Assembly: GCA_020341815.1 (NCBI GenBank)
Contig: CP070837.1
Span: 849,586 to 890,063, forward strand
Length of the DNA: 40,478 nucleotides
Origin: Candidatus Omnitrophota bacterium
Lineage (GTDB): Bacteria; Omnitrophota; Gorgyraeia; JAFGHF01
Direction: 5' to 3'
Part shown: positions 1 to 40,478 of the stretch, piece after piece
Layout of the letters: every line of letters begins with the position of its first letter
Numbering within the stretch: the stretch's first letter is position 1
Notes under the pieces: generated by a model
Told to the model about the DNA's origin: nothing
Databases searched by the model: none
Seen by the model: only the letters and a program-made list of their open reading frames with translations
Made by a program: the position numbers and the translations under genes

Positions 1-1687
1 AAAAATAAGAAGGATAAAATAAAATGAAAACATTAACCAGGCTAATCTTAGGAATAGCACTCTTAGCCTTCAGCTTAAGCGCCCGGGCAGAAGTGCCTCA
101 TTTGATTAACTATCAGGTAAAGCTCACCGATAAGGCAGGTCAGCCTTTGGAAGGCGCTCATGAGGTAACCTTCAGAATCTATGACGCTGAAACTCAAGGA
201 GCGCTTCTCTGGGAAGAGACGCAAGAGATAACTCTACAAAAAGGCGTGTTTAGTGTCCTCTTAGGTTCGGTAGAAGAACTGGATTTGCCTTTTGATAAAC
301 CCTATTGGCTAGCCACAAGAGTGGGAGAAGACCCTGAAATGAGCCCCCGACAGCAGATTGCCTCCTCAGGCTATGCCTTAAGGGCAGAGGTAGCTGATAC
401 AGCCCTTCAGGCCGCTAATGTTGTCAATATCAACGGAAAGCCTGTGGTTGATATCCTGCAAAAAGGTGATTCAGCAGGCGGAGACTTAACCGGGACATAC
501 CCCAATCCCACTATTGCCGATGGGGCTGTGGACAATGCCTGTATAGCTGATAATGCTGTTGGTAATGCCGAAATGCTTGATGGTGCAATCCATCAACCTG
601 AACTTTATACTGCTACTGGAAGTTGTGGCGGACAACTAACGCGAGGGCAGAGTGCAATCGTTCGAATGAATGACTATTGTTTTTTCCCTAATATTAGTCT
701 TTCGCGAGAGGTTTATATAAGTACTAGCGGTTATGGCTATCCGGGTATTGGGCAGTTCGGAGTATATGCTAAGTCGCATGATTTTGGAGGTAACTATAGC
801 GCACAGTGGAGATATGTAGCTGCCTCTGACCCGGAACATTGGATATTTATCGCCTATAATAAAAAAGAAGGGGAAATGGAGCGTGTATGGGAAGCGGAAG
901 ATCATCCTTTTATGCTTGATAATAGCTTTCCTAACCCTTTTGACGAATTGAAAGATGATCCTGATTATGAGATCTATCTTATTGATAACGAAATATTAGA
1001 TGAATTAAAAGCGAAAATAACAAGAACAAAATCTTTATCGGAAGTAATCCTGGAAGAATATGAGATTGACACAGTCTCAATCCCTGTTTTTGAGTCAAGA
1101 ACTATAGTTGAATTCGACGAATGGGGGGATAGAGAAGGGGAGATAATTAAAACATATAAAGGCAAAGGTAAAAATGGCTCACCCAGCACCTTGAAAAAAC
1201 AGGTCGCAGAGGAGTTACCTCCTTATGTTAAATATAGGTGTTTAAAGAAAAAATAAGAAGGATAAAATAAAATGAAAACATTAACCAGGCTAATCTTAGG
1301 AATAGCACTCTTAGCCTTCAGCTTAAGCGCCCGGGCAGAAGTGCCTCATTTGATTAACTATCAGGTAAAGCTCACCGATAAGGCAAATCAACCTTTGGAA
1401 GGCGCTCATGAGGTAACCTTCAGAATCTATAATGCTGAAACTCAAGGTGCGCTTCTCTGGGAAGAGACGCAAGAGATAACTCTACAAAAAGGCGTGTTTA
1501 GTGTCCTCTTAGGCTCGGTAAAAGAGCTAAATCTGCCCTTTGACAAGCCTTATTGGCTGGCCACAAAAGTTGGTGAAGACCCTGAAATGACTCCCCGACA
1601 GCAGATTGCCTCCTCAGGCTATGCCTTAAGGGCAGAGGTGGCTGATACAGCCCTTCAGGCCGCTAATGCTATCAATATCAACGGAAA
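1..1687 (+). repeat. Direct repeat 1..439 / 1249..1687 (offset 1248), plus a conserved 3' end 1218..1256 / 2442..2480
   Basis: Near-identical nucleotide sequence read directly, including the intergenic AAAAATAAGAAGGATAAAATAAAATG. Confidence 0.95.
24..1256 (+). CDS. Secreted fibre/adhesin-like protein, tandem paralog 1
   Basis: Signal peptide (..SLSARA|E); INYQVKLTD..VTFRIYD..LWEE..GVFSVLLG N-domain; AGGDLTGTYPNP motif; IADxAV 10-aa repeats; C-domain starting RYVAAS. Resemblance to tail-fibre-like proteins is recalled, not searched. Confidence 0.65.
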   Translation: MKTLTRLILGIALLAFSLSARAEVPHLINYQVKLTDKAGQPLEGAHEVTFRIYDAETQGALLWEETQEITLQKGVFSVLLGSVEELDLPFDKPYWLATRVGEDPEMSPRQQIASSGYALRAEVADTALQAANVVNINGKPVVDILQKGDSAGGDLTGTYPNPTIADGAVDNACIADNAVGNAEMLDGAIHQPELYTATGSCGGQLTRGQSAIVRMNDYCFFPNISLSREVYISTSGYGYPGIGQFGVYAKSHDFGGNYSAQWRYVAASDPEHWIFIAYNKKEGEMERVWEAEDHPFMLDNSFPNPFDELKDDPDYEIYLIDNEILDELKAKITRTKSLSEVILEEYEIDTVSIPVFESRTIVEFDEWGDREGEIIKTYKGKGKNGSPSTLKKQVAEELPPYVKYRCLKKK

Positions 1688-2480
1688 ACCCGCAACTAAT
1701 CTTTTAGAAGCCGGTACTACAGCAGGCGGAGATTTGACCGGCACATACCCCAATCCTTCTATTGCTGATGGGGCAATCCACCAAGCACAACTTTGCACGA
1801 CAATTGGAGAAGTAAGCATATATACCAACGATTGTACTGCGTCCGCTTCTATAGCTAATGATATCTCATCGTACAGCTATACAACAAATATTTCTTTTAT
1901 TGCACCGAGAGGTGTACCAAAACCTCCTAATGTTACCCTGCCCGGAGGAGAATATGGATTTTATCCTCAAATCAAAACAAGCCCTAAGACCCGATCTGCT
2001 TATGCCCAACAAAGATATGTCCAATCTTCAGGTAAAGAGCATTGGACATTTTTACTTTACGACAAGCTTGAAAAAAAGATTATTTCTGCCTGGTCGGCGC
2101 CGGATCATCCTTGTTACGGACAAGGAGCTCAGGAAGATGAAATAGCTCATCCTTTCTGCGAATATTGGGAAAGTTCTCTGCCGGATAATTTAGAGATTAT
2201 TCTTTTAGATAATACAAAGCTCGATGAAATCAAAGCAAAAGTAATCCGCAATAAAGGCATTTTGGAAATTATTCAAGAAGAATATCAAATAGATGAGGCC
2301 TCAAGACCGGTTTATATTCCGAGAGAGATAATAGAGATAGATGAATGGGGAGATAGGAGAGGCCAGATAATAAAAACTTATGCTTCTAAAGGAATGGGAG
2401 GCAATCCTAAAGTTTTAAAAAGACGTATGGTGGAAAGCCTACCTCCTTATATTAAATATAGGTGTTTAAAGGAAAAATAA
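1272..2480 (+). CDS. Secreted fibre/adhesin-like protein, tandem paralog 2
   Basis: First ~140 aa nearly identical to 24..1256; divergent middle (TLPGGEYGFYPQIK..YAQQRYVQSS); homologous C-domain ending LPPYIKYRCLKEK. Confidence 0.65.
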   Translation: MKTLTRLILGIALLAFSLSARAEVPHLINYQVKLTDKANQPLEGAHEVTFRIYNAETQGALLWEETQEITLQKGVFSVLLGSVKELNLPFDKPYWLATKVGEDPEMTPRQQIASSGYALRAEVADTALQAANAININGKPATNLLEAGTTAGGDLTGTYPNPSIADGAIHQAQLCTTIGEVSIYTNDCTASASIANDISSYSYTTNISFIAPRGVPKPPNVTLPGGEYGFYPQIKTSPKTRSAYAQQRYVQSSGKEHWTFLLYDKLEKKIISAWSAPDHPCYGQGAQEDEIAHPFCEYWESSLPDNLEIILLDNTKLDEIKAKVIRNKGILEIIQEEYQIDEASRPVYIPREIIEIDEWGDRRGQIIKTYASKGMGGNPKVLKRRMVESLPPYIKYRCLKEK

Positions 2481-2491
2481 CCAAGCTTATT

Positions 2492-5400
2492 ATGAAACAA
2501 TTTTTCTTCAACAAGAATATTAAAAGTATCTTTAAGAAGACCGGGGCGAGTTTTCTGATTATTGCCCATCTTCTGACCTTTGGCCCGGCTGCTGAGGCTT
2601 TTCAAAGCAGCCTGGGTGAGGCGGCAATAGGAAGAGCCGAAAGCAAAAACTATATTGCCCAAAGCGGCTTTCTCTATGCCACACCTACTTCCAGCCCGCC
2701 AAAACTGATTAAATATATCCCCACCTTTATCTGGAGAAAAGGCCAAGCCCAACCCCCTACTATTGATTTGGATGAATATTTCGTAAGTCCCGACGGGCTT
2801 CCTTTAACTTATACCGTAGTGGGGGATAACCAAATAGGTGCAGAGATCGATCCTGATACCAAGATGTTAACCTTTTCCCCAGAACCAGAAGATTGGGAAG
2901 GGCAAGAAAAACCGTCTGTATTTAAAATTAAAGCCGAAGATGCAGAAGGCAACGAAACCACTAGCAACCCCTTTCTTATACCTAAAGAAAAGGACAAAAA
3001 CAATCCTCCCGTATTAGATTATATCCCTGATATCTCTGTCAATGAAACAGAACTTGTTCGAATCCTTCCCACTGTTACAAAATTAGATGATGATGAGATT
3101 AGTTATAGCTTCACTGCTCCTTTAAATGAACAAGGTGAATGGTTTACCGGATATGATGATGCCGGAGATTATATTGTTACTGTAACTGCTACTGATAGTA
3201 ATGCCATAGGCCTGAGTCATTCCCAAGATGTAAAAGTTAGTGTTAAAAACAAAAATCGCCTCCCTATTTTAGAAGAGATAGCTGACATTGAAGCAAATGA
3301 GGGCGAGCGGGTAGTAATCAGGCCCCAGGCCTCCGATCCCGATGACGACGCTTTGACATTTCATTATTCTCTGCCTTTTGATAGTCAGGGCAAATGGCTT
3401 ACCGGATATGATGATGCCGATACCTACAATATTACTGTTAAGGCCTTAGACGGCACAGATACTGTATCAAAACAGGTTAAGGTTACCGTCAATAATGTTA
3501 ACCGCGCCCCTGAAGTTAAGTTAACTCTGGATAGCTACACTGTAACACCCGGGCGCAATATGCGTATCCAGTTAGAGGCCTCCGACCCCGACGGGGATCC
3601 GCTTACTTTTTCCATTAAAAAAGACGGCGAGGAAATACATTCAGGCACTATCGATGATGGTTATCACTGCGAAGAAGAACCTTTTTCCGATATCGGTGAC
3701 TATATTGTTTCGGTAACCGTAACCGACCCGGAAGGCCTATCAGCCAAAGATACAAAAGGAGTGGATGTAATCGACCCTGATGCCGATGCCGAATATGTCA
3801 AGCCCATAATGGGTGATTTCAACGGCGATAGCCTCACAGATTTAGGATTATATAATCTTAATAAAGGGAAAATAGAGGTTTGCCTCTCCGACAAAGGCGT
3901 CTTCAGAAATACCCGCGAGTGGTCAAACTCCGGCCGCGAGCATCCTTATCCCGGGAGATTATTGCCCCTTGGCGGCGACTTCAACGGCGACGGCAGGAGT
4001 GATATAGGGCTATACAACTATGATACGGGCTTTTTCTACACATACATATCCTCAGGCAGTGATTTTGTTATAGCAGGCAAGAGGTTTCGGTTCACTGCGC
4101 TGCCCGCCGACGATTGGCAGGTATCCACCGGAAACTTCAACGGAGACAAATACACAGATCTTGTTTTCTATAACAGAAGTACCGGTGTTGTTATACTTGC
4201 CAAGGGACTCGGTAATGGTTTTGTCTTAGATGAGAATTACAGGTGGCTTCGAGATAAGGTTGGAGGATCCTACCAATGGGTTTGCCTTCCCGGCGACTTC
4301 AACGGCGACTCCTTAACGGATATATGTATATTCAAAGAAAAGACCGGCGAGGTTCGGGTTGCCCTTGCTAATGCTAATATGCACGGATTCGATGAGGCTG
4401 ATCTTTGGATAACAGGATTCGGCAAGGATATCCCTGTCGGAAACTACGAAAGCCCGATGGTCTCTGACTTTAATCATGATGGTCTGGCCGATATCGGCAT
4501 CTGGGATGATAAAAAACACAAGATAAGATACGTCCTTTCCACAGGAAATAGTTTCCGTGATAATGGAAACTGGACTGAAAGCTTTGGCACATCTGACGAT
4601 GAATCCTGCCATTTAGGAGATTTTAACGGCGATGCAATCAGCGATATGGCCTGCTTTAATAAAGAGGAGCACGGGATAAAAAGCTGGAGCCTGAAAATAG
4701 CTTCTTCTCAGCCAGCTGATCTCCTGGAAGAAATAGATAACGGCGTGGGCGGGAAAACCAAGGTTACCTATGCCACTGCCTCTGAATACCAGAATGAGGA
4801 GCTTCCTTTTCCTCTATATGTAACCAAGAATATCTCATCCATAGACAGCTTACCTGCTGATAAGCCCCAGGAAGTCTATACCCAGGAATTTTCCTATAAA
4901 GGAGGCTGGTATGATACGGAAGAACGCGAGTTCTGCGGGTTTGAAAAGGTAACCGTAACCGACCCCGCGAGCGGCAACTATACCGAGACATATTTCCATC
5001 AGGCAAAATCCGATGAGAAAGGCGCGCTCAAAGGAAAGATTGAGAAGGTATCGGCCTATGACGGCAATGGAATGCTGATCAGTGAAATCGAAAACACCTG
5101 GAAGGTGCGAAGCTCAGGAGAGGAAAGCAAGTCTTTAGGATTTCCGTATCTGGAACAAGCCCTCACCACTGTCTGGGAAGAAATCGGCACTCCCTTAACT
5201 ACAAAGGACGGCTTTCATTACGATATTGTAGGCAACATCGATGAGACCTTAAGCCTTGGCGATATAGCAACAGAGGGGGATGAAAAACGCAGCCGGATAT
5301 TTTACAACGAGCCCTATGAGGCAGGATTTAACCGGCCAAAGGAGACGCTCCTTAAAGATATAGACGGGAATATCCTTACCCGTAAGTTATTTACCGAATA

Positions 5401-8400
5401 TGACGCGCGGGGAAACTTAAAAGAAGAAAAGGTCTGGCTGTATAATCCCCTTACGCAAAGTGAAGAACTTATCCCCACAACTTATGACTATGATGACTTT
5501 GGCAACGCAATTTCCATTACCAATGCCGAAGGTAACAGCGTTACAACTAAATATGAAGATACATTTCATACATTTGCCGAGGAAGTAACCAATGCCCTTG
5601 GGCATACAGTAGAATATAATTATGACCCTGCCTTTGGCCTTGTTACTGACCTTACCGACGCCAACGGATATACTACAACCACAAAATATGATTCACTGGG
5701 TAGAGTAGTCCACACCAAGAATACATCCGGTGAAATTGTTACCAGTTATTCTTATCCTGACTTTAATACCAAGATAACCCAGCAACTAAATCTTTTAACC
5801 ACTGAACACATTGACGGCTTAGGCAGGACATATAAGACAGTCTCCAGTGGTGAAGATGGCGCAAATAGCCGCAATGTTATCACCCAGGTCTTCTATAATG
5901 AGCGGGGCTTAAAAGAAGCTGAGAGCCTGCCTCATTATGAAGGTGAAGATGAAGACAATATTTCCTATGTAAGATATGAATATGATATGCGGGGAAGGGT
6001 AAAGAAGACAACATCGGACTTCCCCGGCAGCGCCAAAGACGCCTATGCTCTAACCAGTTACATCTCCCCCTTATATACAGAGGCCCAAGACCCCAAAGGA
6101 CACAAAAAGGGTATCTTGAAAGATGTCTTTGGAAATAATATCAGAATAACAGAGTTTACCGGGGGAGGGCCTGCCTCGCCGGCAGGCGGGGTATATCACA
6201 CCAATTATAAATATGACCTTCAGGGTAATTTAAGCAAAGTTACAGACGCCAAAGGCAACATCACCCAAGTCTGGTATGATTCACTTGGCCGCAAACTAAA
6301 GATGGATGACCCGGATATGGGCGTCTGGACTTATGAATATGATAAATTAGGCAACCTGATCAAACAAACCGATGCCAAAGAGCAAACTCTCCAATTTGAA
6401 TATGACGACTTAAACCGCCTGACTAAGAAATATGCCGGATCAAAAACCTTAAGCATCTATCGCTATCGCGATGACTTAAGAAACTTGAGCTCATATACAA
6501 TTGTGACTCTGCAGGCAGAGAATAAAATCGGCCGTTTGGATGAAGTGCTTTATTTAACCGGCCGAACGGAATTCTTCTATGACTCCGAAGGAAGAGAAAT
6601 CAAATCTATCAAGTATGTTGATACCAATGCCTATAAAGTAGAGCGCACATACGATATCCTGGACCGGCTGAAGACCTTAACATATCCCGATGGAGAAGTA
6701 ATCAATTATACCTATGATACTAACTCCGGCCTCTTGGAAAAGGTCCAGGGTGAGGAAACCTATGTGCCGGATATCAGTTATAACGCCTCCGGCCAAATCA
6801 AGACTATTCAATATGGAAATGAAACAGAGACAAGCTATAATTATGGCAACGATTTGCGCCTGGAGCGCATCCTCACCAAAAATCCTACCACTTCCTTGCA
6901 GGACTTAACATATGACTTTGATAAAAACGGGAATCTCACCACCCTAACCGATAACCTAACCTCCAATATCCGCGGATACGGATATGATGATTTAGACCGC
7001 CTGATTTCTGCAGAAAATATCCCGCATTCTGCCTCTTCTCAAGGCTACACCACTCTCTGTTACCACTATGACCCCATAGGCAATATGACCTATAAGTCAG
7101 ATGCAGGAGTAATGACTTACGGCCAAAATGGCGCCGGCCCCCATGCAGTAACCTCATTACAAAGATATCAGATAACTTCCTATACCTATGATGCCAATGG
7201 CAATATGACCAATGGCAAAGATAAAGTAATGCAATATGATATAGAAAATAGACTTAGCAAGGTCGTAAAATCATCCGGCGCTACTACAGAATTTTATTAT
7301 GATGGAGATGGGGGAAGGGTAAAGAAGACCGTTGACACCACAAAGGTTACGGTGTATATTGGAAGTCTATATGAGGTTGAGCAGGGAAATATAATAACCA
7401 AACACATCTTTGCCGGCTCAAACCGCATCTGTTCTTTGAAATCTAACAATACCTCTTCCTATTACCACTCAGACCATCTTGGTTCAAGCAATGTTATCAC
7501 CGACGGAAGTGGAAACAGAATAGCCAACTATGAATATCAGCCCTATGGAAAAACATCAAAACAGACCGGCACCGATATCACCAACCACAAGTTTACCGGG
7601 AAAGAGCTTGATGATTCCACAGGCCTATACTACTATGGCGCGAGATATTATGACCCAGAGATAGGCAGGTTTATTACAGCTGATACGATAGTCCAACACC
7701 CCAACGACCCACAGGACTTAAACCGCTATGCTTATTGTCGAAACAACCCTATAAAATATGTGGATCCTACGGGGCATGGGTGGTTCAGTAAGATAATTGG
7801 GGCTATTGCCGCTGTGTTCGCCTTTATTGTCACAGGAGGACCGGCAGGAAATCCTGCTTCTGTTACGACCGCAATGGCTGTGTTCTCATCACTTGATGCC
7901 AGCATCTCAAGTTATCAGGCAGGAGCAAGCATTGGTAGGGCCATAGGAATTGGGGCTGCTTGCGGAACTGCTGCCTCTTTAGGTGGATACTTAGGTGGGA
8001 TGTTTAGTAATGCCATAGGAGGAGGTGCCTTTGGCCAACTCTTCTATGGAGCAATGGGCGCAGGCGCATTTGGAGCTGCTGCAGGCGCAGCTTTAACCGG
8101 TGGTAATGTAGGTAAGGCTGCGGCAGCAGGGGCAGCGGCAGGCGCAATTGGTGGTATGTTTGGCGCGGGAGGAAATTTCTTACTCGGTTTGGTTGGCGCA
8201 GGAGTAGCCGGCGGAACCGCCTCAAGCATCCTTGGTGAAAGCTTCGGCTCAGGCGCAGCAACAGGCGCAATTAGCTTTGTTGCCTTCTCCATAATCTCAG
8301 GTTCATTACAAGCAGCTTTGGATGCAGGGTATAGGAAAGGTGGGGTTGAGGGGAAGGTAAAGGCGGCTGAGAAAATTGCAACCTCAGCCACCTCTACAGG

Positions 8401-8644
8401 GAGCAAACACCATAACCCTTCTGATGCTTTAACTGTACAAATAGAGCCTGAAAAAATAGTTTTAGCGGAAGCAAAAAAAGAAGGTATGTCGGGTGTCTGG
8501 AAAGCATTAATCCGCCAGCTTAAAGAAAAATTGACTACACCAGATCCACCGAAAAATAAGTCTTTGCGCGAAATAGAAAGATTCATAATTGAATGGATAG
8601 ACAGATTAGGGCCATGGGTTCCATTAACTATTCAAAAAAGTTAA
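2492..8644 (+). CDS. rhs: Rhs/YD-repeat polymorphic toxin with Sec signal, Ig/cadherin-like repeats, FG-GAP (TcB-like) propeller, Rhs core and Gly-rich C-terminal toxin
   Basis: ATG 2492 gives a signal peptide ending AAEA (the track's GTG 2462 overlaps the upstream gene). Contains N-x-P-x-L/ASDPD Ig repeats, six GDFNGD-like motifs, YD repeats, FTGKELD..GLYYYGARYYDPEIGRF and NPIKYVDPTGH. Confidence 0.93.
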   Translation: MKQFFFNKNIKSIFKKTGASFLIIAHLLTFGPAAEAFQSSLGEAAIGRAESKNYIAQSGFLYATPTSSPPKLIKYIPTFIWRKGQAQPPTIDLDEYFVSPDGLPLTYTVVGDNQIGAEIDPDTKMLTFSPEPEDWEGQEKPSVFKIKAEDAEGNETTSNPFLIPKEKDKNNPPVLDYIPDISVNETELVRILPTVTKLDDDEISYSFTAPLNEQGEWFTGYDDAGDYIVTVTATDSNAIGLSHSQDVKVSVKNKNRLPILEEIADIEANEGERVVIRPQASDPDDDALTFHYSLPFDSQGKWLTGYDDADTYNITVKALDGTDTVSKQVKVTVNNVNRAPEVKLTLDSYTVTPGRNMRIQLEASDPDGDPLTFSIKKDGEEIHSGTIDDGYHCEEEPFSDIGDYIVSVTVTDPEGLSAKDTKGVDVIDPDADAEYVKPIMGDFNGDSLTDLGLYNLNKGKIEVCLSDKGVFRNTREWSNSGREHPYPGRLLPLGGDFNGDGRSDIGLYNYDTGFFYTYISSGSDFVIAGKRFRFTALPADDWQVSTGNFNGDKYTDLVFYNRSTGVVILAKGLGNGFVLDENYRWLRDKVGGSYQWVCLPGDFNGDSLTDICIFKEKTGEVRVALANANMHGFDEADLWITGFGKDIPVGNYESPMVSDFNHDGLADIGIWDDKKHKIRYVLSTGNSFRDNGNWTESFGTSDDESCHLGDFNGDAISDMACFNKEEHGIKSWSLKIASSQPADLLEEIDNGVGGKTKVTYATASEYQNEELPFPLYVTKNISSIDSLPADKPQEVYTQEFSYKGGWYDTEEREFCGFEKVTVTDPASGNYTETYFHQAKSDEKGALKGKIEKVSAYDGNGMLISEIENTWKVRSSGEESKSLGFPYLEQALTTVWEEIGTPLTTKDGFHYDIVGNIDETLSLGDIATEGDEKRSRIFYNEPYEAGFNRPKETLLKDIDGNILTRKLFTEYDARGNLKEEKVWLYNPLTQSEELIPTTYDYDDFGNAISITNAEGNSVTTKYEDTFHTFAEEVTNALGHTVEYNYDPAFGLVTDLTDANGYTTTTKYDSLGRVVHTKNTSGEIVTSYSYPDFNTKITQQLNLLTTEHIDGLGRTYKTVSSGEDGANSRNVITQVFYNERGLKEAESLPHYEGEDEDNISYVRYEYDMRGRVKKTTSDFPGSAKDAYALTSYISPLYTEAQDPKGHKKGILKDVFGNNIRITEFTGGGPASPAGGVYHTNYKYDLQGNLSKVTDAKGNITQVWYDSLGRKLKMDDPDMGVWTYEYDKLGNLIKQTDAKEQTLQFEYDDLNRLTKKYAGSKTLSIYRYRDDLRNLSSYTIVTLQAENKIGRLDEVLYLTGRTEFFYDSEGREIKSIKYVDTNAYKVERTYDILDRLKTLTYPDGEVINYTYDTNSGLLEKVQGEETYVPDISYNASGQIKTIQYGNETETSYNYGNDLRLERILTKNPTTSLQDLTYDFDKNGNLTTLTDNLTSNIRGYGYDDLDRLISAENIPHSASSQGYTTLCYHYDPIGNMTYKSDAGVMTYGQNGAGPHAVTSLQRYQITSYTYDANGNMTNGKDKVMQYDIENRLSKVVKSSGATTEFYYDGDGGRVKKTVDTTKVTVYIGSLYEVEQGNIITKHIFAGSNRICSLKSNNTSSYYHSDHLGSSNVITDGSGNRIANYEYQPYGKTSKQTGTDITNHKFTGKELDDSTGLYYYGARYYDPEIGRFITADTIVQHPNDPQDLNRYAYCRNNPIKYVDPTGHGWFSKIIGAIAAVFAFIVTGGPAGNPASVTTAMAVFSSLDASISSYQAGASIGRAIGIGAACGTAASLGGYLGGMFSNAIGGGAFGQLFYGAMGAGAFGAAAGAALTGGNVGKAAAAGAAAGAIGGMFGAGGNFLLGLVGAGVAGGTASSILGESFGSGAATGAISFVAFSIISGSLQAALDAGYRKGGVEGKVKAAEKIATSATSTGSKHHNPSDALTVQIEPEKIVLAEAKKEGMSGVWKALIRQLKEKLTTPDPPKNKSLREIERFIIEWIDRLGPWVPLTIQKS

Positions 8645-8654
8645 TTGGAAGGAT

Positions 8655-9050
8655 ATGATAATGTTTAAGCAAAATATTGGAATAGCCTTATTAAGTTGGT
8701 TTATAATAATTTTTGCTATTATAAATAGCATAACGGCTACGATTGGAATCTACCTGTATTTGACTAACTCTTCGGAAGGCATATCGCTATTTTTAGTAAT
8801 GTTAAGAGCTGTGTTTGCAATTGCATTTTTTATTCTAGGGATTGAAATTATAAAATTGCGCCTTTGGGCGCGGATGATAACTATAGCAACAGCAAGTATT
8901 TTTTTAATCTTTGATTGCATAAAAATAATATTAAAAGCTAGCTTACAACAACTTTCCGATAAATTTATTTTCATAATTATTAGTATGTGTATAAATTTAA
9001 TTATTATTTATTTCTTGAATAAGCCTAGCGTAAAGGAACAGTTTAAATAG
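8655..9050 (+). CDS. Putative membrane immunity protein (3-4 TM) for the Rhs C-terminal toxin
   Basis: Starts 10 bp after the rhs stop, RBS GGAAGG, AT-rich, hydrophobic. Confidence 0.7.
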   Translation: MIMFKQNIGIALLSWFIIIFAIINSITATIGIYLYLTNSSEGISLFLVMLRAVFAIAFFILGIEIIKLRLWARMITIATASIFLIFDCIKIILKASLQQLSDKFIFIIISMCINLIIIYFLNKPSVKEQFK

Positions 9051-9115
9051 AACGCCTATTTTTATTAAGTAGTAAAAAGGGGCGATCTACTCTCTTAACA
9101 TAACCCTAACACCAC

Positions 9116-9142
9116 TAAAAAAAGCGCCTAGCGCTTTTTTTA
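9116..9142. terminator. Bidirectional intrinsic terminator
   Basis: TAAAAAAAGCGC-CTA-GCGCTTTTTTTA, a perfect 12-bp inverted repeat downstream of the immunity gene. Confidence 0.75.
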
Positions 9143-9431
9143 TTAAATATCTTCTAAAGAGACAAATATCAATATAAGAATCAGCGATATGAATATTTAG
9201 AACATAGTATATATTGAGAAAAATAAATTTGAATCAAAACTTAAAATTGACAACTGGCAGAAAGGGATATCTGACAATTAGGATAGATTATTTGAAATCG
9301 CTTGTATCCCCTTAAGTTACTGAGTTCAAAATCCTAAGATTATCTTATAAAAAGTGGAATATAATATATAATGCGTAAAATTTGTTCATATTTAATATAT
9401 ATGGTATCTTTTCTTTTTTTTCATTTTTACA

Positions 9432-9469
9432 AACATTTCCTTGACAAATGTTATCATTTATTCTATTCT
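9432..9469 (+). promoter_or_regulatory. Sigma70 promoter with an operator-like inverted repeat over the -35
   Basis: TTGACA 9441-9446, 17 bp, TATTCT 9464-9469; AACATTT (9432-38)/AAATGTT (9446-52) inverted repeat. Confidence 0.6.
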
Positions 9470-9498
9470 AGAAAGAAAATTAATGGAGGTGTATAAAA

Positions 9499-10389
9499 AT
9501 GGAAAGTAAGGATTATTTAAAAGATTTTTTTGTTGAAGACGAACACAGCTTTAAAAAGGAACAAATTATTTCTTTAATTAGTAGATGTAAAAAATTTGCT
9601 AAACTTGTAGGTAGAAAAGGTCAAGTACACATCGAAAAGAAAAATTTAACAGGTACAGATAAAATTAAACTTCTTTTAGCAACTCGTTATTTAGGCGCGG
9701 AGTTAGCTAAATTGGAACCCGGACTAAAAATTTCTCCAGAAATTGCGAATGTTCATACCGCTGATATAGCAAAGTTATTATCTGTGTCAGATGATAATGC
9801 CCGAACTAGAGTATCAGATTTAATCCATGAAAATTTTGGTAAAAAACCGGAAAAGGGATATATTCGTATATATCCACATCATATTAATAAGTTTTTAGAT
9901 ATGCTTGAAAAAGAAGAACAAAAAAAGGAAAGAACTTTCAGTAAACAATCTTCAAGTAAGAAAAAAAAGAAGGGGGCCTTGGAGGATAAAAAAGTAAATA
10001 TAGACCAAATATTTAAGCGTTTATCTACACATTTAAATATCACAGAAAGGGTTCTTCAAGATTATATATTTATTAAAGATGATGGAAGTTTTAAATTTAA
10101 TAACTATTTTACCGGTAAGTCGAAGCACAATAAACAGAGTAAAGGAATTTTAAGTACAGCGTTTGTTATAGTTATAGGATTAGGTGCGACAACTTTTTCT
10201 AGTTGGCAGGTAAAAAAAGTTTGTTTTAATAGTAATATCGATGTAACTGGTCTAAATTATACAATAAGAGAATTAAAAAATGGTGGATATATATCTAAGG
10301 CTAATAAATATTCTCGAGATAATATAATTTTAGAAAAAGGTAAAAATAAAGCAAGAGAAATATTTAACGAATTGTGTAATATAAAATGA
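9499..10389 (+). CDS. Hypothetical protein with winged-HTH-like segments
   Basis: RBS GGAGG; TADIAKLLSVSDDNARTRVSDL HTH-like motif; second wHTH-like segment near the C-terminus; AT-rich. Confidence 0.6.
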   Translation: MESKDYLKDFFVEDEHSFKKEQIISLISRCKKFAKLVGRKGQVHIEKKNLTGTDKIKLLLATRYLGAELAKLEPGLKISPEIANVHTADIAKLLSVSDDNARTRVSDLIHENFGKKPEKGYIRIYPHHINKFLDMLEKEEQKKERTFSKQSSSKKKKKGALEDKKVNIDQIFKRLSTHLNITERVLQDYIFIKDDGSFKFNNYFTGKSKHNKQSKGILSTAFVIVIGLGATTFSSWQVKKVCFNSNIDVTGLNYTIRELKNGGYISKANKYSRDNIILEKGKNKAREIFNELCNIK

Positions 10390-11168
10390 TAAATGAGTTT
10401 ATTCAAGAATATTTCGATATTGTCAAATTTTCTAAAGCCCATAAAAAATATATAAGGGGCAATAAATCAAAACGGCGCCTAAGTGATTTTTATGAAAAAA
10501 GTTGGTTGCCATATTCGCGAAATTTTGAAAAAATATTTGGCAAAAAAGATCATGACATCATAGAAGGGGCTCTATATTCAATTTATAAGCTCTGCAAAAA
10601 AGATTTTATTGAGAAAAAAAGGATAAAATCTATACTTAATTTGACAACGCCAACTATCGAGAATATAAAACTAAATTTAATTAGGGACTTTGGATTTATA
10701 ATCGAAAGAGGACAAAAAGAAAATATTATAGAGATATTAAAAAATGCTGGTTTTGAAAGTACCATTATATATATTGAGGATGCAGAAAATGATTTTAAGA
10801 ATGGTAAATCGAAATCAACATGTACAAATACTAGACATGCTATAGACGAATTCTTTAGAGAATTTAGAGAAAAAGTATTTAAAAAATCTATTTCGGGAGT
10901 AACTGCATCAGAACATATAGCAGCCTTAAATAATAAACTTAAAATTCCAACATCTGAACAATCTTTATTGAAAAATGGTATATATGTTTTCTTAAGTCAT
11001 AAAGGTGGACATGGAACAACCGATAGACCTTCATTAGAAGACGCAAAATTATCAATAAATCTTATCTATATTTGTTTTGAATATTTTTTAAATAAATATA
11101 ATAAATATTTCAATAAAACTAAAGAAACAAATCCATTTTTTGCTGCGCCATTCAAATTCAACTTATAA
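10386..11168 (+). CDS. Hypothetical protein with an Abi_C/HEPN-like C-terminal domain (possible defence effector)
   Basis: ATGA overlap with the upstream gene; AENDF..STCTNTRHAIDEFF..FLSHKGGH..EDAKLSINL pattern resembles helical HEPN/Abi_C folds (inference). Confidence 0.5.
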   Translation: MINEFIQEYFDIVKFSKAHKKYIRGNKSKRRLSDFYEKSWLPYSRNFEKIFGKKDHDIIEGALYSIYKLCKKDFIEKKRIKSILNLTTPTIENIKLNLIRDFGFIIERGQKENIIEILKNAGFESTIIYIEDAENDFKNGKSKSTCTNTRHAIDEFFREFREKVFKKSISGVTASEHIAALNNKLKIPTSEQSLLKNGIYVFLSHKGGHGTTDRPSLEDAKLSINLIYICFEYFLNKYNKYFNKTKETNPFFAAPFKFNL

Positions 11169-11213
11169 AAATTCCAAAACTAAAAGTTCTTTTATTTTCA
11201 TAGGGAGGTTCAT

Positions 11214-11477
11214 ATGACCGAAGAAGTGGGATATGGGGTATTTCGAAATATTCACCCAAGCGAAACAGGTAAAAGAGTTACGCTTCACAAATTACCTTGT
11301 CATCATTATAAGCAACACTTAAAAAAAGGAACAGCAAAAGCAAAAGGGATGTATACATTCCACAAAGACTGCAGGACCTTTCAAGAAGCAGTGGAAAGGG
11401 CTTCTCTCGAGTCTTTAGAATGGCATGCACCAATTAAAGTTTGCAAAGGTTGTCTTAAGAATTGGAATCTTGTTTAA
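11214..11477 (+). CDS. Small His/Cys (possibly Zn-binding) hypothetical protein
   Basis: RBS GGGAGG; LHKLPC..VCKGC motif. Confidence 0.6.
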   Translation: MTEEVGYGVFRNIHPSETGKRVTLHKLPCHHYKQHLKKGTAKAKGMYTFHKDCRTFQEAVERASLESLEWHAPIKVCKGCLKNWNLV

Positions 11478-11572
11478 CTCCAGTAGATTATTAAAAATTT
11501 TTTCAAAATTTCTCTTGACAAATAGTGTAATATAATGTATAAGTATATGTGTAGACAAAATGAGAGGAATTT

Positions 11573-11752
11573 ATGTCGGAACAAGAGGCCATTAGAAAAT
11601 TAAAACAGCTAAAAGAAAAATATACTCTGCATGACCTGGTGAAACATTTAGACATCCAACAGACTACTTTACACCGCTGGCTTAAGACAGGCAAGATCTC
11701 CAAGAATATGGCCGACCTCTTAGAAAGAAGAATCCGGGAAAAGAACCTCTAA
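11573..11752 (+). CDS. 59-aa Cro/XRE-like HTH protein (absent from the ORF track)
   Basis: RBS GAGGA; translation MSEQEAIRKLKQLKEKYTLHDLVKHLDIQQTTLHRWLKTGKISKNMADLLERRIREKNL; TTGACA at 11515. Confidence 0.75.
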   Translation: MSEQEAIRKLKQLKEKYTLHDLVKHLDIQQTTLHRWLKTGKISKNMADLLERRIREKNL

Positions 11753-11766
11753 TTTTTTTTACCCTC

Positions 11767-11786
11767 TACTTCACAATTGTGTAGTA
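11767..11786. promoter_or_regulatory. 20-bp palindrome, candidate operator
   Basis: TACTTCACAATTGTGTAGTA (one mismatched pair), between the HTH gene and the ATPase-recombinase genes. Confidence 0.45.
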
Positions 11787-11805
11787 AATAATGAAGGGAA
11801 AAGCT

Positions 11806-11967
11806 ATGATACATTTACACTTCAACCGCCGCAGACCCTTAGGACTTAACAAGCTTCTTTATGCTCAGGCCCTTGGTTTGATTATAAAGAAGCTCTTGGG
11901 CCTTAAAAGGTTGATAAGGCGCCTGGGGCTGGAGATAGAGCTTGACTGCAAAATCATCTTCAAATAG
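11806..11967 (+). CDS. Small basic hypothetical protein (53 aa)
   Basis: RBS GAAGGGA; MIHLHFNRRRPLGLNKLLYAQALGLIIKKLLGLKRLIRRLGLEIELDCKIIFK; fills the gap before the ATPase. Confidence 0.45.
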   Translation: MIHLHFNRRRPLGLNKLLYAQALGLIIKKLLGLKRLIRRLGLEIELDCKIIFK

Positions 11968-11977
11968 GGCTAAAGAG

Positions 11978-13102
11978 ATGGATAAGGCTAAAGAACTGTT
12001 AAAGAATGGTGATATATTAAAGCAGGTTATCCGGGATATGGATATCTTAGGATATGTAGGGGAAGAGGAAAATAAGATATTGGGCTATTTAATAGCTATC
12101 TCCCGCAAGCTTGATCAGCCCCTTTCCGGTATCGTGGTCTCCTCATCCGGGGCAGGGAAAAGCAGGCTGGTGGATACGTTAGAGCAGCTTACTCCAGCTG
12201 AGGATGTAGTCTTTACCTCAAGGCTTACTTCACAGTCTCTTTACTATATGCAGAAGGACTTCCTAAGGCATAAGCTTCTGATAGTAGAGGAAAGGCACGG
12301 CTCTGAGCTTGCTGACTATCCCATCAGGACATTACAGTCAAAGGGTGTGCTTTCCCTGGCGATACCTATTAAGAATAGGACGGTCTTCTTTGAAGTAAAG
12401 GGGCCGGTAAGTATCTTAGAGACTACCGTCTCCTGTAAGCTTAACTTAGAGAACACATCGCGCTGCTTTATCCTGCACCTGGATGAATCAGAGGAACAGA
12501 CCCGGCTTATCCACAGATACCAGAGACAGGCCAGGACTAAAGAGAGGCTTAAACTGCAGCAAAAGGCTCAAGGCATCATCAGGCTGCACCAGGATATGCA
12601 GAGGCTGATTAAGCCCTGCGCGGTAATTATTCCTTATGCCAATAAGTTAACCTTTCCCGCAAACAGTCCTTCATCCAGGCGTGAACATCAGAAATTTCTC
12701 ACCCTCATTGAGGCAATAGCCCTGTTATACCAATACCAGAGAAGAAAGATTGTCCACAACGGCTTAGTCTTCATTGAAAGCGCTATTCAGGACTATGAGA
12801 TTGCCTTTGATATATTCAGCAAGGTTTATCGGGATACATTGCTGACGCATCACTCCAAATCGGCTGTCTTGCTGGCTAAGATACTAAGGCTGAAGAAGTC
12901 TGTCTTTAGCAGGGAAGATATAGCTAAGTTCAGCGGCTGGCCTAATTATAAGGTAAGGGATAATATCAGATATTTAGAAGAGGCCGGGATATTAAGGATT
13001 ATCCGCAACGGAAAGGGAAAGAGAACTCTATATAAGCTGAATAGCCATCTTAAGCTGACCAAACCCGAAGAACTAAGAAAAAGAGGCACTTCTACAAGTT
13101 AA
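11978..13102 (+). CDS. AAA+/MCM-like P-loop ATPase with C-terminal wHTH (helicase-like module of primase-type integrative elements, without CHC2/Toprim)
   Basis: GYVGEEENK..SRKL..Walker A SSGAGKS, Walker B LLIVEE, SR arginine finger, C-terminal HTH (SREDIAKFSGW..VRDNIRYLEEAG). ATG 11978 preferred over TTG 11942. Confidence 0.75.
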   Translation: MDKAKELLKNGDILKQVIRDMDILGYVGEEENKILGYLIAISRKLDQPLSGIVVSSSGAGKSRLVDTLEQLTPAEDVVFTSRLTSQSLYYMQKDFLRHKLLIVEERHGSELADYPIRTLQSKGVLSLAIPIKNRTVFFEVKGPVSILETTVSCKLNLENTSRCFILHLDESEEQTRLIHRYQRQARTKERLKLQQKAQGIIRLHQDMQRLIKPCAVIIPYANKLTFPANSPSSRREHQKFLTLIEAIALLYQYQRRKIVHNGLVFIESAIQDYEIAFDIFSKVYRDTLLTHHSKSAVLLAKILRLKKSVFSREDIAKFSGWPNYKVRDNIRYLEEAGILRIIRNGKGKRTLYKLNSHLKLTKPEELRKRGTSTS

Positions 13103-13106
13103 GCTT

Positions 13107-14774
13107 ATGATAACAAATAAGTTACCTTCAGTTAAAGAGCTCATTAGGCAATATCAGGATTACCTTGCCAGTAAAGAAGCCGGGGGAGTAAGATATCTTT
13201 CCGTGCTTAAATATCTAACCGAATATACGGAAAGAGCCGATATAAAAGATATAGCCTTAATCAATGAAGAAAGTCTGCTTGAATTTCAGCTATATCTTTA
13301 TGATGAATATGACTTTACCTTTGAGACGGTAAGAACGATGTTTTACACCTTAAAGAGGTTTTTCGCTTATCTGATGGAAAATAACCTGATTAAGGAGAAT
13401 CTTCTTTATAAGGTAGAAATTATCCCCAAACCCCAACCTAAGAAAATCATCAGCCGTTATTATTCCTTTGATGAGCTGATTAGTAGATACCTCAACTATA
13501 GAAAAAGCCACCTAAGCTACGGCTATCTTATCCAGGTAGAAAAACATTTAAAAGGATATTTTCGTTATTTAAGAGGTAAAGGCATAAAAAGCGTTTATTC
13601 TGTTACTGAAGGAAGCCTCTTAGAATACAGAGACTTCCTCTGGCAGGAATATGAGCAGGGAGAAAAGGACTCTCTTATGCCTGAGAGCCAGATTGAGCGC
13701 TTAGGCACTGTTTGCCGCTTCTTCAGATATTTATATAAGGAAGGCCTGTTAAGAGATAATCCCGCTCTTAATCTGGCCTGGAAAGACTACTTCCATAAAT
13801 TACGCCAGAGGCCTAAGAAAAGCAAGGAGATAAAGGCAGTAACTTCACCCCTGGATGAATTGAAGCAGAAGTTTATCGATTATGAAAAGACCAAAGGAAA
13901 GTCATTAAGTACACTCTCCAGTTACAAAAAAGGCCTGGAGGTCTTCTTTGGATATATGCAAAGCAAAGGCCTAAGCAGCATGGCCCAGATAGGCAAGAGA
14001 CATCTTATGGAATACTATCCTTACCTTTATAATTACCGCGGCATTAGAAATTACCCGGTAGGTATGCAGTCCAAGGCCAAGTATCTCTGGGCCTTGAGGT
14101 TATTCTTTAAGTTCCTGATCCGCTTTGATTATCTGCCTTATGACGCTTCATTTGACTTAGAGCCCATCAAAGAGGAAAAGCCTCTTCCTAAGGATTACCT
14201 TAATCAGAAGGAAGTGTTTTATCTTTTGAATCAGCCTGGATCATCGGATTCCTTGAGTATCCGTGATAAGGCAATACTTGAAGTACTATTCTCAACAGGT
14301 ATGCGCAACAATGAACTCTGCCAGCTCAATATCGCTGATATAGACTTCCAGCAGGAAATGGTCAGGGTCAGTCATCCTAAAGGAGGCAGCAGCCGCCAGA
14401 GAATAGTCCCTGTAGGCCAGAGAAGCCTTAATTATCTAAATAGTTATTTAGCAAAAGCCCGGCCTGAGCTGGCAAATGGTGACCCTCAGGCCTTATTTTT
14501 GTCCTACTCCGGCAAGAGGATTAAAACCGAAGCTGTGTTAAACATTGTTAAAAAGTATGCCTTTCGATGCGGCTTCCGAAAGAATATCACCCCGCATTCC
14601 CTGCGAGTTACCTGCGCCACTCTTATGCTGAAATACAAGGCCGGCCTAAGATATGTCCAGGAGCAGTTAGGCCACAGGAGCATCCGCTCAACTCAAATAT
14701 ATACCCGGCTTATTCCTTTGGACCTGAAACTGGTCCATCAGAGATGTCATCCGGGGGAGAGAATAGACAGATGA
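13107..14774 (+). CDS. XerC/D-family tyrosine recombinase with three tandem SAM-like core-binding domains
   Basis: Catalytic residues TGMRNNE (R), PKGG (K), HSLR, LGH, TQIY; three repeats ending RFFAYL/RFFRYL/LFFKFL. Confidence 0.92.
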   Translation: MITNKLPSVKELIRQYQDYLASKEAGGVRYLSVLKYLTEYTERADIKDIALINEESLLEFQLYLYDEYDFTFETVRTMFYTLKRFFAYLMENNLIKENLLYKVEIIPKPQPKKIISRYYSFDELISRYLNYRKSHLSYGYLIQVEKHLKGYFRYLRGKGIKSVYSVTEGSLLEYRDFLWQEYEQGEKDSLMPESQIERLGTVCRFFRYLYKEGLLRDNPALNLAWKDYFHKLRQRPKKSKEIKAVTSPLDELKQKFIDYEKTKGKSLSTLSSYKKGLEVFFGYMQSKGLSSMAQIGKRHLMEYYPYLYNYRGIRNYPVGMQSKAKYLWALRLFFKFLIRFDYLPYDASFDLEPIKEEKPLPKDYLNQKEVFYLLNQPGSSDSLSIRDKAILEVLFSTGMRNNELCQLNIADIDFQQEMVRVSHPKGGSSRQRIVPVGQRSLNYLNSYLAKARPELANGDPQALFLSYSGKRIKTEAVLNIVKKYAFRCGFRKNITPHSLRVTCATLMLKYKAGLRYVQEQLGHRSIRSTQIYTRLIPLDLKLVHQRCHPGERIDR

Positions 14775-14906
14775 TACGGCCTAACTTCTTGAAATCAAGA
14801 GAGGTTTTGTGCTTTACTTTTGATATTGGCTGGCGTACAATAATCCTAAGGGAATTTATACCCGGAATTTACTGGGATAAAAAGAAGAAGTGGAGGAAAT
14901 AGAAGG

Positions 14907-15257
14907 GTGAATATTAAAGAAAAAAGAGGTATCGCATTAATCTCCGTTTCAATAATCGCTATCTTTATTTTTAGTATTTTTCGGGGAGTAAAAACTTTTT
15001 CAAATATTGAAGATTATATAGATAGCTATATGTATATGAAGGCTTCAAAATTTAAGTTAATTTTAGCAACAATTGTAGAAGCGTGTGCTTTATTTATACT
15101 ATTATTTAGGGACAAATTTTCTGAAAAAATGGCAGCAAAAAGTAAAAAATATTCAATTGGGTATTACAAATTAGCTATTACTTTAATGCTTAGTTACGTT
15201 CTTCTAATAAGCATAATACATAAGTCATTTATATTATACTTACTAATGGGTTACTAA
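14907..15257 (+). CDS. Small membrane protein (about 3 TM), likely orphan immunity gene
   Basis: GTG start, AT-rich, hydrophobic; resembles the other immunity genes in size and context. Confidence 0.5.
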   Translation: MNIKEKRGIALISVSIIAIFIFSIFRGVKTFSNIEDYIDSYMYMKASKFKLILATIVEACALFILLFRDKFSEKMAAKSKKYSIGYYKLAITLMLSYVLLISIIHKSFILYLLMGY

Positions 15258-15432
15258 AACTTCTAAGAATAAAAACATAAATGGGCCAACAGCACAGCAA
15301 AATATCAAAAAGTAGAGCAATAATGGTCGAAAAGTCGGGAAAAATCAGGGAAATCAGGGAGCGCAATACCTGTTTCCTTGACATTTCAAATTTCCAAACC
15401 GAAATTTTGGAATTTAACATAGTAGAATAAAT

Positions 15433-15520
15433 CTACAGCTAAAAAGTTAGATATTTTAGCGTAGGTAGTCAATTTTAGCTCTTTGTCAAAGCAGAAGTCC
15501 AACACTCCGCCCAAGAGTGT
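15433..15520 (+). repeat. 88-bp att-like repeat, copy 1
   Basis: 85/88 identical to 17342..17429; contains GCTAAAA-N9-TTTTAGC plus a third TTTTAGC; ends at T|GACCC of the Rhs core. Confidence 0.92.
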
Positions 15521-16429
15521 GACCCGGAGCTCGGTCGCTTTATCACCGCCGACACCATTGTCCAGGCTCCCTATGATCCGCAGAGCTTAAACAGATATGC
15601 CTATTGCAGGAATAACCCCATCAAGTACGTTGATCCAACGGGGCATAGTTGGTTTAAAAAGTTTTTTAGTAAAATAGCAGGTTTTTTTGCTGCCGTTATA
15701 ACTTTTGCCGGCACAGGCGGCAATGCAGCTGCTGCCTTTACTGCCTTTAATGTTGTCGATACCTTCTTTAGTGGTGCTCGAGCAATTGCACATGGTGCTC
15801 CTCCTGGTAGAATCTTTGCTGCAATAGGAATATCTCTTACTTTAAATACAATAATTCCTTTTCCTGATATAGGAAATCTGGCTTTACAATTAACAGTTGC
15901 AGCAGCCAGAGGCGCTTTTATATCTGTTGCCACTAATGCTATCATTAACAAAGGCGGAAAACTTGGGTCCGCTGCCGCCTGGGGTGCTGGAATGGGCGCT
16001 GTATCTGGATTTCTTGGATCCCAACAGTATCAGAATTGGCGAAAAGGCAAAGGATTTGTGTCAAATAAACAAGCTGATGCAAGACGAAAGGCTAGAAATA
16101 GCGCTAGAACAACATCGGGTTCTGTTAAGATAAAAAAATCTTCTGATGGGCGCGCGCAAGACAGCTTAGAAGTAAATGAAGGAAGAATAGTGATAGCAAG
16201 AGGAGATAAAAGCCATGTCGTTGAAGGAGCTAAAGCTGCGGGCAAGGCGGCAGCAGACACCATTACAGGCGTCCCTGCATTTGGAGCCGTAGAGATAGCT
16301 GGCGAAATGGCAAAGACACTCCCTAAGGTTATGGAACGTAATCAAAGGATGTATGAAGAATATGAAGAAAGTGGATTAGGAGAAATATTTGGGCCTAATC
16401 CATGGAAAGACCTTCCTCGTAGTAAATAG
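15521..16429 (+). pseudogene. Silent Rhs C-terminal cassette 1 (no start codon; core DPELGRF..YVDPTGH plus toxin tip)
   Basis: Open frame of 302 codons starting DPELGRFITADTIVQAPYDPQSLNRYAYCRNNPIKYVDPTGH; the track ORF 15992..16429 is only its 3' half. Confidence 0.88.
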
Positions 16430-16481
16430 GAATTTTTTTAACGATTGATTGTACAATATATACTTTTAAGATTTTAAGAAA

Positions 16482-17306
16482 ATGCGTTCTGTAAAAGTTA
16501 AAAGAATATTTTTAACCATTGCATTACTTGTGATTTTATCATGGGTAACAAGTTTTGTTTACCATTTCATAATATTTATTCATGCTCGGAACACTCTGAG
16601 AAAAATATTTATTGAAGGTGTTCTTACTGAAATTGATCAAATTGATCTTTTGCATAAGAAAGGAATTCCTGCGACAAGCCTATTGATTGGTTTGTTAAAA
16701 GATGATAATGATTTAGTGAAAATAAATGCGATGGTTTTACTTGCAGAATTTGAAAGTCATGAAGCTGCACCATCACTAGCTAAATTATTAAAAAGCGATA
16801 ATTGGCGTGTTAGGTTTTTTGCCTCCCATGCGCTGGGTAGAATAAGCGATAAAGGAACAGTGGATAGCTTGGCAAAGGCTTGGTTGGAAGAAAACGATTT
16901 AAGAGTGGCCAGAGAAATTGCAATAGCGGTAGGCAAAATAGGGGATAAAAAGGCAGCTCCAGCCTTTATAAAAACATATAAAGATAAAGATGAAAAAATT
17001 AAAATACTATCCTCATTAATTCTATATAAATTGCTAAGTAAAGAAGGATACTTTAATGATATAAAAGAAGCAATCCATAATAAAGATGACAAGCTGAGAC
17101 TTATGACAGTTTGGACGCTTGGAGAGATAGAAGACCAAAGAATAATTCCTTTGTTAGAAGAAGCTCTAGTAGATAGTAATCAAAAAGTTAGGGAATTTGC
17201 ACAGAAATCAATCGAAAAAATAAATAGTAAAGTAAGCAACAATAACACACGGAAATCCGATGAAATCGAAATCAGGAAACAAGATATTAATTTCCTGAAT
17301 AAATAA
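16482..17306 (+). CDS. N-terminally membrane-anchored HEAT-repeat protein, putative immunity for cassette 1
   Basis: TM helix, then repeated LLKD..VR..A..ALG.I HEAT motifs; directly follows toxin tip 1. Confidence 0.75.
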   Translation: MRSVKVKRIFLTIALLVILSWVTSFVYHFIIFIHARNTLRKIFIEGVLTEIDQIDLLHKKGIPATSLLIGLLKDDNDLVKINAMVLLAEFESHEAAPSLAKLLKSDNWRVRFFASHALGRISDKGTVDSLAKAWLEENDLRVAREIAIAVGKIGDKKAAPAFIKTYKDKDEKIKILSSLILYKLLSKEGYFNDIKEAIHNKDDKLRLMTVWTLGEIEDQRIIPLLEEALVDSNQKVREFAQKSIEKINSKVSNNNTRKSDEIEIRKQDINFLNK

Positions 17307-17341
17307 GAAACGATATCCATTTTATTAAGAAGGTAATAATC

Positions 17342-17429
17342 CTACAGCTAAAAAGTTAGATATTTTAGCGTAGGTAGTCCATTTTAGCTCTTTGTCAAAG
17401 CAGAAGTCCCACACTCCGCCCAATAGTGT
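17342..17429 (+). repeat. 88-bp att-like repeat, copy 2
   Basis: Offset 1909 from copy 1; three substitutions, one of which makes an in-frame TAG just before the cassette. Confidence 0.92.
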
Positions 17430-18422
17430 GACCCAGAGATAGGCAGGTTTATTACTGCTGATACCATAGTCCAAGATTCGTCTGACCCCCAGAGCTTAAA
17501 CAGATATGCCTATTGCAGGAACAACCCCATCAAATATGTGGATCCTAGTGGGCATTTTTTCCAGATAATTCTCGGAGCCATCATTGGGGCAATCATCGGG
17601 GTAGCAGTTTCAGCAGCTACAGGTGGTGACATAGGAAAGGGAGCCATCACAGGTGCAATTGGTGGTGCCTTCTTTGGCTTCGTAGGAGGATTTAAACTCT
17701 CAGGAGTAGTTAAAGCTCTTGCCCATACCTGGGCAGGGGCAGCATCAGGAGCATTAGGTGCCATTGCTACTGGTGGCGATGTAGGCATGAGCGCCCTGAT
17801 AGGAGGGGCGGCTGCAGGTGTTACCTGTGGTATAGCTAATGTCATTCCGGGTTTTAAAGGAGATGGCTTAGGTGCCTTCCTTGGCAACCTTGTCCTTCGT
17901 AGCGGTATTGGAGCTGCAATTGGAGGTGGTATTTCCTCAGCCACAGGTGGAGATTTCGCCTATGGAGCAAAACAGGGGGCTATAAGTGCAGGGATTGCAT
18001 ATACGGCTAATTGCGGGTTGAGTAAGGTCTTGCATGGAGACAAAGAATCAAAACTCGCTTCTACTCAAGAAGAAGTCGACAAGATTGCTTGGCAACGTAA
18101 GCACGATCCTAATATGAGAATGGGAGGATGGCCTATTTATACTGATAAAGGGCCCAGCAAAACTTATACTTTGGGCGATTTGGTTAGCTGGAAAACTTGG
18201 ACAGGAGTAATTTTAATAGGAGCTGGTGGCAAAATAATGTTTGCACCTGTTCCTGGTGCTCGTTTAGTCGGTGGTGTAATGATTCTTGGAGGAGGAGCAC
18301 TGACTGCTTGGAGTATGATAGAAAGCACTAAAACAGCACATGATTTAGCTACCGATATAGGAGAAATTGCAACTGAACAATATAAAGAAGAATGGGAAGA
18401 AATTGATAATAATTTGAAATAA
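17430..18422 (+). pseudogene. Silent Rhs C-terminal cassette 2 (core DPEIGRF..YVDPSGH, glycine zipper, hydrophobic-hairpin tip)
   Basis: Open frame starting DPEIGRFITADTIVQDSSDPQSLNRYAYCRNNPIKYVDPSGH; the track's GTG 17538 is the V of YVDP, not a real start. Confidence 0.88.
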
Positions 18423-18473
18423 ATAATGATATTATTGTAAGAACAAGAGCCTCTTTTGTAGGAGGGGAAGAAA

Positions 18474-18785
18474 ATGGAATTAACCGAAAAAGATAAAACA
18501 TTTATTACCTATTATCAGAACCAATATAGAATTTATATATTCTTTTTTGTATTTATATTTTTATTCGCTAGTTTTCAACTATATATGTTATTTGGAAAGT
18601 TTATTCCTATCTATACTGCAGCCTTTCAAAAGACACCCAAGTTAAGTACTTTTGTCCAATTCGGCTTGATAAAAATGGCGGTATTCAATTTGATATGGAT
18701 TGCTCTATTAATTGGAGCATTAATAGGAAGTTTTTCCAGCTATAAGAAAACTAAATCAATAATAAATAAATTGATGAAATCATAA
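18474..18785 (+). CDS. 2-TM putative immunity protein for cassette 2
   Basis: RBS GGAGG, two hydrophobic segments, AT-rich, follows the toxin tip. Confidence 0.7.
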   Translation: MELTEKDKTFITYYQNQYRIYIFFFVFIFLFASFQLYMLFGKFIPIYTAAFQKTPKLSTFVQFGLIKMAVFNLIWIALLIGALIGSFSSYKKTKSIINKLMKS

Positions 18786-18838
18786 AAAGGGGGCAGTTCC
18801 AATCCTTAGTCTAATCAGGGGACACAATACTAATTTCC

Positions 18839-18867
18839 TTGACAAAGATGGAAGAAAAAGCTAAAAT
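18839..18867 (+). promoter_or_regulatory. Sigma70 promoter of the transposase, probably leaderless
   Basis: TTGACA-17 bp-TAAAAT; ATG lies 6 nt downstream with no RBS. Confidence 0.6.
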
Positions 18868-18873
18868 CCATCT

Positions 18874-19536
18874 ATGGCAAGAATAGCGAGAGTCGTTGTT
18901 CCTGAATTCCCTCACCACATAATCCAAAGAGGCAATCGTCGGCAGAAAGTATTCTTCAATGAAGATGACTATAGCCAATATCTTAGATTGCTCAATACTT
19001 ATTCGCATCAATTTAAGGTAGATATTCTGGCTTATTGTTTAATGCCTAACCATATACACCTTATCGCAACTCCCCATGAGGATAGAAGCCTGGCTCAAGC
19101 CATAGGCGAAACCCACCGTAATTATACAAGGTTTATTAATTTTAGAGAAAACTGGCGGGGATATCTCTGGCAGGGAAGATTCTCATCATATGTTCTTGAC
19201 GAAAGGTACTTATTGGCTGCAACCCGGTATATACTTTTAAATCCTGTAAAAGCAAAATTGGCAAAGAAGCCATGGGATTATGAATGGTCAAGCACCAAGC
19301 ATCATATGATGATAGATAATGACTCTTTGGTAAAAGATAGCCTTTTAAAAACACTTGTAGAAAATTGGAAAGATTTTCTTAATGCCGCATCGCCCGATGA
19401 GGACGTCCGGTTGTTTCAACTACATGAAAGAACGGGACGCCCCTTAGGAGATAATACATTTATAGAAAAACTGGAATCTCTTCTCAAGATAAATCTTAAA
19501 AAGAAGAGAGCGGGGCGGAAGAAAAAAGAGAAATAG
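18874..19536 (+). CDS. REP-associated tyrosine (HUH, Y1_Tnp) transposase
   Basis: PHHIIQRGNRRQ, YCLMPNHIHL (HUH), LWQGRF, YILLNPVKA, WSS motifs. Confidence 0.93.
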   Translation: MARIARVVVPEFPHHIIQRGNRRQKVFFNEDDYSQYLRLLNTYSHQFKVDILAYCLMPNHIHLIATPHEDRSLAQAIGETHRNYTRFINFRENWRGYLWQGRFSSYVLDERYLLAATRYILLNPVKAKLAKKPWDYEWSSTKHHMMIDNDSLVKDSLLKTLVENWKDFLNAASPDEDVRLFQLHERTGRPLGDNTFIEKLESLLKINLKKKRAGRKKKEK

Positions 19537-19576
19537 GTATTGTGTCCCCGTTTTGCTATAAAAATAAGGGGGGAAT

Positions 19577-20587
19577 GTGTCATGTTCTTTAAGCGTCTCT
19601 AGAAATTTTTTTAATTATTATTTTGTCAAATGGGGATTGAAAGAAAAAAGCCGGTTAACTCTCAATACTCATCCTGACCCAATCCTTTTTAATATAAATG
19701 TTGATCAGGTAAAATATAACAAAGGCTTGCTTAAGTCTATATTTAGATTGGTGAAAGAAAAAAAGATTAAATATTATGCGGATACGAATAAAATTTTAGT
19801 ATATAGTCAGGATAGGAAACATAGTAAGGAAATCGATTTAGACATCGATACTTTAGAAACAGTTGAGAAGATATTGTCTTGTAGCAAGAAATTTGAGGAT
19901 ATCGAACATAATTTATTTATGGTAGAGCTGGACAATAACTTAAAATTCTTAATACGAAAAGTTCCTGTAGCAGACATTGTAACATTGAAAGAAACTATAG
20001 TTAATGAGGAATATGCTTTTCTTTATCCTTACATAGAAGGGGAAACAGTTCTTGATATCGGCGCATATATAGGCGATACTTCGATTATGTTTTGTTTAAA
20101 GGGTGCTAAGAATGTAGTGGCATATGAACCGGACCCCCTCTTGTTTAATTTATGCACAAGGAATATCAATTTGAATAATATGGCATCAAAAATTGAGGTA
20201 AGGAACTATGGTGTAAGCGATAAAGAAAGTCTTATTAATAAGAAAGGGTATAGTTTTGTAAAACCTGAACTTTTATTTGATAAGGAAAGACATTCTGTTG
20301 CCAAGGAAATAGAGATGAAAATATTATCTTTTTCAAAAGTCATCGAACAAATGAAGGAAATAGACGTGCTTAAAATGGATTGTGAAGGTGCAGAGTTCCC
20401 GGCAATCATTTCTACTCCCCCTTATATTTTGAAGAGAATAAAAGCAATTGGCATGGAATGCCATGCCAATCCTGAACCTTTAATCGATTATCTAAAAAAA
20501 GCTGATTTCAAAGTTGAGATTAAAAAAGAAATGAAAACTCAAGATAGATATTTGACAATTTTGTTTGCTGTGCAGGAAGATAACTAA
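19577..20587 (+). CDS. FkbM-family SAM methyltransferase (start uncertain)
   Basis: VLDIGAYIGD, VVAYEPDP, IDVLKMDCEGAE, MECH motifs. Confidence 0.85.
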   Translation: MSCSLSVSRNFFNYYFVKWGLKEKSRLTLNTHPDPILFNINVDQVKYNKGLLKSIFRLVKEKKIKYYADTNKILVYSQDRKHSKEIDLDIDTLETVEKILSCSKKFEDIEHNLFMVELDNNLKFLIRKVPVADIVTLKETIVNEEYAFLYPYIEGETVLDIGAYIGDTSIMFCLKGAKNVVAYEPDPLLFNLCTRNINLNNMASKIEVRNYGVSDKESLINKKGYSFVKPELLFDKERHSVAKEIEMKILSFSKVIEQMKEIDVLKMDCEGAEFPAIISTPPYILKRIKAIGMECHANPEPLIDYLKKADFKVEIKKEMKTQDRYLTILFAVQEDN

Positions 20588-20684
20588 GTTATGGGAATTC
20601 CCGGAATTCCGGCTTAATTATTACATTTCCAAAACATATATTTCCAAAGTGAAGCTTTGGAAATCTCCCCCAAGCACTTTCCTA

Positions 20685-20713
20685 TTGCACCTCTTTACTT
20701 ATAATGATATAAT
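20685..20713 (+). promoter_or_regulatory. Sigma70 promoter
   Basis: TTGCAC-17 bp-TATAAT with extended TG. Confidence 0.6.
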
Positions 20714-20764
20714 GCCGGTGTAACATGAATTATATCTGAAAGTTAGGGAAGGAGGGCACGGAAA

Positions 20765-21571
20765 ATGAAAAAGGTGTTAATTAGAATCGCTGTTGTATTA
20801 GCGGCCTTGTTTGTGCTGTCCCTTGCCAAGGATATGATAATTAAGGGCGTAGTTTCAACCGGTGTGCGTGTTCTTACCGGATTAAGACTAAATATAAGAA
20901 GTATGAGGGTGGGGGTATTTAAGAGTTTGGCCGCGATAGAAGGATTGCGAATTTATAATCCTTCCAATTTTCCGGATCCCTTGATGATGGATATGCCACA
21001 GATATATGTGGATTACGACTTTGGGAGTATTTTTAGCCGAAAAATGCATTTTGAAGAGTTAAAGCTGGATTTAAAAGAGTTTGTTGTTGTTAAAAACAGG
21101 CAAGGGAAATTGAATTTGGATTCGCTTAAGGTGGTACAGGCCCAGAAAAAGCTTAAAGAAAAGGCAAAGGAGCCTTCTAAGATACAGATAGATATACTTG
21201 AACTTAAAATTGGAAAAGTTTTATATAAAGATTACTCAAAAGGCGGTGAGCCTTCTGTAAAAGAATTTGATGTTAATATCCATGAAAAATATGAGAATAT
21301 CGATAATCCATATGCTCTGGTAAGCCTTATCGTGGTAAAATCTCTGATGAAGACAAACATCGCCAGGCTTGCAGATTTTGACCTTGAAGGTTTAAAGGGT
21401 ATGGCTTCTGATGTATTGGGACGGGCCCAGAGGCTTATATCTGATATTGAAACAAAGGCTACGAAAAAGGCGCAGGAGCTTATCAAAGAAACTCCTGAAG
21501 TATTAGATAAAGCGACAGAAGGCTTAAAAAGTATTTTTAAAGAATTGCAGACTGAGGGAATTAATAAATGA
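20765..21571 (+). CDS. AsmA-like membrane-anchored protein
   Basis: N-terminal TM; GLRIYNPSNF..VVVKNRQGKLNL pattern; paralog of 34333..35028. Confidence 0.6.
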   Translation: MKKVLIRIAVVLAALFVLSLAKDMIIKGVVSTGVRVLTGLRLNIRSMRVGVFKSLAAIEGLRIYNPSNFPDPLMMDMPQIYVDYDFGSIFSRKMHFEELKLDLKEFVVVKNRQGKLNLDSLKVVQAQKKLKEKAKEPSKIQIDILELKIGKVLYKDYSKGGEPSVKEFDVNIHEKYENIDNPYALVSLIVVKSLMKTNIARLADFDLEGLKGMASDVLGRAQRLISDIETKATKKAQELIKETPEVLDKATEGLKSIFKELQTEGINK

Positions 21572-21819
21572 TAGCAACTATGGGTATGGTGGGGGCGGTG
21601 GTTTTGCCTCTATTTAATATAGCTTTAATGACAAGGATCCGCAGGCGCAAGTCTTCCAATGATATCAGTATGGTCTGGACTATCGGTGTTTTCTCTTGTG
21701 TCTTGATTATGCTGCCTTCGGCCCTTGTTTCCACTGACTTGGTGTTTAAACTATTCTCGATTATAAATGCTCTGTTGTTCAGCGGGGTAGTTTACCACGT
21801 CTTAAGATATAGAAAGTAA
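21568..21819 (+). CDS. PQ-loop/SemiSWEET-like small membrane protein
   Basis: Three TM segments; RRKSSNDIS motif. Confidence 0.65.
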   Translation: MIATMGMVGAVVLPLFNIALMTRIRRRKSSNDISMVWTIGVFSCVLIMLPSALVSTDLVFKLFSIINALLFSGVVYHVLRYRK

Positions 21820-21832
21820 ATATAAAAAGAGC

Positions 21833-21861
21833 TTGACAGCAATTTTGTTTTATGGTATAAA
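21833..21861 (+). promoter_or_regulatory. Sigma70 promoter
   Basis: TTGACA-17 bp-TATAAA with extended TG. Confidence 0.6.
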
Positions 21862-21903
21862 TATTCCTAGATGGAATATAAAACAACAAGGGAGGAGGTA
21901 AAA

Positions 21904-22509
21904 ATGAGAAATATATTGATTGGGATTTTGGCGTTGTTAATAGGTTGTGCCGCGGGCAACGCATTTGCGGAAGATTTAGCCGGCAGGTTTAGCGTAGGAA
22001 TCGCAGGTGGCGGAATATTTCCTAAAGATAGCGATATCGATGATACCTATTATGTAGGTGGTAATTTTGCATACGGTATCAATGAGTATTTTGCCATAGG
22101 CGCAGAAGCAGGCTATACCAGCTGGGATGACGAAGAAGCCGGTGTTGATTACGGTGAGGTGGAAGCTATTCCCTTACTCGCTGACTTATATTTACGACGT
22201 CCTGTTGAAGTGGGAGAAAATATACTTGTGCCGTACGTGGTTGGTGGAGTTGGAGTCATTTTCTGGGACTACGAAGAAAGCGATTTGCTCACCTCTAACG
22301 CAATAACTGTAGATATGGATGCTGAATTAGGGGTAAAGGCCGGAGGCGGATTTGACTACTTTTTCACCGAGAATTCCGCAATAAACATTGAAGGTGCATA
22401 TATCTGGTCTGATGCCGATATGTCAGTTGCGGCTTTTGGATTATATGGAGCAGCAACTATAGATACAGACTATTGGTTAGCCACCGGCGGTTTCAAACAT
22501 TATTTTTAA
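21904..22509 (+). CDS. 8-stranded outer-membrane beta-barrel (OmpW/OmpA-like)
   Basis: RBS GGAGGAGG before ATG 21904; signal peptide AFA; PYVVGGVG; C-terminal HYF. Confidence 0.8.
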   Translation: MRNILIGILALLIGCAAGNAFAEDLAGRFSVGIAGGGIFPKDSDIDDTYYVGGNFAYGINEYFAIGAEAGYTSWDDEEAGVDYGEVEAIPLLADLYLRRPVEVGENILVPYVVGGVGVIFWDYEESDLLTSNAITVDMDAELGVKAGGGFDYFFTENSAINIEGAYIWSDADMSVAAFGLYGAATIDTDYWLATGGFKHYF

Positions 22510-22595
22510 TAAAATAAGGATTTTGACCCTGTTTTGAGGTCAAAAACAGTAGTTTTAGCTTCATAAAGAAGTTTAAAAAAGAATTAAAAAAGTTC

Positions 22596-22624
22596 TTGAC
22601 AGATATTTTGCTTCTTGATATAAT
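22596..22624 (+). promoter_or_regulatory. Consensus sigma70 promoter
   Basis: TTGACA-17 bp-TATAAT with extended TG. Confidence 0.75.
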
Positions 22625-22652
22625 AGCTTTGTTTTTATTATATATCTATTCT

Positions 22653-22704
22653 TAAAAAACTACCGGAGGCGAGCAAAAAAAGGTAGACCTGTGGTAGTTT
22701 TTTA
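22653..22704 (+). promoter_or_regulatory. Leader stem-loop (possible attenuator or sRNA terminator)
   Basis: TAAAAAACTACC/GGTAGTTTTTTA perfect 12-bp arms around a 28-nt loop, inside the 5' UTR. Confidence 0.5.
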
Positions 22705-22743
22705 TTTTATATAGATTTACGACAACAAGGAAGGAGACAGAAA

Positions 22744-23586
22744 ATGAAGACAACTGTAGTGGCAATAATATGCTTTGTATTGCTAGGGGCAACAGCTGCT
22801 TTAGCAGAAGTAGAGCTCCAGGAGCATAACTGGGATCTGGGAACTGAAATATCCCACATCAAATACGAAGAGCCCGACATAATGGAAGAAGAAGGCGCGA
22901 TGTATGGAGTGGTTGGTTCCTATACTTATCATAACAAGCTTATGCTAAGAGGAGAAGTTAAAGGTAGCTGGGGAGAGGTGGACTATACCTCAGTAGATTC
23001 AGGAGATATAAACAATATAGACGATTATATGGTGGAAGCAAGGGCATTAGGCGGCTATGACTTTCCCGTATCAGAGACAACTATCCTTACACCTTATATA
23101 GGGTTTGGATATAGATACTTAAATGATGATATGTCCGGGACGGTCAGCACCACAGGGAACCTTGGTTATGAAAGAGAATCCAACTACTATTATAGCCCCA
23201 TAGGCATAGAGACTATTACTGAATTAGATAATGATTGGTTTCTTGGGCTAACATGTGAATATGACTATTTTTGGCAGGGAAAACAGAAGAGCCATTTAAG
23301 TGATGCCAGGTACTACCATCCTGCTTGGGGTTATTACACCCTTAATGATGTTGAAAATGATCAAGAGAAAGGTTATGGCGTTAGAGGTTCTGTAAAGCTT
23401 CTAAAGAAAGCTGAAAAAGTAGATTTAATAATAGAACCCTACATAAAATATTGGAATATCAAGAAGTCAAATGAGGTCGTTAGCTCGACTATCTCAGAAA
23501 ATGGTTTGTGGATTATAACTAGCACCGGGTATGAACCAAAAAATAATTCCACGGAAATCGGTGGCAAGATAGCAATAAGGTTTTAA
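22744..23586 (+). CDS. Outer-membrane beta-barrel protein
   Basis: Signal peptide ALA; amphipathic strands (TPYIGFGYRYL); C-terminal F. Confidence 0.75.
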   Translation: MKTTVVAIICFVLLGATAALAEVELQEHNWDLGTEISHIKYEEPDIMEEEGAMYGVVGSYTYHNKLMLRGEVKGSWGEVDYTSVDSGDINNIDDYMVEARALGGYDFPVSETTILTPYIGFGYRYLNDDMSGTVSTTGNLGYERESNYYYSPIGIETITELDNDWFLGLTCEYDYFWQGKQKSHLSDARYYHPAWGYYTLNDVENDQEKGYGVRGSVKLLKKAEKVDLIIEPYIKYWNIKKSNEVVSSTISENGLWIITSTGYEPKNNSTEIGGKIAIRF

Positions 23587-23595
23587 TAGGAAAAT

Positions 23596-23634
23596 AGAGG
23601 CAGCGCCTTAGAATAAAGAGCAGGCGTTGTCTCT
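23596..23634. terminator. Intergenic stem-loop
   Basis: AGAGGCAGCGCCT..AGGCGTTGTCTCT arms (with G-U pairs). Confidence 0.45.
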
Positions 23635-23654
23635 ATTTAATCGCGGAGAATAGA

Positions 23655-24389
23655 ATGAAAAAAATAAGTGTCTTGTTATGCGTGTGCCTGCTCTTAAGCG
23701 GATGCACAACAACAAAATATAGGGCAATTCCCGGCTTCGAGCAATATTTCAGTGGTGTAAAGACAATCGCCATTATGCCGCCTGACATTAAGATTTCCAA
23801 GCTAACCGCAGGCGGGGTAACCGAATTGATGGATGAGTGGACTGCTGAGGCCAAATCAAAGATCCTCTATGCAATAAGAGAAGAGTTAAATCCTTCATAT
23901 TCCTTTAATTCAAACCTGGTAGATGTGGAAAAGTTACCTGAAAGCGATAAGGACTTTATAAGAGAGCAGACCGGCCTGTATAATTCTGTGGCCTCCAGTA
24001 TCGTCTGGCATACCTACGCTCCGGACAGTATTTTCCAGCATAAAATCGATAACTTTGATTATACCTTGGGTCCGGATATTTCCCGCTTATCTACTCTGGC
24101 TGAGTGCGATACTTTGCTTTTTTGCTCAGGAAGAAATTATATCTGGACAGCCGGCAGAACAGGCATGGCTTTCTTTGGAGCGCTGTTAGGATGTGCTACA
24201 GGAGTTTTGATATTGCCAACGAGCGGCGCGGAATATATTGCTATTTCTTTTGTTGATGTTAAAAGCGGCGATGTTGTCTGGTTCGATTGCAACACCATGC
24301 AGGGTGACTTAAGAAAAGATACCGTCTGCCAAAAAAATATACGAAGTCTATTCAGTAGTCTCCCGGAAAGGTTGAATGATGTTAATTAA
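23655..24389 (+). CDS. Hypothetical lipoprotein
   Basis: Lipobox LSGC. Confidence 0.7.
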   Translation: MKKISVLLCVCLLLSGCTTTKYRAIPGFEQYFSGVKTIAIMPPDIKISKLTAGGVTELMDEWTAEAKSKILYAIREELNPSYSFNSNLVDVEKLPESDKDFIREQTGLYNSVASSIVWHTYAPDSIFQHKIDNFDYTLGPDISRLSTLAECDTLLFCSGRNYIWTAGRTGMAFFGALLGCATGVLILPTSGAEYIAISFVDVKSGDVVWFDCNTMQGDLRKDTVCQKNIRSLFSSLPERLNDVN

Positions 24390-25563
24390 AAAAGCTGTAT
24401 CTTTAGTGCTTTCCTGCTCGGTCTGCCTAAGTTCCATATCCTGCGCATCTACGGATATTGCAGGTATGGGGCGGGGCAGTGCCCTTCAGATGTATGACGA
24501 CGAGACGCGAATGTGGAAACGCTCCAAAGAAATGCAGGAAGTAATAGAAAAAAGCGGACATATCTATGAGGATGAAGCCTTAGGAGAATACATAATTTCT
24601 GTATTGCATAAATTGATAGGCGATATCGCCGAAACCAACAACCTTGATTTAAAGGTTGGCATTATAAAAGACCCTTTCTTCAACGCCTTCAGTCTTCCTG
24701 ACGGCGTTATTTATATACATACAGGACTTTTAGCCAATAGCGAAAATGAAGCGCAGCTCGCAGCTGTTTTGGGGCATGAAGCCTCGCATTTTCTGCTGCG
24801 GCATGCCTTAAAACAGCACCGCTCCACGATGAATAAAACGGCCTTCTTTAATGTTGTGAACATGACAGTGGGTACTGCCGCCTGTGTTGTGGCAGGAGCT
24901 GCCGGAGCACTTCTGGCAGGGGTTTTGGGTAAATACGGATTAAACGCCTCAATCTTTGGTTACAGCCGCCAAATGGAAAGAGAGGCGGATGAAAATGCAT
25001 TTAAGCTTATTAAAGAGGCTGGCTACAATCCTCACGAGGCAAAGAAATTCCTGGAAACATTAGCCGAGATGACAGAAGGCGAAGATAAAATTCCTTACTT
25101 CTACAGCACTCATCCAAGAATCAAGGAACGAATTGAAACCTTTGAGGAATTAATCAAGGAATCGGGAAGTCCGGCAGAAGGTATAGATAATGCCGATATA
25201 TACAACCAGATGGTAAAGAACCTCGTATTGGAAAACGCCGAATTGGATATGAAACGCAAGAACGGTTTGAAATCGGCCAGAAGGCAAATCGCAAGATACA
25301 ACAACATGTATGCCGATGACTTCAAGGCCTATTATCTTCTGGGTAAATTAAATGCCCTGGAAGGAAATAAAGAAGAGGCTGAGGAAAGATTAAAGAAGTC
25401 CATAGAGCTGATGCCCGATTTTGCCGAAAGCCATAAAGAACTGGGCCTGTTATATTATAAAGACGATAAAAAGCAGGATGCCCGGGCAGAATTTGAGAAA
25501 TATTTGGCATTAGAACCGCAAGCCAAGGATGCCGAATATGTAAGGGGGTATATGAATGAATAG
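24376..25563 (+). CDS. M48 metalloprotease with TPRs (BepA/YfgC-like lipoprotein)
   Basis: NAFSLPDG, HEASH, EREAD, STHP motifs; C-terminal TPRs. Confidence 0.88.
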   Translation: MMLIKKAVSLVLSCSVCLSSISCASTDIAGMGRGSALQMYDDETRMWKRSKEMQEVIEKSGHIYEDEALGEYIISVLHKLIGDIAETNNLDLKVGIIKDPFFNAFSLPDGVIYIHTGLLANSENEAQLAAVLGHEASHFLLRHALKQHRSTMNKTAFFNVVNMTVGTAACVVAGAAGALLAGVLGKYGLNASIFGYSRQMEREADENAFKLIKEAGYNPHEAKKFLETLAEMTEGEDKIPYFYSTHPRIKERIETFEELIKESGSPAEGIDNADIYNQMVKNLVLENAELDMKRKNGLKSARRQIARYNNMYADDFKAYYLLGKLNALEGNKEEAEERLKKSIELMPDFAESHKELGLLYYKDDKKQDARAEFEKYLALEPQAKDAEYVRGYMNE

Positions 25564-26134
25564 ATTTAGACATCTTAAGATTATTCCTGTTTTACTTTTG
25601 CTTGTTACTTTATCCGGCTGCGTAACCATGTGGACATATCTGAAAGAAGAAGATGAATGGAAGCGCCGGCCTTTTGAGGCAAGGCTGCCTGCGGGATGGG
25701 TAAAATATAATGCACCTGGCGCCATATTAATCCTGACAAAAGACGGCCTCTTGCTTCAGCAGATACAGATAGTCCAGCATAGAATAGATACAGACAAGGA
25801 ATTCCCCATAAGCAAAAAGATGATAAAAGAAGATATGCTGGTTCAGGAAATAGCAGAGCTGGTTGTTAATGAGATGGCTCTGGATAACGAGCGGATGATG
25901 AACTTCAAGATTCTGGAGAACAAGCCCGTTGAGATTTCCGGAATAGACGGCTTCAAGCTCACTTATAGCTATAAAGATGGGGATTTTAAAAGAATTAAGG
26001 GCATTTACTGCGGCTTTATTTTTGATAAGAAGTTCTATAGCGTCGAATATATTGCCGCCCAGCAGTATTATTTTGATAAGGATTTAAGGGATTTTGAATG
26101 GTTCGTTGACAATCTTCAGATTGTCAAAAAATAG
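25556..26134 (+). CDS. Hypothetical lipoprotein (PsbP/DcrB-like)
   Basis: Lipobox LSGC; LPAGW motif. Confidence 0.6.
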   Translation: MNRFRHLKIIPVLLLLVTLSGCVTMWTYLKEEDEWKRRPFEARLPAGWVKYNAPGAILILTKDGLLLQQIQIVQHRIDTDKEFPISKKMIKEDMLVQEIAELVVNEMALDNERMMNFKILENKPVEISGIDGFKLTYSYKDGDFKRIKGIYCGFIFDKKFYSVEYIAAQQYYFDKDLRDFEWFVDNLQIVKK

Positions 26135-26158
26135 AGTTATAACTATATTATTATATTT

Positions 26159-26201
26159 AAAAGCGCAAAGACAGGTTCAGGCTTGCTTTTTGCGCTTTTT
26201 T
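26159..26201 (+). terminator. Intrinsic terminator
   Basis: AAAAGCGCAAA..TTTGCGCTTTTT after the three-gene operon. Confidence 0.55.
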
Positions 26202-26277
26202 AATTTCAAAAAATTATAGAAATATTTTCCTGCTTGTGCTATATTAGTGGGCAGGAAAGGAAAGGTGAATTCTAGCA

Positions 26278-26640
26278 ATGAAAAAGATCCTGGTTGTTGA
26301 CGACGAAATAGGCGTTTTTATGTCTATCAAGATGGCTTTGAGCGGTAATTGTCAGGTTACACCGGCCTATACCGGGGCTGAGGCCATTGAGCAGTTCAAG
26401 AAGGAAAGGCCTGATTTGATACTGCTTGACTTAAGGATGCCCGATATTGACGGACTGGATATCCTGCACATTATCCGAAAGCTTGACAGTAATACCCCTG
26501 TTATCGTGATTACTGCGTATCCGGAAGACTTGAAGGATGTTTCTCTGGATGAGCTAAACATCATCTCTTGCTTTGTCAAGCCGTTTGACCTTAACGAGTT
26601 AACGAAGAATATAAATAAAATATGGGGAGGGGAGAGATGA
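26278..26640 (+). CDS. Single-domain response regulator (REC)
   Basis: ILVVDD, LLDLRMP, ITAY, KPF motifs. Confidence 0.92.
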   Translation: MKKILVVDDEIGVFMSIKMALSGNCQVTPAYTGAEAIEQFKKERPDLILLDLRMPDIDGLDILHIIRKLDSNTPVIVITAYPEDLKDVSLDELNIISCFVKPFDLNELTKNINKIWGGER

Positions 26641-27020
26641 TTTGGAACGGGAAAGAAAAGAGGCGGTTTCCCAGAAAAAAAGCATTAATAGGCGTAGACA
26701 TCCTCAAGATAGACAATAAGAAATTACCCTATAAGTTCGACCAGGAAATAGGTAGAAATATAGGCTTAGGCGGGATATGCATCGAGCTGAGTAAAAAGCT
26801 CCCCGTATCAACTGAACTCTGGATGGAGTTATTGATAGATAAAAACCTGCCGCCAATTAAGGCAAAAGGCAAAGTGATATGGATAAAAGAATACATAAGG
26901 CCGGCTTCTGTCATTGGGGGCATAAAGGTAAAAGAACGCAAGAACTTCATTATGGGAGTGGAGTTTCTGGAAATTACAGAAAGCGACAAAAAGAGAATTA
27001 ACAGATTCGTAACAAGTTAG
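26637..27020 (+). CDS. PilZ-domain protein
   Basis: RRFPR and NIGLGG motifs; ATGA-coupled start at 26637. Confidence 0.85.
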   Translation: MIWNGKEKRRFPRKKALIGVDILKIDNKKLPYKFDQEIGRNIGLGGICIELSKKLPVSTELWMELLIDKNLPPIKAKGKVIWIKEYIRPASVIGGIKVKERKNFIMGVEFLEITESDKKRINRFVTS

Positions 27021-27026
27021 GCAAGA

Positions 27027-27164
27027 ATGAAATATACCAAAAAACCAAAATACAAATTGGATAAACGAAAAATCGTTGTTAAAAAAGATGCGGACTTAAC
27101 GGCTGAGGAACTTTATGAAGAGCGCCTCAGAGAAAAAAGCCGCCGGCGCTCGCGAAAGCATTGA
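27027..27164 (+). CDS. Small basic protein (45 aa), absent from the track
   Basis: MKYTKKPKYKLDKRKIVVKKDADLTAEELYEERLREKSRRRSRKH; fills the gap exactly, stop 1 bp before the next ATG. Confidence 0.5.
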   Translation: MKYTKKPKYKLDKRKIVVKKDADLTAEELYEERLREKSRRRSRKH

Positions 27165-27165
27165 C

Positions 27166-28089
27166 ATGAACAAAGAAAAGAAAAAACAGATAGAGAGGTG
27201 GTTCGGCCGGCAATGGGTCAACCTGATTTTGATCTTGAGTCGCTTTCTGACTCTTGAGATAGCGCGCTTTTGCGGGCGGGTGCTGGGAAAGGCCGCTTTC
27301 TATCTTATCCCCCGTCACCGCCGGGGAGCCCTGCGCAATATCGAGCTGATTTACAAAGATAAGCCCAAAGAAGAATTGCGCCGGATAATCCGCCGCACTT
27401 TTATCCATGCCTCTTGCTTCGGCTGGGAAACCGTTTATCTTTATACTCACAATATAACTAATGGGGAAGTGAACAAGCTGGTAACAAAAGTGGAGGGGCT
27501 TGAATATTTGCAGAAGGCCGCGACGCGCGGCAAGGGCGTAATCGGCTTGGGGGCGCATTTAGGCAACTTTACTCTCCTGGGGAAAAAGCTGGAGAGTTTA
27601 GGATTTGCCTCAACATCTATAATGCGCCAGATGAGAGACGAAAAATTAGAAACCATGTTCCGCATAATGCGCTCCAGAATCGGACAGAACTCGATACCAA
27701 AATTTCCCGTCTCCCGCGCCGTCAGAGAAAGCATCGAATGGCTTAAGAAAGGAAAAATCCTAATGCTTTATGTAGACCAGCGCTCAGGCCAGGGGGTAGA
27801 AGTAGATTTTATGGGCATACCTACGCCTACTCCTACAGGGGCGGCGGTATTCGCTTTAAAGACAGAGGCAGCGGTATTGCCTATTGTCAATGTCCGGGAT
27901 GAAGAGGGCTTCTACAAACTGCTTATCGGAGAAGAGGTTCCTATTGTAAGGACAGAAGATCACAAAAAAGATATTTTGGTAAACACGGCCAAGTTTAATA
28001 AGATAATCGAAAAGTATATCCGTCTTTATCCTGATCAATGGTTTTGGTTTCATAACCGATGGAAGGGGGTAAAACCAAATGAAAACTAA
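27166..28089 (+). CDS. Lipid A late acyltransferase (LpxL/HtrB family)
   Basis: KGVIGLGAHLGNF, YVDQ, VDFMG, PDQWFWFHNRWK motifs. Confidence 0.85.
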   Translation: MNKEKKKQIERWFGRQWVNLILILSRFLTLEIARFCGRVLGKAAFYLIPRHRRGALRNIELIYKDKPKEELRRIIRRTFIHASCFGWETVYLYTHNITNGEVNKLVTKVEGLEYLQKAATRGKGVIGLGAHLGNFTLLGKKLESLGFASTSIMRQMRDEKLETMFRIMRSRIGQNSIPKFPVSRAVRESIEWLKKGKILMLYVDQRSGQGVEVDFMGIPTPTPTGAAVFALKTEAAVLPIVNVRDEEGFYKLLIGEEVPIVRTEDHKKDILVNTAKFNKIIEKYIRLYPDQWFWFHNRWKGVKPNEN

Positions 28090-28726
28090 GGCTCTTTTCT
28101 GGACGGCACTTTTTTTATCTATTGCGCTTTGCGGTTGCGCAAGCACTCCTCACACTATTGGCTACGATGTAAGTAAACCGCCTATGCCGCCTGCAAATCT
28201 GGGAAAAGTCTATATTGCCCCTTTGTCTGATGAGAGACCTAATCAGGAACGTGAGGGCATAAAAGGCAAAGTGCTTACCTTCAGTTCCAGAGACAAGCAT
28301 TTCAGCAAAAAGGTTCCCCAGGCCATCAGAGAGGTCTTAAGTAATGAATTGAACAGTGTGGGCTTCAGTGTGATCCAGAAAGAAGAATCCGCTGACTATA
28401 AAATTACGGGTTCCGTCAAGCATTTTCAGGCAGTTATGTCTCCGGCCAAAATAACATTTCTGCCGTATCTGGGCTCGGCATCTACACTCTGGGCCAAGGA
28501 TGATTTCACTATTGCCCTGAGCCTCTACATCAAAATGACTAACCCAGATCGAAGTGTCCTGATTGATAAAACCTTCGATATATCCCAGGATTTAAAATTG
28601 TCTACAGGCCTGTTAAATTTAGCCCGATATTCGCGGGGTTTTAATTATAAACTCAAGCTTCTGGACGAGGCCCTTAAGGATGTAATGACTCAAATCCGCG
28701 ATGAGGCAAAAGCCAAGGTAAAATAA
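28079..28726 (+). CDS. YajG-like lipoprotein
   Basis: Lipobox LCGC; DERP motif. Confidence 0.6.
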   Translation: MKTKALFWTALFLSIALCGCASTPHTIGYDVSKPPMPPANLGKVYIAPLSDERPNQEREGIKGKVLTFSSRDKHFSKKVPQAIREVLSNELNSVGFSVIQKEESADYKITGSVKHFQAVMSPAKITFLPYLGSASTLWAKDDFTIALSLYIKMTNPDRSVLIDKTFDISQDLKLSTGLLNLARYSRGFNYKLKLLDEALKDVMTQIRDEAKAKVK

Positions 28727-29520
28727 TGAGGTTACTCCTTTTCACTTTAATAATCAGTGCATTACTGTCTTTTGAAGCTTCGGCGGAATATAATTTAGCC
28801 ACTAAGAAAGAAGAGCATATTTTCTTTAGCACCGCCAGTGAGGTAAGGCTGGGCCGCTCTCTTGCCGAGAAGGTAGAAGAGAAGTTTAAGATATGCAAAG
28901 ATATAAAGCTCCAGGAGCGCGTAGACAGAATAGGGCAACAGCTGGCTTCGCTATGCGGCAGAAAGGATATCACCTATAGCTTTATTGTGCTCAAAGAGGA
29001 TGAGGTTAATGCCTTTGCCTTGCCCGGAGGATATGTCTATGTAAACAAAGGCGCAATTGAAAAGACCGACTCTGATGATGAAATTGCCGCTATCTTAGCT
29101 CATGAAGTAGCCCATATTGCCGCCCGGCACAGTATCAAGCGCCTTCAGGCAAGTATAGGATATAATATCCTCAGCATGCTTGCTTTGGCCGCGAGCAAAG
29201 ATGTTCGTTTCAAAAGAGGCGCTGACCTTGCCTTTAGCCAGATAATGCTGGGTTACTCGCGGGAAGACGAATTTCTGGCTGACCGCCTGGCGGTCAAATA
29301 TGTAGAAGAGGCAGGATATGACCCTGAGGCCGTAATCGTCTTTATGGAAAAATTGAAGCGAATACAAAAAGAGATGCCGCTCAAACCGCTTATGCCCAGC
29401 TTTGTGCGCACACATCCGTATCTTCCCGAACGCATCGCAGCAGCAAAGCAGGAGTTGTTCGGTAAAATGGACTTCAACGATTATATTAACAGAGAGATTT
29501 CCGACTATGAAGAAAGGTAA
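28726..29520 (+). CDS. M48 family metallopeptidase
   Basis: NAFALPGG, HEVAH, EFLAD, RTHP motifs. Confidence 0.9.
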   Translation: MRLLLFTLIISALLSFEASAEYNLATKKEEHIFFSTASEVRLGRSLAEKVEEKFKICKDIKLQERVDRIGQQLASLCGRKDITYSFIVLKEDEVNAFALPGGYVYVNKGAIEKTDSDDEIAAILAHEVAHIAARHSIKRLQASIGYNILSMLALAASKDVRFKRGADLAFSQIMLGYSREDEFLADRLAVKYVEEAGYDPEAVIVFMEKLKRIQKEMPLKPLMPSFVRTHPYLPERIAAAKQELFGKMDFNDYINREISDYEER

Positions 29521-30565
29521 ACTCAAAATAGGACTGGTTGCTCCTCCCTGGCTGTGTATCCCACCCAGAGGATATGGAGGAATAGAGCTGGTAGTTGCTA
29601 ATCTGGCCGAGGGCTTAACAAAAATAGGGCAGGAGGTATTGCTATTTGCCCCGGAAGACTCTGTAACTACTGCCAGAATAATACCGCAGGTTCATCAACA
29701 TTTAGGCCAGGACTGGAGCGCCTTTGCCAAAAACGCTTTTAGTCTTTTGAGTGAAAAGTTTTCCTTTGCCCGCGCTGCCTACGAAAAAGTCGATATCATC
29801 CACGATCACAGCCTGTATCAAACAGAATTACCGGTTAAGGCGGTATACACGATACACGGACCGGCAACGGAAGAGGCCAAGGGTATCTGCAGAAAACTCT
29901 CCGAGCAGGGTCATAGTATTATTGCCATCAGCGAAAGGCAGAAACAGCTCTTCGGCAACGGCAAAATAAGATTTGGGGGAGTGGTGCATAATTCTATCGA
30001 TGCCTCAACAGCTCCTTATCAGGATAAGAAAGAAGATTTCATCTTCTTCATCGGCCGGGCAAACTGGGAAAAGGGCCTGGACCTGGCAGTGCGCGTAGCC
30101 GTAAAGGCAAATAAGAGACTGGTTATGGCCATCAAAATGACGGAAAAGTTTGAGCAGGAGTTTTTTGCACGCGAGGTCAAGCCGTGGCTGGACAAATATA
30201 AAAAGAATAATTATCTTACTATGTTTGAGGTAATTACGCCAAGCGATAAGTTTGACCTCTACAGAAGGGCAAGCGCTACGATATTCAGCAGTCAATGGGA
30301 AGAACCCTTTGGTCTGGTAATGATTGAATCTATGGCCTGTGGCACGCCGGTAATTGCCTTAAGGCGGGGTGCCGCGCCTGAGGTAATAATAAATGGCAAG
30401 ACCGGCTTTGCAGTCGAGGATGAAGAAGAGATGGTTGAGGCTGTAAAAAAGATAGACCAGATTAATCCCAAAGATTGCCGCAGTCATGTAGAAAAAAACT
30501 TCTCGGTAGAGAAGATGTGTCACGAGCATCTTGAGATCTATAAAAAAGTTATTTCCGGGAAATAA
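29507..30565 (+). CDS. Glycosyltransferase family 4
   Basis: PPRGYGGIE; EEPFGLVMIESMACGTPV; ATG 29507 preferred. Confidence 0.9.
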   Translation: MKKGKLKIGLVAPPWLCIPPRGYGGIELVVANLAEGLTKIGQEVLLFAPEDSVTTARIIPQVHQHLGQDWSAFAKNAFSLLSEKFSFARAAYEKVDIIHDHSLYQTELPVKAVYTIHGPATEEAKGICRKLSEQGHSIIAISERQKQLFGNGKIRFGGVVHNSIDASTAPYQDKKEDFIFFIGRANWEKGLDLAVRVAVKANKRLVMAIKMTEKFEQEFFAREVKPWLDKYKKNNYLTMFEVITPSDKFDLYRRASATIFSSQWEEPFGLVMIESMACGTPVIALRRGAAPEVIINGKTGFAVEDEEEMVEAVKKIDQINPKDCRSHVEKNFSVEKMCHEHLEIYKKVISGK

Positions 30566-30589
30566 ACAAACAAGGAAGGGAGGGGAAAC

Positions 30590-31030
30590 ATGTTTCTGGG
30601 GCTATTCAGAAGAAGCGTCAAAGTAGTAAGAAAAAAAACTGCAAAATCTGTCAAGCCCAAAGCGAAAAAAGCGAAGATAAAAAAGGTCGGCGTTAAAAAA
30701 ATCTCTGCCAGGAAAACCGCCGCAAGAAAACCAAAAGTTACAAAAAAGACCGCATCCAAAACCCGCACGAAAAAAACTGTAATGCCGGAGGTAGTAGGCA
30801 CAGTTACCCATTACTTTCCCCATGTCAAGGCAGGAGTAATTTTAGTTACCAAAGGCACAATTGCGGTAGGGGACACCTTACAGATTAAAGGCCATACCAC
30901 TGATTTCAAGCAAAAGGTTACCTCAATGCAGATTAACAACAGCCCCGTCCAGGAAGCAAAAGAAAAAGAAGAAGTGGGTCTTCTGGTAAAATCGCGCGTT
31001 CGTCATAACGACGTAGTATATAAACTGTGA
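30590..31030 (+). CDS. EF-Tu domain II-like/U32 C-terminal-like barrel protein with Lys-rich N-terminal tail
   Basis: VGTVTHYF..VGDTLQIKGHTTDFKQKVTSMQI; K/A-rich N-terminus. Confidence 0.7.
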   Translation: MFLGLFRRSVKVVRKKTAKSVKPKAKKAKIKKVGVKKISARKTAARKPKVTKKTASKTRTKKTVMPEVVGTVTHYFPHVKAGVILVTKGTIAVGDTLQIKGHTTDFKQKVTSMQINNSPVQEAKEKEEVGLLVKSRVRHNDVVYKL

Positions 31031-32256
31031 AACCTAACCGCACCCTAGCAAGATTTTCCTGGGCGCTGTATGACCTGGCTAACACAATCTTCTCCATGAA
31101 TATAGTTTCTCTCTATTTTGTGCTCTGGCTGACGGTTGACAAAGAGTGCCCGGAACTATATTACAGCATAGCCTTCAGCGGCTCTGTGCTTCTGGCCGCC
31201 TGCTTAATGCCCATATTGGGTGAGGTCTCCGACAAATTAAAAAGGCGCGTTCCCTTTCTAATAGCTTTTACTTTAGGGTGCGTGGTTTTTACGGCATTTT
31301 TAGGGCTCATTAAGGGGACATTTGCTGCCCTGCTTTTTTTTGCTCTGGCCAACTTCTGCTATCAGTTAGCCGGGGTGGCATATAATTCTCTGCTTACGCA
31401 GGTAAGCACGCCTCAGACCTTGGGCAGGACATCAGGCTTAGGGGTAAGCTTAGGCTACGTAGGGACTCTCCTGGGCCTGCATCTGGTAAGGCCATTTCTG
31501 AATATAGGAGGCAGACAGGCTACCTTTGCCCCTACGGCCGCGCTCTTTCTTATTTTTGCTATGCCGGCATTTATTTTTATTAAAGATTCACCCCATCCTC
31601 ATGTTCCTCTAATTGAATTACAGATAAAGCCGGTATTTGCCAGATTGCGCAAGACCTTAACCGAGGTGCGCCGCAACTCTTCTTTGGTGAGATTTCTGAT
31701 TGCCGCCTTTTTATGCTTAAACGCAGTCAATACCATTATCATCTTTATGGGGGTTTATGCCAAAAGGGTGATAAATTTCGGCGATGCGGAAATCATCTAT
31801 TTTATGTCGGTTTCAACCGTCTTTGCCATAATAGGCTCTTATGCCTTCGGCCTGCTTACCGACCGCTGGGGCTCAAAGGATACCCTGAATCTGGTGATTA
31901 AGCTGTGGTGCCTGGCGATATTTCTGGCGATGATAGCCAGCTTCCGCTGGATGTTCTGGATAGTCGGCCCCTTAGCGGGAGTTTGCCTGGGGGCCACCTG
32001 GGTCTCGGCACGCACGATGTTAATTGAGCTGGTTCCCGAAGAGAAAATCGGACAGATGTTCGGCCTGTTCGGACTGGCAGGAAGATTTTCTTCGGTATTG
32101 GGGCCGGTAGTCTGGGGGCTGATAACCTTTGCCTTTGCCGGACTGGGGCTTTTTAAATACAGACTGGCCATAGCCTCAGTATTTATATTTATGTCTGCGG
32201 GATATTTTATTTTTCAAGGGGTGGAAGACCCCCGCAAGGCCGAACTTGCAACTTAA
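31027..32256 (+). CDS. MFS transporter (UMF1/Atg22-like)
   Basis: SWALYDLANT; about 12 TM; GRTSGLG. Confidence 0.88.
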   Translation: MKPNRTLARFSWALYDLANTIFSMNIVSLYFVLWLTVDKECPELYYSIAFSGSVLLAACLMPILGEVSDKLKRRVPFLIAFTLGCVVFTAFLGLIKGTFAALLFFALANFCYQLAGVAYNSLLTQVSTPQTLGRTSGLGVSLGYVGTLLGLHLVRPFLNIGGRQATFAPTAALFLIFAMPAFIFIKDSPHPHVPLIELQIKPVFARLRKTLTEVRRNSSLVRFLIAAFLCLNAVNTIIIFMGVYAKRVINFGDAEIIYFMSVSTVFAIIGSYAFGLLTDRWGSKDTLNLVIKLWCLAIFLAMIASFRWMFWIVGPLAGVCLGATWVSARTMLIELVPEEKIGQMFGLFGLAGRFSSVLGPVVWGLITFAFAGLGLFKYRLAIASVFIFMSAGYFIFQGVEDPRKAELAT

Positions 32257-32274
32257 CTTTTACTATGATAATAT

Positions 32275-32532
32275 ATGAAAAATAAAAATCTTTTACTGGG
32301 TTTAGGCTTTGATGCCAAAGACGGGCATAAACGGATTACCCGGGGTAAAAACTTTTACATATTCGGGGGTTCCAAAAACACGCATCAATTTATGCAGGAA
32401 AGCTGCATTAAGTTTAATGAAGAGCTGGACAGGAAACGTAAAACCTTAAACGATATATCTGTCAATGAGTTCTACGACATCGCCGATAAAATTGGGCTAA
32501 AGACGCCTCGTCAAAACGACGAAGTCAAGTAG
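32275..32532 (+). CDS. Conserved-looking hypothetical protein
   Basis: LLGLGFD..DGHKRITRG..GGS..H. Confidence 0.6.
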   Translation: MKNKNLLLGLGFDAKDGHKRITRGKNFYIFGGSKNTHQFMQESCIKFNEELDRKRKTLNDISVNEFYDIADKIGLKTPRQNDEVK

Positions 32533-32534
32533 AG

Positions 32535-33368
32535 ATGACTGTAGAGCAGAAGAAAAAATCTCACGTAAGCAACACATTTAAATTATGGTCAGTGGGGATT
32601 GTATTTTTTCTGACCTTTTTTCATCTTTACGCCGTATATGCTTATCCCGGGGTTCCGATAGTATCGGATAAAGTCCTTCTGGCGACAGTCTTAGGCTTGG
32701 TGGTCTATCTCTGGATTCAGGAACTCAGAGACAGAGAAAGACTGCAAGCGATTAATCTTGCCCTAATCAAGGCGCAAAGACAGCTTGAGCGCGCGGAAAT
32801 TGACACCATTGCCACCTTGGTGCTGACCGAAGAAGCAAAAGACCCCTACACTCGCGGCCACTCTAAAAGGGTTACCCGTTGCGCCGTAGAGACAGCCGAA
32901 GAACTGGGCCTGGCGGCTGATGAGTGCAGGATGATTGAACGCGCAGGGATTTTACATGATATCGGCAAAATCGGCATTAGCGATAATATTTTACATAAGT
33001 CCGGCAAGCTCAACGAGGAAGACTGGATAGCTATTAAAAAGCATCCGCGAAGGGGAGTGGAAATACTTGAGCCCCTAAAGTTTTTAAGCAGGGAAAACGA
33101 AATAATCTGCCATCATCATGAAAGATTTGACGGCAAGGGCTATCCCGACGGAATTAAGGGCGAAGGTATCCCCTTGGGGGCAAGGATCTTAGCTGTAACC
33201 GATACCTTTGATGCGATGAATTCCAAAAGGCCCTACAGAGAGCCGCTTACGGAAGATATAATTATATCCGAATTAAAAAATAATTCCGGCAGTCAATTCG
33301 ACCCTGTCGTGGTAGGCGCTTTTCTTAAGCTCCTGAGGAAAAAACCCAGCCTCTGGGAACAAGACTGA
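32535..33368 (+). CDS. Membrane-anchored HD-GYP phosphodiesterase
   Basis: LHDIGK, HHERFDGKGYP; two N-terminal TM. Confidence 0.9.
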   Translation: MTVEQKKKSHVSNTFKLWSVGIVFFLTFFHLYAVYAYPGVPIVSDKVLLATVLGLVVYLWIQELRDRERLQAINLALIKAQRQLERAEIDTIATLVLTEEAKDPYTRGHSKRVTRCAVETAEELGLAADECRMIERAGILHDIGKIGISDNILHKSGKLNEEDWIAIKKHPRRGVEILEPLKFLSRENEIICHHHERFDGKGYPDGIKGEGIPLGARILAVTDTFDAMNSKRPYREPLTEDIIISELKNNSGSQFDPVVVGAFLKLLRKKPSLWEQD

Positions 33369-33502
33369 TAACGATGAACCCCGCCCTTCCTAAAAACCCG
33401 CATTTATAAGTTAAGGGCGAGAACAAGGACATTTAAGTATATGATAGTAAATTTGGCAAAAGCAAATGTTAGCCTTAGTATTGCGAAGAAAGGAAGAGCG
33501 GA

Positions 33503-34360
33503 GTGAATATTCATCCTACGGCAATCATAAGCCAAAAGACGCTTCTGGCAGAAGATATAGAGATAGGGCCACACGTCCTTATCGAGGACGATGTTAAAAT
33601 CGGCCGCGGAACAAAGATTTATTCCCATGCCCACATCTTAAGAGGGACTGCTATCGGCGATGATTGCCAGATACATATCGGCGCGGTTTTAGGAGGCGCG
33701 CCGCAAATACGCCAAAAAACAGAAACCTCAGGACGCTTAGTTATCGGCCAAAGAAATATCTTCAGAGAATACGCTACCGTACATCGTTCAAAAGGCGAAG
33801 AAAGTGCCACGATTATAGGCGATGATAATTATTTTATGGCCTTTTCGCATATAGCTCATGACTGCTCTCTCGGTAATCATATTACAATCTGTAACGGTGC
33901 TCTTATAGCGGGGCACGCCGCCATTGAAGATTATGCCTTTATTTCGGGCAATGTTACGGTGCATCAGTTCTGTCGCATAGGCAAACATTCTATGATCGGG
34001 GGACTCGCCCGCGTAGCCAAAGATGTGCCGCCATATATGCTCATCAAGGGGGACTCTTACGTTTGGGCTATAAACTCTGTCGGCTTGAGGCGGACGAATT
34101 TTTCTCTTAGGGTACGAAGTCAAATCAAGGCAGCCTTCAAACTGCTTTATAAGTCCGGGCTTAACGTAAGGCAGGCCATAGAACAACTGCAAAAAGGGCC
34201 GCGCTCCCCGGAAATTGACCATTTAATCGACTTTATTCTACATTCCCGGCGGGGCATTTGCGCATATAAAAAGGTTGGTTTAGGAGAAAAAATCGCCTTA
34301 AGCCGACCGATAATAACGATTAAAAACTTAAAATGTTTAAAAAGACAAGGATTCTTTTAA
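33503..34360 (+). CDS. lpxA: Acyl-ACP--UDP-N-acetylglucosamine O-acyltransferase
   Basis: IHPTAII hexapeptide repeats; FREYATVHR; HIAHDC; VHQFCRIG; DVPPY. Confidence 0.9.
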   Translation: MNIHPTAIISQKTLLAEDIEIGPHVLIEDDVKIGRGTKIYSHAHILRGTAIGDDCQIHIGAVLGGAPQIRQKTETSGRLVIGQRNIFREYATVHRSKGEESATIIGDDNYFMAFSHIAHDCSLGNHITICNGALIAGHAAIEDYAFISGNVTVHQFCRIGKHSMIGGLARVAKDVPPYMLIKGDSYVWAINSVGLRRTNFSLRVRSQIKAAFKLLYKSGLNVRQAIEQLQKGPRSPEIDHLIDFILHSRRGICAYKKVGLGEKIALSRPIITIKNLKCLKRQGFF

Positions 34361-35028
34361 TTTTATTTCTCGTTGCTATACTGATTGCAGCCTTTTTCCG
34401 CCACAGTCTTTGCCGGATTCTGGTCGAAAAAGTCACAGCACGTGCCACAGGACTAAAAATATCCATTGAAAAGCTGAGCCTGGATATCCTGAATAACAAT
34501 CTATATATGCGGGGGGTCACGCTATCAAATCCGCCCGGATTTAAGGATGAAATCTTAGGAAAGGCCGAAAATATATTTATTGTATATGACTTTTGGGGAT
34601 CTCTAAAAGGCAGGCTTCATCTTCGCCTGCTAAAAATTAATATTAATGAACTCAATATAATCAGAAACACAAAAGGTACATCTAACGTATCCACTTTAAA
34701 AAATCCATCTTTTTCGATAAAACTTTCCGAAAAGTCAGGCAATAGCACAGGTCTTAAAAAAACAAAAAAACCTAAGTTTCTTATCGACCGCCTGGAGCTT
34801 TCTGTTGAGAAAGCGACCTTTATGGATTATAAAGCTGAAGTGGGCCAACCGGCGGCGATTATATTGACGGTAAAAGGTCCTTGTATATTTAAAAATGTCA
34901 GCGATTTGGGTTACGTATTTAACTCTATATCAGCTAGGGGCGGGTTTAAGGAGTTGCTGGATAATCTAAGCGGAGTGACTATCGATGAAAAGCGGTGCCA
35001 GAGAAAGAAGAAGGCGCAGGAGAGTTGA
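34333..35028 (+). CDS. AsmA-like membrane-anchored protein
   Basis: N-terminal TM; LSNPPGF; paralog of 20765..21571. Confidence 0.6.
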   Translation: MFKKTRILLILFLVAILIAAFFRHSLCRILVEKVTARATGLKISIEKLSLDILNNNLYMRGVTLSNPPGFKDEILGKAENIFIVYDFWGSLKGRLHLRLLKININELNIIRNTKGTSNVSTLKNPSFSIKLSEKSGNSTGLKKTKKPKFLIDRLELSVEKATFMDYKAEVGQPAAIILTVKGPCIFKNVSDLGYVFNSISARGGFKELLDNLSGVTIDEKRCQRKKKAQES

Positions 35029-35428
35029 TGTTGCGCTTGCAATAAAGATAGAATATAATACTGAAAAGATAATCACTCGTACTAAAAATATCAGCGTCTT
35101 AGGCACTTATCTTGAGATTGATAAGGAAATACCTATAGGAACCGCTTTAGATATTAAGGTAAAAATCCCTAAGACGGGTCATAAAAAAACCGTTAAAGAG
35201 ATTGACTGTGCGGGGGTCATTTTTCGCTCTCAACCGATTGCATCTTTAGGACCGACGAGCCAATATGGAACGGGAATTTTTTTTCGTTCTTTTTCAGGAA
35301 ACGGCGAAAAGGTTTTATCCAAATATATAGACTATGTTATCGAAGAGGAAAAGAAAAAAGGGAAAATTTATACACGTAAGAGAAAGAAAAAACAAAAACA
35401 TTCAAAACGGAAGGAGGTAAAAAAATGA
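34985..35428 (+). CDS. PilZ-domain protein
   Basis: ERRRRRR, NISVLG motifs. Confidence 0.8.
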   Translation: MKSGARERRRRRRVDVALAIKIEYNTEKIITRTKNISVLGTYLEIDKEIPIGTALDIKVKIPKTGHKKTVKEIDCAGVIFRSQPIASLGPTSQYGTGIFFRSFSGNGEKVLSKYIDYVIEEEKKKGKIYTRKRKKKQKHSKRKEVKK

Positions 35429-35613
35429 AAGCTACGGTGAATGAAGAACTCTGCGTAGGCTGCGGATTATGTGTCGATACTTGCCCGGATACCTTCATAA
35501 TGGAAGAAGACAAAGCAAAAATTAAGGCCAATCCCGTACCGACCGGATCCGAGGACTCCTGCAAAAAGGCTAAAGAGGAATGTCCCGTAGAAGCCATAAT
35601 TATTGAGGAATAA
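35425..35613 (+). CDS. Single-cluster ferredoxin
   Basis: CVGCGLCVDTCP..ECPVEAI. Confidence 0.92.
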   Translation: MKATVNEELCVGCGLCVDTCPDTFIMEEDKAKIKANPVPTGSEDSCKKAKEECPVEAIIIEE

Positions 35614-35634
35614 AACTTCACAAGAGGAGGAAAA

Positions 35635-35988
35635 ATGACAAAAAAGAAAGTTGATATCTCTAAAGAGGTAGCCTTGATATGGCAGGAAGCCAAGGAAAAT
35701 CTAAAGGCCCTTGGACAGAGAACCCTTAAGCTTGCCCAAAAAGGCGAGAAGGGGGTTGTGCGAGCCTCAAAGGTAGGCAAATTTCAATTAGACATCGTCA
35801 GCCTCAATCTCAGCAAGGAAAACGTCTTCCGGCAAATAGGCAAGAAAGTCTATGAGATGCACGCATCTAAGAAAGCTGGAATTGAAACTGCGAAGCTGAC
35901 ATCGCTTTTTAACCAGATAGACAAAATAAACCGTCAGGTCAAGACAAAGAAATCGCAAATAGCCAAATTAAAAAGGGAACACAAATGA
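35635..35988 (+). CDS. Coiled-coil hypothetical protein
   Basis: RBS GAGGAGG; helical, Lys-rich. Confidence 0.65.
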   Translation: MTKKKVDISKEVALIWQEAKENLKALGQRTLKLAQKGEKGVVRASKVGKFQLDIVSLNLSKENVFRQIGKKVYEMHASKKAGIETAKLTSLFNQIDKINRQVKTKKSQIAKLKREHK

Positions 35989-36107
35989 AAAGGCTAATCC
36001 TCTGCATTCTGGCTCTATCTTTTATCTTGAGCGGCTGTTCTAATCTGGGTGCTCTTATGGGCTTGGCCGCTACCGGCTACGGCATATATCAGGCGGTAAA
36101 GGATTAA
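35985..36107 (+). CDS. 40-aa small lipoprotein, absent from the track
   Basis: ATGA overlap; MKRLILCILALSFILSGCSNLGALMGLAATGYGIYQAVKD; lipobox LSGC. Confidence 0.65.
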   Translation: MKRLILCILALSFILSGCSNLGALMGLAATGYGIYQAVKD

Positions 36108-36263
36108 ATTAAAGAAAAGGTTGCAGGATTTCAAGCAATCGTTCTTCAGCTGTCTTCTTGTCGCTCCTCATCCACCTATCCTGTCTGCTGCTATGTCAAT
36201 TGTTATCTTTACCCTCCTGCTATTGAGATTTATGGCATATTGTGGTAAAATATAAGGAATTAA

Positions 36264-36710
36264 ATGCTGCCCTCAAGACACATTATGATATCGGTTCCGC
36301 TGGGGATAGCCGCAGGGTTTACTACCCACTCGGCGCTTGCGGGTATGCTTTGCCTTCTCTCAGGAACAATGATAGATGTTGACCACGCCATTGAATATAT
36401 AATCCATTATGGCTGGCACATTTTTAACCCCAGAGAGGTCTATCGGGCCTGCTCAAGACTGGCCAAGCGCAAAGAAGAGGGGGGAGTAAAAACCCTGCAT
36501 CTTTTCTTTCACGCGGTAGAGTTAGCCCTGCTTTTGTGGGTAAGCTATATCTTAAGCAAAAATATTTACTTTTTTTCAATAGCCTTGGGTTACACAGGGC
36601 ACCTGATTGCCGATATGATTGGAAATAACAGGGCAATGAAAACCTCGAGCTATTTTATAACTATCCGCGTCCTAAAGGGCTTTAATACGGGTAAACTCAT
36701 CAAATATTAA
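36264..36710 (+). CDS. Membrane metal-dependent hydrolase-like protein (YdjM-like)
   Basis: H..DVDH..FFH..GHLIAD pattern. Confidence 0.6.
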   Translation: MLPSRHIMISVPLGIAAGFTTHSALAGMLCLLSGTMIDVDHAIEYIIHYGWHIFNPREVYRACSRLAKRKEEGGVKTLHLFFHAVELALLLWVSYILSKNIYFFSIALGYTGHLIADMIGNNRAMKTSSYFITIRVLKGFNTGKLIKY

Positions 36711-36726
36711 TTATTATCAAAATATA

Positions 36727-36755
36727 TTGCTTATTTTGTTAATTTAATATATAAT
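36727..36755 (+). promoter_or_regulatory. Sigma70 promoter
   Basis: TTGCTT-17 bp-TATAAT. Confidence 0.55.
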
Positions 36756-36781
36756 CTGTCTGCCTATAAAGGGGGCAAGGA

Positions 36782-37525
36782 ATGGAAGTTCTACAGAATT
36801 TAGATAAACTTAATGCGAAGGTTGCCAAGTTAATTGAGCCTTATACGCAAGAACTGTTAAAAATTCATGGGGAAAATATTGTCTCGATATTTGTAACCGG
36901 CAGTGCCGCAGGCAGAGACTATGTCCCCAAGGTGTCTAATATTACCCTCCTGGTTATCCTGGAAAAACTAAGATTTAGCGACCTGCAAAAAAGCCTCAAA
37001 ATCGTCTCCCGGGGAATAACTAAAAAGATTGCCGCCCCACTTTTTCTCACCCGCAGACACATAGAGACCTCAAGCGATGTATTTCCTATTGAATTTTTAG
37101 AAATGAAAGAAAACCATCTGCTCCTTTACGGGGAAGACCTGTTTAAAACCCTGGAAGTAAACCCGGCAAATATAAGGCTATTCTGCGAAGAGCAGATTAA
37201 AGGCAAGCTGATCAGGATTAGACAGGCCTATTTAGAGATAGGCTTAAGAAGAAAGGGGATAGAGGCCCTGATAAAAGAGTCCCTTAATTCACTTACGCCT
37301 ATTTTTCGCAATCTGCTCAGATTAAAGGGTAAAACCCCGCTCCTGGAAAAGGAAGCGATCTACACTCAGCTCTGCGCTGAGTTCGATTTGGACAGAAGCG
37401 TATTTCTGGCAATTCTTGCCGACACCAAGAATGATGAGAAGATTGCCTCGCACGATGTAGAGATCTTCTTTGAAAAATATATTGCCCAGATACAAAAATT
37501 AGCCATCATTGTTGACCAGTTATGA
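36782..37525 (+). CDS. Nucleotidyltransferase-fold protein (TPM/LemA-associated)
   Basis: GSAAGRDY..SNI; DVFPIEF. Confidence 0.65.
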   Translation: MEVLQNLDKLNAKVAKLIEPYTQELLKIHGENIVSIFVTGSAAGRDYVPKVSNITLLVILEKLRFSDLQKSLKIVSRGITKKIAAPLFLTRRHIETSSDVFPIEFLEMKENHLLLYGEDLFKTLEVNPANIRLFCEEQIKGKLIRIRQAYLEIGLRRKGIEALIKESLNSLTPIFRNLLRLKGKTPLLEKEAIYTQLCAEFDLDRSVFLAILADTKNDEKIASHDVEIFFEKYIAQIQKLAIIVDQL

Positions 37526-38301
37526 AAATCCGGCTTGAGCTTGTTCTAACATTACTGATAGGTCTTTTCTGTTTTTCTCCGGCTTCTGCTGAAGAAGCCG
37601 GATTTCCCGCAGCGCAAGGGTATATTAATGACTTTGCCAATTTACTCAAACCCTCCGACTTTCAGAAGCTTAACGGCCTGGCGCAAGCCCTGGATGCAAA
37701 GACTACCGCCGAGATAGCGGTGGTTACTTTAGCGACTACCAAGCCTTACGATATTCAGGATTATTCGGTAAGGTTGTATGAAAAATGGAAGATCGGCAAG
37801 GCCGGAAAAGATAACGGCGTTCTGCTTCTGGTAGCCATTGAAGACAAAAAGGTCTGGATAACTACCGGCTACGGATTGGAAGGGGCTATTCCTGACGCCC
37901 AGGCAAGTGAAATTTATCGCAATATTATCGTACCGTATTTTAAGAAGGGTGAGTTTTCCAAGGGTATCTCTGCCGGCGCCATCAAGCTTATAGATTTAGC
38001 CGCCCGCGAATATAATGCAACCATAGAAGATTTGCCTAAATTAAGCAAAGAGTATGTGCGGCCAGTAGAAAAATCGCCGCTTGCTTCTTTTGTTGAGACC
38101 CTCTTTACTTTAATATTTTTTGTCCTTTTCTTTGGCTTTCGCCTGGGGCTGTTTGGCTTTTTGCTTTTCGGCACCGGCAGGAGAAGAGGGGGATATTGGT
38201 ATGGTGGAGGGCTGAGTGGAAATTCCGGTGGTTTCGGCGGTGGTTTTGGCGGCTTCGGTGGCGGTTTTACCGGTGGCGGAGGCGCAGGTGGAGGATGGTA
38301 G
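37522..38301 (+). CDS. TPM-domain (YgcG-like) protein
   Basis: WKIGKAGKDNGVLL..GYGLEGAIPD; Gly-rich tail ending GGW. Confidence 0.9.
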   Translation: MKIRLELVLTLLIGLFCFSPASAEEAGFPAAQGYINDFANLLKPSDFQKLNGLAQALDAKTTAEIAVVTLATTKPYDIQDYSVRLYEKWKIGKAGKDNGVLLLVAIEDKKVWITTGYGLEGAIPDAQASEIYRNIIVPYFKKGEFSKGISAGAIKLIDLAAREYNATIEDLPKLSKEYVRPVEKSPLASFVETLFTLIFFVLFFGFRLGLFGFLLFGTGRRRGGYWYGGGLSGNSGGFGGGFGGFGGGFTGGGGAGGGW

Positions 38302-38320
38302 AAAAAAGGAGGTCGAATAA

Positions 38321-38887
38321 ATGAAGAAGGGCACGTTAATTTTAATTATAGTAGGGGTTATTTTGTTGAGTCTCATCGGCTGGGTTATTGGCGGGCTCAA
38401 TTACGTGGTTATCCTGGATGAGAATGTCAATCAGTCCTGGGCCCAGGTAGAAAATCAATTACAAAGGAGAAATGACCTTATCCCCAATCTGGTTAACACC
38501 GTAAAGGGCTACGCCAGCCACGAAAGGGAATTATTTACCGAGGTTACCCAATTACGCAGCCAATGGGCATCTGCGGCAACTCGCGGTGAAAAAATTACTG
38601 CCGCCAGAGAGCTGGGCGGAGCGCTTTCGCGACTGCTTCTGGTTGCCGAAAACTATCCCGAATTAAAAGCCAATCAGAACTTCTTGACCCTGCAAAGTCA
38701 ATTAGAAGGAACTGAAAACAGAATTGCCGTGGAAAGAAGGCGTTATAATAAGTCAGTAGAGACCTTTAACGCCTACAGGCGCACGGTATTCGGCAGCATG
38801 TTTGCGGCTATGCGCGGCTTAACCAAACCGGCAGATTATTTTGAGGCCGAAGAACGGGCCACAGAGGTTCCGGAGGTAAAATTTTAA
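38321..38887 (+). CDS. lemA: LemA family protein
   Basis: QLQRRNDLIPNLV, ENYPELKA, LEGTENRI. Confidence 0.93.
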   Translation: MKKGTLILIIVGVILLSLIGWVIGGLNYVVILDENVNQSWAQVENQLQRRNDLIPNLVNTVKGYASHERELFTEVTQLRSQWASAATRGEKITAARELGGALSRLLLVAENYPELKANQNFLTLQSQLEGTENRIAVERRRYNKSVETFNAYRRTVFGSMFAAMRGLTKPADYFEAEERATEVPEVKF

Positions 38888-38905
38888 GTGAGGAGGGAAT
38901 AAAAG

Positions 38906-39271
38906 GTGAAATGGTATATTGTTCTGGTAGGGCTTTTCTGGATTGTGATAGGCCTGATGGCCTTGGCGGCTACAAAGAAGACAATGCTGACAGTGGCTAA
39001 TCTGATAAAAAATACGCGGCGGCAGACCCTGGGATTAACCAGTTTAATCTTTGGCGTATTGCTGTTAATCTCGGCCTCTTCCACGCAAGAGGCGTGGTTT
39101 GTGTCTGCGCTGGGTATTATTGCCTGCTTAAAAGGCGCAAGTATTGTCCTGGTGTCCGAGCAGAAAATGAAAGAAGTGCTGGAGTGGTGGATGGGTGCCC
39201 CGGAACTCGTCCATAAAGGATGGGGAGCGCTTATTCTGATCTTAGGCATAGTGATGTTTTACATAATCTAA
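38906..39271 (+). CDS. 4-TM hypothetical membrane protein
   Basis: RBS GAGGAGG; hydrophobic. Confidence 0.65.
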   Translation: MKWYIVLVGLFWIVIGLMALAATKKTMLTVANLIKNTRRQTLGLTSLIFGVLLLISASSTQEAWFVSALGIIACLKGASIVLVSEQKMKEVLEWWMGAPELVHKGWGALILILGIVMFYII

Positions 39272-39277
39272 AAATAT

Positions 39278-39727
39278 ATGCGCGCTGTAATCCAAAGAGT
39301 AAATACTGCCTCGGTAACGGTTAACCAAAAGATAGTAGCTAAAATAAAGAAGGGGCTGGTAATCTTTCTGGGGGTGCTCAAAGAAGACGGCCTGCCTGAT
39401 GCAGAATATTTAGCCAAAAAGATAGCGCAATTGCGCCTTTTTAGCGACCAAAATCGCAAGATGAACCTTTCTGCTTGTGATGTTCAGGCAGAAATACTCG
39501 CTGTTTCGCAATTTACTTTATGCAGTGATATAACCGATAGCGGCCGCAGGCCCAGCTTTGACAAGGCTGCGCCTTCGGAAAAAGCAGAAAAATTATATCT
39601 TGAGTTTATCGCTCATCTAGAAAAGGCGGGACTAAAGGTCAGTCAGGGTGTATTCAAAGAATATATGACCGTGCATATTGAAAATGACGGCCCGGTAACC
39701 TTCGTTCTTGACAGTAAGAAAGCTTAA
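39278..39727 (+). CDS. dtd: D-aminoacyl-tRNA deacylase
   Basis: MRAVIQRV, SQFTL, GRRPSF, NDGPVT. Confidence 0.95.
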   Translation: MRAVIQRVNTASVTVNQKIVAKIKKGLVIFLGVLKEDGLPDAEYLAKKIAQLRLFSDQNRKMNLSACDVQAEILAVSQFTLCSDITDSGRRPSFDKAAPSEKAEKLYLEFIAHLEKAGLKVSQGVFKEYMTVHIENDGPVTFVLDSKKA

Positions 39728-39734
39728 AAAATAA

Positions 39735-40478
39735 TTGACCAGAGAAATCATAAAAATCATTATCAAAAAATGCCTCGGCCATAAGAAAGGCGAACGCCTG
39801 CTTATCGTCTGTGACGATAAGTTCCAGGTAATGGCACAGGCCTTTTACAGAACGGCACGGAGAGAAGGGATAGAGGTCACGCTTCTTCAGATGGCCCCAC
39901 GGCGCATGCATGGGGAAGAACCCCCTGAGGAGGTCACCGCAAGCCTGAAAACAGCGGATATGGCAATCCTTTTGACCTTGATGTCTCTTTCTCACACACG
40001 AGCCCGCAAAACTGCCTGTGCAAAATTCGGTACCAGGATTGCCAGCCTGCCGGGCATAACCCCGGCAATACTTAAGCGGTCAATCAAGATAAATTATTCT
40101 TCCCTGAAGAAAAAATCAGAAGGCCTGGCAAGACGCTTAACTAAAGGAAAAAGCTTAGAACTCCACACAAATAAAGGCACACATCTGGTTATGTCTATCC
40201 GTAACATGCGCGGCTTTACCGATGACGGATTATATACAAAGCCCGGTTCCTTCGGAAATCTGCCGGCAGGGGAGAGCTGTATCGCCCCTTGCGAGGGCAC
40301 AACCAACGGACGGCTTATTGTTGATGCCAGCGCCCCTTTAGTGGGAAAAGTCAAGCGTCCCGTAGAATTAATCATTAAAGACGGCCTTGTGCAAAATATG
40401 CCTTTTGGCAAAATCGCTTCTTTGATTAAGCCACTGGGTAGAGCCGCCAGAAATATCGCTGAGCTGGGTATTGGCTTA
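39735..40478 (+). CDS. M29/aminopeptidase T-like metallopeptidase (runs off the window end)
   Basis: Frame from TTG 39735: CLG.KKGE.LLIVCD, HGEEPP, SLSHT.AR, GNLPAGE, NIAELGIG; absent from the track because no stop is in the window. Confidence 0.85.
   Translation, partial: MTREIIKIIIKKCLGHKKGERLLIVCDDKFQVMAQAFYRTARREGIEVTLLQMAPRRMHGEEPPEEVTASLKTADMAILLTLMSLSHTRARKTACAKFGTRIASLPGITPAILKRSIKINYSSLKKKSEGLARRLTKGKSLELHTNKGTHLVMSIRNMRGFTDDGLYTKPGSFGNLPAGESCIAPCEGTTNGRLIVDASAPLVGKVKRPVELIIKDGLVQNMPFGKIASLIKPLGRAARNIAELGIGL

Follow-up and report, generated by a model that had tools for sequence, protein, structure and literature searches.

A tyrosine recombinase with three core-binding domains at rhs loci of Omnitrophota, a candidate integrase for in-frame Rhs tip replacement

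How Rhs and other polymorphic toxins gain new tips while retaining the old ones is an open question, and tip insertion into rhs genes has until now been attributed to ordinary recombination. Jackson et al. (2009; PMC2935791) describe displacement of Rhs C-termini by homologous recombination, with core fragments of variable length and identical core repeats. Kirchberger et al. (2017) report no evidence that an integrase helps the insertion of effector-immunity genes. The locus analyzed here lies in a stretch of 40,478 nucleotides of a Candidatus Omnitrophota genome (contig CP070837.1, positions 849,586 to 890,063), called the window. It resembles the displacement loci of PMC2935791: behind a full rhs gene lie tips that lack a start codon, and with each of them come a fragment of the core and an immunity gene; a circular intermediate is proposed in both. 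Here, instead, a dedicated recombinase is present, the D-P codons form a constant breakpoint, and identity between the repeats is only 71-82%.

Recombinase-headed arrays of a related layout are the rAID arrays of Bacteroidales (PMC12247911). There, a predicted tyrosine recombinase heads a co-oriented array of orphan immunity genes with conserved intergenic motifs, and the array serves defence. The likeness to the window is one of layout: both hold a recombinase-headed array of co-oriented orphan antagonism genes with intergenic motifs. rAID cassettes carry immunity genes only, whereas the window cassettes combine toxin tips with immunity genes and are directed in frame to rhs.

Integrons (IntI, attI, attC; 2a3v) likewise place a recombinase beside a primary site and stack cassettes separated by palindromic sites, and the newest insert appears nearest to the recombinase when the window is compared with sequencing run X2 of a relative strain. 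They differ in that the window cassettes are 3' ends of genes that need in-frame fusion, and in that the recombinase travels with the unit at one related locus, L008. The protein also scores far below the cut-offs of the integron-integrase models (NCBIfam; TIGR02249, 84.6 against 265; NF011946, 42.7 against 435).

Lambda-type integrases share the logic proposed here in two respects: one enzyme acts on a crossover and on accessory sites within an attP arm of ~90 bp, and integration takes place in the 3' end of a conserved gene, for which a replacement end is supplied. The arm-binding domain of lambda integrase is a small beta-sheet fold. The additional modules of the present 555-aa enzyme are core-binding bundles (Z 13-14) and not arm-binding domains; its target is protein-coding, and the replaced end encodes a different toxin.

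Domain architecture and family of the recombinase

The recombinase gene occupies 13107..14774, exactly where the first-pass annotation had placed it, and encodes 555 aa; this gene and the other window features given below lie on the + strand. That annotation had read the protein as three SAM-like domains before an intact R-K-HxxR-H-Y catalytic domain, and Pfam, hhalign, an AlphaFold2 model compared by VIA-align and an alignment with XerD all bear this out. The core-binding (CB) domains, of the SAM-like four-helix type, span about residues 5-108 (CB1, 13119-13430), 116-229 (CB2, 13452-13793) and 246-345 (CB3, 13842-14141), followed by the catalytic domain (14196-14753); the three motifs that had been quoted as domain ends are located at residues 82, 202 and 330. 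With the whole protein as query, Pfam matches Phage_integrase at residues 364-535 (E 6.5e-39), Phage_int_SAM_5 at three stretches and Phage_int_SAM_1 at residues 258-339. Scanned alone, segment 1 (1-110) matches SAM_5 (E 9.8e-6) and segment 3 (245-358) matches SAM_1 (E 2e-8), while segment 2 (111-244) has no Pfam match.

Segment 2 is a core-binding domain despite this silence of Pfam. Single-sequence BLASTP aligns domain 1 with domain 2 (30% identity over 99 aa, E 2.6e-8), domain 2 with domain 3 (27% over 89 aa, E 5e-7) and domain 1 with domain 3 (23% over 57 aa, E 1.4e-4). Profile-profile comparison with 15 family members gives hhalign probabilities of 98.8%, 99.3% and 99.5% for the same three pairs, against 0.1-0.2% for each CB domain with the catalytic domain. 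An AlphaFold2 model of residues 1-245 (20-sequence alignment, pLDDT 88.5, pTM 0.81) contains two four-helix bundles, so that the N-terminal segments do fold as the first reading had expected. By VIA-align, residues 116-229 of this model superpose on 3nrw (Z 14.2, rmsd 1.7, 104 aligned), residues 120-223 on residues 3-100 of XerD (Z 12.8, rmsd 1.2, 89 aligned), and residues 5-108 on the core-binding domain of lambda Int (5j0n_E 72-173; Z 13.1, rmsd 2.4, 99 aligned). A Foldseek search with the 1-245 model returned nothing at E <= 0.001, the best match being 3nrw at 1.3e-3. The whole-protein model has a low mean pLDDT of 63.5, with the catalytic part poorly modelled, and its Foldseek matches are Xer, IntI and lambda Int.

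The remainder of the protein is closest to XerC, XerD and XerA (1a0p, 5hxy). Residues 245-555 comprise one CB domain and the catalytic RKHRHY set (phmmer against XerD, E 1.2e-34) and superpose on whole Xer proteins of 294-337 aa with TM 0.84-0.90, normalised by hit; since these residues alone match entire Xer proteins, the first 245 residues are a true addition. Residues R400, K425, H497, R500, H523 and Y532 align with RKHRHY of E. coli XerD (1a0p), positions which we take to carry the roles assigned to them in XerD, and R400 and K425 are invariant in alignment A1. With 133.9 bits against a curated cut-off of 27.1 for Phage_integrase (PF00589), the protein belongs to the tyrosine recombinase superfamily, and its recombination activity is a predicted one. 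CB3 and the catalytic domain make up a complete Xer-like unit, expected to work at the crossover. The protein differs from Xer recombinases in the two further CB domains placed in front, and in its association with rhs loci instead of dif. Where XerC and XerD have a single CB domain and about 300 aa, it has three in 555 aa, and it falls below the cut-offs of the NCBIfam models for XerD (TIGR02225, 251.5 against 329.6) and XerC (TIGR02224, 226.7 against 335.15). The 555-aa enzyme is not the Xer of the chromosome; two ordinary Xer-like genes (306 and 337 aa) are present in the genome, and a second paralog with three CB domains, 35% identical to the 555-aa protein, is encoded as well.

The family is rare, with 40 representatives among 1.84 billion proteins. 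Its members have two, three or four CB domains, an architecture kept over 40 representative clusters, and two catalytic domains are fused in 4 of 25 scanned distant matches. From a scan of genome contigs came a genuine relative, L008, and an ordinary Xer, L009, which matches residues 255-549 only and was left out of the locus count; the viral contigs searched yielded no relative. Fusion of a tandem recombinase pair, which the first-pass annotation had offered as one origin of the extra domains, is not supported and was dropped, as the stretches between the CB domains are ~8-35 residues long and hold no catalytic remnant; the fused proteins with two catalytic domains leave it some probability. 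In L008, the fourth domain of the relative comes from a duplication of CB1 only, the two copies being clearly alike. The family is one of tyrosine recombinases whose extra DNA-binding heads were gained by duplicating their own core-binding domain into two, three or four copies. Tandem arrays of one to six recombinase-type CB domains have been described as the DNA-binding module of type III effectors (PLoS Biol 2026, PMC13667924). These effectors have no catalytic domain, whereas the present array belongs to a protein that is an intact recombinase; in the literature outside subscription journals, as far as the partly accessible sources go, multi-CB architectures are described only for proteins that lack a catalytic domain.

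Rhs linkage, leaders and insertion boundaries

In the window, the main rhs gene (2462..8644) encodes 2060 aa with the current toxin tip and matches Pfam RHS_repeat (4.1e-32), TcdB_toxin_midN and FG-GAP. Its core end reads GLYYYGARYY-DPEIGRF and, further on, YVDPTGH. The core-end block from DPEIGRF to DPTGH (7652..7777) was delimited by repeat family D2 and by alignment; its similarity to the orphans begins at GACCC, and the attL junction is proposed to lie at its D codon (7652). Immediately downstream of the rhs stop, a hydrophobic 131-aa membrane protein with no Pfam family (8655..9050) may be the immunity partner of the current tip. Cargo of low GC follows (9499..11477; GC 0.26-0.28 over 9001-11000), with three ORFs of 296, 260 and 87 aa for which no Pfam or PHROG family was found. 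The next gene (11942..13102), which stops 4 nt before the recombinase start, encodes a 386-aa P-loop protein with a C-terminal winged-helix domain; its matches in Pfam, NCBIfam, PHROGs and PDB sequences are weak only (AAA_22/Zeta_toxin P-loop, FaeA, and DnaD-like phrog_186 at 1.3e-5), and a 57%-identical homolog occupies the equivalent position in L025.

Downstream of the recombinase, a 116-aa membrane ORF (14907..15257), for which no family was found, is possibly a lone immunity gene. Leader 1 (15433..15520) comprises a 32-nt palindrome, CTACAG..GCGTAG (15433-15464), a ATTTTAGCTCTTTG box and a short hairpin, and ends at the D codon of orphan rhs tip 1 (15521..16429), which has no start codon and begins DPELGRF. 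It is followed by a 274-aa HEAT-repeat protein (16482..17306; HEAT_2, 2.3e-26), its putative immunity partner by position. Leader 2 (17342..17429), 96.6% identical to leader 1, precedes orphan tip 2 (17430..18422), again without a start codon and with a stop two codons before DPEIGRF, and behind it a 103-aa membrane protein with no Pfam family (18474..18785), from its position the putative partner of tip 2. The array ends with an IS200-like Y1 transposase gene (18874..19536; Y1_Tnp, 3.2e-14), flanked by its own inverted repeat, GGGGACACAATAC. The window thus has the layout of an orphan-tip array: a full rhs gene, then start-less tips (15521, 17430), each with a small gene behind it. No Pfam toxin family was found for the rhs tips of the window, and their pairing with immunity genes is a candidate one, by position; elsewhere in the family, the L013 tip resembles barnase and precedes Barstar, and in L012 the gene after the tip is SUKH-1.

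The linkage to rhs extends through the family. Fourteen loci were compared (the window, L007, L008, L010-L013, L025-L027, L045 and L047-L049), and a piece of rhs adjoins the recombinase in every one of them, as the first-pass annotation had led one to expect. In 13 this was found by tblastn or motif search; for L045, with only 336 nt of downstream sequence, the YD-repeat peptide was recognised by eye. The loci come from one phylum and from partly related genomes, and so do not amount to 14 independent events. A full rhs gene lies upstream, with cargo typical of mobile elements in between, in the window, L007, L012 (with a DUF3987 primase and a TIR protein among its cargo) and L027. These are only 4 of the 8 loci whose sequence upstream of the recombinase extends for 5 kb or more: no full rhs gene was found upstream in L013 (9.9 kb), L026 (7.4 kb) or L047 (6.9 kb), and L008 sits at a non-rhs site. 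Both three-CB loci of the window's genome share one order, namely rhs, immunity gene, cargo, recombinase, start-less orphan tip and Y1 transposase, and these two loci hold both of the full rhs genes in the genome as well as all three of its orphan core ends.

A conserved leader follows the recombinase gene in 11 loci. It consists of a 32-nt palindrome (13-6-13) with a GCTCTTT-type box downstream and, in most loci, a second such box upstream, and is non-coding DNA in front of each orphan, not part of the rhs repeat. For 12 orphans at 10 loci, similarity to rhs starts at the D(P) codon of DPxxGRF, in the last Rhs repeat, and the CTAC..GTAG palindrome starts 88-89 nt before this codon, with an ATTTyGCTCTTT-type box next; L008, where the same leader and spacing abut non-rhs DNA, is the eleventh locus. 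The recombinases of these loci are only 42-60% identical. More distant members join rhs elsewhere, 44 nt upstream in L007 and inside the core in L049 and L045. The leader occurs in only two copies in the 1.55-Mb genome, and its reading as a genome-wide REP-type element was rejected on this count; CTAC..GTAG palindromes at least as symmetric number two in the genome and 0-1 in shuffled sequence. Leaders are alike beside enzymes with two, three and four CB domains, so the number of boxes does not track the number of domains. The first-pass annotation had suggested that the extra domains read the three boxes of the repeat; it is plausible that the extra CB domains read the boxes of the leader.

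One relative provides an insertion with defined ends. In L008, a unit at 6562-12245 is inserted between an nfnA-like and a gltD-like gene, which are adjacent in six of six relatives (tblastn) and 26-35 nt apart in the three whose intergenic sequence was read. At the left edge, chromosomal DNA meets TGATCCC and the core end; at the right edge, the leader meets TGATCCC and the chromosome. L008, a relative of the window locus, accordingly has both marks of an integrative element, a discrete insertion and a short direct repeat, here of 7 bp. No exact TGATCCC was found in the intergenic DNA between the nfnA-like and gltD-like genes of the relatives, and the empty site cannot be rebuilt cleanly because the right flank includes sequence repeated elsewhere in the genome.

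Proposed route of tip replacement and its alternatives

Taken together, we consider it probable that the 555-aa protein serves as integrase for a previously undescribed element, one whose insertion at the end of the rhs core is in frame and displaces the old tip. From 5' to 3', such an element would consist of GAYCC with the last 42 rhs-core codons, a toxin tip, an immunity gene, cargo, in some cases the P-loop protein, the recombinase and the 88-nt leader. In its presumed circular form the leader would abut GAYCC, forming attP. The enzyme would recombine attP with a chromosomal rhs gene, at the D-P codons of its final YD repeat (YY-DPxxGRF), with the outcome that the resident core is fused in frame to the incoming tip, while the old tip and its immunity gene end up further downstream, behind the leader, as an orphan that lacks a start codon; by excision the process would be reversed and the orphan re-exposed. 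CB3 and the catalytic domain would act at the crossover, and the two extra CB domains may hold the leader palindrome and boxes, an arm-binding-like function built from duplicated core-binding domains. About as likely as not is the more specific claim that this is a dedicated site-specific system, in which multi-CB integrases drive in-frame replacement of Rhs tips and the duplicated CB domains read the 88-bp arm of palindrome and boxes.

Three observations bear on the manner of exchange. The core-end blocks at the proposed attL and attR of the window are only 71-82% identical, whereas homologous recombination would be expected to leave identical repeats, and this is counted against it. In L011, an 86-aa C-terminal remnant of a second recombinase lies directly before the leader of the second orphan; serial insertion of whole elements would leave a remnant of this kind, and it is counted in favour of element integration. 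In sequencing run X1, a contig joins a different rhs core to DNA like that of tip 1 exactly at 15521. Among the assembled contigs of four runs, no excised circle, empty rhs site or other recombination product was seen; the runs were examined as contigs, in which a missing form proves nothing.

The most serious alternative is an integron-like platform, in which a resident recombinase captures small circles of tips, immunity genes and other genes at the leader, and the tip of the main rhs gene changes later by homologous recombination through the 126-nt core-end block. In most loci the leader lies directly after the recombinase gene, like attI beside intI. Run X2 shares the rhs core, P-loop gene and recombinase with the window and has nothing at 7683-11200, so that its tip differs from that of the window, as does its cargo, the region 9499..11477 being missing; this strain difference, like the X1 joint, is counted in favour of element integration. 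A 7236-nt contig of this run joins 14838 to 17335, lacking a 2496-nt segment of the window between recombinase and leader that includes the 116-aa membrane ORF. The edges of this segment fall on the 10-nt repeat AATAATCCTA (14839..14848 and 17335-17344), which overlaps the left edge of the palindrome, and not on the D-P codons. In L025, an MNT-HEPN cassette lies between two palindromes. For these two cases, capture of a cassette at the leader fits better than integration of a whole element, and the near identity of the two window leaders also suits capture, as the coding blocks that adjoin them share only about 71-83% identity. Against the platform stand L008, where recombinase, leader and tip have entered a non-rhs site as a single unit and the 7-bp repeat marks the leader/GAYCC junction, the remnant in L011, which indicates that whole elements stack, and cargo between rhs and recombinase that is typical of self-contained mobile elements. 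As the full explanation the platform is considered unlikely, and it can be true together with element integration.

A second alternative separates the palindrome from the recombinase, making it a terminator, a regulatory hairpin or the target of the Y1 (IS200-like) enzyme, with the tyrosine recombinase acting elsewhere. The palindrome does lie just past the recombinase stop codon, as a terminator would, Y1 enzymes act on hairpins, and a Y1 gene closes the array in four loci (the window, L007, L026 and L027). Its stem, however, is AT-rich and no run of T follows; conservation extends to the CTACAG..CTGTAG sequence and to the spacing between it and the D codon, neither of which a terminator requires; and tyrosine-recombinase sites classically have 13-6-13 symmetry. 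The Y1 transposase was rejected as the enzyme acting on the palindrome, since each Y1 gene has its own flanking inverted repeat unrelated to it, GGGACACAAYAC, and this account is held to be very improbable as a whole. Least credible is an ordinary island integrase whose extra CB domains are a neutral duplication and whose mobile elements merely share variable regions with toxin genes: integrases are common in such regions, shared ancestry in a small one-phylum family could inflate the rhs linkage, and half of the eight loci with enough sequence have no full rhs gene upstream, but a piece of rhs beside every recombinase, a common breakpoint and leader spacing in 11 loci despite such divergent enzymes, the same arrangement at both paralogs of one genome and the maintained two-to-four-CB architecture leave it little room.

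Among titles and abstract openings outside subscription journals, no paper was found on a tyrosine-recombinase system of rhs or polymorphic toxins, or on a recombinase with tandem CB domains. The family supplies candidates for both the enzyme and the site, together with a defined crossover point, and the question of how tips are gained becomes testable by standard recombination assays. If the multi-CB integrases do form such a dedicated site-specific system, their arm-binding function would be constructed in a manner not seen before among tyrosine recombinases, and in at least one phylum Rhs C-terminal displacement would be the work of an enzyme and not just of homologous or illegitimate recombination. 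Elements or cassettes would then carry new tips from genome to genome and would keep a store of the old tips and their immunity genes behind rhs.

Core-binding domains and family of the recombinase

The open reading frame at 13107..14774 (plus strand) encodes a tyrosine recombinase of 555 amino acids, which the first-pass annotation had described as having a triplicated core-binding (CB, SAM-like) domain and an intact catalytic domain. Both features were borne out by Pfam, BLASTP, profile comparisons and AlphaFold2 modelling. In a Pfam scan of the whole protein, Phage_integrase matched residues 364-535 (E 6.5e-39), Phage_int_SAM_5 matched three stretches and Phage_int_SAM_1 matched residues 258-339. 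Scanned singly against Pfam, N-terminal segments 1 and 3 matched SAM-like families and segment 2 gave no match. Domain-versus-domain BLASTP related all three (d1-d2, E 2.6e-8; d2-d3, E 5e-7; d1-d3, E 1.4e-4), and profile comparison with 15 family members gave all N-terminal pairs a probability of 98.8-99.5%, against only 0.1-0.2% for each N-terminal domain with the catalytic domain. Segment 2 is therefore the same kind of domain as segments 1 and 3. Residues 1-245 were modelled by AlphaFold2 as two four-helix bundles (pLDDT 88.5, pTM 0.81), and both modelled bundles match solved core-binding domains: model residues 5-108 superpose on lambda Int (Z 13.1, rmsd 2.4), residues 116-229 on 3nrw (Z 14.2, rmsd 1.7) and residues 120-223 on XerD (Z 12.8, rmsd 1.2). 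Residues 245-555 alone form a complete Xer-type recombinase with the catalytic residues R400, K425, H497, R500, H523 and Y532. This unit is Xer-like, yet scores below the XerC and XerD model cut-offs, and the recombinase is also below that of the integron integrase, IntI.

A word search of 5.8 billion clusters with the N-terminal 250 residues matched only 5 proteins, and an exhaustive HMMER search of 1.84 billion proteins gave 40 representatives at E <= 0.001. The Pfam scan covered 25 of these 40 and found a catalytic domain in 23, the start of which was used to read the number of CB domains: residues 345-398 in 11 proteins (three-CB size), 252-324 in 5 (roughly two-CB size) and 496-563 in 3 (room for four or more). 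Two catalytic domains were found in 4 proteins of the scanned set. The distant matches P0030, P0036, P0038 and P0045 (644-786 aa) have two complete catalytic domains plus CB domains, and may be recombinases fused head to tail or else merged gene calls. The relative at locus L008 (715 aa) carries four CB domains, of which the first two arose by recent duplication. This duplication and the spread of start positions indicate that CB number changes by internal duplication; no catalytic remnant was found between CB domains.

Linkage to rhs genes and orphan tips

The main rhs gene (2462..8644, 2060 aa) is followed by a small membrane ORF, low-GC cargo, a P-loop/winged-helix protein and the recombinase. 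Beyond the recombinase are a membrane ORF, two orphan rhs tips (start-less rhs 3' ends), each with a small gene behind it (a HEAT-repeat protein and a membrane protein), and a Y1 transposase gene. Immediately before the rhs gene, and running into its start, stand two tandem paralogs, 24..1256 (410 aa) and 1272..2480 (402 aa), which share 58% identity and match no Pfam family; they may serve the Rhs system as accessory or adaptor proteins. In four loci (window, 18874..19536; L007:7387..8043; L026:8619..9206; L027:12049..12624) the orphan array ends with an IS200-like Y1 transposase gene, and every copy has an inverted repeat of its own around it; in the window this repeat is GGGGACACAATAC / GTATTGTGTCCCC.

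Besides two ordinary Xer-like genes, the window's genome holds a second three-CB gene, a paralog (L007, 35-36% identity) whose locus reads rhs, putative immunity gene, large ATPase, recombinase, orphan tip, Y1 transposase; all rhs material of the genome is confined to these two three-CB loci. The small gene after the L007 rhs (4369..4677) recurs within the array at 16151..16456, some 11.8 kb off. The copies are 59% identical as proteins and 86% identical as DNA over 152 nt, and the second could be an archived immunity gene.

Relatives were drawn from four metagenome contigs, one MAG contig and seven more genomes from the phylum (a phylum sample yielded 3 of 400 other genomes and a class sample 6 of 400, with two common to both), making 14 loci with the window included. 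The rhs linkage by which the first-pass annotation had proposed to judge homologs held: an rhs piece adjoins the recombinase in 13 of 14 loci by tblastn or motif search, and in L045, whose 2.3-kb contig reaches 336 nt past the recombinase, a YD-repeat peptide was recognized by eye only. Eight loci have 5 kb or more of sequence upstream, and a full rhs gene was seen there in 4 of them. Among downstream tips, one has a barnase-like domain with Barstar and another has a SUKH-1 gene behind it. Related elements carry cargo of a defence-like or mobile-element-like kind, as in L012:2704-9622 (TIR protein, DUF3987/RepB-primase protein) and L013:3543-7665 (EcoO109I-type restriction enzyme with Dcm methylase and Vsr, MazG-like protein, serine resolvase).

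The leader, the breakpoint and signs of mobility

Neither window orphan has a start codon, and the stretch that resembles the main rhs gene opens precisely on the D codon of DPE(I/L)GRF, in the last Rhs repeat (the core end, DPxxGRF). A non-coding leader of 88 nt stands before each. At 96.6% identity, the pair of leaders is better conserved than the coding block next to it, and the 1.55-Mb genome holds no further copy. Across the loci compared, the D(P) codon marks the onset of rhs similarity in 12 orphans (10 loci), and L008 has the same leader with the same spacing, ending at a non-rhs junction, so that the leader occurs in 11 loci. It contains a 32-nt palindrome, CTACAG-N20-CTGTAG, of 13-6-13 symmetry, which begins 88-89 nt upstream of the D(P) codon, and an ATTTyGCTCTTT-type box about 9 nt downstream of it; most loci also have a similar GCTCTTTGA box, 25-45 nt upstream of the palindrome. 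The recombinases of leader-bearing loci share only 42-60% identity, and the three most distant enzymes (L007, L049, L045) have rhs joined at other positions. We infer that the two extra CB domains hold the leader.

Spanning core end to leader, the L008 unit (6562-12245) is set between an nfnA-like and a gltD-like gene, which are adjacent in 6/6 relatives. TGATCCC occurs at both edges, the left being the D-P codons (GAYCC) of the tip's core end and the right the leader end, which points to a putative crossover at the leader/GAYCC junction. Its contents show that the recombinase travels with the tip. DNA to the right of this island (12243-12320, including a hairpin) recurs at 87-92% identity on contigs C26 and C8 of the same genome, and is therefore a dispersed repeat, not unique flank. 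In L011, a second recombinase survives as its final 86 residues, before the second leader.

Public contigs gave further comparisons. In run X1, a different rhs core is joined exactly at 15521, the start of tip 1, to tip-1-like DNA. In run X2, a relative strain shares the rhs core, the P-loop gene and the recombinase with the window but carries a different tip and cargo, and is without 14839-17334. This 2496-nt segment (membrane ORF, leader 1, tip 1, HEAT gene) is edged by a 10-nt direct repeat, AATAATCCTA (14839-14848 and 17335-17344), which overlaps the first 3 nt of the palindrome; these edges may reflect either a microhomology deletion or a recombination joint of a second type.

Probable in-frame insertion and known systems

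The most probable reading is that the protein is the integrase of an element inserting in frame at the rhs core end. The core-end blocks flanking the window's element are only 71-82% identical, as expected from site-specific insertion of foreign DNA and not from homologous recombination. Small cassettes may, in addition, be captured at the leader in an integron-like manner, as suggested by the difference between window and X2 and by the MNT-HEPN cassette in L025. The latter (L025:500-1754, minus strand), a nucleotidyltransferase (MNT) and HEPN pair, has a palindrome-and-box copy on either side and lies in the interval separating the recombinase gene from the orphan tip, so that this same site holds a cassette other than a toxin tip.

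A literature search of titles and abstract openings found no description of such a recombinase-rhs system. The known systems whose logic comes nearest are integrons, lambda-type integrases that use arm sites, rAID arrays (PMC12247911) and the homologous-recombination model of Rhs C-terminal displacement, which is explicitly without an integrase (PMC2935791; Kirchberger et al. 2017). Descriptions of tandem CB arrays were found only for proteins without a catalytic domain (PMC13667924). Under the favored reading of in-frame integration, the element would insert at the rhs core end and bring a new tip and immunity gene, and the old tip/immunity pair would be displaced.

Follow-up and report, generated by a model that had tools for sequence, protein, structure and literature searches.

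Lambda-type attP sites carry short repeated arm (accessory) sites tens of base pairs from the point of exchange, beside the gene for a tyrosine integrase, and what reads them is either a small helper protein or a region of the integrase outside its catalytic/core-binding unit. Integron attC sites are another well-kept kind of DNA near a tyrosine recombinase: each is dyad-rich, about 90 nt long, folds as a bulged hairpin and sits between unrelated cassettes.

For Rhs toxins, the arrival and displacement of tips have so far been explained by homologous recombination, with the delivery step unknown and an integrase partner stated to be missing in the available text of PMC2935791. Integrase-like genes linked to Rhs have been observed, and the accessible part of Steele 2017 leaves their role open (PMC5727410). 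The rAID arrays of Bacteroidales are recognised, in the available portion of their preprint, by a recombinase at least 44% identical to BF9343_RS08045 (bioRxiv 10.1101/471110). Kawano et al. 2007 draw SymE-cHTH-primase-helicase islands beside RHS genes in the part of the paper at hand (PMC1891008). A search of the openly accessible literature found no account of a primase/recombinase element that integrates at the end of the Rhs core.

The window, i.e., the whole 40,478-nt stretch of DNA analysed here, holds an intact Rhs toxin gene, a recombinase module, and two copies of an 88-bp repeat, each directly followed by a displaced Rhs tip. The likeliest role of the repeat, with its three short boxes, is that of the integrase-side end of a small mobile element, one that gives an Rhs toxin gene a new toxin tip and shifts the old one downstream. 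More specifically, we lean towards its being the integrase-proximal, non-coding arm of attR-type junctions made by an integrative tyrosine-recombinase element whose target is the conserved Rhs core end. The "arm" in this context is the only non-coding side of the Rhs junction, the opposite arm being toxin-coding and variable. The features are as follows.

2462 to 8644, plus strand: intact Rhs toxin gene, 2060 aa (Pfam RHS_repeat, TcdB_toxin_midN, FG-GAP)
7651 to 7677, plus strand: candidate exchange (core) region, attL side, encoding (Y)DPEIGRFIT and equal to 17429-17455
8655 to 9050, plus strand: 131-aa ORF without a family match, by position only the candidate immunity gene for the current tip
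9499 to 11168, plus strand: two cargo ORFs, function not assigned, no family, 26-28% GC
11573 to 11752, plus strand: 59-aa helix-turn-helix (HTH) protein with weak Pfam matches (HTH_23 8e-4, HTH_17 0.011)
11942 to 13102, plus strand: 386-aa P-loop and winged-helix protein, by Atlas structure matches
13107 to 14774, plus strand: 555-aa tyrosine recombinase, three tandem SAM-like domains and then a XerD-like catalytic domain (Pfam)
14907 to 15257, plus strand: 116-aa ORF between recombinase and arm (Atlas), no family
15433 to 15520, plus strand: 88-bp repeat copy 1, the integrase-side arm, at the junction with displaced tip 1
15521 to 16429, plus strand: displaced tip 1 (Rhs core end and toxin domain), no start codon before 15992
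16482 to 17306, plus strand: HEAT-repeat protein, candidate immunity for tip 1 (Pfam HEAT_2 2e-26)
17342 to 17429, plus strand: second copy of the 88-bp repeat (arm), whose boxes lie at 17347-53, 17363-69 and 17382-88
17430 to 18422, plus strand: displaced tip 2, a glycine-zipper-rich toxin domain, in-frame TAG immediately before
18474 to 18785, plus strand: 103-aa ORF, by position only the candidate immunity gene for tip 2

The segment from 7651 to 15520 (or up to 17429) looks like an integrated element. It opens with a new Rhs tip and an immunity gene, continues with the cargo, the small HTH gene and the genes for the P-loop replication protein and the tyrosine recombinase, and closes with the 88-bp arm, which abuts a displaced tip; we take the part of the Rhs gene from 7651 on, which holds the end of the core and the current toxin tip, as its left end. 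The 386-aa protein corresponds to the C-terminal module of mobile-element primase-helicases (Atlas TM 0.81-0.86 to Toprim/MTBMA_p00010 proteins), its C-terminal winged helix matches phrog_186 (DnaD-like, 1.3e-5) and weakly FaeA, and a comparison of the protein with phages gave no match. Against the XerD model the recombinase scores 251.5 bits, under the cut-off of 329.6. Its PDB matches are 1a0p and 3nrw, and domain 1 resembles 3nrw, a solved integrase N-terminal domain (8e-6). The SAM-like domains resemble one another (E=3e-8, 7e-7 and 2e-4); the two extra ones are of core-binding type, and they could read additional DNA sites. Some relatives have a fourth copy. The 59-aa HTH protein may be a regulator or an excision helper. 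A 10-nt match to the repeat within its gene (11605-11614) was taken as chance (E=2.8). The 116-aa ORF seems to code for a small protein of helical or membrane type, and it has no similarity to the ORF in the same position of E. coli units. As for other attachment sites, the window has no tRNA gene, and a search for direct repeats bounding 9.05-15.4 kb (classical att duplicates) gave nothing past short AT-rich matches.

Homology between the intact Rhs gene and the orphan tips begins at 7645. A 133-nt match of 82% contains a perfect run of 27 nt (7651-7677 = 17429-17455); the chance of a run that long is approximately 0.09, and gene conversion could be another source of it. In locus L002, from another lineage, the perfect run at this motif, YDPEIGRFIT, extends over 35 nt. 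The Rhs core copy beside arm 1, with 7869 bp between the gene's core copy and repeat copy 1, is just 73% identical to the core in the gene, so the latest event was no simple exchange of gene and arm 1. The three Rhs-end copies are mosaic, and homologous recombination is therefore also at work here.

Both displaced tips have what defines orphan tips: they are start-less, share homology with the core end, have their own immunity genes and lie downstream of an intact rhs gene. Tip 1 also occurs on full-length Rhs proteins, namely P0121 (61% identity, 64% coverage) and P0122 (51%, 77%). In both copies the arm abuts Rhs homology, and since the intact gene has no arm, the arms number two, as do the displaced tips. 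The later of the two units in the array (15521-17429) lacks backbone genes, i.e., it has neither recombinase nor replication genes, and is therefore a non-autonomous cassette or a deletion product.

The 88-bp repeat lies 660 nt past the stop codon of the recombinase gene, and the Rhs junction marks its end. Its main internal features in copy 1 are these.

15433 to 15464: dyad 1, made of boxes 1 and 2 (CTAC-A-GCTAAAA / TTTTAGC-GTAG), 11 pairs, one bulged A, 9-nt spacer
15473 to 15479, plus strand: box 3 (TTTTAGC), in the direction of box 2 and 19 nt beyond it
15502 to 15520: dyad 3, ACACTC-CGCCCAA-GAGTGT (ACACTC-N7-GAGTGT), directly at the Rhs junction

The halves of dyad 1 are CTAC-A-GCTAAAA at 15433-15444 and TTTTAGC-GTAG at 15454-15464, separated by AGTTAGATA (9 nt, 15445-15453). 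A further dyad, CTTTGTCAAAG, occupies 15481-91, and the whole stretch between box 3 and the Rhs codons, which start with GAC at 15521, reads GCAGAAGTCCAACACTCCGCCC. The boxes can be extended to the 9-mer WTTTTAGCK, and the three together form a repeated consensus apart from the core, as expected for arm-type sites; they lie 41-83 bp from the likely exchange region. The two copies of the repeat differ only at 15471, 15501 and 15515, with no difference in the boxes, and two of the three substitutions in copy 2 move dyad 3 by one pair. GAAATC iterations upstream of the arms were considered and dropped, as they cluster at copy 2 only.

The first-pass annotation had described the three boxes of copy 1, and its coordinates proved exact; all three boxes are also in copy 2. 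It had added that the three substitutions in copy 2 miss the boxes. This is true but carries little weight, because a random miss of the 21 box positions has P=0.44-0.46. Comparing the two copies, the boxes are kept no better than the remaining repeat. Its broader proposal, that the boxes are arm-type or accessory binding sites which give the reaction specificity and directionality, holds up in its setting: the recombinase gene adjoins, the repeat abuts the Rhs exchange segment and is the only non-coding arm, the recombinase has two extra SAM-like domains, and comparable junctions occur in other phyla and in E. coli. It gains no support from the particulars: the whole 88-93 nt is kept and not the boxes specially, the triple box is in none of six related-lineage arms, and the element's two promoter regions, as possible HTH targets, are without a box. 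We regard the boxes as plausible but unproven arm-type or accessory sites.

The proposed mechanism would run as follows. The element would consist of DNA encoding the ..YDPEIGRF.. motif together with a new toxin tip, immunity, cargo, HTH, P-loop replication protein, recombinase and arm, and it would recombine with the YDPEIGRF motif of a resident rhs gene. The resident gene would thereby gain the element's tip, and the old tip, start-less, would be left directly behind the arm. The window would then be a record of two integration events, which would be why it has two arms and two displaced tips. Boxes 1 and 2 as a dyad, with box 3 as a direct copy, would be the best candidates for accessory (arm-type) sites, possibly as targets either of the small HTH protein or of the recombinase through its two extra SAM-like domains. 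Their part would be to lend the recombination complex specificity and direction, because the other arm is variable toxin-coding DNA. Site-specific exchange in the window and protein binding to the boxes are inferences; the anatomy, the contrast in conservation, the recurring layout, a circular contig, a circular plasmid record and the occupied and empty sites in E. coli are observations.

The layout of the window recurs in other lineages. A profile search of genome contigs with the recombinase alignment provided 80 loci, fetched from among the matches listed, the best of which was 38% identical to the recombinase over its C-terminal half. Recombinases of the related loci are only 29-38% identical to the window's, so these loci are a distant analogy. 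Closer relatives of the recombinase are known as proteins: P0001 is 97% identical to it, P0002 64% and P0003-P0026 44-56%. Among the matches listed, 21 of the 80 loci have a homologue of the 386-aa protein (32-43% identity) directly upstream of the recombinase, and Rhs-end fragments are found in 9 of these 21 vs 4 of the 59 others (p=4.6e-4). In at least six loci among the matches listed, an Rhs-end fragment on the strand of the recombinase begins within 1.5 kb past that gene. The window's layout is repeated in at least six fetched loci from other phyla, with arm-like placement in L002, L004, L005, L025, L039 and L051, and also in E. coli. By Pfam, the backbone in related loci is tip/immunity, Cro-like HTH and primase-helicase, followed by one or two recombinases. 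Tandem units in L004 have backbones 96% alike until 47 nt beyond the junction and different tips, those in L006 have arms 94% alike vs backbones 76% alike, and the contig of L008 has a 127-nt terminal overlap which makes it a 7985-bp circle.

For the repeat itself, blastn found no homologue in the 80 fetched loci (among the matches listed) and no match in plasmids, and the arms of related elements cannot be aligned with the window's arm. Neither an excess of repeated 7-mers nor a comparable triple box was found in the six related-lineage arms searched (two from E. coli, L004, L006, L002 and L025).

Tandem units are carried by E. coli isolates too, in 56 of 5426 genomes. E. coli EC77 has four tandem units between the rhs core and pptA at a vgrG-rhs locus, and E. 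coli KCJ3K291 has an intact rhs and no unit at the same locus, i.e., an empty site. The last 135 nt of the E. coli arms are 92-98.5% alike vs 73-93% for the xerC genes. An 8758-bp circular Shigella plasmid record is colinear with one chromosomal unit at 98.2%. It is possible, and we put it forward tentatively, that the window's element belongs to a widespread, undescribed group of small integrative replicons, from Candidatus Omnitrophota to E. coli, which attach at the Rhs core end. Integration would re-arm the toxin with the element's tip and archive the old one, a site-specific "C-terminal displacement", and in the window's lineage the recombinase would have grown two to three extra core-binding-type domains reading the three boxes.

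The first alternative to weigh is that the repeat is passive: a 221-bp duplicated junction kept alike by gene conversion, with boxes that arose by chance in AT-rich DNA, the tips being swapped when RecA-dependent recombination occurs in the 133 bp of Rhs homology. The mosaic Rhs ends are in keeping with this, as is the published model of orphan activation via homologous recombination and C-terminal displacement, to the extent set out in the available text of PMC2935791 and PMC5727410. TTTTAGC is not enriched over the whole window (17 matches vs 15.9 expected), and in L014 none of 10 cassettes has an arm. The arrangement of the boxes is another matter, since one 7-mer occurred three times, in either orientation, in 0 of 300 mononucleotide shuffles of the 100-nt repeat, and among dinucleotide shuffles of the 120 nt before the junction in only 9 of 500 for copy 1 and 2 of 500 for copy 2. 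The exact GCTAAAA-N9-TTTTAGC arrangement occurs in the 40-kb window only in the two repeats.

Conservation also argues against a passive repeat, as it shifts abruptly at both borders of the 88-93 nt. The arm copies have 3 differences in 93 nt vs 25 in 121 nt of the adjoining Rhs codons (Fisher p=1.4e-4; 19 of those 25 are third positions), and the 50 nt upstream of the arm cannot be aligned between copies (32 differences). L006 and E. coli likewise keep the arm better than the recombinase gene. Finally, the L008 circle, the circular plasmid record and the empty E. coli site point to an element that excises and integrates. We consider a passive repeat unlikely.

An integron-like reading is slightly more doubtful again. 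Here the repeats themselves would be the recombination sites, joined arm by arm and perhaps as folded single strands, and the upstream recombinase would capture and excise [Rhs end-tip-immunity] cassettes as integrons or the rAID of Bacteroidales do. The recombinase is indeed upstream of the array in the same orientation, the repeats are near-identical between unrelated cassettes, no backbone genes accompany the cassette behind arm 1, and rAID, in the accessible text of its preprint, combines a XerD-like recombinase with repetitive intergenic motifs (bioRxiv 10.1101/471110). As single-stranded DNA, the repeat folds better than its shuffles (z -3.5 to -5.3) into a bulged hairpin of 11 pairs, but the arms of L004 and L006, the two that were folded, have no such excess. 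The site count is also wrong: two sites serve two cassettes with none after the last (past 18785), where an integron would have n+1. Furthermore, the perfect core is in the intact gene, yet no repeat is there; related tandem arrays have complete backbones between arms; and the recombinase scores far below the integron-integrase cut-offs (TIGR02249, 84.6 bits vs 265; PRK15417, 42.7 vs 435).

The boxes might instead have another function, e.g., origin iterons for the 386-aa winged helix, an HTH operator, or a structured RNA or insulator placed between the element and the silent tip, and we think this less probable still. In its favour, the 386-aa protein has a C-terminal winged helix and groups with primase-helicase replication proteins, constraint covers the whole repeat beyond the boxes, and the fold z-scores are significant. 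However, Rfam found no family over 8500-20000 (E up to 1) or over the arms of L004, L006, L008, L082 and L083, and no promoter-like or terminator-like site was found on the plus strand inside the repeat; the only match of this type on its minus strand is weak (9/12, 15501-15472). Neither of the promoter regions of the element, two stretches that resemble each other (9423-9466 and 11497-11540), contains a box, and the backbone-less unit keeps the repeat without anything to replicate with. The tandem elements of L004 and L006 have another conserved non-coding block near the HTH/primase genes, which is a better candidate for an origin or operator.

It is very improbable that the repeat is a hairpin of the REP kind, processed by the IS200-type (RAYT-like) Y1 transposase encoded nearby (18874-19536). 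That gene is 1.4 kb downstream (Pfam Y1_Tnp 3e-14; NCBIfam REP_Tyr_transpos 72.9 bits, under the cut-off of 80), CTAC/GTAG flank the hairpin, GTAG being a tetranucleotide typical of E. coli REPs, and a different 35-nt motif, found on the flanks of the RAYT gene, recurs ~50 nt ahead of each arm. However, in the 40 kb covered the hairpin is at the two Rhs junctions only, where a REP would have many dispersed copies, some of them flanking the RAYT gene; the RAYT flanks carry a different motif (GGGGACACAATAC), and the repeat ends at the same Rhs codon every time.

If the mobile-element reading is true, an element whose attachment site is the toxin gene would both deliver new tips and displace old ones, and it would account for ordered orphan arrays. 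Direction and specificity would then be set at the boxes, because the site has just one arm that can evolve freely. The system is open to direct testing in E. coli isolates with tandem copies, with the 8758-bp Shigella plasmid record as the circular copy. If the boxes are irrelevant, the repeat would still mark the element's end and so be useful for annotation.

Among known systems, lambda attP is similar in that short repeated sites lie on element DNA, tens of base pairs from the exchange and adjoining the integrase gene. The window's element differs in having one arm only, because its other side is toxin-coding, and in having extra domains that are SAM-like rather than a lambda-type arm-binding domain. 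It resembles integron attC in its ~90-nt dyad-rich repeat with a predicted bulged hairpin, found between unrelated cassettes with a recombinase nearby. However, the count and placement of sites do not fit, the recombinase is not an IntI, and exchange is apparently within Rhs codons.

The rAID of Bacteroidales, as described in the available parts of Ross et al. (bioRxiv 10.1101/471110; PMC12247911), also have a XerD-like recombinase followed by co-oriented, low-GC orphan cassettes and repetitive intergenic motifs. The gene pattern given there (at least two co-oriented downstream genes, at most 41% GC, intergenic motifs) is found in the window too, with 35-42% GC over 15-20 kb. rAID are, in the same text, stand-alone immunity-gene arrays, whereas the window's module is inside an rhs locus, brings a replication protein and an entire toxin tip, and comes from another lineage, its named homologues being Candidatus Omnitrophota.

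P4-like satellites and the islands of Kawano et al. share a small integrative element with an integrase, primase-helicase and Cro-like regulator, and the SymE and HTH carried by the E. coli relatives match the drawing of Kawano et al. exactly, going by the portion of that paper available (PMC1891008). Set against the same portion, the attachment site here is the end of a toxin gene, the element brings a replacement tip, and the window's element retains only the P-loop/winged-helix part of the primase-helicase. The closest match to the tips themselves is published Rhs C-terminal displacement, which has, in the accessible text of Jackson 2009 (PMC2935791) and Steele 2017 (PMC5727410), the same start-less tips, core end and own immunity genes. 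What the window adds to the account in those texts is a recombinase/replication module and a conserved arm between the gene and its displaced tips.

Our best reading of the 88-bp repeat is as an arm of the attachment junction of an Rhs-targeting integrative element; its GCTAAAA/TTTTAGC boxes are credible candidates for accessory sites.

Features of the locus (coordinates along the window)
2462-8644: intact Rhs toxin gene
15433-15520: repeat copy 1
15433-44: box 1 half of a dyad, CTAC-A-GCTAAAA, then a 9-nt spacer
15454-64: box 2 half of the dyad, TTTTAGC-GTAG
15473-79: box 3, TTTTAGC
15481-91: palindrome CTTTGTCAAAG
15502-20: dyad ACACTC-N7-GAGTGT
15521-16429: start-less Rhs end, tip 1
16482-17306: small gene behind tip 1, HEAT-repeat protein
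17342-17429: repeat copy 2
17430-18422: start-less Rhs end, tip 2
18474-18785: small gene behind tip 2, 103-aa ORF

The box layout described in the first-pass annotation is borne out, its positions matching the sequence: box 3 is followed by GCAGAAGTCCAACACTCCGCCC up to the Rhs codons (start 15521), and the boxes of copy 2 are identical (17347-53, 17363-69 and 17382-88). It is also true that the differences between copies (15471, 15501 and 15515) miss the boxes, but this is uninformative, because three random substitutions would do so with a probability of 44-46%. Across the window TTTTAGC shows no enrichment (17 matches vs 15.9 expected), and GCTAAAA-N9-TTTTAGC occurs there in the two repeats only. 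The triple 7-mer arose in 0/300 mononucleotide shuffles of the 100-nt repeat, and in 9/500 (copy 1) and 2/500 (copy 2) dinucleotide shuffles when the 120 nt leading up to the junction were used. Two of the three substitutions shift the ACACTC/GAGTGT dyad outward by one pair, so it remains six pairs long. Single-strand folding of the repeat is better than that of shuffles, both as RNA (z -2.8 to -3.3) and as DNA (z -3.5 to -5.3), and an Rfam search of the repeat gave no family match.

The repeat copies differ at 3 of 93 nt, versus 25 of 121 nt in the following coding stretch (Fisher p=1.4e-4), where third codon positions hold 19 of the 25 differences. The 50 nt upstream of the repeat are unalignable between copies (32 differences in register). 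On these counts, the constraint is on the repeat as a whole block.

The last 133 core-end bases of the intact rhs gene (7645-7777) recur at 15514-15646 (71% identity) and at 17423-17555 (82%), and downstream of each repeat comes an Rhs end that lacks a start codon and bears a toxin tip of its own, then a small gene. Tip 1 is carried by full-length Rhs proteins of other Candidatus Omnitrophota (P0121, P0122), so the start-less ends are displaced ('orphan') tips. The DNA that separates the intact gene from repeat 1 carries, from left to right, a candidate immunity gene, two ORFs in a region of 26-28% GC, genes for an HTH protein (59 aa), a 386-aa protein and a tyrosine recombinase (555 aa), and lastly a 116-aa ORF. 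Directly upstream of rhs are two tandem paralogous genes of no family (24-1256, 410 aa; 1272-2480, 402 aa), 91% alike over their first 526 nt and 95% over their last 41 nt.

Exchange would take place at the core-end codons (Y)DPEIGRFIT, and the boxes lie 41-83 bp from this proposed region. A perfect 27-nt run at these codons is common to the intact gene and copy 2 (7651-7677 = 17429-17455), and in the related locus L002 a perfect run of 35 nt covers this motif; the chance probabilities are ~0.09 (27 nt, window) and ~0.02 (35 nt, L002). The core copy adjoining arm 1 has only 73% identity to that of the intact gene, and the unit 15521-17429 lacks the backbone (replication and recombinase) genes. 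From the mosaic pattern of the core-end copies, homologous exchange does occur at the locus. As for the arm-1 mismatch, either the mobile unit is 7651-17429 and encloses an older cassette, or gene conversion has reshaped the copies.

In the proposed element, the repeat would be the integrase-side arm and the opposite arm would be the toxin tip, differing from element to element. With the opposite arm variable, any accessory sites would have to sit in the repeat-side arm, as the first-pass annotation also argued. What might read them is suggested by the recombinase, whose full-length relatives (~40 at 33-64% identity, one at 97%) are Omnitrophota where named. Its C-terminal 300 residues are XerD-like (profile match to PDB 1a0p at 1e-57; NCBIfam XerD model at 251.5 bits, under its cut-off), and its first 250 are two further SAM-like domains (13107-13870) preceding the usual core-binding and catalytic domains. 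SAM-like domains 1, 2 and 3 match one another (E=3e-8, 7e-7, 2e-4), for domain 1 there are further matches to Pfam SAM_5 and to a solved domain, 3nrw, and relatives P0007, P0011 and P0012 have one additional copy, making three extra tandem domains (alignment A2). Such tandem extra domains are an unusual build for a tyrosine recombinase, and the two spare DNA-binding-type domains are natural candidates for reading the boxes. The small HTH protein is another candidate; the absence of boxes from the element's two similar promoter regions counts against it. One of these promoter-like regions (9423-9466) stands before the low-GC cargo ORFs, the other (11497-11540) before the HTH/replication/recombinase genes; they are 73% alike over 44 nt (TTGACAAAT..., good -10) and may be shared operators.

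A 35-nt motif, AATCAGGG.ACACAATAC..ATTTCCTTGACA, has four copies in the window (15349-15383; ~17266-17300; 18811-18844; 19528-19549, minus strand). One copy lies ~50 nt upstream of each arm, that before arm 2 overlapping the HEAT gene end, and two inverted copies flank a RAYT-like gene (18874-19536). The promoter of this gene is near-perfect (TTGACA-17-TAAAAT, 18839-18874), with a -10 that overlaps a GCTAAAA word; only 6 nt separate the -10 from the ATG, which suggests a leaderless transcript.

Among the matches listed from a profile scan of genome contigs were 80 loci of distant XerC/D-like genes, and neither the source genome nor a close relative. The 386-aa protein is a P-loop plus winged-helix module, C-terminal in mobile-element primase-helicases, and among these matches a homologue (32-43% identity) is immediately upstream of the recombinase in 21/80 loci, usually forming the end of a 920-1040-aa primase-helicase of DnaG type. 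Of these 21 loci, 9 contain Rhs core-end fragments, against 4 of the 59 other loci among the matches listed (p=4.6e-4), and at least six loci (L002, L004, L005, L025, L039, L051) have such a fragment co-oriented with the recombinase and beginning no more than 1.5 kb downstream of it. The layout that recurs begins with an Rhs end, its tip and immunity gene, and continues through a Cro-like HTH, a primase-helicase and either one or two recombinases to a 90-300-nt non-coding arm, behind which lies the Rhs-end fragment belonging to another tip. In L004, the backbones of two tandem units are 96% alike to 47 nt beyond the junction, after which the tips differ; downstream of the second unit is what remains of a group II intron (L004:14178-14947), with a reverse transcriptase/maturase ORF and an Rfam Intron_gpII match. 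In L006, the ~190-nt arm is 94% alike between units and the backbones 76%. The L008 contig, with Rhs-end fragments, primase-helicase and integrase aboard, has an exact 127-nt terminal overlap, which implies a 7985-bp circle.

The window arm shows no sequence relationship to the arms of other lineages; none of six such arms has an excess of repeated 7-mers, and the two folded (L004, L006) have no fold excess. To judge from these arms, the three-box design is particular to the window's lineage. The betaproteobacterial L014 (900-9050) has ten short cassettes upstream of a recombinase, each beginning at an invariant 24-nt Rhs-codon stretch, TACAACTACTTCCGCGAT.ACGA (codons YNYFRDYE/D), without a conserved non-coding arm; this array of orphans is of another, arm-less type. 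In L017 (11966-12843), L024 and L032, primase/integrase units of 7.1-8.1 kb are duplicated exactly and in tandem (99.9%), with no Rhs fragment detected in them, and in L017 a YwqJ-like deaminase domain directly follows the integrase, so the targets of related elements may include other polymorphic toxin genes.

In E. coli EC77 (L083/L084), a vgrG-linked rhs core is followed by four tandem ~8.8-kb units. Every unit comprises tip, immunity, SymE, HTH and primase genes and has at its end xerC, then an ORF, then an RHS fragment of 75-87 nt; primase and xerC are frameshifted in 2/4 units. The flanks (ansP ... vgrG, rhs ... SymE, pptA) are shared by E. coli KCJ3K291, in which rhs is intact and no unit is present; identity of this rhs to the EC77 gene ends at the core end. 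An 8758-bp circular Shigella plasmid record (L082; primase, xerC, ISEc1, SymE and HTH genes) is colinear with one EC77 unit (98.2% over 8657 nt). Its primase-xerC segment is present in 56/5426 complete E. coli genomes (200/200 places chromosomal, median 4 per genome). Four E. coli arms are 92-98.5% alike over their last 135 nt, and their xerC genes 73-93%.

Full-text literature searches turned up no report of insertion of such elements at the end of the Rhs core. Steele 2017 (PMC5727410) noticed integrase-like genes linked to Rhs without settling what they do, Kawano 2007 (PMC1891008) drew SymE-cHTH-primase-helicase islands beside RHS genes, Zhang 2012 noted XerC/D next to polyimmunity loci, and Ross 2019 (bioRxiv 10.1101/471110) and a 2025 preprint defined rAID arrays. 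The facts fit a Campbell-type integrative element with the conserved Rhs core end as its attachment site.
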